DNA of 64,000 nt from Cycas panzhihuaensis (lineage: Eukaryota; Plantae; Cycadophyta), in the NCBI GenBank assembly GCA_023213395.1, contig CM041465.1, forward strand, positions 230,771,741-230,835,740, read 5' to 3'. The translations under genes were made by a program, and so were the position numbers. How positions within the stretch are numbered: the first letter of the stretch is position 1; every line of letters starts with the position of its first letter. Positions 1-64,000 of the stretch are shown here, piece by piece. A model generated the notes under the pieces. The model saw only the letters and a list, made by a program, of their open reading frames with translations. It ran no database searches and had not been told where the DNA came from.

Positions 1-478
1 CGTTGTCTTTAACATACGTGATTATTTTTTTAGTATCACCTTCTTTAGTTTTGGATTTAATATAATTACCCAGGTTTTAATTAATTAATTAAATTTTACA
101 TAAAAAATCCTCAACATTGGTAAAATCATCATAAGTACGGTCATATAGTTATTGTTCTAAGACAGCCACTTGATTTGTATCAACCTTATCATATTTTTCT
201 TACAGAGTTATCCAGACAGCGGCTAGGTCATCTATTTTAGAAAACTGCCAACTGATTTCTGGTGAAAGTGAGTTTAATATGGTGCCTAAGGCTGAATCTG
301 AGTTTATCAGATATACCATATAACTTTCTATAGTTTCATCTTTTGGTTTTTTAAATTTATTTATCACATATTACCATATTTTTTGTTGTTTAAGCTAATG
401 GGATATGTGATTCCTCCAGTTGGCATAGTTTGAGTTGATTAACACTAGAATTGTAATATAGGTGGTTGTCCCTGGCAT
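1..478 (-). pseudogene. gag: Copia gag N-terminal remnant (element H)
   Basis: Minus translation MPGTTTYITILVLINSNYANWRNHISH*LKQQKIW fits the Copia gag N-terminal pattern L..SNY..W.......L....LW; it has premature stops. Confidence 0.7.
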
Positions 479-659
479 TAAAGCCATATTGGGAATTATA
501 AAGTTTGATTGAAGACTAAAGGATATGAAGGTAGGTGAAAAAAAATAATCACTTATGAAGGTTACTAAACATTAGATTAATAAGGCATAATGAAAATCAT
601 AGTAGTATGTATTACTAGCTTTTCCCTTAAAAAAAAATCACATATTCCCAAATAAATAA

Positions 660-795
660 TTCCCCTTAGAAAAATAGTCACTTTTAAAGAAATAGTCCCT
701 CTTTTACTTAAAAAATAGTCCCCTTTAAAAAATATAGTCCCCCCTTAAAAAAGATAGTCCCCCTTAACCTGAAAATTAAACAGTCCCCCTTAAAA
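660..795. repeat. Short tandem repeat (~20-bp unit AAATAGTCCCC(C)TTAAAA) in leader of H
   Basis: Six to seven degenerate copies of aatagtcccc-ttaaaa read directly. Confidence 0.7.
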
Positions 796-1027
796 GTAAG
801 TGTTTACCTAAAAATAAATTTAGGTTCTGAGAAGATTATAGTTGTTGATTATCCAGCAAATTAAATTAAAGAAAATTTTATTAATTAAAACATAACTCTA
901 ATATTTTAAAGGTAATTTATTTAATGAAATTTATACAAAGTTTTTATCTAAAAAAGAGTTTAATAATATTATGTTATAATGAATGAGGAGACTTAGAATA
1001 TATTGAATTTAGCCTAAGTTAATTAGG

Positions 1028-1030
<3 letters not shown>

Positions 1031-1117
<87 letters not shown>

Positions 1118-1118
1118 A
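1031..1118. repeat. (TA)n(TG)n microsatellite
   Basis: Read directly. Confidence 0.95.
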
Positions 1119-1857
1119 TGTATATAACTTTTAAGAGAGTTTTAAAGGTTACAAATACCTTATATATGAGTTATAAACTAATAAAATGTGGGTAGAAGTT
1201 TTAACAAAAAAAGTTATAAAGAAAGAAGATAAATTATATGTTAAGAAGCTAAGGTATTAGACTAATACATAAAGATGTATTTTGCCTAAGTTAAAAAATA
1301 TATATACACTGTTATAAAAAAACTTTATAATAGGGAGGAGGTTTATTTTAATGTTAAATAATTAAAGGGGAGGGGATTTTATTTATATCTTACTTGTGAA
1401 AGATTGAATAATTAAGTGTGGAGGGGTACTTATTTTAACATTAAAGTTTAGTAAAAAAAAATAAAAAATTAATATAATAAGGGGCAGGTTTATAGATCAA
1501 TGATAAAGTGTAGGGGGGTTGATTTAATTTTAAAATGTAGTAAAAGGGTTAATTACCCTAAGGTAAATATAATAATATATATTAAAGTTTATTTAATATT
1601 GTTTAATAAAGGGTTTATTAAGCCTAAGGTTGATTAGTCTTATAACACACACACACACACGCACACATATATAAATCAAAAATAAAATAACACTAACCCA
1701 ACGAAGGTATTGAATTTATAAAAGAAAATTAAATTTAAAATTTAATTGAGGTTCAGGGAGGGGGGGGGGGGGGGGAGTAATACAACGAAGAAACCTACCT
1801 GGTTACTTGTATCATGGTGGTGCCTCTGATTTCTTCTTGTTGCAGGTCGATCAAAGA

Positions 1858-2200
1858 TTAGAATGAACAGTAGCCTGGGAGGGATTGCACATAGTGTTCT
1901 TTGAGTATCTGTAAACGCATAGACTGTTTCTTCTGCAGAGAATACTTCGGAGACCTGCTGGGACGCATATCAGAAAGTAATAAACATCAAGGATCCTTCG
2001 TTCAATGTCTGTTCAAGTTGCGGTTTTGAAATTTGGTGGATCGCCACGGAATGCATGGGCATCACTACTTGTTGTCAATTTGAAGATATTATTCCCGTAA
2101 GCAGTCACCGAGATATTAAAAGAAGCTATAACTAGTCTATAGATAATGGTGCGCACTGCTCGCAGTGTATAACTACTTTGACAAGTATCCAGTCTTTATT
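1858..2200 (+). pseudogene. Captured fragment of a SPARK-domain receptor-like kinase ectodomain (At1g11050-like)
   Basis: Translation E*TVAWEGLHIVFFEYL*THRLFLL, then frameshift, then AENTSETCWDAYQKVINIKDPSFNVCSSCGFEIWWIATECMGITTCCQFEDIIPVSSHRDIKRSYN*SIDNGAHCSQCITTLTSIQ. This matches the SPARK pattern SESCW.AYQ...F.I.S.CGF...WI..GCM.ITT...FE..IP......C(N)QSL.N...C..C.T.L.S.Q, recognised from memory. Confidence 0.85.
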
Positions 2201-2957
2201 TATTATAGCTAGGGTTTGAATGTTGTTCCTCTACAGATGACTAGGGTTCTTGGATGGCTTCTTTCAAGGCATGCCTCCTAGATGGATACCCTATCAAACA
2301 CTGCAAATGCCTATTATTTTCCTTGGTGATTCAAATGAGCCCGCCATTAGAAGAGAATTCTCCTCGGGATAGAAGCTTATACTAGGTCGAAATGGATGAT
2401 TCCTCATGGATCTATCCAGACGTAGCACTAATAATGATCAATGACCAAACAAATCTCAATAACGATTTCTTTCAGATAGGTTTTGGACTCTTCTATCGCC
2501 TTGTGCTAGCTGCAATTCGACTGGACAATAGGACTGGTATTGATGCCTATATTCTTGGGCTAGGAGCTTCTGTAGGAGTCAAGGTTTGGACAGGAGAAAG
2601 ATGCTTTATAAAATGAGAAGGCAACCCAGTTGGGATTATGGCACTTTTTGCTGCATTTATGGCTATGATGGTTATATTTCATGAAAGGGAGCTAACATGG
2701 TCTGGGCGTGTGGCATGGAAGAACCATATATGCACAATTTCAGTGCTTAGCATTAGCACAACTTTAAGACAACCTCCTTGCATTTGGTCTACTGCTGATC
2801 TTCCACATGATCATATAGACTTCTTATTGTTCCTCCTCTGATTGCTGGTGTTCTTGTAATATATACTAATAGTATTCATTATAATAGTCAGTCTGCATCT
2901 TGTGCACTTGCTCTGAATGATTTTTTAACATGCCATGGAGATGTGTTTAGGCCTCCA

Positions 2958-2970
2958 GGCTCTGATACCA
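2958..2970 (-). promoter_or_regulatory. Primer binding site (tRNA-iMet) of H
   Basis: Reverse complement TGGTATCAGAGCC abuts the LTR end. Confidence 0.9.
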
Positions 2971-3413
2971 TGTGAGAATAGGCACATGAACAATGTCATA
3001 AGATCATAGGAATAGTAAAAACACAAAAGAAAGACAATAAATAAGTACACATGGTTTGACAGGTGGAAAACCCCTTATGGGGAAGAAAAACCACCTCCTA
3101 AATCTAAATATTATTAATAAAAAATGACTTATACAATGGACCTTAAAGATACCCTCTACATACATGAAACCAGCCTTGAAACTGGCTTTTAGATAGCATC
3201 CTAGATTCTCGGAACCACCTCCTTGAATCTAGGAGAAGATATTAATAACTAGAGAGGTTTGTTGAAATGGGCAGTTGCGCATTTCAATGACCTTTCACAT
3301 AATATTTAATTAACTTCTAAACATTAAACATTAGAATCACTTAAATAATAATTTACACATGTGACTAAACAAGACATTAGAAATAATATAAAGTAACATT
3401 AATAATCCTAACA
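2971..3413 (-). repeat. 5' LTR of H (~443 bp)
   Basis: TG...CA termini with adjacent PBS; the partner LTR lies outside the window. Confidence 0.75.
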
Positions 3414-4435
3414 ATCATGTCTTTCTTTTATTACTATACTGGCCATCCCTCTTTGTGTACTTACATTTTTGGAAAAATAATTTTCTTCCTAATGGCCCAT
3501 TTTATGATAAAATAAACACTGAGTAGTTCCTCTTCCTCTTGGACTTCTTCCTTTTTTTCTTTGATTTCTTCCTTTAGAAGTTCCTCTTCCTCTTCCAAAG
3601 TTTTAACCTTATCCTTGGCCTTGTAAGTATCTTTGATTTTTCCCTTAAAACCCTTGATTAGGGTCTTGTCCTTGAAAGATTTAATAACTTTAGAAACCTT
3701 ATCCTTACCTTTGAAATTGGTTTCTTTATTGCCCTCTTCCTCTAGAGGATTGGCCTCTACCCCAAAAATTTGTCATTGAAAGTTTTACATAACTCTAGCC
3801 TTAGTGGCAAAAGTATGTTTAAGGGATTTATTACCCCATTTCTTCTCCTCAACAGTTAAGAGCATAAAACTTAATTGATTAATCCTAAGTGTGCTATGGT
3901 ATTTTGAAATTTTAATACTTATTGCCACAATTTTAAACCTTCTAATTTCTCCTACACATCTTAAAATGTTTTCAACAATTCTTTACTCACTTATCATTTC
4001 TCCTAAAGATCTCATTTAATTGACTAAATCTTGAACCTTGATGATGAACTCATTGACTCTTTCTATGGTTGTCATCCTTAAAGTTTTAAACTTGCTCCTT
4101 AGACTTTGCAACTTTGAAGATGTTACTCCTTTATACATTGTTTTGATGATGTCCTGAGCCTCCTTAGATGTTATAGACTCATTGACTCTAGGGAAGATAT
4201 GGTCTTCTAATATACAAAATATGAGTTTAAGTGCTTTGTTATCTCTCTTGGCATTCTCCTTATAGTTTTTCTTTTTATCTTCCATAGTTGTTTAGTCGAT
4301 CTCTTCATAACCTACATTAATAAGATCCCACATATCCTTTGCAATAAAAATAGGCTTTATTCATCTACTCCTATTAAAAAAGTTATTTCTATCAAACTTG
4401 AGTATGATTATATTTCCAATATTTGTTGTTATTAT
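3414..4435 (-). pseudogene. gag: Copia gag remnant with degenerate zinc knuckle (element I)
   Basis: ORF 4016-4285 reads KENAKRDNKALKLIFCILEDHIFPRV...SSKLQSLRSKFKTLRM (UBN2-type gag). TQCLFYHKMGH*EENYF near 3480-3525 is a decayed CX2CX4HX4C. Confidence 0.85.
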
Positions 4436-6950
4436 AAAGAAGATTACTTTAAATAATAGACTTTCAAAAAATATAGAGTACTTGAAAGTAAATATAATCA
4501 AATGGCATAAAAAGCAATGAAAGGGCACTCAAAAACCATAAAAAATATCCCACTTCACCTCTAGGACTAGTGCAAATGTCCCAATTGGGACTCCAACCAC
4601 CTCAAGGAGTAATAATTTTTATTAATAAGAGGTTATAATATGATTTTTCACTAGTTTATATAACATTCATCACATAGGAATCCCTTCACAAGTGCCACTT
4701 TAGAGAATAAAAATAGTACATAAAATGATTTCAAAACGATTTTTTGACTTTATAACTTGATAGACAACAAAAAATAGAGTCTAATCATTTTAGACAAGAC
4801 TTAATTCTGATGTCAAATCATAAAGTTATGCATTAAAATTTTTTGAAAAAGTTAACATTTTAACAAAAAGGCTAAAAAATACATAGCCTCATCTTCACTC
4901 ATTAGAAAGTCTATTAAACTAAAACTCAAGGTGGTCATATGACCACTCATTTTGTCTGGGTGAGAATGGACTTCGATTTGATACTGACAAAACCAATTTC
5001 TAGCTTCACTAGTGAAAATTATGGTGCTCGAAATAGAGGTAGGTCCTATTGTTTAATAACTGTCCTGAAAATTTCACTTGGCCTTCTTTGTAAAATTGAA
5101 ATTGGTCACATTAAATGCTACATATGACCTACTGGCTGCAAAATTAGGCGGGGCGGGGGGCGGCATACTAAGATATAAAATTTAAATATTTCAATGTAGT
5201 AGTTAAATATTGTGCAGACTATAAATAAGTAGATGTATGCTAAAAAAAATAATGTAATATCTAATATTAGATCTACAGGTAAGTGAATGAGGGATATATT
5301 TATAAAAAAAGTATGTGTAGACAAATCTATAACTGTTGCATAAATGGAGGCACAAATATAGAAAGTCTACATATCAATAAGGCACTGATATTAAAAATAT
5401 AAAAGGTAACTATTAAAGGAAGGTTTAATGTATATCACAATTATGAAATAATGTGATGTAATAATTATAAGAGGTTGGAACCATAGACATAGTCGTATAT
5501 TGAAAGAATGGCATAAATATTAAAAAAATATTAAAGCCATATAAATATTATATGATAAACATTGTAAAATATATTGGTGTGAAGCTTGCATAGTGTAGTC
5601 ACTAGGAGGAAGATTTTAAGAATCACACATCTCTCTAAGGATGATGCAAAGAGTCAGCAGAAGTAGTAAACCATATAGGGAGGATGTAGGGTGATCTAAG
5701 ATGCAAAGGACTAAGGCAAACTCACTAAGGGTAGCCATATAGTCTTAGAATGGTGATGCACTTAGTTTTAAATCATTAAATGGCTTTAGTATGGCTTCTT
5801 CAACATAATTTTATTAGGAAAAGGTCTGTATGAATGCTAGACATAGAGGAGGATGGAAATAAGGCTACAAAAGGGCTATAGAACCAATCTGGCAATGGAG
5901 CAATTAGTTAGAACTAAGTTTCTATCAATATTTTCTTGTTTAAAGGCAATAATAATGGCAAATAGAGGTTGTATGATACCAAAGACAACTCAAGAGGATG
6001 CAAATGAAGGTACTATGAAGTGCTATCAGAATAATGACCAAAGAACCTCAAACCTTTGAATATGCAACATGATTTTCTTCTTATTTTGGCAATAAATCTT
6101 CTTTTCTTCATGATGCATGTGTGTGGGAGCCTGGAAACTTGGATGAGGGGAATGTAAATGATTTTTTCTCTTCTATTGATGGCTAAAAATTGCTCGATCA
6201 ACATTTTGGTTCTCTAAATCTTTAGTGTATGCATGTAGGAGGCATGGTGCCTCACATAATGGCTTCTTTAAGCAAATCTTGCTGCATGTAAAGCAGTGTA
6301 CTCATATGTACAAAATATACTTTCAATTGTATGTGGTAAGAGCTCTATGGATTAATTACAATATTATTATGAAATCAAGTGAAAACTATAATGAATATGA
6401 GATCCACTGAATACTTCAATAATATAGTAAATCAACAAAAGGTATATATATACTAAATATCTTGAATTATTATCAAGTCCTCATAAATACTTCATGTTCT
6501 TGAGTGGGGCTCCTCAAAAGCTTTTCCAATCATTGGCTCTCCATTCAAATGCTCTTGCAATAAGGTAACACTCTAACAATTCTTTAATAATGCTCTAGAA
6601 ATCGAATGTAACTCACTCTGATACCAAATAAAGGAACATAGGGGGTTCAAAGGGAGTAGATAATGCATGAATAGGCTAAACTAGAATCTGATATAGTGGC
6701 AGTGTTGAAGAACACTAGGGTCCTCAAACCACATGAATTTATAGGTGGGAATTGAGTAGGAAGCAATCAATGTCTATTGTAAACTTGGTGTTGAGAAACA
6801 CCAATATATTTATTACAAACATCTAATAAGCCAGTTAGGTGTGATTAGTGGTGCAAGCACAATCTCCGCCAAACCCTAGGTCATTATGAGTTAATATGAG
6901 CTCTAATGGGCATTAATCCAACAAAGGTTAGGGACCACAAATCCCTAACA
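3414..6950 (-). mobile_element. Copia element I (5' LTR ~6629-6950, PBS 6616-6626, ~2.2-kb leader, gag), interrupted by H
   Basis: PBS TGGTATCAGAG; LTR start TGTTAGGGAT at 6950; gag remnant closely similar to the gag of D. Confidence 0.75.
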
Positions 6951-9900
6951 ATTGATATAGATACTTGTGTATGTAGAAGTGGATGAAATTCTGAGTATTA
7001 TAGAGGGCATATGTGCCCAAGGTTTTTAACTATTTAATCCTAATTATTATATCAAATCCTTTAATATAAATTGTATATAAATCCATATGTACTAAAACCT
7101 TGCCAAGTTGAATTTATTAATGCCTTATCTCTTCGTTGCATCTATTTTTTTCTTGGTACCAAGATATTTAAGAATTTATTTTTGTTTATATGAAGCCCTA
7201 ATCATCTAACAATATCTATATTAATAAAATTATATGTGCTTCCAAGATCTATTAATACTATAATCTTATGTTTATGAATATACCTATATACCTTAATTAT
7301 ATTAGGCTATTGTATAACTTACATTACTACTATTAAGACATTGGGATGCTTAATTTCTAGGGTCTAAGTGATCAAAATCTTAGTATTGCTAATTATCTAG
7401 AAAGTTTCTCTATTTTTTACTCCTAATCTTGTTCTAATTCAACTACATATGGCTATTTCCTTTTAGGAAAAATATAAGTATGTCTTTTATCCCATTTTTA
7501 GCTGCACTTAATGTAAAATCCTTACATTGTTCTTCCCTCCTATTAGGTGGATTAGGAGTTAAAGGGCATTCTATTTATAAGGATGTCCTCCTATGTAGGG
7601 TTGTGTATATTAAACTTCACTAAGGTGGAATCCATTTGGCATAGTTCATTGCTTTAGTTTGTCAGGCTAGATTAATGGAACTTTCTAGGGTTTGGCACTT
7701 GAATCACTATATATCCATATTATGTACCTTCTTAAATTACTTATGTAGAAGGGTAGGGCATCCTTAGATTTATTTCCTACATTAACATAAAAACTTTTAA
7801 ATATTTTAGTGTATTATACCATTGATCTTATTCCTTAGCAGTAGTGGATTAATTGGATATGATAAGAGTTTCCCATCTTTCCTCTATGTGGTCCCTAAAA
7901 GCTTCTTTAAATTATTCAAATAATATTATTTTTTGATGATCTCTTCTTTAGTCAATAGTACACACACACACATGCACATATATAGTGTCTGTTAAATAGT
8001 TCATAACGAAGGATACCTATATGTTGGGGTTACTAATGTCATATGTTATGAATATGCTCATTATTTTATCTAATAATTTATCTTTATATACATCTTTATT
8101 TTTGGAGTATGTTAGAAAATCTAATGGATTGAAATTCTATGGCTATGGCTCTACTTTATTTTATGGCCCTTTTTGCTCTTCACCTTATAGTTAATGCCCT
8201 TTATTTCTTGATGTTTGGTTATTAAGTTATTCTAAGATTGCATTTATTCATTCTAACATTTTAGCTTATCCACTTCTAATCTCTACCCAAAATTATACAA
8301 GCTACCCAAAGGGATAAATTCTAATATGTGGAATTTTATGATCTCTATAAATGCATGAAAAACTTCTTATTAGTGCACTGAGAGTCATACAAATCACCTA
8401 TGTGATCTTTAACATGACATGAAATAATGGAATCAGAAGTTAATATGAATTACCCTAATGGATAATATATCTTACATCCTCTCTCTACCCTTTGTTCAAT
8501 AGGCTTATGTTTGCATGGAATATTACACTAATAATAAGTGTGTGTGCCTTACTCTAATACCACTTATAGTAGTTCTGAAGACCCAAAGAACTTATGTAAC
8601 TACAACAAAATAAACAAGGGAAAATGTTATAAGAAAATTATGTCATTACCCAATGGGGTAATCTTCCCAAAGGAGAGATAATGTATTTGAAGTGGATTCA
8701 ATTCATAAATACATATTTTCAAGTCCTTTAAAACATTGATCTTATTTATTAATGATTTAATTTGACATGTGATGGTTATGAGTTTGTAACAAATCCTCAT
8801 TCACAAAAAAAAAAGGGTGAAAGGGTGGAGTATTTGGGTAATAAAGCCTTCTAAAATGCAACATTGACCTCAAATCTATCAAGCACCTATCATCTATATA
8901 ATTAAATAATCCTACCTCTCAAATCAATACATTAGCCTAAACACGACATAGTGATTTAGTATCCAAATTGCTCTTGAAGCATGGAAGAAATTTGACCACC
9001 ATACATCATAAAAAGAATATAAGAAACTCATGGAAGTGAGAGTGATTCGCTAAAAAACATTGTAAAGGTCACCACAACCATCAGATAGAAGTTCTCATGC
9101 TAAACCCATGCAAAAATTGCCTCATAGCAAAACAAAGTCATCATAAGAGATGCAATGCATTTTAGGTTCATGATTATTTTCCAAAACTATAAAGACAAAC
9201 CAAAATTATTAAAATTAGAATATTACTCTAGGATATTTTAATTTTAGTAATTCACTTTATAATAAACTATCCTTGCTTTGTACGCTCACTAAAGGAGACA
9301 CCCTTTGAGTGTGAAATTATGTTAGACATATGTGTGAGCTCAAGAAGTCCAAAATAGATCCAAATTTCACTATTATTCATTATTATTTAATCAATTTATA
9401 TGAGAAATAGATCATATGAGTCTAACAGAGAAGAATGACCATAATGATATAGAAAAGCACATGAATTTTTTTTCAAATTTGCATTGAAGTTTTTGACTTC
9501 TTAAAGGTCAAAGGTTTTTTATTCTCATTTTTATAACCTTAATTCTCAAAATTATTCAAATTAGAAATTTCCAATAAGTATTCCATGTTAAAATAATTTA
9601 TTTGAGAATTTTGACTTTATTAAAGAGAGTCATGTTATAAAACTTTCCACATTCTAGTTTTTATCTACTTATTATTTAATATACATGCTATTCATGGGTC
9701 ATTTTTTATATAAATGCATCATTTTCTTTTGAAGTTGTAATTAACTAGAAATGGTAAATGTCTTCGAATTCTATATAAATTTACAAGTTAAGGCCACATT
9801 TGATACACAAGGAGTTACCCAAAGAACATGTATTTCAATGTTACTATAATAGTAAATCACCTTGTAAAGGAGATCAAGACCTAAAATAGTAAAAATCAAC

Positions 9901-10159
9901 ATGTAAGTAACAAGTACAACATACACAAGAGTAAGATATCATAAAGGAAGATTCTATAGGTAAGTAACCTATAGAGACATTAATTAAGGTGCATAAACCA
10001 AGTGAGGTAGAATTCGCATTAGGAAAATATGAAGAAGAATCAACTACAAAAATAGAGCAACACGTTAACTACATGAGGTAAGTAATATAAATTCAAATAT
10101 TATTATATGTTCTATTTATTTTGGTAGCTTCATTGTTAATTTTTAATTTCCATATTACA
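6951..10159 (-). mobile_element. Degenerate Ty3/Gypsy element J (putative LTR ~8565-10159, PBS 8551-8562, gag-protease remnant)
   Basis: Minus translation VLIDLGSTYNFINIDIV (~7210-7260) is the Gypsy protease DSGSTHNF motif. DLYTIYIKGFDIIIRIK*LKTLGTY (~7005-7090) corresponds to D..LG..WL..LG. PBS TGGTATTAGAGT. The right LTR boundary is tentative. Confidence 0.65.
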
Positions 10160-11421
10160 TAGCTCTAAATAATACCACACTCTCTACTTAATAAGGGCCC
10201 ATAATTGATTCAAGCCCTAAGCCCCTTAATTCTAATATTCTCATATGTGAAATCTTGATCCCTCTTGAGAACATCCACTTATTACCATCGTTCCATTATG
10301 ATTCACCCCTTAGGAAATCACCAAATAAAATAGGACATCCTTCTAATTGTTATGATGTTGCCCTTCCTCTTGCTAAACCCTTATTGTCTTTAACTTATAT
10401 TTAAGTTAGTGTACATCCCTTTTAGAAGGCCTTATATTTTCTCTCTCCACCTCCCAAATTATCATATAAACAACATTCTTATTCTCTACCACCCCTCTAA
10501 CTCATCACTATGCACTTTCCTAATATCTCTCCTATATTCCCTTAAACTTGCTTATAGACCCCATCTTGTTTACCTTTTATCATAAATATTATTATTCCTA
10601 ATTCTTACACATCTCCTTCATTTATCATTATCATTGATAAATACCTTATTTTACATATCTTATTCTCCTAGTAATCCTTGGTATATTCCATTCTTTAGTT
10701 TTTTTCCTAATATAATTTATTATCACCATTCATCCCTCTTACTTCTCACATCTTTCCCTTCATTGTGTCCTATCATACAATTTATTCCTCATTCTCTATT
10801 TCTTCCATATTGCTTCTATGCATGTGTCATTTCTCAATGTTGTCTACACCCTATACCATTCCTAACCCCTATTCACATTTACACTTCAATGTATATCCCC
10901 TATATCTCTCTTTCTTATATTTATAGAATGTTTATTACCTCGTTAATCATGCCCATCACTTATATATTTCTCTTCTATCTACATAAATTATTTAGTTCTC
11001 TTCCCATCTCTCATCTAATATTCTCTTGGGGTTAATGATCATCACCCAACTCCCACCTTTCAACCAGGAGTGTACACCTTACTCTCATCAATTTACATAT
11101 GTAGGTGCTCACATGTAAAGGTAAGTATAAGATAAGGTTAAGTTAATTTGATTTAATTTGAGTTAAGTTCATTTGAGTTAAGTTAAGTTATATTTTATTA
11201 TTGTTTAAATTTTAGGGGTTGAGGAGTTTCCCTCCTCCCCCAAACTATATATTTAGAGCAGTGTGCAACCCTGGTGTCTTTAGACACTACCTACTTTTAG
11301 ACATTTATAATTCTTTCTCTTAAACAATGGATTAAATACAAAGGATTTTTTGTTTATGCAACAATGTATTGATTATGTGTTTATGTTCTACCCTATTCTC
11401 CATTGATTATTTTCCTACATT

Positions 11422-11464
11422 TGGTATCAAAGCTTGGTTGAGTTCCTACATCTGGTATTAGAGC
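11422..11464 (+). promoter_or_regulatory. Tandemly duplicated LTR end + PBS of A
   Basis: TTCCTACA-TT-TGGTATCAAAGC is followed 31 bp later by TTCCTACA-TC-TGGTATTAGAGC. Confidence 0.85.
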
Positions 11465-13840
11465 AAAGGTTGCCAAAGATTACTAGACTGTTGAAGTTTT
11501 CTTTAAAGAAGCAAGAAGATCCACTAGAATTTGAGGTAGATCTACTCATAGTAAAGAAATATTGGTTATATTCATTTTTTACAAAGTTTTAGCAGTTTCT
11601 TATATTTTTTATTAGAGATCTAATTATTCTTGAGTTATACTTATGAAATAACAAATATTTTTCAGATACTTTTTCATATTTGTGCAGTTGCATAGCTGCA
11701 AATAATAAATATTAAGTTTTTATCACTCTATAGAGATTTTATCAACAAGTTTTATATATTTTATCATATATTTGACCATTTTCTGGCATATTTTATCTAC
11801 TTATTCAATACCTTTTTTAGATCTATGTAGGAGCACAGATGTAAGTAATATTTATTCAAGTTTTCTCTAGATATATTCTATGTATTCTCCAAATCTATAT
11901 ATTTTATCAAATATTTGACTATTTTCTAGTTATTTTATTTATATATTCAATATTTACTTCAGATTTGTAATATTTTTTTTCAGATCTGTAATATTTTCTT
12001 CAGATCTATAATATTTTTCTCTAGATCTATAATATCTTCTTAGATCTATGTAATATTTTCTTTACATCTGTATATTTTATTAAATATTTGACCATTTTTT
12101 ATATATTTGGTCCATTTACTCAATATCTTCTTTCATATTTATGTAAGATTTAGTGCATATTCAGCCTAACAAGCTTTCTAGAGAAGTTATACTATAGCAG
12201 ACCTGTCTGCTGAAAGAATCTAAAGTCTATTTTGTGCAAACCTGCCATAGTTGCATTACCAAGTTCTTCTTCCTTTTATATTCAAATTTAAACATATATA
12301 TTTCTTATTTCTTTGATATATTTTCTTCAATATATTTAAAAAATTTTCTGGTTTCATTTGTGGCTATGTTGTATGATTATGCTCTTTTATGATATATTTC
12401 TTGAATCAATTTATACAATCTATATCTATTCTTGATATACCTTATCTATTATATTTAAAACTTTTTGGAATTTGGTTCTATTTGTGGATTGACTCCATTG
12501 CAATTTTTGCTTCACTTTATTTTTCAACTTCAATATCGAGTTGATTTAAAACAACATCCAGTGTTAAATTTGATACCTTTTGCGTGTTTACATTAACAAA
12601 TCTAAAGAACGAGCATACATCTAAAAGCTATAGACTCCAAAAGCTAATGGGAAAATGCATTTGATTGGGATGTGTGATTAACCACTAAATTGATTGAACT
12701 ATTTCTCTCCAATTCAATTTTTATAAAACTTTCCTTTTATTTTTTTTAATTTTTTCATTTCACATAGGGTACATGGTAAATTTTTACCATCACTTTTGAC
12801 AGGGTCATTGGTTTCTAACGAAACCTATCCCATTACATCCAAAATTTTCTGAGGTGTGATTTTGACTAGTCATATACCCTATTTGGAGCTGATTTGACCC
12901 ACTTTCAATCAATTTAAAGTCAATCATTCATTTTTTTACAAAAACCCTTCTTTAATAGATTATATCTTATCACCGAGAGATTGTTTTCTACCTGGATCTA
13001 TTTTGTAGTCATCTATCATCAGCAAATTTTATTATTATCTATTCATTTTATTTTTTAGGATTTACTTTTATCGTTATTTTAATCACTGAGAGTGACACTT
13101 TAGCATTTTTTAAATATTTTACCATAAAAGTACTTGTTGCTAATTTTATTATAACTTTTCTATTTTACATCATAATTTAGATCTGTTAGTTTCGTTGGAA
13201 AGTTGACTCACTCCTCTTTGAACTAACTCTATTATTTATAAGTTTTAAAGTGTTTTTGCTAATTTTCAAATCCATCAAAGTTGAGGTACTTAATGGCCTC
13301 TAATTTATCATTATTGCATATTTACATATATTATTTCTCAAAATTTTCTTACTGAAAAGCATATGAAGTATCTCTCTAAACCATATTTGACTACTTTACA
13401 TTGTTCTACAATTTTTTTACTAAAATTTTTATAATATTTTGAGCCCCAAGCTCCCATTAAACCTTAAAAAGAGGACTACCTCTTTTATTAATTAAAATAT
13501 TAACTTGCAGGAACTTATTTTCAAAACGGTCAGTTTCATTGAATAGTTTTTTCATTGATTCTCAAATTTGTATAATTTCATATTATTCTGACATTGTTTA
13601 GAATAACTTTGAAGATACTAAACTTGAGTATTAAGTATATCCTAACAAGCTTTCACTTACTTCTTGTAATTATAATAGTTGTATTTACTTGATATAATTT
13701 CCAAAGGCATCTTTCATTTTTTTAAAGGGTATTACATTTCTTTCAAAGAGTATATTTGACATCATATAAGTTTATTTATTTATTGAGTTATTTGACTTGG
13801 TAAAAGTATATTCCTTTTATGTACTAAAATTTTCTATAAA

Positions 13841-14665
13841 ATGATAATCAATCTTAATAAAGTACACTTTTTTATATTTGATGGCCATAATTTTCAACTA
13901 TGGCATAAGATAATGCAAAATTATTTTATTACACATAATCTTTGGAGTTACCTACAAGATGAATATGATCTTACTATTAAAGAAAATTTTAAAAAGGATA
14001 ATGAAGTCTTAGGGATATTATTTTGCACTATAGATGATGATGTATTTTCTAGAGTTTGTGAATTGAGAACTTCCAAATTCGTATGGGACATTCTAATTTC
14101 TACTTATGGGGGAGATACCCTCAATGAATCTAACATTGATATTGTTAAGCACATGGAACAGGTGCCAGAATAAGTGGATTATAATGAAAAGATCAAGGAA
14201 AATTCAAGTCAAATACATGATCATCTTATTGCACAAGAACCTAATCCTCCATTTAAGGGGGAGAGATATGATGAAATGACAGTTGCTCACAACACAAAGA
14301 CTTCAAAAGATAAAGTTAAAGTTCTAGAAGTTAAAGTCAAAATTCCAGTCACACCTCCACATTCAAATTAAGCTACATTTACTTATACATTTTTTATACC
14401 ACTCAATGGTAAAAGGACATGCGTTGTTTAAAGGATGAGAAGAGTTAATAAAGATCAAGCTAAGAGACTATTTTTTAAAGTTTTTTTCAAGTACAAATTT
14501 CACAAGTTTAAAGAGAATATAAAGTTGTTCGTGATAACCATTAAATGGGAGAATGTTGGGGTTAATAATCATCACACCACTCCCACCTTTCAACTAGGAA
14601 TGTACACCTCACTCTTATTAATTTACACATGTGGGTACTCACATGTGAAAGTAAGTATAAGGTAA
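13841..14665 (+). pseudogene. gag: Mini-gag ORF of A (gag N-terminus fused to an RNase H C-terminal-like tail)
   Basis: ORFs 13841-14173, 14174-14371 and 14435-14665 are in one frame. FDGHNFQLW...NLW...KKDNEVL..LF is gag. The tail DQAKRLFFKVFFKYKFHKFKENIKLFVITIKWENVG resembles D pol end DQTVDIFTKALGKIKFKKFRENLGVICIGIMGENIG. Confidence 0.8.
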
Positions 14666-15569
14666 GGTTAAGTTGATTTGATTTAATTTTAGTCAAGTTA
14701 AGTTATATTTTATTGTTGTTTAAATTTTAAAGGTTAAGAAGTTTCCCTCCTCCTCCAAACAATATATTTAGAGGGGTGTGTAACCTTGGTATCTTTAGAC
14801 ACCACCTACTTTTGGACATTTGTAATGCTCTCTCTTAAACATTAATTATGTGTTTATGTTCTTCATTATTTATTTTCCTACATATTCCTCCACAAATCTT
14901 TCTCACAAGTTGCCCTTAGTGTCATCCTAAATTTACACCATCTTTATGCCTTCTTTCCCTTATTCTAGAAACTACTTCCCATACATTCCTATAATATGCT
15001 TCTACCCCTAATCTTAACCATTATCTCTATCTCTTGTTATGCTCACCCCACTCTTGATTTTCTCTATATTACTCTTATATAATTTTCATATATATTCTAT
15101 ACCTATCGTATTTTGTATAACTTATTTATTTCTCTTTACTTATTAGCCCTCCATATTCCTTATTACTTGATCTCCTACAAGAGTTTTTCTGACAGCCCTT
15201 ATTCTCCATCATCTCCCTACCCATATATAATATCTCACTATTGAAGGTTTGAAAGCATGGAGATAGAATAGATCAATAACTAATATTCAATCCATTGTAG
15301 AGTAGAAGTATAAATCAAATCATATTGTTCAAGCCATGCTTGAGAGCATTACAAATTTCTAAATAAAGATGGTATCAAAAGACATCAGGGGTTTATCACC
15401 CCAAAAAATATATAGTTTAAGGGAGGAGGGAAACCTCCTTAATATCTAAAATTTAAATAATATTAAAATAATACTTAATTTAAATGAACATTAATCTTAC
15501 TTAACTTACCTTCACATATGTGCACTCACATGTATAAAACGTAGGAGTAGGGTGATGAGCATTAACCCC

Positions 15570-16282
15570 AACATTCTCTCCCTTAATGGTCATCATGATC
15601 ATCTTCACTTTTCTTTGAATTTGTGGTACATATATTTGAGGAAGACTTTGAGAGAGTGATTGAACAAATATCCTTTAGATTTGTCTTCATCTTCATGCAT
15701 CATTATCCTTGCAAAATGGTTTCCTTTAATATAGTATGGTTAAAGTGATCTCCAAGTAGGTGTGGCTTGCTTCAAATGGAGAAGAGTGGCTTTAACTTTT
15801 ACTTTATCTTCTAAATTCTTTGTCTTATGAGAATCGATCAAGTCATAGGTATATACAACATCATCAAGTGCAATAATGTGAGTGTCCATTTAATTTGAGT
15901 CATTAACATTAACCTTTTCAACATAAAATGTATGCTATGTCATCTGTCTCACATGTACAACATTATCAACATAGTTAAATTCATTCAAATTTAAGGTTCC
16001 TGCCCTATAAATTGATTCTAGAGTATCCCAAATGGATTTGGAGGTAGTTAACTCACTAACATTAATAATTACAACATCATTTATTGTGCTAAAGATTAAC
16101 GCTATGACTTCATTATCCTTTCTTAAGTTTTCTTTAAAATTTTATTCATCCTCTAGATAACCATATATAACAAATTTCTAAAGGTTATTTTCAATAAGAT
16201 GTGTTCTTAATAGGTCTTTCCAAATATGAAAATTAATCCCATCAAATATGGGAATTAACACATCATCTAGATAAATTACCAT
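15570..16282 (-). pseudogene. gag: Mini-gag ORF of B
   Basis: MVIYLDDVLIPIFDGINFHIWKD...KENLRKDNEVIALIFSTI...SHKTKNLEDKVKVK...LKVFLKYMYHKFKE is colinear with the A and C ORFs. Confidence 0.8.
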
Positions 16283-16492
16283 TTATAAAGCTTTTGGTTT
16301 ATGAACTCAAATGAACAGATGAAGGCCTTTAATAAATGAATAACATAAAGTAGACAATAAGTACTTTTCAATAAATTCCAACATAAATCATTTAATTAAT
16401 GTAGTGAGATCAAATGCATATCCTTTTATGATACATGCTTTCCTTAAGCATGGAACTAAATCAATGAATGATTTTATGTAAACCTTAAAAGT

Positions 16493-16968
16493 AAAGGGAT
16501 AAAGTGAGCTAAAGATAATTTGAAATATATATATATGATTTTTGATGAATGCCTTCATATATCAATGAAAAGTAACTTGAAAGTAAATGAAACTATATGA
16601 TTCACGAGTATTATTTGTAAGATAACTTTTCATGTAGGTTTAAATAAGAATTGAAAAATAATGAAGTGCTTTGAATGCTTATGTGCAATAGAATGCACCT
16701 TGAAAATGCTTTGAAATCTTGAAATAAATCCAAATATACCTTCACTATATAGATGAAATAATTAAGAGTAAATATAAGCTCTTTTAAATCAAAGAAATAT
16801 GTATATATATACTTGAAATATGCTTATGGAATAAACCTTAAATGAATGCCTTAAAAAGACAATAATTGGCCTAAAATAAGTAATAAATAAGCTTTAGGAG
16901 AGCTTTGAATCAAATTTATAAGCTAAAAGATAAAATCAAAGCTTTGAATAAGGTTAGAATTCACCCAA
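16493..16968 (+). repeat. 476-bp direct repeat, left copy (LINE target-site duplication)
   Basis: Near-identical to 20012-20487; about 5 substitutions counted by eye, no indels. Confidence 0.93.
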
Positions 16969-19875
16969 ATGTGATCTCTGAGACGATAAACAACAAGTTG
17001 ATGGAACCGTTTTCTCAGAAAGAAGTCGAGCTTGCTCTTTTTAGTATGGGTAGGGATAAGGCTCCTGGACCGGATGGTTTCCTGCTGGGTTTTTTTCAAG
17101 ACTACTAGGAGATTATAAAGGAAGATTTATTATCTGCATTAAATGAATTCTCCCTTAGACGGACCATCCTGAAGGAGTGGCAGGCTACCTTCCTAGTACT
17201 GATACCAAAGAAGGAGGGAGCGGAAACGATGGAGGATTTCAGGCCAATTAGTCTCTGCAATGTTAAATACAAGATTCTGGCGAAAGTCCTAGCAAATCGA
17301 TTAAGGGAGACCCTCCCTGTCATCATATCACAAAATCAAGATGGCTTTCTTAAGGGAAGGCAAATTATGGACGGTATTATTACAGTCCACGAAACTCTGC
17401 ACTCAACCTTTCAGAGGAAGGAGGCAGGGATGATTATCAAAACTGATATGTCCAAGGCCTATGATAGGGTGGCCTGGGACTGCCTTATGGATTGCCTAAA
17501 AGCATTTGGTTTTGGGGAGGTCTGGAGGGACTGGATAAAGTGCTACATCTCCAGGGTTTCATTCTCAGTGATCATAAATGGGAGATCAACCCCGTTTGTG
17601 CCTGGTTTCAGAGGATTAAGACAAGGCGACCCCCTCTCGCCCTTTTTGTTCATAATTATGGATGAGCTGTTAGGGAGAGCTACTTTGGAGGCCCAAAGGC
17701 TGGGGTGGATCAACGGCCTGAAGGCTACATCTATTCTGGATAACATTGTTCACCATCAGTTTGTGGATAACAATATCTTCTTAGGTAAGGCTTCCTTGGA
17801 AGAGGCAAGGGCATTTAAAGTAGGCCTTCAGGTATACGAAAAAGCTACCAACCAGAAAATCAATTTAGAGAAGAGCTCAGTTTTCTTCGTCAACACCCTG
17901 GATAGGCACCAAAGGAGGATCAGTAGGATATTGGGGATCCCTTGCAGGCCCCTCCCGGCATCATATCTGGGTATGCCCCTCTTCGTGGGGAGGGGGAGGA
18001 AGACCCTGTGGGACTCTGTGGTGAGAAAATTCAATAGAAAATTGGAAGGGTGGAAAGGGGCACTTCTTAGCTGGGCCGGTAAAATTCAGCTAGTGGTTGC
18101 CTCCCTCTAGAGTATTCCTGTGTACCAGATGTCTGTCTTCAAATTGCCGGACAAGGTTACTTCTACACTAGAGGGTATTATGAGGAGATTCCTTTGGTGT
18201 GGGGCAGAAGTTAAAAAGAGATTCCACTTAGTGTCCTAGGAGAAAGTGTGTAAACCTAGATGGGCGAGAGGGCTAAATGTTAGAAGATTGGGCCTCTTCA
18301 ATACAGCGCTCCTGGCCAAGACAGGTTAGAGACTCACTAAGGTAGCCGACTCGGTATGGGGGAGTATCTTGACGAGAAAATACCTTAGAGGTGATCACTT
18401 CTTGGTGGGGGAGGCCCCTTGTTCCGAGGGGTCACCAATATGGAAAGCCATCTTCTCTGCAAGGTTCATCCTGCAAGAAGGAGTTCGATGGAAGTTAGGG
18501 AATGGAGAGAGCAAAAGGTTCTGGGAAGATAAATGGAGTGGCCCCTATAAATTAGAGGATCTGCCTAATATTGGAGCTATGAAGAGGGTCTGCGAGACCC
18601 GCTTTGGGAACATAGTCAAGCATTCCTGGACTGGGCAGCAAAAGGACAGGCAATGGAGATCATTTGAGGAGTTGCAAGGTTTCAAAGTGGAGGTCCAGAG
18701 GGTGAAGAGGGTTTTGGACAACTAGTATATTCCGAAGAGGCCCTCCCCTGACATGTTGATTTGGCCTATTTCGTCTAGGGTTTCTTATAAGGTCAAAGAT
18801 GGGTATAACCTATTGGTTTCCAGGAATTTGGGCGGGAATGATCTCTGGTGGAGTTTGGAAGCCGGGATCCTTAGAAGATAGCGACCTTGGTGGGCGTGTA
18901 GAATAAAATCCTCACTTTGGACAATCTCATGAGGAGGGGCATTCAGGCGGTGAATAGGTGTGTGCTTTGTAAAGACGATGTAGAGACGTTGAATCATCTC
19001 TGTATTCATTGCCCGTACTCCATTGGCGTATGGAACGTCATATGGAGTAGGTTGGGATTAGTATGGGTTTCCTCTAGAACTCTGAGAGATCAATGGAATG
19101 CCTAGGCCTCTCCATTTAAGAGTAAAACATTGACTAGAATATGGAAGATGATCCTACTGGTAGGATCCTAGATTATCTGGAAGGAACGTAACAGGAGAAT
19201 ATTTTAAGGAAAGGAATCAGATAGGGCGGTCCTAGCAGAGGAAATCAGGAAGGGCATCACTGAAATACTATCTCCTCCTAAGGAGGATAACATGGCAAAG
19301 GAGGAAGAAGGCATCCTGGAGAACTGGGGGGTGGGCATCCCGATACGGGGTAGAGCGAGAAGGCCAGAATCTAAGTGGTCCCCCCCGAACCTTTCCTGGG
19401 TCAAAATAAACTTTGATGGCGCTGTTAAAGGCAACCCTAGGGAGGCAGGGGGGGAGGCCTCTGCAGGGACCACGTGGGGAGGCTAAGGTGGGCCTTTGCG
19501 GACTACCTTGGGATTCAAACGAACCAAAGAGTAGAGATGTGGGCTATGCAGAGTGCGGTAGCTCTTTTAGGCGAGGAAGGGCCTCAGAAGGTAGTCATTA
19601 AAGGGGACTCCTTATACGTGATCAACTGTTTAAGGGGGGAAGCGGACCCCGGGTGGCACAATGAAGACATTGTCAGAGATGCGCAAGAGTTACTAGAGAT
19701 AAACAGTAGAGTCCAGATCCAACACATTTACTGAGGAGGGAATGCTGGTGATTGGTTGACAAATTGGGTGGTGGCAAATAAGAGAGCTATGGTTTGGAAA
19801 GAGGAATTCTCGGTAGAGTTACTGAGACTGGTGAGGAAAGATGCTTATACTGGAGCGACAGATAGATTAGTCTGA
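16969..19875 (+). pseudogene. LINE ORF2 C-terminal portion (RT-zf-RNase H) with several nonsense mutations
   Basis: Colinear ORFs 17229-18110, 18369-18725, 18917-19105, 19292-19486 and 19474-19734; stops fall mostly at expected W/Q codons. Confidence 0.9.
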
Positions 19876-20014
19876 GAGGTTTCTCTCATATTCTGGGCTA
19901 GACCATGGGCTTGTCATGGTCAAACTGATTTGTACTATTTGATGTGATGTAAAAGGTTTGGGGACCTAGTTAAAACCCCTTCAATTTAATTTTACCTTAT
20001 AAAAAAAAAAAAAA
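16969..20014 (+). mobile_element. 5'-truncated plant L1-type LINE (RT, zf-RVT, RNase H, poly(A))
   Basis: RT motifs KAPGPDGF, FRPISLCNV.YKILAKVLANRL, D..KAYDRV.W, GLRQGDPLSPFLF, HHQFVDN. Zinc finger CVLCKDDVETLNHLCIHC. RNase H WSPP...WVKINFDGA.KGNP and GDSL.VI. A14 tail at 20001-20014. A few stops and frameshifts. Confidence 0.95.
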
Positions 20015-20487
20015 GGGATAAAGTGAGCTAAAGATAATTTGAAATATATATATATGATTTTTGATGAATGCCTTCATATATCAATGAAAAGTAACTTGAA
20101 AGTAAATGAAACTATATGATTCATGAATATTATTTGTAAGATAACTTTTCATGTAGGTTTAAATAAGAATTGAAAAATAATGAAGTGCTTTGAATGCTTA
20201 TGTGCAATAGAATGCACCTTGAAAATGCTTTGAAATCTTGAAATAAAGCCAAATATACCTTCACTATATAGATGAAATAATTAAGAGTAAATATAAGCTC
20301 TTTTAAATCAAAGAAATATGTATATATATACTTGAAATATGCTTATGGAATAAACCTTAAATGAATGCCTTAAAAAGATAATAATTGGCCTAAAATAAGT
20401 AATAAATAAGCTTTAGGAGAGCTTTGAATCAAATTTATAAGCTAAAAGATAAAATCAAAGCTTTAAATAAGGTTAGAATTCACCCAA
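20012..20487 (+). repeat. 476-bp direct repeat, right copy (LINE target-site duplication)
   Basis: Begins inside the poly(A) (AAAGGGAT...) and ends ...TTCACCCAA exactly as the left copy does. Confidence 0.93.
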
Positions 20488-22989
20488 TTGATGTTTTTGA
20501 TCCAAAGGGCTCTCCTTCTCTTTAGGAGGCTAAAATAGAGCTTAATAGCTATAAAAACTCAATGGTAAGCTTCTAAAACAAGCTAGAGCTACCAACAATT
20601 GATTAGTATCTCAATGATAAATAAATATGTTGATTTAGAGTAACAATTTTGCTTGAAATATTTAATAATATGTCTAATCATGACTAAATAGGAGCCTTAA
20701 CTTTAGCTACTATAAAGAGTTATAAAATAATATCAAATTAAATTAAAACTCATTCCAATATGAAGAATATTAAAAACCCTTTGCGATGATTTTAACCGTT
20801 TAGAAAACAAACTCCTAGAGCACAAGGTATTAACAAATAAGTGAGAGGGCCCTTTTAAGGGCTTAAAATAGAGCCAAGGGGCTTAGATGCTACAAACATT
20901 AGATTAAATATTTATAGAATGATGCAAAAATAGTCATATATAGATTAAATATCCCTTAATGAGTCCTAAGCCAAAGAAACTTAGAAAAAATTGCTTTGAT
21001 ATTGCTGAAAAATAATGAACTTAGTTAAATGAGTTACCTCAACTTCATCAATATTGAAAACCCATAAAACAACTTCAAATTAAATATAAAATTATACCAT
21101 CATGTAGAGAATTGAAGCAAATTTCCAACAGATCTAGTCGTTCAAAAAATGGGCTCCTTGATCAAAAGTTATAAGTGAAATAGTCGAGATAGCTTATTAT
21201 GAAAAAATAAATTAGAAAAGGGTTTTAATAAGCCCCTTTTGGGAAAAGGCCCGGTTATATGGAGACTAATATGACCACCAATCAACTGAAGAAGGCTGCT
21301 AGGATCCCAAATATCATTAAAATAAATTAAATTAAAGTTATAAAGTTTAACTTTATAAAAAATTAATCAAAATATAAATAAATTTAAAAATAAAAAACGT
21401 GTAGAGACTGTGCGCATGGGTAAAACTTTATGGAGCTTGTTCTCTTTGTATACAACTCAGATTAAGATAAAATTTTAGAAAAGGATAGATATCCATACTA
21501 TAGATCCATCTTTAAAATATCATAAATATCTTATTATCATAGAGAGAGAACGAAGTGATTGATCTTAGAAAGGTCATGGAGGATGTATGAACTGCGTAGA
21601 GGTCGTATGACTCAGTGAGAGCCCATAATACTTCAAAGATTACTTAGTCTACTTTGTATTAGGTCTACAACATAGTTACAAAAGAAACCAAATGAAAAGT
21701 GAAGCCACAATGAGTAAATAAGAAGTGGGACATAGGGGTTTTACTGCAAAAATGAGTAACCAAACTTCTAGGAGGGAGATCTCTTCGTAGGAGCAATAAT
21801 TTTTTAATCATCAAATGCATCGCAAAGCTAGTTCAATGAGGATTCAAATGAACAGTCATATACTAAGGTTTTGTAGGCTATAGAGTGAGCACCATCGTGT
21901 AGAAATTCAAGTATATAGGAAAACCTTAAAAAAATAATGAAAAAATAGTAAAAACTTATAAAATATCAATCGAAACCTTAATATAATTTCTCTAAAGTAC
22001 TGTTGGGTTGAATAAACATGCTATTACTGCATAAATCTAAAGAAATATTGATTAAATAGAGCATATGCACTAAAAAATAGCTAGATATTCAATAAAACTA
22101 TTAATAAAACTTTATAAAGTGATGAAATATTGAATGTTTTTTCTTGCCATAAGTAGCTTTGATATATCTCATTTTCAACACTCAATAGACCTTGTCTTAA
22201 TTCCAAATAAAGCCAACTCAAGAAGCTTCAAATGTAGTCCAGGCTACAAAATGCTAAATGAAACCAAGATTTAACTCTGATACCAAATAAAGGTTTGAAA
22301 GCATGGAGACAATTCAGAGTAGTAAGCAATATTCAATCCATTATAGAGTAGAAGCATAAATTAAATCATATTATTCAAGCCATGTTTGAGAGCATTATAG
22401 ATTTCTAAATAGAGGTGGTGTCAAAAGACACTAGGGTTTATTACCCTAGAAAATATATAGTTTGAGGGAGGAGGAAAACCTCCTCAACCTCTAAAATTTA
22501 AACAATATTAAAATAATGCTTAAGTCAAGTGAACATTAACCTTACCTGATTTATCTTCACATGTGTGCACTCACATGTGGAAAAGGTGGGAGTGGGGTGA
22601 TGCACATTGACCCCAACAACTATCAAAGTCCACTTCTTATATAACCTCTTACTCCTTTTTACTTTCTAAATCTTCCATACTTCTTAGCCATAAATAACAT
22701 TTAAAAGTTTCATTTTTGCTTATTACTTCCTTACCTCCCTATAAATATTCACACTCTATCTCTACCATTGACATATTCTTCTCTCATGCACCTATCTAAA
22801 CCTATTATATACATTAAATTCCTACTATAATAACCAATCCAAAACTCATTACCTAATCTCATATCCCATGTATCTCCATTTAAATGACTCACACTTATGA
22901 GATCCTAATTATAGTCTCCATTCCTTACCCTTTATTTAGGCCAACCTTATTTCCTCATCCCTAAAGGTTTTCCCTTCTACAACTCTCTA

Positions 22990-23704
22990 TGAATGTTATA
23001 CAATAGTAGGATGCATGATCTTAAGCAAGTTGAGTTTATAATACATAAGTCCCTAGATCACCAATATGTAGAATCCTGTAGAAGAGTTACCTAATAAATG
23101 GTATCATCACAAAGAGAAAGAAGATGAATACATATTTCTTTTAGAATATGGCATAAAGGTGGACCAATTTCTTATTACTAGATTAAAGATGTATGTCTTA
23201 TCCCTTACAATTTTTGGATAAGTCATTATAAAGAGGAGGAGAATGTCATGTATCTAAATGAAAGACATGAAGATAAAGGATATAAGAATTTTATCACTAA
23301 TGTGGAAAAATAAAATATTTTAAGGGAAAAGCCTGTTAAGGATGGAGGAATTATAACATGTCAATTTACAAAAGTCATATTTGTAATTAACCCCAATAAA
23401 GCCCAAGAAATTATACTTATAAATATAAGGGGGTATTAGACAAACATATGGTTATTTACTTATAATTAGAAATGGATTAATTCCTTTTATATTGATACTT
23501 CGATGTCATGATATCTAGTTTATGTTCTATTATCATTATTAATGTTGGCTACTATTTCTAAGATTATATATGATGTTGTTGGCTAAATATTTATTTACTA
23601 TATATTTTCTTATTATTTGTTGTATTTATTTATTAAAGATTCTATGCATTATTCTCTAGATTATTCTATAAGTTATTTATCATTATTTTTATCAAATTTT
23701 ATAT
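22990..23704 (+). mobile_element. Highly decayed Gypsy 3' end (integrase C-terminus/chromodomain-like, PPT, LTR fragment from ~23352)
   Basis: KVGPISY-like remnant near 23155, purine tract AAGGATGGAGGAA at 23338-23350, then TATAACATG (decayed TGTAAC). Weak. Confidence 0.4.
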
Positions 23705-26323
23705 TAGACTATTGGTGCAAGAAAGTGTTCACCCTAGATTCTATTAAAAGATTATCCATATTGCCCAATTCAAAATTGAGGTCACACCAAGGGCAATATT
23801 TATGAGTTAAATATGAATGTAAAAATGGAAGTTACTTTAACAAGCAACTTTGTAATGTAATCTCACCTAAACCTAATGCTTATCAAATTATTAACCCTTT
23901 CCTTCTTTGTAATGCTAGTTGTTTAAGGAAATTTGTCAAACCCACTAAGATGGTAGAAACTCCATCGAGTAGGTATCCCCTTTATTAGTTAGAAATAGAA
24001 AGTGAAAAATGAAAATGTATTCATTTCATTTACCAAGTGAAAAATGGAAATGTTGTCATAATTTACAACCTTTCTTTCATGTCAACTTGCTTATACAACA
24101 AAGTTTTAGCCATTTCTTATCTTAAATTAGATTTTTTGTAGAATTATATTCTTATTTGCTTACTTGTTATAATTTATAATAAAGTATAAATCCTTCCCTA
24201 TATTGCTCACATTGTGTCATATCCACCATTCATTATATTCCACAAGAAAATATAAAATTTGAATAACATATTAAAAGTTAGTCAGTTCATCATCCACCAT
24301 ACAAATAGCAGTAAAACTCCCAACCTACATGAATAGTTACACTAGTGGCCTCTCATTCAGATGTAATTTATGTCTATATCCATGCTCTATTAAAGACATT
24401 CAAAAATGATTTTATGCTAGTAATGTCTTCTCTTTCCCTTTAATAGTATTTGGAAGATGGGGCCTCTAATCAAATTTATAATAGAAAATATTCACAAGTA
24501 GGCAATATTGTATTAAATTATTTTAAGTTTTAATTAAACTTAGAAACCTTCGTAGAATGTTAATTTTCTTCTATCATCCAAGTTGAATATTATTACTCCT
24601 TATCATTATTCTTGAGCCTCAATGGTGGCTATATAACTACCATGCAAAAGTTTAACTTTTCTCATCCTTTATATTGTCCAAGCATAATAGGTCCTCATCA
24701 ATAGTTCTTTACTTCAGTCTAACATATAGCACACCTCAAAAAAGAGGCTCCAACTATGCCACAAATTTCAACATGTATATGAATCAACATCATAATCAAC
24801 CCTTTCCATTAAATACTCAGACTATGATCCAATGTTCTTCATAATAGACCTAAGAAATAATAGGTACTTTTTATCCTATAGAAGCTTACACCCACTAATA
24901 TTCTTATCTATCAACTTTTTATGAAGAAGAAGAACTTTAGCTAACTAGAAGAAATGACACCAAGAAGGATTATTAGGGTAACAAACTACTAGAAAACTAA
25001 TAAATTACTAATTATAAAATAATGTAGAGAAGTAATTTCACTAGAAAACATATGTTTATAAATGTACTTATTATTCATTTTAGTCTAGGTTAATTATGAA
25101 CAAGATGAATATAATTCTTAACGTAGTTAATTTGACAAATTTTGAATAAGTCAAGGGACCACTTGTATAAAGTGCAAGAACATAGATTAGATTAACCTTG
25201 CATTTGGAAGAATTTGGTCCTCTTTGATATCTAACTTTTTTGAATTTATGTTGGCAAACACATATGCATATTTCCATGATATTCAATTCCAAAATGAGGA
25301 ATAAGGTTGAATCTATAGTAGAATTTAAGTTCTATCTATACAAAGCTAGCTTCTAAACAGTCTCATGTCTCTTGAGGGCCTACCCTATTTAGATCTCCCC
25401 ACTAAAAATTAGAATATAATAATCTACAGGCACTAGCATTAGCTCATGATCTCTATAACCTATCACTAATCAAACCATATCATTAAAAAGGATAAACTCA
25501 TGTTGGATGGATTACAAAGTAAACTATTATTCATAATAACACCTAAGTTTTTCTATTTTCTAAATCCTTCCTTGATTTGGGTAAGTAATGGTTCATCAGT
25601 GAGGAGGCTAAGATCATTACTGGTATATTTCTATTTTGATTAGAAAATTTAGGAATCCCTCTTTAGAAACATCAATCAATAGATAACCAGTGCAAGTAGT
25701 ATAGGGAACATTACAATCATAAGAGGATGGAATATCTTCAAACATTTAGCATTAAGCTGGAGATTCTATTTTTACAAGTTATATGAAGACTAAATAATTA
25801 ATGAGATAGGGTAAATATCAATAGGTTAAACATATAGTATAAGTGTCTAATACAATTTACTATATTCATAGATTTTGAGGTATTATTTAATAAAATTTAA
25901 GTATATCTTGTTCTACTTTGTTAATAAACTATGAGATAATTACTAACAATAATTTCTTTACTACTATAGGATAATACAATGTGATGGAGACATGGCAGAT
26001 CATAATCAAATAATCAATACATTGTTGTTTTAACATATAAGCCTTTGTATTCAATCTATCTTTGAGTGAGTACATAACAAATTTCTAATATAGACAATGT
26101 CTAAAGATACCAGGGTTGCACACCCCTTCAAATATATAATTTGGAGGAGGAGGGAAACTCCTCAACCCTTAGAATTCAAACAATAATAAAATATTACATA
26201 ACTTAACTCAAATAAACTTAACCTTACTTTACACTTACCTTCACATGTGAGCACCCATATGTGTAAATTGGTGGAAGTAGGGTGTGCACTCCTAGGTGAA
26301 AGTTGGGAGTGGGGTGATGATCA

Positions 26324-27121
26324 TTAACCCCTAACATTCTCCATTTTAATGGTCACCACGAACAACTTTGTCTTCTCTTTAAACTTGTGAAATTTGAACT
26401 TGAGAAAAACTTTGAAAATCTGTCTTTTAGCTTGATCACTACTAACTTGCTTCATTCTTTTAGCAATATGTGTCTCTTTACTATTGAGTGATATAAAAAA
26501 TCTCCAAGTAAATGAAGCTTGAATTGAATGAAAGTGAATGATTACAACTCTAACTTTATCAACTGGAACTTTGACTTTGACTTCTGAAATCTTTGTGTTG
26601 TGAGTGACTATCATATAATCAGATTTCTTCTCTATCATATCATAAGATTTCTCCCCCTCAAATGGAGTATCAGGTTCTTATACAACAAGATGATCATGTA
26701 TTTGACTTGAATTTTTCTCATTGGTATTTTCATCATATATTTGACTTGAATTTTATTCCTTTGTCTTGTCATCACAATCAAGCTGCTCGGTCACCTATCT
26801 TACATGCTCAACAATATCAATATTAAATTCATTTGCATTAAGGGTATCTCCCCTACAAGTAGAAATTAAGATGTCCCATATGAATTTGGAAGTTGTCAGT
26901 TCACAAACTTTAGAGAAAACATTATCATCTATAGTGTAAAAAAGTAAAGCTAAGGCTTCATTATCTTTTTTTATGTTTTCTTTAATATTAAGATCATAGT
27001 CATCTTGTAGGTAACTCCAAAGATTATTTGAAATAAAATAATTTTGCATTATTTTATACCATTGTGAAAAATTATGGCCATCAAATGTAGGAAATTATAT
27101 TTTATTTAGATTGATTGCCAT
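26324..27121 (-). pseudogene. gag: Mini-gag ORF of C
   Basis: ATG at 27121; ORFs 26795-27049 and 26324-26638 are in the same frame; homologous to A 13841-14665. Confidence 0.8.
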
Positions 27122-27668
27122 TTGATAGAAAACTTTAGTACATAAAAAATATGGTTTTACCAAGTGAACTTTTTGTACTTATCAACAAAATATGTGGCTT
27201 TAGAAGGAATCAAAGAACTCAATAAATCAATAAACTTATATAATTTCAAATAGACTCTTTAAAAGAACTATGCAAGTAATCACAATTCCTTTCAAAAATG
27301 AAAGATACCTTTAGAAAATAAATCAACTTGATGCAACTTTTATAAGTGCAATATGTAAATGATCTTTTGAATAATGATAAATGGAAAAAAATGCTTTCAA
27401 TAAGTGTGTGCATTTAGAATAATTGACAACCTTAAAATGTATGATTTCAGATAAACTTTAAAATATAATAAATATGAGAGTAAATTTTGAATGTAACTAA
27501 GATCTTTTTAACTATGTAAATCTGAAATGAGACTTTTGATGATAAAAATAAAGAATTCTTAAGCTATTGATCTTTCAAGTGAATAACCATAAATTTGAGT
27601 AAAAAATTACTTTCTTTTTCAATGCATGAAATCATTTTGCCTTGATGAAGATATATAATACTGAAAAT

Positions 27669-27990
<322 letters not shown>

Positions 27991-29869
27991 CTTTCACTTT
28001 GGAAAGATAAAAAATGAAGAAGAAACTTAAATAAAACAAATTGTACCCTTTTAAGTTGTAAAACTACTTAGCTTGTCACTTGCTTTATGATCAATTTCTA
28101 CTACAAAAAACTTCAAAGAAGCTTATATAAAAGTCAAATGAAATCCTTAAGTATGTATTATAAGTGATCAATAAGAAATGAAATAAAGTACTCCTTAAAA
28201 AAGAGTTTAGAAGATAAGCCTGATCAGATGTCTTAAATGCTCAAATTGAGTAGCTTTAGAGCTATAATAAGTAATGTTAAAATAAGGTGAAACTACACCA
28301 ATTTGAAGATCAATAAAATATCTAGTCAACAAAACTCACTATTTTGAAAATAGATTCCTATAAGTTAAGATTTTAGTATACCAAATATGCGGTCCTCCTT
28401 TTAAAGCTTAACTGGAGCCTGGGGCTCAAAATATTATGAAATGTTAGTAAAAAACTTATAGAACCATGTAAAAGGATCAAATATACTATATATATCTACT
28501 TAATATACTTTTCAGTTAAAAACTTTGAGAAATAATATATAAAAAATGCGTAATAATGGTAAATTATAAACTATTATATACCTCAAATTTGAGGGCTTAG
28601 ATCACCTATAAAATAGACTTAAAATGTAATAAAACCAACTTAAAACTATAGATCTGTAAAAAAATCTTTCACCAAAATCAGATGGTACTCAATTCTGAGC
28701 TATGAATCTCAAGATATTAAAGAAACTGTAAAAGTGTTCTGCCAAGGTTAATAAGATAGGTAGCAAAAATAAGGTCAAATTTGACCTATTCAAACCTATA
28801 AGATATTGAGTAAAATTAAGTAAAAAATACCTTCAGGCAGTAGTTCTCTAAATCAAGATTCCAACAAATCTTACGGTTTTGAAATCTAATTTCCAGTTGA
28901 GGAGATATAGCTGAAAATGTTAGTACTTTTTATGTAAATATGCTAAAAAACACTAAAGTGTCACTTTCACCGATTAAAATAATGGTTAAAGCAAATGCTA
29001 AAAAATAAAATGAGTAAATAGTGATAAAGTTTGCTAAAAATAAATTACTACAGAATAGATCTGGGTAGAAAATAATCTTTCAGTGATAAAATATAACTTG
29101 ATAAAAAAGTGATTTTGTGAAAATAATTTAAAACGACTTTAAAAATCAATGATTGACTTTAAACTGATTGAAAATAGGTCAAATAAGCTCCAAATATGGT
29201 ATATGACCAGTCAAAATTATACCTCATAAAAGTTTAGATGTAATGGGATAAGTTTCATTAAAAACTAATAAGCCAGTCAAAATATATAACAAAAATTAAC
29301 TGGGTACCCTATGTTTAATAAAAATTAAAAATTAAAAATAAAAGGAAAATACAATGAAAGATTATACAATGATGAAGTAAAAATCACAAATACAAAATAG
29401 AAAATATTGGGGGACTATTTTTTATCCAAAAACTCAAGCTCAATATGAGAACAAGGTAGTATATACCATATAAATAATTATAATGAAGAAATATTTCAAA
29501 AAATTATATATTTATATAGAAAAATATAAAAAAAATTGGTGATTCAATGGAGCCACAAATGAAACCAGAAAATTTTTAAATATATTGATGAAAATATATC
29601 AAATAAATAAAATGTATATATATTTATATATGAGATCTTTCAAATATACTAGAGCAGATATATCAAAGAACCAAGAAATATATATGTTTAAATATGAATA
29701 TAAAAATAAGAAGAACTTGATAATGTAGCTATAACAAATTTTCACAAGATGGACTTTAGAGTATGAGAACTTCTTCCACACAAGATGAAACTTCAAATGA
29801 ATTCCTCTAGTAGGTGGATCGGTTGTAGTATAACTTCTCTAGGAAACTTGTTAGGATGAATATGCACTT

Positions 29870-30235
29870 AATATTGCATAGATCTGAGAAAAAATGTTGA
29901 ATGAATTGACCAAATATACCAAAAATGGTCAAATATTTAACAAAATATGCAGATCTAGAGAAAATATTACATAGATATGGAGAAAAACTTGAATAAATAG
30001 ACCAAATATACAAAAAATAGTTAAATATTTAATAAAATATGTAGATCTAGAGAAAATATTACATAGATCTGAAGAAAAATTTGAATAAATAGACCAAATA
30101 TACCAAAAATAGTCAGATATTTAATAAAATATGCAGATTTAGAGAAAATATTAGATAGATCTAGAGAAAATATTGAATAAATAGATAAAATAAACTAGAA
30201 AATGGTCAAATATTTGACAAAATATATAGATCTTG
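29870..30235. repeat. ~92-bp tandem repeat (about 4 copies) in leader of C
   Basis: AAAATATG(C/T)AGAT(C/T)TAGAGAAAATATTA recurs at 29942, 30034 and 30126 (period 92). Confidence 0.85.
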
Positions 30236-30335
30236 TTGATAAAACTTCATATAGTGATAGGAAACTTGAATATTTATTGATTGTAACTATGCTCCTACAT
30301 AGATCTAAAAAAAGTATTGAATAAATAGATAAAAT

Positions 30336-33300
30336 TGTTAAACTTTAACATAGAAAATAATCTTCAACCACAATAATAATATTAATGAACAAAGAATAAC
30401 TCAACATAATCAAAATGCATTAACATATCATAACACCAAAGACTCAATATGAGCCTTGATGATTCCTTGATGATGTATACTACCTCAGCTACCTTTATAT
30501 ATAAAGGAGGTGGGAGGACATACAAGACAAGTAATGCATGTGGGATAAATACCTTTGTCCTGACCACTGATATTACACCAATTAACTTGACCAATAGGCT
30601 TTTATCTTCTCATACAATATTATAATGACTCTTTGACTCCAAGACTTTAGACTATGACTATTAATCCTAGGATACATCTTACTTAACTATACACACATTA
30701 AACATTATACTCTAATACCTCCCCTTAATGTTTAATGTCAAGACTATAAAAAATGATTGAATACTAAAGACTAAGATGATATTAAATATGGACTCTAATT
30801 TAACCAACATGTACTTTGCTTTCTTTGAATTTACAACATCTTAATCTTAGAAAAATTTTAAATACAATATCTTAGACTTGATCTGGGTCTTCAATCTTGC
30901 AATGTTACCGTTGGAGTAGCCCTTTAGAGTGTCAGTTCTTGAACTTTATCTTCTTTATTTCCATATGTAATTAGAATTCCTTTATTACGCAAAATGTGTA
31001 GTGGATCACAATTGAGCTGACTTATACTTAGTGAGGACCTGTCAGATATTTCTGCATATACCTATCAAAGGTGTCTTCAAGGTGCCCATCAAATATGTCT
31101 TCTATTAGAATTCTGGTTACCACCTATTTGCTTCCACTTTTTTTAGCATGTGAGTGATCAAATAAATAAATGTTAATAATTGGAGATAAGTTGACAATAT
31201 CATCATTATTTAAATATAACAATAAGTCATCATGTGGTGAGACAACATCATCCTCCCATGAAATAATGAATTTATTAAGATGAGTTTCAATTACTTCATC
31301 ATTGTTACCTGTAGCATGTGCATGACTAACAAGATACCCAATTCTCTCTATATCACCTAAGAGATTCTTTGAACCAAGTATAATGAGTATTTTCATGATA
31401 CCTACGTGTACATGCTTCCTAATTATGGATATGCAGAGATGAAATATTAATTTAATATGATTAACCTTTATGAGCAAGTAGGCTATCCAAAATATAATAT
31501 GATCTTGACAACTAAGATTTTGATCATATAGTGTCTTTCCTATGATCTTTCCTTCCTTATAAGAGCCTTTTAGAGTTGTTGTAGGATACACTGTCACTAT
31601 TTGGATTCTTTCAAAGATGAAGATAGAAGATGTGGCTGAATTGAGTGTAATCATATATAGTCTCCAACATATGCATATTAATGTGTATCCCATCCTTATT
31701 TGAATCATGGCTACAAATATATCAATACAAACTAGGACAATATTGCACATACCTTCTATCAGGGTATTTGTGCCTTATGAAGAATTTCCTATAGATGTTG
31801 AAGTTCAAGTTTTTCAACTATCATTTTTCCATCAATCTTGGTGAGGCTTAGATCATTTAATGAATTTAATCCTTCATCAGATTTTAGGCAAGGATTGTTA
31901 GATTCCTGTTCATTTTCTTTAATATCTATGAGAGGATTATCCTTACCAGAATCAAGTTGATTTTTAGCTTTCCTTTTCAACTTCTTCCTTTGGTTCTTTA
32001 TCCTTTTAATACTTCTTTGCATTTCTTCAGTTCATTTTTCTTCTAATTCTACCAACAATTTCCAGGCATCCTCAACTGAGTCAGTATTTTGAAGAATATG
32101 GACAATGAAGTGATAAGAAGAAGGAAGATTATCCTTATCAAAGGCTACAAGTACTACATCAATGGTTATTCTATTTTTCTTTTTTGAAAGTTTCCACCCC
32201 TTCTTCATGAGCCATTTCAGTACCCATAATTATCTTCCAAAGTTTCTTTGTCTTGAATATGCACTCCATCTTAATTTTCTAGATTCAAAAATTAGTGTCA
32301 ACATATTTGGGCAAAGGAAAAGGGAGATTTGATAACCAATATTTATTTTTTTCAGACACAAAAATGATGATGTCACTTAGCTCCATGAGGAAAAGACTGA
32401 CTTAAGTACAACTACTTTGCTCATAATAGAAGCAATTCAATAGCAACAAATACTCTCAAATCATATATCAATATGTCTGGTTCTGAGATGTGATCCCAAT
32501 GCCACTAACTGTTTTGAAAATAGATACCTGGGAGCTAAACCACTAGGGGGTTGCAGATTTAATCTCTATCGATCTAAATAGTACCTTCATTTAATTTCTA
32601 ATCCAATAGGAAACATACTATTTATACCCCAACACTAACCCTTAAATTTTCACAATTCCCATGCATGGTTGGCATCCAACAACAAAAAGTATCAAGCATC
32701 AAATGCTAGATAGACAAAAGCATTGTGCTATAACCAATCTCACTGACATTCAAAAAGGAATGACTACCTTATGGATTGTTTCAGTTACAGCATCAATAAT
32801 TTAAATTGTTCTATTTCTCCTACCTACAGCTAGTAATGGAGAGCCATTCATGCCACATGCCCAACTTAAAGTGTGAAATGATTTAGCCTTCTAGTCATAT
32901 GATAACACATGTATACCTAAAATCTAAATGAAGAAGACGTTGTCACACTCTGTGTGGGACTCTTTACAATTGGTGAGGTGGTGGGAACAATCATTGGTAC
33001 CTTTATTGACTCATAATCTCAGTTGTTTCCAATTTACTCAAGTCCATCATCAACATTCCATGCAAGGAGGATTAAACACATTGACTTGTGAAGTTGAAAT
33101 TTGGGTTTGTAAGTTCTTTTAGAAAATTGTCAGAAGCTAATTTTGAGTTACTAAAGAATAGATGTTGGCATTAGTTTTCCTCAGCTTCCTTATATCTGGT
33201 GGTTTAACCATACTCAGTGCATTCTATTGTAGCTTCACTTCTACAATATTTGTGGATATTAACCAGGGCCATTCATAGAGATCAATAGCTTTCTTCACAA

Positions 33301-34854
33301 CTCCATGAAGACCATCTGTTACAATAATTTTAGTACATCTATGTAGTAGGGTTAGTCCTTTCTGATTACATTAATGATCCCTTGTTTCACTTATACCAAA
33401 GGTATCTAAGATTCATCTCTCACAATACCATAACCATACTACAAGCAAAATACCAGAAATCTATGACATAAACATAGTTTGGAGCTTAACCAAATCAGGG
33501 ACTACATCTATTGGGTTCAATGGCAGGTTGAGACTGCGATGTGATTACTAGTATCAACAGATCTAAAATATGTCTTCTTCAAGTTTTTGCATCCAAAGGA
33601 TGATATCTAAAAATAATTACAAGGGAGAGAATATATATATGTCTACTGCACCAATAAGCACACATGATCGAGAGGTATCCCCAGCTGCCAGATACTATTC
33701 AATGTCAAGCAAGTCTGCCATATCTTTTATCAATGCTAAACTCTATTGCAATTGTATTTACATAATAAAGACATATTTGAAATAATTGCAAGAGTATGGA
33801 TGTTTGTTTTATACAACTAGGCAGAGAAGGAGCTTATGGACAGTCTACAACTTCAGTAGTGCCTCAGACATGCAGATATGCTATCATAAATTTCCACAGA
33901 AATCACCAACCATGCACAGAACTGGTATGAATAAGGGTATCTCCTCACAGTCTCCTTTTTTATAGAATAAAAGAAATAGAGCCAATCAGAGCTAGTACTT
34001 TAAGCAAGTACGACAATAGCTTTCAATAGAACCAAATGGACTACACCTTTTGATACCAGTAAACCCTTAATATTCTAACACAATCCCCCAAGGACAAGTG
34101 TGAAATCTTAACTCTCATAGTTAAGATAAATTTAACAACCATCAATTAAAGAACTCCATGAAATCTTGTTTCATAATCATTTCCTTATAGCAAGGTAAGG
34201 AATAGTGTTACCTAGACAAAATTCTTGTTTTGTATCATACTTGGCAAACTTTATACCGATAATGACTTGAAACTTTTCTTCAATCTGGCACCTTCATGAT
34301 GGAGCCACCTCATTTCTTGACCTTCTTCTTTAGCAGGATGGCCTGGAACTTCACTTCTTTAATTTAACTCTTCAATCTAACAGCCAATCTAATGGAGTTG
34401 TCTTCCTCCCTTATCAAAGAGATGGTGAACCTACACAACAATAGCCTCAACAAACAACCTACTTTGATACCATGTCAAACTTTAACATGGAAAACATTCA
34501 TCAACCATAATAATGATATCAATGAATAAATAGTAACTCAACATAATCAGAATGCATTAACATATCATAGCACCAAAGATTCAATATGAGCCTTAATGAT
34601 TCCTTAATGACATATACTACCTCATCCATCTTTATATACAAAGGAGATGGGAGGACATACAAGACAAGTAATGCATGTGGGACAAATACCTTTGTCCTGA
34701 CTAATGAAATTACACCAACTAACTTGACCAATAGGCTTCTATCTTCTTATACAATATTATAATGACTCTTTGACTCTAAGACTTAGGACTATGACTATTA
34801 ATCTTAGGACACACTTTACTTAACCACACATATATTAAACATTATACTCTAACA
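30336..34854 (-). mobile_element. Non-autonomous Copia derivative E (4519 bp) nested in C
   Basis: LTRs 30336-30717 and 34473-34854 (382 bp each); PBS 34461-34472; PPT 30718-30728. Gag remnant KIKMECIFKTKKLWKIIMG...DSVEDAWKLL (~32050-32310) plus scraps such as GKIIGK. No intact RT or INT. Confidence 0.88.
30730..32340 (-). pseudogene. Collapsed gag/pol remnant of E
   Basis: Copia gag N-terminal motif, ORFs 31789-32022 and 31124-31750 with a protease-region-like GKIIGK; canonical RT motifs are absent. Confidence 0.55.
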
Positions 34855-37800
34855 TATGCCAGAAATGGCCAAGTATTTGACAAAAATATATAAAACTTAT
34901 TGATAAGAACTCTATAGAGTGATGACATCTTAAATATTTGCTAATTGTAGTTATGCTCCTGCATAGATCTAAAAAATATTAGTTATTTCACAAGTATAAA
35001 TCAAGAAATATTACATCTTTAATGAGAAATAATACAAGAAGCTGCTAATAAACTTTGCAGAAAATGAATATAACCAATATTTCCTTACTGTGAGTATATC
35101 TGCTTCAAATGCTAATGGATCTTCTTTCTCTTCAAAGAATATGGATCTTCTTTCTCTTCAAAGAATACTTCAACAGGCCAACAACCTGGCTCTAATACCA
35201 AATATAGGATAATACAATGTGATGGAGATAGAGTAGAGCATAATTAAATAATTAATACATTGTTGCATAAACACATAAGCCTTTATATTCAATCCATCTT
35301 TGAGTGAGTACATAGCAAATTTCCACTATAGGCAGTGTCTAAAGACACTAGGGTTACACACCCCTCCAAATATATAATTTGGGGAATGAGGGAAATTCCT
35401 CAACCCCTAGAATTCAAATAATAATAAAATATTACATAACTTAACTCAAATCAACTTAACCTTACCCTATACTTACCTTCATATGTGAGCACCCACATGT
35501 GTAAATTAGTGGGAGTGGGGTGTGCACTCCTGCGTGAAAGGTAGGAGTGGGATGATGATCATTAACCCCCAATAACTACCTTTACTAAATCACTTGAAAA
35601 ATCATAAAAACTTAAAAAGGAAGTTCTTCAAGAAGTGGAAATATTTATTTTCATTTTGCCATACAAACACTATGAACAAGGTTTCCATGTTTAGGAATAA
35701 TACCTCTAGAAAATACATCCTTTTATAAGTGTCATTTATTAGAAATACTTTGAATCAATACAGTGTGCTAAATGTCTTCTATCTTATCTTATTAAAAGTT
35801 CATGAATGTAATAAATATACTAAAGAAGTAAAATGATTAGATAAGGAGCAGTAGTCAAGCAATTGGTAACCAAGGTAAATAGCTTTTGGACCTTTAAACA
35901 TACTTAGGCTTACCACAATGATCCTTTCCAAATACTATATACTTCTTTTTCCTTGATGATGTATCAATAAAATAAATAAATAAACAAAAATAAATATATA
36001 AATAGATATGAAAAATAACTATAAATGGCATAATTATAAAATTGCATGGTTGGCATAAAAAAATTGAGATCATCAATACTCAATCTTATTTTTTCTCCTC
36101 TACTAATATCTCTATCACACTAGAAGCATCATAAAAACATAAAATAATAGGTTTCACAGAAGGAGAGATATAGTCATAGTAGGGCATGTTGTATGAACCT
36201 TTTCTTTTGTTCTTCCCCATTCCTACCCTTTGGTCAAAGAAAACCTCAAATACGTTATTTTCATATGTTCTATTATGAGATTCCACTTATTTCCATAATA
36301 GGCTTGCATTCAATATTTTTTAAGGGAACTATTTCCATGTCTCAAACCTGATGTCTAACACCCTTTTCACCTATCAAGAAGCCTAAGATTTTAATCTAGA
36401 CAAAGATCTTTAATATTGGAATCACCTATTTTTAAGTGCTTCCTTCTAAGCCTTTCCTCTCCTCACCATTAATGATATCTTGTAACCAGGGATTTGAAAA
36501 TCACTTTATTCATAAAATAATTACCTAGTGTAATTATAACATTTTACATGAATTGGACTTTGATCAAGTGAAAAGAAAATACATGATAGTGAAAACTAAA
36601 ACAGATGTCAAATCTTTTCCTCCCATTTATCTACAAGAGTATGAATCATCCTTACATCCTCATTGCCCCTTTTGCCTCCTACAATGCTTTCAATTTCCTC
36701 TCCATTATCAATGATAGAAAAGCTAGATGCAAAAATATCCTCTTCTTGTCCACCCTAATTACCATACCTTCTTGTTTCTTCACATGCTTAGGTCTTGAAG
36801 ATGAAAACAATCACCATTATTCATATCAACTTGCATTTCAACTTCTAAGGTTTACACATAAATACAAACAAAAGAAAATGAAGAAAAAATTGATCTTATA
36901 TTAAAAAATTTATATACATTGACTGAATTAAGGTCTATTTTTTTAAGGCATTAAAAAATATGAAGAGCCTTGATCGAGAGATGACCTTTATTAATCTAAT
37001 GAAAAAAATATATACAAGTGGAGAATATGACAAGGCCATTTAATTCATTGCAATCCTTGTCATCAATCAAAGACTAATAGAAATTTTAACTCTACTAACT
37101 ATATAGGACCCCACACAAAAGGGGTATAATATAAAATTACATAATTACATCAAATAAGGGAAACATCACCCTATGTAGCCTAACTCACTAACATAACAAG
37201 TATTACTAACATCAAATATAGACCTAGGTATAAATCTATAAGCAAAAATACTATTGCATCAACATAATTCCCCCTTAGATGTTAAAGTCTAAGAGAACTA
37301 AAGATGTCCAATGAATACAACCTAAAAATCTGTAATAAAACCTCTAAAGAACCATGTGCTAATGCCATATAAAATGATGACATAGTCATGAAGCTAAAAA
37401 TTTGATCATTGATTGAAGTACGAAGTGATATCTATAATAATGACCACCCATAACTGCTCAAGAACCAAGGGGAACTATTGGGATGTGATAACATCAATAT
37501 AAATATAAAGTATTTGAAGCCAATGGTCCATTGCTAAAAGGGACCATCAACACTATAATTGAACCCCTAGAAGAATGTCAACCAATGCTAACTACCAAAT
37601 GAACTAACACTAAAATGTTGAACAATATTCTAATGATACTACTATAATATAATAAATACATTAATGCCAACATGTAACATATTGTGTAATTGGGGTAGCA
37701 CAAGATATAACCGCTACCAAATATGCCATTGTAGATAAACATCTATAGGAGAAAGATGTCGTGACAAAAGCAAGAAGCATCTAAAGTATAACTAGAAAGG

Positions 37801-40800
37801 TAGGAAGAACTAAAATGTGTAATTCAACAGAATCCTTTAAACTTGAAATGCATAACTGAAACCACTGACTCCACATATATACTATTAAAAGATGTTGATG
37901 AAGAAGGAGTAGAAAAGTGAATCACTAAAATTGAAACACCAAACTAGATATAGTGTAGGAACCAAAATGCTAAAGAAGCATGATAATCAACCTATCAATT
38001 GTTGTCATATAACCTACATCTATGATGATGAATTATACTAAAACTAAAATAACTCCAAGCTACTCCCAACAATACTCAGAGAAAAAGGATCTAAAGAATG
38101 TCTTGGAAAAGGTGATAACCAAAGTCATAATAATAATAATAGGAAAGTGATCATCTACTGTCAAGATGGAAACTGACATCAAGTAGATCTAAGAAATGAA
38201 TATCTCTAAGATAGAAGTAGAATAGAAATCTATCATAATTAAAAAGAACATGAACCATGGTGGCCTAAAGTATTCAACTAAAGAGCTAAATAAAACTATT
38301 ATTGGGACTACATATTGAAGTAAAGAATCTACTTTACCACAATTCCAATAAATTCAACCATGCTAAAAGAAACTATAATAAAAAAGGAAAATACATCTGC
38401 TTAGTCATGAACCCTTATTTTCAAAGGTGATTGAAAAGGTCAATGGTGAAGAAGATGAGAGATTTCCAAGGGATGGGTAAGAAATAAGGCCTAACTCAAT
38501 GTAAGCATAAGCAATTCCCAACCTAAAAATTAGAATAATATTAACTCAATAACTGAGTAGGTAATGGGAGTCTCTTGAGGTTGGTTTAATGGCATCTTGT
38601 CCCCTTTGATGGTGAGTTGTGTGAATCAATCTAATCTAAGGACAGGGTTAGGGAAGGAAGTTGGTTCTAAATCATCATATTCTCTTCATAGTGACAACTT
38701 AAGTGACTCCATAAGACTATATAATATGACTTAAATGGCTTATACATAAGACCCAAGCAAATAAACAGGCAAACTAGGTGGAAGATAATACAAGATTTGA
38801 TGGTGGTCCTAAGAAAGTTTTACAAAAGGCTATCTCAAATAAATAAATAATTAGAACCCTAAGGGAAATATCATTCTACCCAAACTTATGTAAAACCCTA
38901 TTTAAGTTTTGGAAGGAGCTTTAAGGTACATTCATGGGTGACTACCCAAGAAAATAAGAAGAGAAGATTACTTTATATATAGGAAAAGTGAAATAAGCTT
39001 GTCTAATCCAACTGGTCTAATAATGCCTATTAGACTCCACAATGATGAGTAGCATGCAACCTAGTGGATGGAGTCTAAGAGTAGGAAGGATCTAGGTTCT
39101 ATAGCCAATCTTATATATAAATAAGATGACTTAATATAGACTAATTCAACATAAAACATGGCTACAGAGGCTAAAGGTTTGAGTATGGAACACTCAACCT
39201 AAGAAGAAATAAGATGGAGGTAATCTAAATATAATAAAACCTAGTGGAATAAATAGCAAGACCTATTCCTAATAGGCTAAATGAATGAACCTAATTTTGT
39301 TCATAAAGAACTATTAATACTTAATTGGCTTTGACAGTCTTCAATTGATGAAATCTTTAATCTGTTATCTCACAATTCACTCAGGAGATATACAATGGCT
39401 ATTGATACCTCCACTCTCCCAAAAATATAAGTAGCCCCTCATAACAGTGACCAATATGGCCACTATCACACTCATTGCATAGATCTTATGGCCCCACAAT
39501 GCTAAATATTTATGAAGAGAACTCAGAAAAGGATAAAATTAAGAAATCTACACCTATAATTGGTCAAGAAGCAATAACTAAAGTGATACATAAGGTAGTA
39601 AGTTCTCCACAAAGGTGTTGACCAATCCTTATGAATTAGGTATGATTTATTAATGGTGGTGTGGCTCTATGTCCTAGGAATTCTTTAACTCAACTCTTTT
39701 TAGGTTCAATAGAGGGGAAGAATTCTAAGACTATGTTCCTATGGTAGTATCACTTAACCTCTAAAATAAAAAATAAGTAAACCAAATAAAATAAAAAATC
39801 ATACACAAACCACTATGTACACTAACATATTAGGCAAAAGTCTATTTATGGGTATTAAGTATTATATTTTCCAAGCAATTGGCTTCATAATTCTATGAGC
39901 CTAAGGTATATGTGATAGAAAAAGAGTAGAAAATGTGAGCCAAAAAATGAAAATAACATAGACTAGAATCCAAAGTAAGGTTATACGCAATACAAATACC
40001 AATGACTTAACTAACTTATAAATTCAAATCTCAATAGAGGATGACGTATTACATAAGCAATGAAATGGTGGATCACAAGGTAATAATGTCATCTTCAAAC
40101 TCAACCAAGTTGTTAGTAGCATGATCTAAATATCTTCTAGCAGCATTAAAGGGATATCTATTGGAGTCTTGAATAATCCAAGTATCCACAGATCCTTAAT
40201 ACACACCATTAGTATGAATAATCCAAGGTTGAATGGTAGACATGATGGTTACAAAATAATCAAATCAAGGTAACAAAACTAAGGCTTTAGTTGTTATAAT
40301 ACAAGCTAATAGAATATAACCAATGTCAATAAGAGTAGAGTTTAGAAATATAAGGTTAAACTCTTCCATAGGAAAAAAGGGTGAATCTTAGTATTAGGTA
40401 AGCATTAAGTGTAAGAAATATGTTAGGCTTAAGAAGCAAAAGTAAGGGATGTAAATATTCCATTGGGTTATGCCCCTAAGAAAAATGAGGTAAAACTGCA
40501 CAGGCAATATATATTCTATAGGATCTAGATACATATTTACTATTAAAAAGCATAAAGTGGGATTAACAATACTTAGGGCAAATTGATTTTAAAGATGATG
40601 GCCAAAACCTATCAATGGAGGAAACCTCTATACTCACAAGAGAAAATAAAGGACCAAGTGTAAAAATAATTTTCCAAGCAAACAAACTTTTTACTTTAAA
40701 AATATTATATATATTTTTTATGAACTTTTAAAAATATATTTTGTAAAATAAGTAAATAATAAAAGACTTCCCCTACAATTTGTAAGCATAAACCAAAGAT

Positions 40801-40946
40801 AGTGATGAGGGTTTGTATGTCAAGTAGGTGAAATAAGACTAACTACTAAAAAGAACCAGAAAGAAAACCAAAATAGTGACAACAACTATTTACATCCAGG
40901 ACCAACTCAAAATACACTTGGTTTTTTCAAGTAAAATTTTTTTGTA

Positions 40947-40962
40947 ATTATTATTATTGTTA

Positions 40963-40994
<32 letters not shown>
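40947..40994. repeat. (TTA)n microsatellite
   Basis: Read directly. Confidence 0.9.
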
Positions 40995-41189
40995 TAAATA
41001 TAAAAGATTTTACATCATTAAACAAAAGTGAAAATAAATGATCATAAATAACCAAGTTAGAATCTACTATTATCCATAACGATGTGCAAAAGTATAGAGG
41101 AATAATAAATAGTCATATAAGAAGGGCTAGCAAAATATGGTAATGAAAAATACAAGCAAATGTACAAAGATACTTCCTACCCCCAATCC

Positions 41190-44100
41190 TATTCAAATGA
41201 ATAGGAGCAAAATCAATGGAAGTAAGCTCATCATCATGAAAGTTAGTTGAGTCAATAAAATTAGACAAAGTCTAATTAAAGATAGACTTAGCATAGTATG
41301 GAAAAACTTTAGGGAATGTAGTTGTATCACTTCCAAAGCTAAGTTAGTCAACAACCTAACTAACAAATGAGTCAAAAAAATAAAAATAAAGAATAATAAA
41401 AGAAATTTGAATTTGAGATAAATAAACAAGAACATAATTGAGTCTCTAATTTAGGAATATCAAAGATCAATGAAATAGGAGAATCTTTAGATGAAAAAGA
41501 TGAATACAAATCCTTTTTATTCACTAAAAATATGACAAAAAGTGACTTAAGGGTAACATCCAACTACAAGTCATATAAATGTTTTAAATCCAAATCAATA
41601 GAAATAATTGAAGCATTTGTGATTTTAGAATCATATAACTAGCAAGTGCATGATCCTTTCTGTCACTTATGGTAAGGACTTCATACTATAAATTAACATT
41701 ACTTTTGAACTAGACAAGTGGCATCCTACTAGAAATGAATGTTGTAGATCCATCCCATTGATCATAATCAAGATCAATAAATGAGATGATCAATGGTATG
41801 TTAGGAGAATCATCCATTTAAATTTTTAAAAAATTAATAGCCTTCACTTAGTTTCATGAATAATCTAAAATGCTTTAAATAGGGAGGATGGTACCGCACA
41901 CATGGCATGCGTTCAACTTTAACCAAGTAGGATGTTATAATCAAGTAAAATCTCAATGATTTCAATGTCAACCTTAATAGTCTTTCCCTTAAATATGATC
42001 AAAAGCTTACAAGTCCTACCCTTTGATGGACATTTAACATATCAAATGCTTTAATCATGATGGGACTCTTATCCAAACTTATAAGTTATAGAGAATACAT
42101 GAAGAAAAGCAACATAACATTTAAAGATAAATTATCATCTACAATAGCTCTATGAGTTATTATTTCAATAATAATAACTGAGTTGATGAAGGTCCAAGGT
42201 TTGGAAAATCAGAAATATTAGACAAAAGTAACAAAGGATCAAAAGATATAAATCTCAAAACACGTTCAAAAAATTGAATCCTAAGTTATTAGAGACAATT
42301 AGTTCTCATAGAAGAATAATGCTTCAACACATTAAAAAATGACATCCCTAAAGAAATACAATTTAAATCCTCAATGAGATAACATAAAGGAGAAGCTCAT
42401 GAACCAAACATGGGAGTAGGGCACATTGAATATCTTTTGTCTATTTAAGAGAATCATCCTTCTCCTTTTCAAAAGTTTATGAGGGAGATTGTACTATAAA
42501 CACATCAATAAAATTAATGGGTAAAGATTTAAGGTAATAAATCTATGAGATGGGCTTCTTACTAGTAGCCTTACTAGATTCTCCAGGTTTAAAAATATGA
42601 ACATATGAAGAAGATTGAGGAACAGAAAGGGGAACATGCTACTTAGGAATAGAAGAAGGAGTATATAATGATGGCTATAGGTGTTTAAAACATACAATAA
42701 AATTATGAAATAAATACCTAAGATGAATTAGTAGATGTTACATGCCTAAGTTATAATGAATCCAACTAATTTTAAAGACTTTGAATTTGAGAAGATAATT
42801 AAGCTTTAGTATTTGATAGAATCAAATGGAAAAAATGTATAAGTTCTTAATTATTATCAAGAAAGGATTCTTGGATAGTCCTATTTATTGTTTTAGATAC
42901 TAATAAGATGATTATTTCATTAAGGCCAAGGCAGGGTAATTCCTAATGGTATACTCATTAGGAATATGGCAATTCAAGTACTAAAGTTGCTCACAGTATG
43001 TATTCTCTCAATGGTTTGTTTTCCCACATTGATTGTAATAAAGGAACTCTATAGGTCATTGCCATTACCTGTTCTATTTTGCAATAGGGGGAATATTATT
43101 TCATGGATGAGGGCAAGGATTATTCTACCCCCTTAGTTGGTCTAAACAAGGTCTACTTGGATCTCATTATACATCTTATATAAGGGACTCATTTTATATA
43201 ATGAGGTTTTGAACTAATTATGTCAATTGAGTGACAAACGTAGCTAGATTGGGTAAAGGAGCTAATTTAGAAGGTTAGGTTATTTAAGTAACCTATCGAA
43301 TAGGTTGATACATAAGAGGTAAGGGTGGACCGCCACTAACAACTTCATCAAGATAAATAACCTATAAAGGTGTTGGATTTTGAATAGTATCCAATCTTGA
43401 TTAAATCAACACATGCTCATATTACTAAGCAAACGATTCATTTTTTGCATATGACTTGGGGTTTTATCTCAAGAGTTCAAAGTGGATGACACTAGTAAGA
43501 CTATCAAGAAAAACTTATTTAATGGTGATACCATTGATATGAATAATACAACAACCAACCAACTCATAAAAAATCTTTATGTAATAATTAAAGGTTACAT
43601 GAGGCATTTGTTTATCTGTCATCAAAGTGTAAAGACCATCATCTTCAACTTTGGGAAGAGAAAAATGATTAAGAAAATTCTCAAGTAACTTTATATTATT
43701 ACTAATTTAATTAGTGGGAAGTTTTACAAACTAGAAGGTACTAGTATCCCCTAAAATTATGAGGGAAAAAAGTCTCAATTGAATGCTATCTTCCTAAATA
43801 TGTGTGATGTTTAGATAAGCACCCATTTGCTTTCCTAGATCTTCATATAATTTCCCATACAACTTGGCTAAACTAGGTGAGATAATGGGTATATCTAGTG
43901 CAACTATCAGTATGACTAATGGGGATAATCTAATGGGAGGGAGGTATCAAAATTATAAAAAGATAAGAGTTATGATAGACTAACTTATGATGAGCCAAGA
44001 AGTGAAACATTAACATGAATAATGTCAAATTATAGAAAAAAGTAACATGACAATGAAAGTTATTGGGTATGAAATAGTGAAATTATGACGATAAAGACAA

Positions 44101-44200
44101 AATATCTATCTTACAAAAGATAAAAGCTTCCTTAAGCTCACGTGGTCAAAGAGGGGATAAAATCTCAATTAAAGAGAAAACCTATTCGGGTTAACTAGAA
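41190..44200 (-). pseudogene. Gag-protease remnant of F (Tat/Ogre type)
   Basis: Minus motifs: YNQCGKTNH*ENTY (decayed zinc knuckle, ~42995-43040), HRAIVDDNLSLNV (~42115-42155), MIKAFD (~42040-42060), LDYNILLG*S*THAMCAVPSSL (~41880-41945, compare YNLLLGRPWIHA..AVPSTL). Confidence 0.75.
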
Positions 44201-45223
44201 CCCTAAACTATTGACACAACATTATAGAAAGGTTAAAGGTGACTACTACAGGATTGCAATTTGAGTCCATAGTATGGTCACTAGAAAATGTTAGTATAAT
44301 GTAGTGTTTACCCTAGATTCCATTAAGAGACTATCTGTGTTTCCTAATACAGAATTGAGGTGAAAACTAGTGCAACATTTGTGAGTTAAATATGAATGAA
44401 AAGATGGAAGTTACTTTAATAAGCAGCTTCATAATATAATATCACCTAAACCCAATGCTTATTAGATTGGTAAGCCTTTTATTCTTTGTAATGCTAGCTA
44501 TTTAAGGAAAAACTACTATCAAACCCACAAAGATAACAACTCCATCAAGTAGATTTCCCCTTTGTTCATTAGAAATATGAAGTGATTTATATGAGACTAA
44601 GTCATTGCAGATAATTATATTTCATTTACTAAGTGAAAAATGTTGGGACTAACCCCAATGTTATTAAAAGGACTGTGTGCCTAGGGCCCCTCAAAGCCAC
44701 CTTTGAGGCCCCCTAAGGAACCTAGACACTCCCTATAGCCACCAGGAGCTGACACTTATTTATTAAGGTATGCGTATTCATTTATTATTGTTATATTTTA
44801 ATATATTTTGAATTATATGTTGGTTAACATGCAGGTCAGGTGATGGCACTTTCTGCCTCCCCAAAATTCTATTTAAAGGGTGGGAATACCTCCCTGGCAT
44901 TTTTTAACACTGCCAATATTCAGAAATCACTTGTTTTCTTAAAATGCATACGATCTAACATGCTACTCTGCTCCTCTAAATCCATCATTTGGTATCAAAG
45001 CTAAAGAGGTACTTGATAATTATTTATGCTGATTTAGCTTCTCATACATCTAGAAAAATAACTGCATATGACTACTTCTTAGAATCCTGGCAAGCTCATC
45101 TATCTACTGGAGAAGATGGTTCAGAGTTTTGACCACTGTGAATGAAGTTCTCATCCTCGAAAGTCGTTCTATAAACTAGTCATAGTGACTTTATTAGGTT
45201 CTTCACTTTTTTATTATTCATAC

Positions 45224-45228
<5 letters not shown>

Positions 45229-45319
<91 letters not shown>
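45229..45319. repeat. (TA)n microsatellite in leader of D
   Basis: Read directly. Confidence 0.95.
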
Positions 45320-45321
<2 letters not shown>

Positions 45322-45822
45322 TATTTATTTGATATTTCTTCTTCAATATATTTACAAGATTTGGAATTGTCTACTGTGTTTATGCCCTCTCTGCATTCTC
45401 TATTTGTGTGGTGTTCTATTTATGGCATCCCTTTATCTGCGTGAAATCTCCCAGCCTAGCCTTTTCTTGGCTCTGGCTCTATGTGGCCTGCTCCTCTTTA
45501 TATCTGCTCCTTCCTGCTCTTATGTCTCACTTTGGTGCTCTAGTGTCTCCCCACCTTAGATAAAATCTTATTGGAGATGTCTATTTGAATCTCTAGCTTC
45601 TATCATGCTTACGATATTTATGAGATCCGTCTGCCACCATTTGGAGTCGCCCATCTGACCTCTTCCCTCACTCATAGCCCTTCCACCAAAATCATCAGAA
45701 TCATTATTGTTTTCATACTTGGAATTGCTCCCATTGTCTGAATACGATTCTCCCCCCCCACCTAACTCAAAGTGTTCCTCTAGTTTATTTGTCACAATTG
45801 TCTTTATTATTATACAAAAAAT

Positions 45823-46098
45823 TCATGAAGGCAACCATAGCTTCTCATGGTTTCTCCAACTCTTAAGATAATAATAAAAGAAATCTGCATATCGAGTCAT
45901 CCAGACAAGGCTAGAAATACAAGGTATCCATTGAAATTGATGCTTTTCAGTCGTGTAATGGTAGATCCAGTTGAACAGATAGAGTCCTCAATATGCTCCA
46001 AGAAAGAAGACATAATTCCCTATCAAATTATCAATATTCTGTGACCTCTATAGTAATACAAGTTAGGGAAGAATAGCAACTGCTTTAAGATTGTAGAT
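45823..46098 (-). pseudogene. ERD2: Captured C-terminal fragment of ER lumen protein-retaining receptor (KDEL/HDEL receptor)
   Basis: 89 codons without indel (46089->45823): LKAVAILP*LVLL*RSQNIDNLIGNYVFFLGAY*GLYLFNWIYHYTTEKHQFQWIPCISSLVWMTRYADFFYYYLKSWRNHEKLWLPS*. This matches plant ERD2 LEAVAILPQLVLLQR..N.DNLTG.Y.F.LGAYRGLY..NWIYRY.TE....WI....GLVQT.LYADFFYYY..SW.N..KL.LPA*, including the native stop. Confidence 0.95.
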
Positions 46099-49089
46099 GT
46101 TTCCTTTATTTTTTGACTTGATCTAATCTACTAATCTCTCTCTCACTGCTACTTCACATCTTATGTCTCTCCTACCTCACATAAAGTGAAGTCGATCTCC
46201 TTTCCTAACACAGGGGCTGATCTAAGTCAATTAATCATTAATTATTTATCATTTTCAATGTTAGCATGTCCAGAGTTATCTAGTAGGAATATCTTAGCAT
46301 AGTTCACTTTTTTATATACTATTGGTTTTTGGTTTATATAGTTGTTGATCCTTTTTGTCCCTCTAATTTCTTATCATGTTTATAAAGGACTTTGAAATAA
46401 CATTGATAGTTTGAAGAAGCTTAAGTTTATATTAAGACCTTCACATATTCATCACAAGGAAGATAACGGGAGTTTTGACATGGTAAACTTACTGGGAGTG
46501 CGAATAATTTCTTAAAACGTTTAATTGATCTATCGTGTACAGGTCGCTCATAAACGAGCATTCAATTTTCGATGACATGTTGATTTTTTTCAAAAGACTA
46601 TAGTAAACTAAATTAAATTTTATTGCATAAAGTTTTAAATCCTTCATTTAAAGGGTTTAATCTTTTTTCAGTTTAGTCCCTGATCACATTCTATTCCATA
46701 TGACCTTCAGCCTGCTTATTAAAAGAGGTCTTGTTCTAAATTAAAAGTTACCTATTTTTTACTTGACGAGTGAATTTATCCTTGTAGCATCAGAGGGGTT
46801 TATATTCTGTAAGGTCTTGGGTTCAATCCATATCTAGTCTACCCTCAGGTTGACAATTCAAGGGGGTTATCTTAAGGATATAACACTTTTTCTTTTATTT
46901 TTTTTTTAATTTATTTTTAAAACATAAGGTACCTAGCTATTTTCTGTCATATCTCTTCACTGGGATATTAGTTTCTGACGAAACCTATCCCATTAGGTCT
47001 AGAATTTTTTGAGGTATAATTTAGACTAGTTATTTACCATATTTGGAGTTGATTTAATATGTTTCTAATTAATTTAAGTCAATCCTTTTAAAAAAATGGA
47101 CCTTTTTTTAGTTTATTAACATAAAAGTACTTGTTGCTATTTTCATTATAACTTTTCTATTACACATCAGAATTCAATAATGTTAGTTTCATTAGGAAGT
47201 TGAATTGTTCCCCTTCAAACTAACACTATTATTTATAAGTTTTAAGGTGTTCTTGCAGACTTTTAAATCCATCAAAGTTGAGGTATATAACATATTTCAA
47301 TTTGTCATTATTGTATAATTTTATATATTATTTCTCTAGTTTTTTAACTGATAAATATATTAAGTAGCTCTCTAAACTATATTTGATCTTTTTACACTTT
47401 TCTATAAGACTTTTACTAGCATTTCATAATATTTTGAGCCCTAGGCTCCCATTAAGCCTCAAAAGGAGGACTACATCTTTTGTATATTAAAATTTTGACT
47501 TGTAGGAACCCATTTTCAAAATGGTTAATTCCATTGAATAGATATTTCATTGATCTTCAAACTGGTATAATTTCACCTTAATTTGACATTGTTTAGTATA
47601 GTTTTGAAGCTGCTCATCTTGAGTATTTAGTATATCTCAACAGGCTTGTCTTCTAAACCTTTTTAAGGAGTTCTTTATTTTATTCCATATTGATAACTTA
47701 TAATACATGCTTGAGGCTTTCATTTAACTTTTATATAGCCTTTTTAAAGCTGATTTGTAGTAGAAATTAATCATATACATCTCAAGCAAGTGATAAGCCA
47801 AGTGGTTCTACAATTTAAAATAGGTACAATTCATTTTTTTTGGAAATCTCTTCTTCATTTTTATCTTTCTAAAGTGAAAATATATACATATATTTCATAT
47901 TTTCAGCATTATAGGCAAAAGGATTTCCTGCATTGAAAAAGAAAGTTATTTTCTTGCTCAAGGTTGTAGTTATTTATTTGAAAATTTGATAACTTAAGAA
48001 TTCGTTACTTTTTATCATCAAAGCCTTATTTCAGATTTGCATAGTTAAAAGGATCTTAGTTACATTCAAAATCTGCTCATATATTTATTAGATTTCAAGG
48101 TTTATCTGAAATTATACCTTATAAGTTTGTCATTTATTTGAAAGGCATACACTTATTGAAAGCATTTTTTATTCATCATTGTTGAAAAAGTTCACTTACT
48201 TCTTCCACTTATAAAAGTTGCACCTAGTTTATTTACTTTCTAAAGGCATCTTTCATTTTTCAAAGGGCATTACATTTTTTTTTTTTTGAAAAAGTATTTA
48301 CTTACATAGTTCTTTTAAAGAGTTTATTATTTATTTCATCTTGCTTAAAGGTTACTATTTTTTCATTCAAGTTTTTCTTTATTGCATAAAAGGAATGCTT
48401 TATAAAACCCTAAGAAAGACCACACTACTAATTAATTTATTTTTTACATTAAAAAAGATAATCCTGAATTGAACCACCCTCTTTTTCCAGCCTTACAAGG
48501 GGAACGGTTAGGACCCTTAAAGTTACCACCCCGTACATGCTAATTGGCCTACTCATATTGGATGAGGATAGACATTAGCTATCAGGTGTATTTAGTGGTA
48601 GGATGAGGTGCAAAACATGTTCCTTTTATGGTGTTTGGAGACCAAGGCTAGACTTGGAGAGAGTGAGTGCCTTAGTTTAAAAATCTTCACCGTTAGATCT
48701 GTCGCTAAGCATAAGTCTGGTGGATGTTGACCAACAGCTCAAGGGGGTGTAAAAACCTTCTTAATAGCCAGCGTACTGAGGTATATAGAGCCTAGCACTC
48801 ACATACCAGTATATTGGGTCCCTATTTTTCCATCTGTAGGTAGGCGCCACTAGACAAGATAGCAATAGAAGGTTACCCCATGAGAAACTTAAACTTAGAG
48901 CCTAGTAGCCTTAATAGGTCCTAGTTTACTTATTCAAAACTTTGGGAAAAACCTTGAGTTATATCTAGAAGAAAATTTTTATATTTAAACCTTTCTTTCA
49001 AAATTTAAATTCAAATACCTTTTCTGATACTCACATTCAACTTTTCAAATCTCATTTGTCACATTTGATCAACATAACTTTAGCTCAAG

Positions 49090-52000
49090 ATGATGTCTAG
49101 TTTTGGAAACTTAATTATCCCAAAATTTGATGGAAACAATTTTATAAATTAGAGTAGGAGGATGAGAACCATCCTCATAGCTAACGACATATTGGACATT
49201 GTAATGATAGGCTACAATGAATTAGGACCAAATCCATCTAATGTAGAAAAGGTTACCTACAAAGAGAATGTCAAAAAAGATAATGAAGCATTAGCCCTTA
49301 TCTTTTGCACACTAGAAGATCATGTGTTTCCAAGTGTCAGTGAATAAGTTAAGTCCAAAGAAGCTTGGGACACCTTACAACTAATATATAGAGGAGCAAC
49401 CTCCTCTAAATTACAAAACTTGAGGAGTAAGTTTAAAAATTTACGTATGATGCCTCATGAATCAATGACAGAATTTACGACCAAAATCTAAGATACTGTA
49501 AACCAAATGAGGTCACTTAGAGATACCCTAACTAAACAAAGGGTAGTTGAAAGGATCCTTAGATGTGTAGGAGCTGTAAGACGTTTTGAAATGGTAGCTA
49601 CTAGTATCAGTGTATCAAGGATCTAAGTACCCTTAGAGTGGAACAACTTACTGCCATGCTCATATTTATAGAAGAGCAGTAAAGTGCAAATGAATCTTTA
49701 GAACATGTCTTTGCTACAAAGGCCCACATTTAATCCAACTCCTAAGCAAGAACCTTAAGACAAAAGGAATCTCCTCTAAGAAGAAAATGTAGAAATTCTA
49801 AAAGGAAAACTAGACAAGACCCTCTATGATATCAAGCCCCTCACCAAAAGAGGCAAGGAGGACCCCAACAACATGAAGATCCTTTAAGAAATACCAATCA
49901 AAGAAGACAAATTGAGAATCATCCTTGCTATCCACATTGCCAAGTGAATTCTCAATCTTTAAGGACAAATAAGGAATATCATGATAACAGACTAATGGAC
50001 AACCCTCCTCAATCCTATAAGGAAAGGGAGAGATCTTTCAATATTGATCGTTCTCAACCAAGAAGTCGAAGCCTAAGTTATAGGAGAAGAGATATATTAT
50101 CTTGTACTTATTTCCATAGAAAAAGTCACATTGAAGATAGATGTTTTTCAAAATATGGACCACCATCTAGAGAACATACTTTAAATTCATCAAAATCAAA
50201 GGTTAATAATAGGTTATTTCTATCTAGTTTTTTTTGCTAAGGAAGAAGAGGATGATAGCTGGTATATCGATTCAGGTTATTCAACCCACATGACCTATAA
50301 AGAATATTTATTTTAAACCTTGGATAAAAATAGAAAAGGGTCAATCATGTTTGGAGACAATATTTCTTATGAATCAGTTGGGAAAGGTAACAGACCCTTG
50401 TTGATTGATATTGGTAAATATAGATACTTAGATGATGTCTTATATGTCCCTGCCCTAAGGAAGAACTTTCTATCAGTAGGATAGATGATGGAACAAGATT
50501 ATAAGGTGATTTTTGATAATGGCGAATGTGTTATCAAAGATAAGAGGAAAAATAAAGCTATTGTTGCCAAAGGTATAATGACTAAAGATCATTTATTTAA
50601 GCTTATCCTCACTCCTTTAGACACCTATGCCCTCAAAATATCAACTACAATGGATAGTGATTTATGGCATAGATAGTTTGGTCACCTTAACTACAAAATC
50701 TTGGCTCTTATGAAAAGGTTGAATATGGTTAATGGTTTACCACCTATTGATGTCAATAAAAAGCTGAGTGAGGGCTTCCTTCTTAGTAAATAACATAGAG
50801 AAAGATTTTTGAATTTTAGCCATCGAGTAACTGCTCCTCTTTAACTGGTATATATAGACATTTATAGACTGATGACTACTCCCTCCTTAGTAGGTGCAAA
50901 ATACTTTCTCACATTTATTGATGACTTCATAAGGAAAATATAGGCTTTCTTTCTAAGATATAAATGAGATGCTTTCGACCACTTTGTTGACTTCAAAACC
51001 TTTGTTGAGCGATAAAGTGGATATTACATCCTTTCTCTAAGATCAGATAATGGGGGAGAGTTTATATCTAATGCTTTCAAGGTTTATTATATCCACCATG
51101 GGATCAGGAGATAATTTACCAACCCCTACACCCCACAACAAAATGGTGTAGTGGAAAGAAAGAATTGAACTATCGTTGAAATGGCAAGATGTATGCTTAA
51201 GGATAAGAACTTGGGCCATGAATTTTTAGCTGACGCAGTTCATATAGCCATCTACCTACTCAATAGATGTTCCACCAAAGCACTTAGGTGGAAAACTCCA
51301 GAAGAAGCATGGACTAGTTATAAATCAAGTATACATCATCTCAGGGTATTTAGATGTCTAGCATATGTCCATATTTCTAATCAAAGAAGAACCAAGTTCG
51401 ATGACCATAGTGTCAAATATATTTTTATTGGCTATAATGAATCTTCTAAATCCCACAAAGTCTATGATCCAAAATTAAGAAAAGTTATGGTGAGTAGAGA
51501 TGTCAAATTTCAAGAAGACTCCTACTACCAAGATAATTAGGAAAAATATAAGGAGATTGCCATTAAATTTGATACATCAAGTAAATTCAAATATGTGCCT
51601 CCTATGTGGAGAAGTATCTAGGAACCAATGAGAGAGGGTACTTTATCTCAACCTCCACCATAACAGCTACCCAAATGGGTTCATCACAACCATGACTTAG
51701 GAAATATATTAGATAACAATAGAAGATCCATATGCTCATATAGGGTCAACTTTACCCTAATGAGTAAGGTACTTAAAATTCATAAGCCTCAAAACTTTGA
51801 TGAGGCTAATCAACATGAATATTAGAAAAAAGCCATGAAAGAGGAATATAAGTCCATTATTAAGAATGATACATGGGAACTTGTGGACTTACCACCAAAG
51901 AAGAAAGATATTAGCATTAAATGGGTTTATAAGACCAAGTTCTACTCAGATGACTCTATCGACACATACAAAGCTAGATTGGTTGCAAAAGGATATGCCC

Positions 52001-53324
52001 AAAGAGAAGGCATAGACTATATAGAAACATTTGCCCCTATCGCTAGGATGGAATCTATTCGAATGATGATGAGTTTAGCCGCCCAAATGGATTGGAAAGT
52101 TTATCAAATGGATGTGAAAAGTGCTTTCTTAAATGGTTATATTAAAAAGGACATCTATGTCATTGAACCCCTCAATTTTGAAGTCAAGGGGGAAGAAAAC
52201 AAAATGTATAAATTAAAAAAGGCATTATATGGTCTAAAACAAGCACCCAGGGCTTGGTATTCCCGCATAGACAAGTATTTTAGAGATCAAGGATTTGAAA
52301 GATCTCATACAGATCCAAACTTATATACTCAAATCAAAGGAAATTCAATATTGATTGTAGGTCTCTATGTGGATAATTTAATTTATATTAGAAATGACTC
52401 CCATCTTTTATATTAGTTTAAAGATACTATGTGTAAGGAATTCGAGATGATAGACTTAGGCCTCATGCATTACTTCCTAGGATTAGAAGTCTGGCAGGAT
52501 AAATAAGGAATCTTCATCTCTCAATGCAAATATATATTGGATCTACTGCAAATATTATGAATGATAAATTACAAACCATTGGCAATACCAGCATAAATTG
52601 GAATCAAACTTTCTAAGATAGATGACTTGACTTCGATTGATCCAACTCTCTATAGACAACTCATTGGTAGCCTAATATATTTGACATCTACTCGACCTGA
52701 TATAACATATTTAGTTAGTGTTGTGTCTAGGTTCATGCAGGATCCAAAGACCTCTCATTGGCAAGCTGCAAAAAGAATCCTTAGATACCTTAAAGGGACT
52801 CTAGATTTTGGGTTATATTACAAAGCTACATCTAAATTTTAATTAATTGGTTACATAGATTCAGATTGGGTAGGTGATGTTGATGATAGAAAGTCTACAA
52901 CGGGTTATGTATTTAGTATGGGATTAGCAGCAGTAGCTTAGAGTATAAAGAAGTAAACTACCATTTCCTTATCCAGAGTTGAGGCAGAGTATAAAGTTGT
53001 AGTTGCAGGAGCTTATGAATCAATATGGCTAAGAAGACTTTTACAAGATTTTTAGATTAAATAATAAGGCCCCACTCAAATTTAATGTAACAATCAAAGC
53101 ACTATCCAAATGGCCAAAAATCTAATATTCCATGGTAGAATAAAATATATTGAGACTCAACACCACTTTATTCGAGAACTTGTACAAGCAGACAAGATCG
53201 AGTTAGCTTATTGTAGCATTGAGGATCAGACAGTAGATATTTTTACAAAGGCTTTGGGAAAGATTAAATTTAAGAAGTTTAGAGAAAATTTGGGGGTCAT
53301 ATGCATTGGGATTATGGGGGAGAA
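49090..53324 (+). pseudogene. gag-pol: Copia gag-pol polyprotein of D, many nonsense mutations
   Basis: gag PKFDGNNF; zinc knuckle CTYFHRKSHIEDRC; protease WYIDSG; LWHR.FGHLN; integrase LRSDNGGEF and PYTPQQNGVVERK; RT YKARLVAKGYAQREGIDY, QMDVKSAFLNG, LYGLKQAPRAW, LYVDN; RNase H DIFTKAL. Confidence 0.95.
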
Positions 53325-56300
53325 TATTGGGACTAACCCCAATGTTATTAAAATGACTATGCACCTTGGGCCCCTCAAAGCCACCTTTGAGGTCCCTAGG
53401 GCACCTAAAGCCTCCCAATAGCCACCAAGAGCTAATGCTTCTTTATTAATATACTCGTATTCATTTATTATTATTATTTTTTAAAAATATTTTGAATTAT
53501 ATATTGGCTAACATGCAGGTTGGGTGATGGCACTTGCTGCCTCCCCAAAATTCTATTTAAAGGGTGGGAATACCTCCCTAGTGTTTTTTAACACCATCAA
53601 TATTCTAAAATCCCTTATTTTCTCAAAATGCATATGATCTAATGTCCTGCTCTGCTCCTCTAAATCCATCAAAAAATAGAAATTTTGTCACAATTTATAA
53701 CCTTTCTTTTAGGTCAACTTGCTTATATAATAAAGTTTTAGCCATTTCTTATCTTAAATTAGATTTTTTGTAGAATTGGCTTGTTATTTTCTTGCTTATC
53801 GTAATTCATAATAAAGTATAAACCCTTCCTTACATTGCTCACGTTGTGGCATATCCACCATTCATTATATTCCATAAAAAAACTTAAAATTTGAATACCA
53901 TATCAAAAAATTAGTTAGTTCATCACCCACCATGTAAATAGTGGCAAATATCCTAGCCTACATGAACAATCACATTAGTGGCCTTTTCTTCATTTGTAAT
54001 TTATATCTCTATACATGCTTTATTAAAGACATTCTAGATTGATTGCATACAAATGAGGTCTTCTCTTTCCCTTCATCATTCTTTGGAAGGTGGGGCCTCC
54101 AATCAAACTTACAATGCAAAATATTCATAAGTACCCAGTGCCATATTAAATTCTTTCAAATTTTAATTAAACTTAGAAACTATCCTAGGATATTAATGTT
54201 TTTTTATCTTCCTAGTTAAACTATATGATTCCTTATCATTGTTCTTGAGATTGGATGGTGTTATATAATTACCCCATGAAAATTTAGCTTTTGACATCCT
54301 TCATGTTGTCCAAGCATAACAAGTCCTCACCAACAATTCTTTACTTCAATATGATATGTAGCACACCTTAAGCAAGAGGCTCCAACTCTACCATAGTCTT
54401 CAAGTTATATATGAATTAACATCACATTTAACCTCGACCATTAAACACTGAGATTATGCTCCAACATTCTTTGTAATAGACCTAAGAAACAATAGATACT
54501 ATTTATCCCATAATAGCTTATGCCTACCAATATTCTTGTTTGTTAACTTTTTATCAAGAAAAACAAATTTAGCCAACCATAAGGAAATGATACCAAGAAG
54601 GATCATTAGGGTAATAGACTGCCATAAAACTAACAAGCTATTAATTATGAAATAATGTGGAGAATTCTTACTAGAAATCTTGTGTTTAGAGATCTATTTA
54701 TTATTCATTTCAATCTAAGTTAATTATGAAAAAGATGACTATAATTCTTAGTGTAGTTAATTTTGTGAATTATGAATAATTCAGGAGAACACTTTGATAA
54801 AGTGCAAGAGAATAGATTAGATCAATCCTACGTTTGGAAGAATTTGGTCCTCTTTAGTACCTAACCTTTTTTATTTATGTTGATAAACACATGTGCATCT
54901 TTCCATGATATTCAATTCTAAATTGAGGAACAAGTTTAAATTTGTAGTAGAATTTAAGTTATGTCTACACATAGCTTTTAAATAGTCTCGTATCTCTTAA
55001 TGGGCTACCCCATGTAGATCTTCCTCATTGAAAACTATAATCTAATAATCTATAGGGACTAACATTAGCTCATGATTTCTATAACCTCTCCTTAATCAAA
55101 CCACATCATTACAAAGGATGGTCTTATGTTGGATGGATTACATAGTAAATTATTCTTTATAATAACAAGCAAGATTTCTTCCTTTCCAAATCCTTCTCTA
55201 ATTTAGGTAATCAATTTATCAAGGAGAAGGCTAAGATCATTATTGGTATATTTGCATGTCAGTTAGAAAATTCACGTATCACTATTCAAAAATATCAATC
55301 AATAGATAGTTAGTATGAGTAATATATGGAATATTACAATTATAAGAGGATGGAACAACATCTTTAAACTTTTAGCATTAAGCTAGAGATTCTATTTTTA
55401 CAACCTATGTGAAGAGTAAATAATTGATGAGATAGGGTAAATATTAAAAGGTTAAATATAAGCACCCAATATAATTCACCATATTGACAGATTTTAAGGT
55501 ATTGTTTAATGGAAATTAGGTATATCTTATTCTACTTTATCAATAAACTATAAGATAACAACTAACCAACAAGAAGTTTTTTGTTGCCTTCATAAAATCA
55601 CTTGATAATTCATAGAAACATAAAAAATAAATTCTTTCATAAGTGAAAATATTTATTTTCTTTTGGATTCACAAACACTCTATAGTAAGGTTTCTATGTT
55701 TAGGAATAATGTGTTTAGAAAATGCATCCTTTTACAAGTATCATTTGTTAAAAATAGTTTGATTTAATAAGACGTGCCAAATATCTTCTATCTCATCTTA
55801 TCAAAAGTTCATGATAGTAACGAGTATACTAAAGAAGTAAACAAACTCAATAAGGAGAAGTAGTCCAACAACTAGTAGTGGAGGTAAATAGATTTTGGAC
55901 CTTTAAAGAGGCTTAAACCTGCCATAATGATCCTTTCCAAATACTATATACTTCTTTTCCCTTGATGATGTATCAATAAAATAAAATACATATGAAAAAC
56001 AACTATAAATGAAATAATTTTAAAATCACACTATTGGCACACAAAATTTAAGATCATCAATATTCAATATTCTTTATATTACTCTACTAATATCTCTATC
56101 AAGTTGGAAGCATCATAATAAACTAAAATAAAATACATAATGGGCTTTATAGAAGGGAAGATATACTCACAGTAGTGTGTCATGTATGATTATTTTCATC
56201 TATTCTTCTCCATTCTTATCCTTTGGTCAAAAAAACCTCAAATATGGATTTCTTATATGTTTTGTTCCAAGATTCCACTCATATCCATAATAACCCTACA

Positions 56301-56900
56301 TTTAGCATTTTTTAAGGGAATAATTTCCATGTATTAAACCTAGTGCCTGACACACTTTTCACCTAACAAGAAGCCCAAGTTTTCAATCTAGATAAAGATC
56401 TTTAATATTGGAATCACCTCTATTTGGGAACCTCCTTCTAAGCTTTTCTTCTCCTCACCAATAATGATAGCTTATAACTAGGATTTTCAAAATAACTTTA
56501 TTCATAAAATAATTGCTTAGTGTAATCATAGCATTTTATAGGAATTAAATTTTGATCAAATGAAAAGAAAATGAATGACTATGAAAACTAAAACCCAATG
56601 TAGAATCTCATCCTGCCATCCATTTGTAATAGTATGAATCATCATTACATCCTCATTAACCCTTTTTCCTCCCACAATGACTTCGATTTCCTCTCTACCT
56701 TTAATGACAACAAAACTAAATGCAAAAATATCCTTCTCTAATTTGGCCTAATTGCCATGCCTTCTTGTTTCCTCAAAAGCTCATGTCCTAAACACCAAAA
56801 GCATCACCATTACACATATCAATCTACATTTCAACTTCTAGAATTTGCACATAGACGCAAATGAAAGAAATAGAGTAAAAGATAAATGGACATAAAAAAT

Positions 56901-57298
<398 letters not shown>

Positions 57299-57949
57299 AT
57301 CAACTAAATTAAGGACCATTTTTTAAGGCATAAAAAAATACAGAGGGCTCCAACCAAGAGAAGACCTCTATTAATATAATGGAAAAAATATATATATAAG
57401 TGAAGAAGGTGATGAGACCATTTAATTCATTATAGGTCCTTGTCATCAATCAAAGACTAATATAAATTTTAACTCTATTAACTGTATGGGACCCCACATG
57501 AAAAGGGATGTTACACAAATAACATAATTATATCAAATGGAAGAAACATCACTCCATGTAGCCTAGGTCACTAACATAATAGGTATTCTTAACATCAATA
57601 TAGACCTAGGCATAAATATATAAGCAAAAATATTGTTGCATCGATAAGACCATTCCATAAGGAAGCCTAAAGGGGTTAGAATACAAACTTGGATTTGCTA
57701 GATTAAGGAAGGTGGTAGGAATTTAAAGTTTTTCTTTTAATACTTAAATAAGAAGTAAGATAATAAGAAGATTAAGAATTTACTCACTCATAAAGGTAGT
57801 TCATATCTCTTAAGGAAATTTTCAAGGAATTTATTAAGTATTTTACTCAAGCATTGAAATATGAACTAGAATCTAAGGAAGTTGAGGAAACCTTAGATAA
57901 ATTTCTTAGATTAACCCTTTATAAAATTTTTGAGGCTTAGAGGGATAGT

Positions 57950-58379
57950 TATACGGTCAAAATCAGAATGCAGAAGGTTTCTAAAGTCATCTAATAAATG
58001 GATAATAAGAATAATGTTAAGCATAATAAGAATCATGTTAATTATAAAACCCATCTAAGAGGTTTCTTATTATCTATTGTAGTTAGCATATTTAATGTTA
58101 ATATTAATCAAGAATCTAGAAATATCATACTCAAGGGTGGTGATCTAGAATTTATTTCAAGTTAGAGACCAATTATAATCCTTAATGTATCTCATAAAAT
58201 CCTTGATAAGATTTTGGCAAAAGGCCTAAAGATGTCCTACCTAAAATTATCAAACTAGAGTAGACTAGGTTCCTTAAAGGATAATTTATTCATAACAATG
58301 TAATTAGTGTATATAAAGGAATAAATTGGGGCAAATCATTAGGTTAGGATACCCTTATTATAAAATTGGACTTTAAGAA
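57950..58379 (+). mobile_element. Old LINE RT fragment interrupted by Copia G
   Basis: KGGDLEFISS*RPIIILNVSHKILDKILAK...LPKII...FLKG*FIHNNV...IIKLDFK covers LINE RT domains 1-3. Confidence 0.75.
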
Positions 58380-61300
58380 TGAAGGAAGTGGCATTCAAGC
58401 CAAGTTCCACCTAGGTTCAAATCATAGGAAGTACTATATATATAAATAAATATGAGGAGGTTAAATTCCTTAAGCTTATAAACTCATTAATATTGATTTA
58501 TTCACTCATTAGAGTACATTCAGTTATTGTCTTATATATAAAAAAATTAATAGTTATGAGAGAGGTAAGAGAATATGAAGGCTTAATCATGCAAGGTGAT
58601 ATTTGGCTTATAATTTCAAGTTATAACTAACCACTAACATGATAATATAATACTTATAATGTACTTTATCACATTTATCACATTGAGTTGATAAAGTAAC
58701 TATATGTGAACTAATAAAGCATCATTAATTATTTTATCATCCTCCTTTAATAATGAGTTCATTAATTTAGATACCAAGTCCATGCTGCAATTATTTAAAC
58801 TTTTCACAATAAAGTGTTTTAGTAAAGATATCAGCAATTTATTCATCAGTCGACTTAGAAACTAAATCAATCTCATTATTTTAAACATGCTCCCTAGTGA
58901 AATAATGGTGAATCTCAATATGCTTTGTTTTTGCATGGAACATAAGATTCTTGGTTAATTTGATGACACTTTGATTGCTATAGAAGAGAGTAGTAGCTTG
59001 TATTTCATCAATATTAAGCTTGTTAAGAATCCTTCTAAGCTAGATAGCATCTATAGTTGTGCTAACAGTAACTTTGTGCTATGTTTCAATGGAGGATAAG
59101 GTGACATTTAAATGTATTTTACAACTCTAAGAAATAGAGGTAGAACCCAAATTAAAGTAGTATCCTAAGGTCAATTTATGACTCTCTTTGCAGCCAACCT
59201 AATCAATATCTGTGTAACTTACTAAAGAAGGATTGTCCACCTAATAGTAGTTAATTATAAACTAAATTAAACTCCAAAGATATCTTAGGATATGAATAAC
59301 TATTTTCCTATATGAAATCTCAAGTTAGGTCATAAACCTCAAATATATCCCAACCATATATAAAATATTAGGTTGAGTATATATGAGGTAAATTAATTTT
59401 CCCACAAGTTTCCTATACAAAGTGGGATCAATAGGTTTACCATGCTCATCAATATCTAGCTTAAGTTTAGTATCCATAGAGGTTAGCGATGGATTGCATT
59501 CCTCTATTCTAAATTTTTGAAGGATCTCCATTGTATATTTGGAATGTAAAAGGAAGATATGACTTGGATGTTACTAGACTTCCATGCTAAGAAAATAGTG
59601 AAGCAATCCAAAGTTAATATCAAAGCTACTATTTAATTTCCCTTGAAGGTATGAAAACCACTCTATGTCATTACCTATTATCAACAAATCATTAACATAT
59701 AGTATAACTAGAGTGATTAAATTATCATGGATTCTAATATATAAATTAGGATCTACAGAAGAGCATATAAATCCATGCTTTTGAAAGTGTACATCTATCT
59801 TTGCATACTAAGTATAAGGTGATTGCTTAAGACCATAAAGAGCATTCTTCAACTTACAGGCTAGATGCTCTTTTTCATGAATAATATAGCTAGGAGGTTG
59901 ATTTAGGTATACTTCCCCCTATAAGTTGCCATTTAAAAAGGCACTTTTCACATCCATCTAAAAAATGAGCTAATTAAATTGAGTTATTAATGCTAAAACA
60001 AGCCTAATAGTGGTTATGTTAGTAATAGGGGGTAAATATATCATCATAATCAAAGGCCTCAATCTACTTGAAACCTTTAGAAACTATTCATCTTTTGTAG
60101 CATTAAATGAAGCCATCTATATAAAATTTTATTTTGTAGATCCATTGATAATTAATTAGTTTCTTTCCATCAAGTAGCTGAACCAGCTCCCAAGTGTCAT
60201 TTTGTAAAATGGAATCCATCTTCTCATTCATGGTTATTTGTCACTTTGATTTATAACAACTTCTTCAAAAGTAGTAAGCTCAGGAGTTGATAAAACTTCT
60301 ACCATTAAGGCAAAGTTGGTGGATGACATATAATTAGATTACCTCGTAGTTTATTATGGACATGATGGAGCAGAAGGAAATATCTACAAGTACCATTTGG
60401 TAAGTTGCTTTGAAGTGACCTCTTCTTGAACATCTTTCAAGGGAATTATTGAAATAGATATTAAAGTAGAGGTAGGAGATGCAAACAAAGTACTAAGTAT
60501 ATGTGACATTGATGGAGGCAATTAAACTGCAAGAATATTCTATGTAGCAGGAGGTGGAATAGATGTTATTACAAGTTGTTCATCAAAGAATGAAAGTTGA
60601 GTCATGTCTAGGTCCTGGTTCTCTTCTAAAAAGATAACATCCCAAGATGTATATGTATGCTTAGAGGGTAGATCATAAAGTTTGTAGGCTTTATAACTAG
60701 GCTTGTAGCCAATGAAAATATATTTTCTTCTTTTATCATCCAATTTCTTTCTTTTCTCTTTCAATATAAGCATATACATTATACAACTAAAGGTGCACAA
60801 ATGTGAGATTATGGGTTTTTAACCTGACTAGGCCTCCTCAGGTCTATTATTCAAAATAGCCTTGGTTAGACTTTAATTTATAAGATAAATAATTATGTTA
60901 AGGGCTTCGACCCAAAATTAAAGTCCCAAAATTTTCACAGTAAGCATGGCTTTGCCTTTGCTAATCAAGCTCTAATTCATATGATCAATAACTCCATTTT
61001 GCTAAGGTGTGTAAGGGGAAGAGAACTACTATTTGATTTTATTATCCTTGCAAAACTAGATGAATTATCTAGAAGTGTATTCATTTCCATTATCATAATG
61101 AAGGATTTTTATTGGCTTTCTAGATTCCAATCCAATGCCATACTTAAATTTGCTAAAATTTTTAAGCACTTCTAATTTCTACTTCATGAAATAAACCTAA
61201 TTTTTTTAGGAATAATCATCAATAACTATAATAAAATATTGATAGTCATTGAAAGATGCTTGAGACATGGGTCCATAGATGTTAGAGTGAATAATACCTA

Positions 61301-64000
61301 ATGGTTTTTTAGCACATCAGGCTCTTCCATCTGGCCTAAATGGAGCCTAATAATATTTTCACATAACACAAGCCTCACAAATACATTTATTCTAATTAAT
61401 ATTTGGTATTCCATGTACCATATTCAATTTAAAAAGTAGATGAAGGTTATTCATATTTAAATGACCAAGGTATTGATTCCATAATTAGTCTTTTGGAAGT
61501 CTTTAAGAAATAAGTGCTTTTGAGCAAATTATTCATCAATATTTAAGGTGGAGGTTTTGTTGTTATAAGAGCCAATATCATTTTACAGGAACATAGATCT
61601 TGAAATTATATCAAGTTTGTACAATCCTTGTTCTTCATATCTAGAGGTAATCAATTACCTTTCAAATTAATAATTAAGAATCTCCTAAGGTGACTAAACA
61701 AGACATTAAATTTTACTTATTTATCTAGCTAACTGATAATAGATTATATGTTATGCTAGGGACATAGAAGACATTATTAAGGTGATGTCAGATATTAGAA
61801 TACTTTAGAGATATTAGAGCATTGTCGATCTTGGTAACCTTTAAAATGACATCATCGCTAAATATTATTGATTGGTCATATTTTGGCCTTGTATATATGA
61901 GTAGTTCCTTAAAACCTATCATGTGATAAGTGGTTCTAAAATCTATCAACTAGGAATTATCAGAATGATGTGTAGTTGATATAACAAAGAACAAGTTTTG
62001 TGAATTGGCCATATAGCCATCTTAATTCTAATTTTGTCTCTAGTTATGATTTCTATTTTGTTGATTGCCCTGAGGAGCATTATGGTTCTATGTCTTGGGT
62101 CCTTGATAATTACCACATCTATGATTCTAATTATCCCAAATTATAGGGTAGCTCAAGTACAATTATTATTACAATTCAACTCTCTTCTTCCTATAATTAG
62201 GTGCAATATATTCAAGTTTTTCACAATAGTGATAAATAATATGAGTTAGATATTGAGGTCATTGTTGACATTGCTAATATGGATGTTGGTTCAAATTCAT
62301 TAAAATAAATTACTAATTAAGGTGTGGACATTTTTGTTTCCCTCTATGTTATGTTGTAAAGGTAGGAGTAGAAGAAGAGACACCTGAATATCCTAATCTA
62401 TTTAGAATACATTCCTCTTGAACTAGAAGACCTTTAAAGGTGTTGAAATAAAGTGAGACAAGATGATTAGTATGAGACAGGTTGGATATAAAAGAATTAT
62501 ATCCACCTGGTAATATATTAATTATACAAGATATCAGGTGGTTATCCCATAATACTTAAGTAGTTCTTAATTTACTTAATCTGTGTTAGGTGCATTATAA
62601 TTGATCCTATAAATAGTATTGAGTAGAGTTGAGCTTTGAGTATGATAACTCTCGCATTGTTCTTCATTTCATACTACATATAAATTATGTTCCAAGCTTC
62701 AGTAGAAGTGGAGGTAAGTTCAATATTCTAGTCAACATTATCTTCATAGGAAATGTGTAGGAAAGAAATGATAACTTCATCAAATTCATTGAAAGAGGTG
62801 AAAGTAACAGGATCACTAGGAATGACAACGTCGGGATCATTACGATCTCAAGTATCTTTAGGCATAGGGATATTACAAAAAATATAAGCCTATAGTTTAT
62901 TTATTATCAGAATATTCTTGACTTATTTCTTCCAAGCTAAGAAATTATCACTACCTAATAGGGGGAGTGGCACTCCCCAACACCTTCAAGGGTCCTAACC
63001 ATTCCCCTTGTAGGACAGGTAACAAAGGATGGTTCAATTAGGAGATTATCTTTTTTAATCTTTAAAATATTTTAAAATTTTAATGATTTTATGATTAAAT
63101 TTTAAAATTTCTTTTATGTTTATAAAGAGAACTATATTAAAAAACTAGAAAACCCCCTAAAAAACTAAAAAAATAACCTAAAACAAATCAAAAAATGAGA
63201 TGAAAATAGCTTAAAATGGGCTAAAAATGATTTTTGAAAAGATTAGAAAATAAAAATTTAGGATGGACATAAATATTGAAAGGGGAATATTCTACAAATA
63301 TTCAAAAATATATATCCTATGGTTTTAAAAACTATAGGGAAAAAAAATAATGCAGTTCAAAAAATAGGGCAATTAAATGAGGGCACAAATGAGGAATTCT
63401 CTTCAATGAAGCTATGGAATCATAATCTAGAATTATATTTCATGTCTAGACATCATGAGGATCATAACAAATGGTCACACTATAATGTTTCATTGATCAT
63501 ATAATGAATGGTAGCTAAAAGAAGATGTGGAGGTTTCCCAAGTTCTTGCACCTGCAACTCATCAATGAATCAATCAATACTCGAAAATTAATCTCCTCTA
63601 CTAGTGTTTAAAGTAGCTAAATCACCTTTTAGTACAAAACTAAGCTATGATTATCCTCAAATATGCTCAATTTAGATAGAACTCTAAGACATAAACCCTT
63701 TTAACAATCTTCCTACTCTAGCAGCAAATAAGAGTCATATGCATCCTACACCTGAAGCCTTAGAGATAATAGATGTAAGTAGTTTTGATGAGTTATTATC
63801 AGTTAATTCTATGTCTTGAGATTAGCAAATGATAACAGTCATTCCTACAAGATATAGTCTTCTCTCTTGTAAGAATTCCTAGATTTTCTTAATAGGTTTG
63901 AGCTTTCCATTATCAATTGTCTTTCATAATAAGTAAAATGACTTCCTAAATTTTAAATCCACTGCTCATTGTCTTACTAAATAACGTGACTCACTAATTT
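58380..64000 (-). mobile_element. Decayed Ty1/Copia element G (3' LTR 58380-58739, PPT, pol, gag, leader running off the right edge)
   Basis: PPT AAAGGAGGA at ~58740-58749. RH ADIFTK, RT DPTLYRKLVGKLIYL and LYGLKQ, KNDTWELV, INT KLDDK...FIGY, gag PLLGSDNFLAWKK (~62935-62975). Confidence 0.9.
58750..63004 (-). pseudogene. gag-pol: Copia gag-pol of G, heavily disrupted
   Basis: ORF fragments 59325-59531 and 60540-60800 plus motif remnants in Copia order. Confidence 0.85.

Follow-up and report, generated by a model that had tools for sequence, protein, structure and literature searches.

The window, the 64-kb stretch of Cycas panzhihuaensis DNA that was analysed, contains four related LTR elements (A, B, C and D) and a further Copia element, H, that carries host sequence (Table 1). 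In element D, the two LTRs are in direct orientation and 86% identical, and the primer-binding site (PBS) begins 2 nt past the end of the 5' LTR. The empty site of D is present in paralogue E1, a paralogous repeat at about 24040. Among the gag-pol remnants, the stretch 49261-49401 resembles the gag fragment of A, an SH3-like integrase domain (SH3_retrovirus) is located at 51181-51540 (E 1.6e-27) and RVT_2 lies downstream of it, at 51835-52416 (E 2.2e-62). With its LTRs and TSD, its PBS and an integrase domain preceding RVT_2, D is a Ty1/copia element that is complete but dead.

Element A is 3.86 kb long and has LTRs, a TSD and a PBS, its gag being truncated and decayed. Element C carries a nested LTR element (30336-34852) and measures about 5 kb when this is subtracted. 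With LTRs, a PBS and a PPT, and gag reduced to a remnant, A, B and C partly resemble TR-GAG elements (PMC4350172), but they differ from these in their very long leaders (2.4 kb) with a hypervariable interval, and in that gag is just a fragment; A is within the 4-kb limit of TR-GAG and C, even without its nested element, is above it. Leaders of the elements in the window are 2.2-4.1 kb long and tolerate nested insertions. A young, active-looking LINE is also present in the window.

Table 1. Location of the elements, their parts and their cargo, in window coordinates.
Feature	Position	Strand	Remarks
H G16 run	1760..1775	+	C16 on the sense strand of H; far end of H cargo, next to signal-peptide-like kinase codons
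H cargo	1776..2958	+	Antisense to H; PBS-adjacent
H PBS	2959..2970 (2970-2959)	-	Exact TGGTATCAGAGC
Element A	11024..14882	+	gag-only LTR element, TSD TATTC
A PBS	11422-11433	+	Duplicated at 11453-11464
A gag fragment	13841-14173	+	Retrotran_gag_2, E 4.2e-7
Element B	15244..22618 (about)	-	More diverged relative; PBS 22285-22274; nested LINE 16487-20490
Element C	25965..35574	-	gag-only LTR element, TSD GTAGT, PBS 35200-35189
Filling of A	12367-12721		355 bp
Filling of B	21664-21225		440 bp
Filling of C	29547-29350		198 bp
Filling of D	45381-46887		1.5 kb
Element D, whole	44641-53671	+	Ty1/copia, decayed, TSD AAAAA
D 5' LTR	44641..44987	+	TGTTGGGAC...CCATCA; TSD AAAAA just before
D PBS	44990..45001	+	TGGTATCAAAGC; tRNA-iMet type, 1 mismatch
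D leader ahead of the filling	45002..45380	+	Homologous to C 29819-29570
D piece a	45381..45751	-	Antisense copy of the 5' part of a putative host mRNA; GC 43%
D C8 run	45752..45759	+ (element sense)	Between piece a and ERD2 3' UTR
D piece b	45760..46099	-	ERD2/KDEL-receptor mRNA, antisense, intron-less
Copy of right-anchor start	46100..46114	+	TTTCCTTTATTTTTT; chance about 5e-4
D piece c	46115..46887		0.77 kb, with a 15-nt repeat of the right anchor at either side
D conserved leader block	46888..48381	+	Common to A (12722-13838) and C (29349-27187)
D gag-pol remnants	49100..53324	+	Domain and similarity matches
D 3' LTR	53325..53671	+	Followed by TSD AAAAA

A preliminary description of this DNA had noted that A, C and D share a left and a right anchor with unrelated sequence in between, and the comparison bears this out. 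The only matches to the left anchor pattern in the window are at 12313-12338 (A), 29577-29602 (C, minus strand) and 45329-45354 (D), while zero are expected from shuffled sequences. The T-rich start of the right anchor, TTTCCTTTTATTTTT, is found at 12730 in A, 29334 (minus strand) in C and 46888 in D, and its core, GAAACCTATCCCATTA, at 12820, 29241 (minus strand) and 46980, respectively. Element B can be added as a fourth copy, with degraded anchors at about 21710-21665 (left) and 21225 (right). Whereas the flanks are 75-80% identical, no similarity was detected between the fillings of any pair of the four elements, all Smith-Waterman scores being inside the shuffle range (z ≤ 3.6). The interval has really been replaced, and has not just diverged.

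The leader of D ahead of the interval contains an expanded (AT)n tract (45215-45328) and then the left anchor, and comparison of the left part of C with the post-PBS region of D gives z = 14. Past the left anchor, A and C share about 27 further bases; in A, the anchor unit is repeated in tandem, and this second, degenerate copy makes up part of the filling. On the other side, all four fillings stop at the same T-rich tract, with which the conserved leader block of D opens, and the read abundance of this block is extreme. The hypervariable interval is bounded on one side by a short AT-rich motif that is prone to tandem duplication, and on the other by the T-rich beginning of the conserved, abundant leader block. 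A PBS-adjacent insertion duplicating the post-PBS segment was considered as the source of the extra 0.7 kb in A and C, and dropped (z ≤ 2.5). No recognisable host gene is present in the fillings of A, B and C; in A and C their GC content (28% and 20%) is that of the flanks (26-27%). Pfam searches returned nothing for the stop-free pieces of the A, B and D fillings, for piece c or for the neighbouring leaders.

The filling of D is a mosaic that is antisense to the element and consists of piece a, a C8 run, an ERD2 fragment (piece b) and piece c. Read in the host sense, piece a has a 17-nt leader (45751-45735) and an ATG at 45734-45732, which opens a hydrophobic, signal-peptide-like start, MGAIPSMKTIMILMILVEG; this open reading frame start and the C run point to an antisense orientation. 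The boundary between the D pieces at the C8 run is partly set by the run itself. Piece b, which represents the 3' half of ERD2, contains a 3' UTR (45822-45760), a stop codon (45825-45823) and about 92 codons interrupted by three in-frame stops, all of which are C>T changes, of two Gln codons and one Arg codon. The 3' UTR terminates 26 nt past AATAAA without an A tail and abuts the C8 run. A PDB search with the longest stop-free piece, of 54 residues (45826-45987, minus strand; the other stop-free pieces have 15 and 19 residues), matched residues 161-211 of KDEL receptor 2 structures (E 1.4e-5). The same piece is up to 63% identical to plant-type ERD2 proteins, among which the matches P0001 and P0012 carry PF00810. 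The Pfam domain PF00810 does not reach into the last 54 residues of ERD2, and the identity of the piece rests on the PDB and representative protein searches.

The ERD2 piece runs unbroken over FLG|AYR. At this point, at least 10 mispredicted ERD2 proteins either change from spurious to ERD2 sequence or reveal an exon that was retained or skipped. Because many mispredicted proteins break there, FLG|AYR can be regarded as a conserved intron site; with the site taken from these proteins and not from the donor gene of this species, the piece appears to have lost a conserved intron of its donor. The ERD2 fragment is genuine cargo, derived from a host mRNA and located inside a Copia leader. The filling could also be seen as a nested DNA transposon, of the Helitron or Pack type, with a chain of gene fragments, since plant Helitrons typically carry such chains in a single orientation (bioRxiv 10.1101/777037) and a TC...CTAG pair can be found near 45370 and 46840. 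However, no 3' hairpin precedes the CTAG, the A/T target is absent, and terminal inverted repeats are also absent, save for an 11-nt match with the self-complementary GAATTC. The intron-less nature of the ERD2 piece, its beginning at a poly(A) site and the C-run junction, which suggests reverse transcription, also argue against a DNA transposon, and make it extremely improbable.

Immediately after the ERD2 piece, a copy of the start of the right anchor is present. The ERD2 piece ends exactly at this copy, and all four fillings end at the tract itself; both observations were counted in favour of the template jumping proposed below. Piece c, the right third of which is moderately repeated in the reads, either arrived later, by target-primed insertion, or stems from a second template excursion; given its TSD-like repeat, at least one part of the mosaic could be a later insertion of the ordinary kind. 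Neither a flanking repeat nor an A tail is present in pieces a and b. A tRNA or SINE origin of the stretch 46785-46845, which contains a B-box-like GGTTCAATCC, was rejected, as ARAGORN found no tRNA in the window and Rfam gave only noise for 44900-47800.

Read contigs 88-95% identical to the window cross every internal junction of the mosaic, and come from the read run in which near-identical contigs also occur. The diverged contigs show the mosaic in several copies, implying that it was captured once and then propagated. Read depth is low over the D cargo and very high over its flanks, depth from read contigs being a rough guide that gives no copy number.

In element H, the cargo has a GC content of 40%, compared to 24% in the remaining leader. 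Its first part (1776 to about 2200) is the 5' part of a SPARK receptor-kinase gene (PF19160, E 9.8e-8, 1923-2132 of the plus strand); as the match starts at profile position 63, the kinase piece may miss the true 5' end of the mRNA. The second part (about 2245-2838) is a small multi-pass membrane-protein gene, 70% identical to P0104 in a homologous-protein search, for which the Protein Atlas gave no usable match. Two different host genes are present in H, both antisense, and all identifiable cargo in the window (ERD2, the SPARK kinase and the P0104-like gene) has this orientation. The antisense ERD2 fragment of D and the antisense SPARK-RLK fragment downstream of the PBS of H had been reported in the preliminary description, and both identifications stand. 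The cargo of H is located at the PBS, in an unrelated leader, while that of D starts about 380 bp past the PBS. The slot position is common within one scaffold, not across Copia families; as the positions in H and D differ, the two may not share a single mechanism.

Four runs of at least seven C or G residues occur in the 64-kb window, where shuffled sequences contain 0.22 on average; two of them are in the LINE and the other two are at the ends of the D and H cargo. Reverse transcriptases of the MMLV type preferentially add C to the ends of cDNAs before moving to another template (PMC3877366), and we infer that the runs in D and H reflect such C-tailing at mRNA 5' ends. The likeness to SMART-type template switching lies in the non-templated C at the RNA 5' end and in the jump to another template that follows; SMART-type switching differs in being known from MMLV enzymes in vitro, not from plant Copia enzymes in vivo, and in the shorter length of its tails. 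C8 and C16 exceed the usual length of a non-templated tail, and the extra length would need later slippage. Piece a and the kinase piece of H appear to be 5'-complete and 3'-truncated, the opposite of LINE-made pseudogenes. A processed pseudogene made by a LINE was rejected for pieces a and b, since ERD2 is tail-less at its poly(A) site and piece a and the kinase piece are truncated at their 3' ends; of the mosaic, piece c alone is compatible with it.

We favour, with a probability of roughly 0.55, an origin of the mosaic in which reverse-transcribed pieces of host mRNAs were gained by template jumping and then inherited by a small subfamily, with no cargo system involved. On the sense strand of the element, each piece would correspond to the first-strand cDNA of a host mRNA. 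The mRNA of piece a would have been copied from an internal point to its 5' end, where a non-templated C run would have been added; spliced ERD2 mRNA would have served as the next template, from its poly(A) site into the coding region, and synthesis would have returned to the element at the T-rich tract. The jumps would be made by the element's own reverse transcriptase, inside the particle, either by a growing plus strand copying host RNAs or by a growing minus strand copying host cDNAs. The mosaic would later have been passed down in the small subfamily, and in H a like product would have formed beside the primer-binding site. Replication would thus yield the antisense polarity, and a right border that is fixed, as by-products of C-tailing at template ends and of a jump-prone oligo(U) tract that may act as a pause site.

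The same polarity could result from secondary events and a survival filter. After integration, retrocopies or filler DNA would enter the dispensable leader of master copies at random places and in either orientation, through LINE-mediated insertion or break repair, and sense inserts would truncate the element RNA by their poly(A) signals or splice sites, so that only antisense ones propagated. Piece c, within its 15-nt direct repeat at a T-rich target, looks like a target-primed insertion, and the two AATAAA signals in the ERD2 piece would terminate a transcript if oriented in the sense direction; the long leaders with their nested insertions, and the LINE, are also consistent with such a filter. 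Pieces a and b do not fit as well, having no flanking repeat or A tail, and LINE products would be the reverse of the 5'-complete, 3'-truncated piece a and kinase piece. Moreover, the two pieces of D are joined end to end via a C run, and the leader sequence was replaced by the filling, not interrupted by it. We regard a survival filter as unlikely.

The preliminary description went further, proposing that these leaders repeatedly acquire host pieces at a defined position with an orientation bias, and that the cargo could function in trans-silencing or as a decoy, or reflect selection against sense cargo. Its interpretation is partly supported. Acquisition of host pieces is seen in D and H and was not recognised in A, B and C, and the position is defined within the scaffold of A to D, but not between D and H. 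The window contains only two independent capture events and so shows no statistical orientation bias on its own. In its strong form, a dedicated exchangeable slot would be kept because transcripts or siRNAs from its antisense cargo would silence host genes or act as decoys for the silencing machinery. The interval does occupy a shared position in four related elements, with differing content, every identifiable cargo is antisense, the cargo-bearing version exists in several copies, and siRNA cross-talk between captured fragments and donor genes has been documented in maize (bioRxiv 10.1101/777037). On the other hand, three of the four elements hold no recognisable host cargo, and where there is cargo it decays like the remaining element, with three C>T stops in 92 codons. 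The cargo version is low-copy, the empty scaffold being 100 to 10,000 times deeper in reads (a rough measure), and none of the listed read runs that hold the stretch is recorded as RNA. The C-run signature offers a mechanical cause for the polarity, making a selected function unneeded, and the cargo of H is positioned unlike that of D. A slot kept for silencing or as a decoy is very unlikely.

Gene capture by retrotransposons is known; antisense cargo within the leader, and C runs at what are probably the 5' ends of host mRNAs, set the present case apart. Chimeric multi-gene retrocopies produced by template switches of LTR elements are established in Drosophila and vertebrates (PMC5131818, in which maize Bs1 and rice capture cases are also cited; see also the 2026 review, PMC13317346). 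The proposed template jumping in D resembles this LTR-mediated retroposition in several ways: an element that keeps both LTRs and the TSD contains partial, intron-less copies of host mRNAs; more than one gene is present in a chain; the copies take the place of internal element sequence and do not interrupt it; and the chimeras spread as non-autonomous or defective elements. Pieces a and b of the cargo also lack a separate TSD and poly(A) tail, piece c with its 15-nt repeat being the exception. In the published model, a minus-strand switch onto a co-packaged mRNA leads to sense-oriented cargo (PMC5131818). This prediction failed here: the identifiable cargo is antisense, is located in the leader, and carries a C run at the probable 5' end of the host mRNA. 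PMC5131818 and PMC13317346 say nothing of C runs, of an antisense orientation or of cargo at the PBS or elsewhere in the leader. Maize Sireviruses, which are also Copia elements, capture pieces of exons, commonly of 3' exons and in some cases more than one in the same element, and siRNA cross-talk with donor genes is possible (bioRxiv 10.1101/777037); the maize survey differs in showing no orientation bias, in contrast to the antisense cargo in the window.

More tentatively, the Copia elements of this genome may be subject to a regular, defined replication error, in which first-strand cDNA of host mRNAs is synthesised directly on the sense strand of the element. This would happen at the PBS and where an oligo(U) stretch of the leader causes pausing; non-templated C tails would mark mRNA 5' ends, and jumps between mRNAs would be end to end. 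Such a distinct pathway, for which 'antisense transduction' would be a suitable term, is possible but doubtful at present. Consistent antisense polarity in leaders, together with C runs, would point to a reverse-transcription step different from the minus-strand switch. The combination of a C run, a host 5' end and end-to-end joints would then provide a simple sequence test that can be applied to any genome. If antisense RNA derived from the cargo were expressed, siRNA cross-talk with host genes could still follow; and if antisense transduction is true, the start sites of host transcription would be preserved as a fossil record.

The window (31% GC) is AT-rich plant DNA built from old, nested retroelements, which were mapped by self-comparison, boundary reading and a scan for primer-binding sites (PBS). 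Four related LTR elements, A to D, carry a left and a right anchor in their leaders, with a filling between them; B is the fourth such copy, with degraded anchors. Pol is absent from A. The empty site of D is visible in a paralogous repeat near 24040. This repeat, of about 4 kb, is present as two copies that are 77-80% identical (23724-25947 plus 35579-37260, and 44303-44640 plus 53672-57642); they are interrupted at different sites by different Copia-type insertions, C and D, so that each copy is the empty-site control of the other. The element nested in the leader of C contains a 208-codon open reading frame with no Pfam match. The LINE nested in B (16487-20490; RVT_1 at 17229-18110, RNase H at 19474-19734) has a GC content far above its surroundings and is flanked by direct repeats of 485 bp (16487-16971 and 20006-20490; 98% identical), much longer than target-site duplications normally are.

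Table. Positions of elements and cargo features (TSD, target-site duplication)
Feature	Position	Strand	Details
H		minus	PBS 2970-2959, exact; copia-type gag start (…NSNYANW…) near 480
H, C16 run	1775-1760		C on H sense strand; far end of H cargo
A	11024-14882	plus	TSD TATTC; LTRs TGTTGGGG...CCTACA
A, PBS	11422, second copy 11453	plus	iMet type
A, gag fragment	13841-14173	plus	Retrotran_gag_2, E 4.2e-7
B	~15244-22618	minus	More diverged relative; PBS 22285-22274; nested LINE
C	25965-35574	minus	TSD GTAGT; PBS 35200-35189
LTR element nested in C leader	30336-34852		PBS 34472-34461 (minus); LTRs 380 bp, 89% identical
D	44641-53671	plus	Ty1/copia, complete but decayed; LTRs 86% identical; TSD AAAAA; PBS 44990-45001; integrase SH3-like domain upstream of RVT_2
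D, piece a	45381-45751		Across C8 run from ERD2 piece
D, C8 run	45752-45759		C on element sense strand; adjoins ERD2 3' end
D, piece b	45760-46099		ERD2 fragment, antisense to element
D, piece c	46115-46887		Bracketed by 15-nt repeat of right-anchor start

Both anchors sit where the preliminary description had placed them and are not chance matches. The fillings measure 355 bp in A, 440 bp in B, 198 bp in C and 1.5 kb in D, and they are unrelated, as had been claimed: every pair scores within the range of shuffled controls (z <= 3.6), while the flanks align at 75-80%, indicating that the interval was replaced and not just mutated. A and C are still alike for about 27 bases past the left anchor, the filling of A is partly a further degenerate tandem copy of the anchor unit, and D has an expanded (AT)n immediately before the anchor; these features make the left border an AT-rich minisatellite prone to slippage. 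On the right the border is sharp: in each of the four elements, the filling stops where the tract TTTCCTTTTATTTTT has its left edge. With its right border fixed, the interval is a genuine hotspot of replacement. Pausing promotes strand transfer as a general rule, and by that rule the oligo(U) tract that forms the common border would point to a site of pausing and jumping. Repeated reloading of the interval with host cargo is not shown for A, B and C: no host gene was found in their fillings, and those of A and C have the base composition of their own flanks.

In D, the filling does contain an ERD2 coding fragment of the KDEL-receptor type (piece b). A stop-free piece of 54 residues, the longest of the frame and the only part used as homology query, matches residues 161-211 of KDEL receptor 2 structures and is up to 63% identical to ERD2-type proteins; the matches P0001 and P0012 bear PF00810. 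The frame extends upstream (...AVAILP*LVLL*RSQNIDNLIGNYVFFLGAY*GLY...), and all three stops arose by C>T from the Q, Q and R codons that ERD2 conserves. In many mispredicted database ERD2 proteins, genuine sequence replaces junk precisely at AYR; others have junk from FLLG to AYR or lack the exon LVLLQR...FLLG. These breakpoints reveal a conserved intron, and as D is uninterrupted across its position, the source was a spliced mRNA. The homology stops about five codons into the next upstream exon, which means that no retained intron forms the end of the fragment. The stop codon is followed by 63 nt with two AATAAA signals, and the copy ends 26 nt past the second, at the expected cleavage position, with no A tail.

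Directly after the ERD2 piece, the start of the right anchor is repeated (46100-46114). This sequence has 11 matches with at most two mismatches in 128 kb (both strands), giving a chance of about 5e-4 for a copy that lies only a few bases from where ERD2 ends; it follows that the slot was an exact fit for the original cargo. Piece c, beyond this repeat, arose either by later target-primed insertion or in a second excursion that started at the same point of re-entry; it gave no match in Pfam, Rfam or a tRNA search. Near the right anchor it contains a tRNA-like stretch (46785-46845) with a B-box-like GGTTCAATCC, for which neither ARAGORN nor Rfam made a call. On the other side of ERD2, piece a has 43% GC (26% in the flanks) and opens, in host sense, with 17 nt of leader followed by an ATG and a hydrophobic stretch resembling a signal peptide; no gene identity was obtained from its sequence.

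The leader of H, a different Copia, has 40% GC from just below the PBS to 1776 and 24% in the remainder. The SPARK fragment reported there was recovered (plus strand, antisense to H, E 9.8e-8), together with a second antisense cargo gene, whose product, a small multi-pass membrane protein, shares 70% identity with P0104 in a match that runs on past an internal stop. The kinase frame is open up to the C16 run, where the encoded sequence, ...KKPTWLLVSWWCL.FLLVAG, resembles a signal peptide. The leader of a neighbouring Copia (4420-6615, minus; gag 4419-4028, PBS 6626-6615) is 2.2 kb long with patches of 36-40% GC; it possibly holds cargo, and the pieces tried against Pfam gave no match.

Four C/G runs of at least seven occur in the 64-kb window (shuffle mean 0.22), two in the young GC-rich LINE and two at the cargo ends of D and H. 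Both of the latter are C on the element sense strand and lie at the putative 5' end of a host mRNA. On reaching the end of an RNA template, reverse transcriptases of retroviral type extend the cDNA by non-templated nucleotides, preferably C, and then jump template (PMC3877366). The element-sense cargo strand would then be first-strand host cDNA; in D, the enzyme would have reached the 5' end of one mRNA, added the C tail and jumped to the 3' end of the ERD2 mRNA. Two cargo pieces appear to be complete at the 5' end and truncated at the 3' end, whereas pseudogenes made by LINEs show the reverse; this fits internal entry followed by run-off. The sequence is compatible with two routes: a growing plus strand copying host RNAs, or a growing minus strand copying host cDNAs. 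Runs of 8 and 16 C exceed usual tails and would require later slippage. In A, the LTR end and PBS are tandemly duplicated at 11405-11464 (CCTACATTTGGTATCAAAGC then CCTACATCTGGTATTAGAGC), a further sign of error-prone events near the primer site.

Contigs from low-coverage genome skims of three related organisms were placed on 44900-47300. Their summed depth, which gives no copy number, is 10^3 to nearly 5x10^4 over the PBS-proximal leader and the right block, and about 0.5-110 over 45467-46600. Run X2 has, besides near-identical contigs, others of 88-95% identity that cross the joint of piece a, C run and ERD2 UTR (45566-45813) and that of ERD2 and piece c (46053-46210, 46074-46385). The joint of left anchor and piece a (45334-45559) is crossed only in runs X3 and X4, from the other organisms. 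Two deletions mark one contig that covers ERD2 and piece c. Diverged contigs crossing the joints indicate a mosaic made once and then copied, present in few diverged copies, presumably as part of D-type elements. The leader block after the slot (46925-47300; A 12760-13650; C 29300-28216) is hugely abundant in the skims of all three organisms (depth up to ~49,000; most of the cargo has single- to double-digit values) and is common to an autonomous Copia and to gag-only elements with LTRs unlike those of D; candidates for its nature are a cis-acting signal for packaging or dimerisation and an independent repeat.

Antisense capture of spliced host transcripts in Copia leaders is real in this window. 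The proposed defined position stands for the A-D interval, with its fixed right border; the cargo of H lies at the PBS of an unrelated leader, so the position is not Copia-wide. As to an antisense bias, there are two independent events, and pieces of one chain share orientation by construction, so the window alone cannot show it. A silencing or decoy role finds no support, the cargo decaying by C>T like silenced repeats, its bearers being rare relative to the empty scaffold, and none of the runs listed for this stretch being RNA. LTR-mediated retroposition with multi-gene chimeras and internal sequence replacement is established (PMC5131818), and template-switch capture in plants has been reviewed (PMC13317346); neither source mentions antisense polarity, leader or PBS position, or C runs, the features seen here. 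Fragments captured by maize Sireviruses have no orientation bias (bioRxiv 10.1101/777037). Further literature searches brought up no closer system.

Some contigs, of about 90% identity to the window, have an alignment confined to the last ERD2 exon (45826-45975), with divergence setting in at the stop codon, shortly beyond it, or before ~45996. They may represent the ERD2 gene(s) in the genomes of these species, in which case the cargo has diverged from its donor by about 10%.
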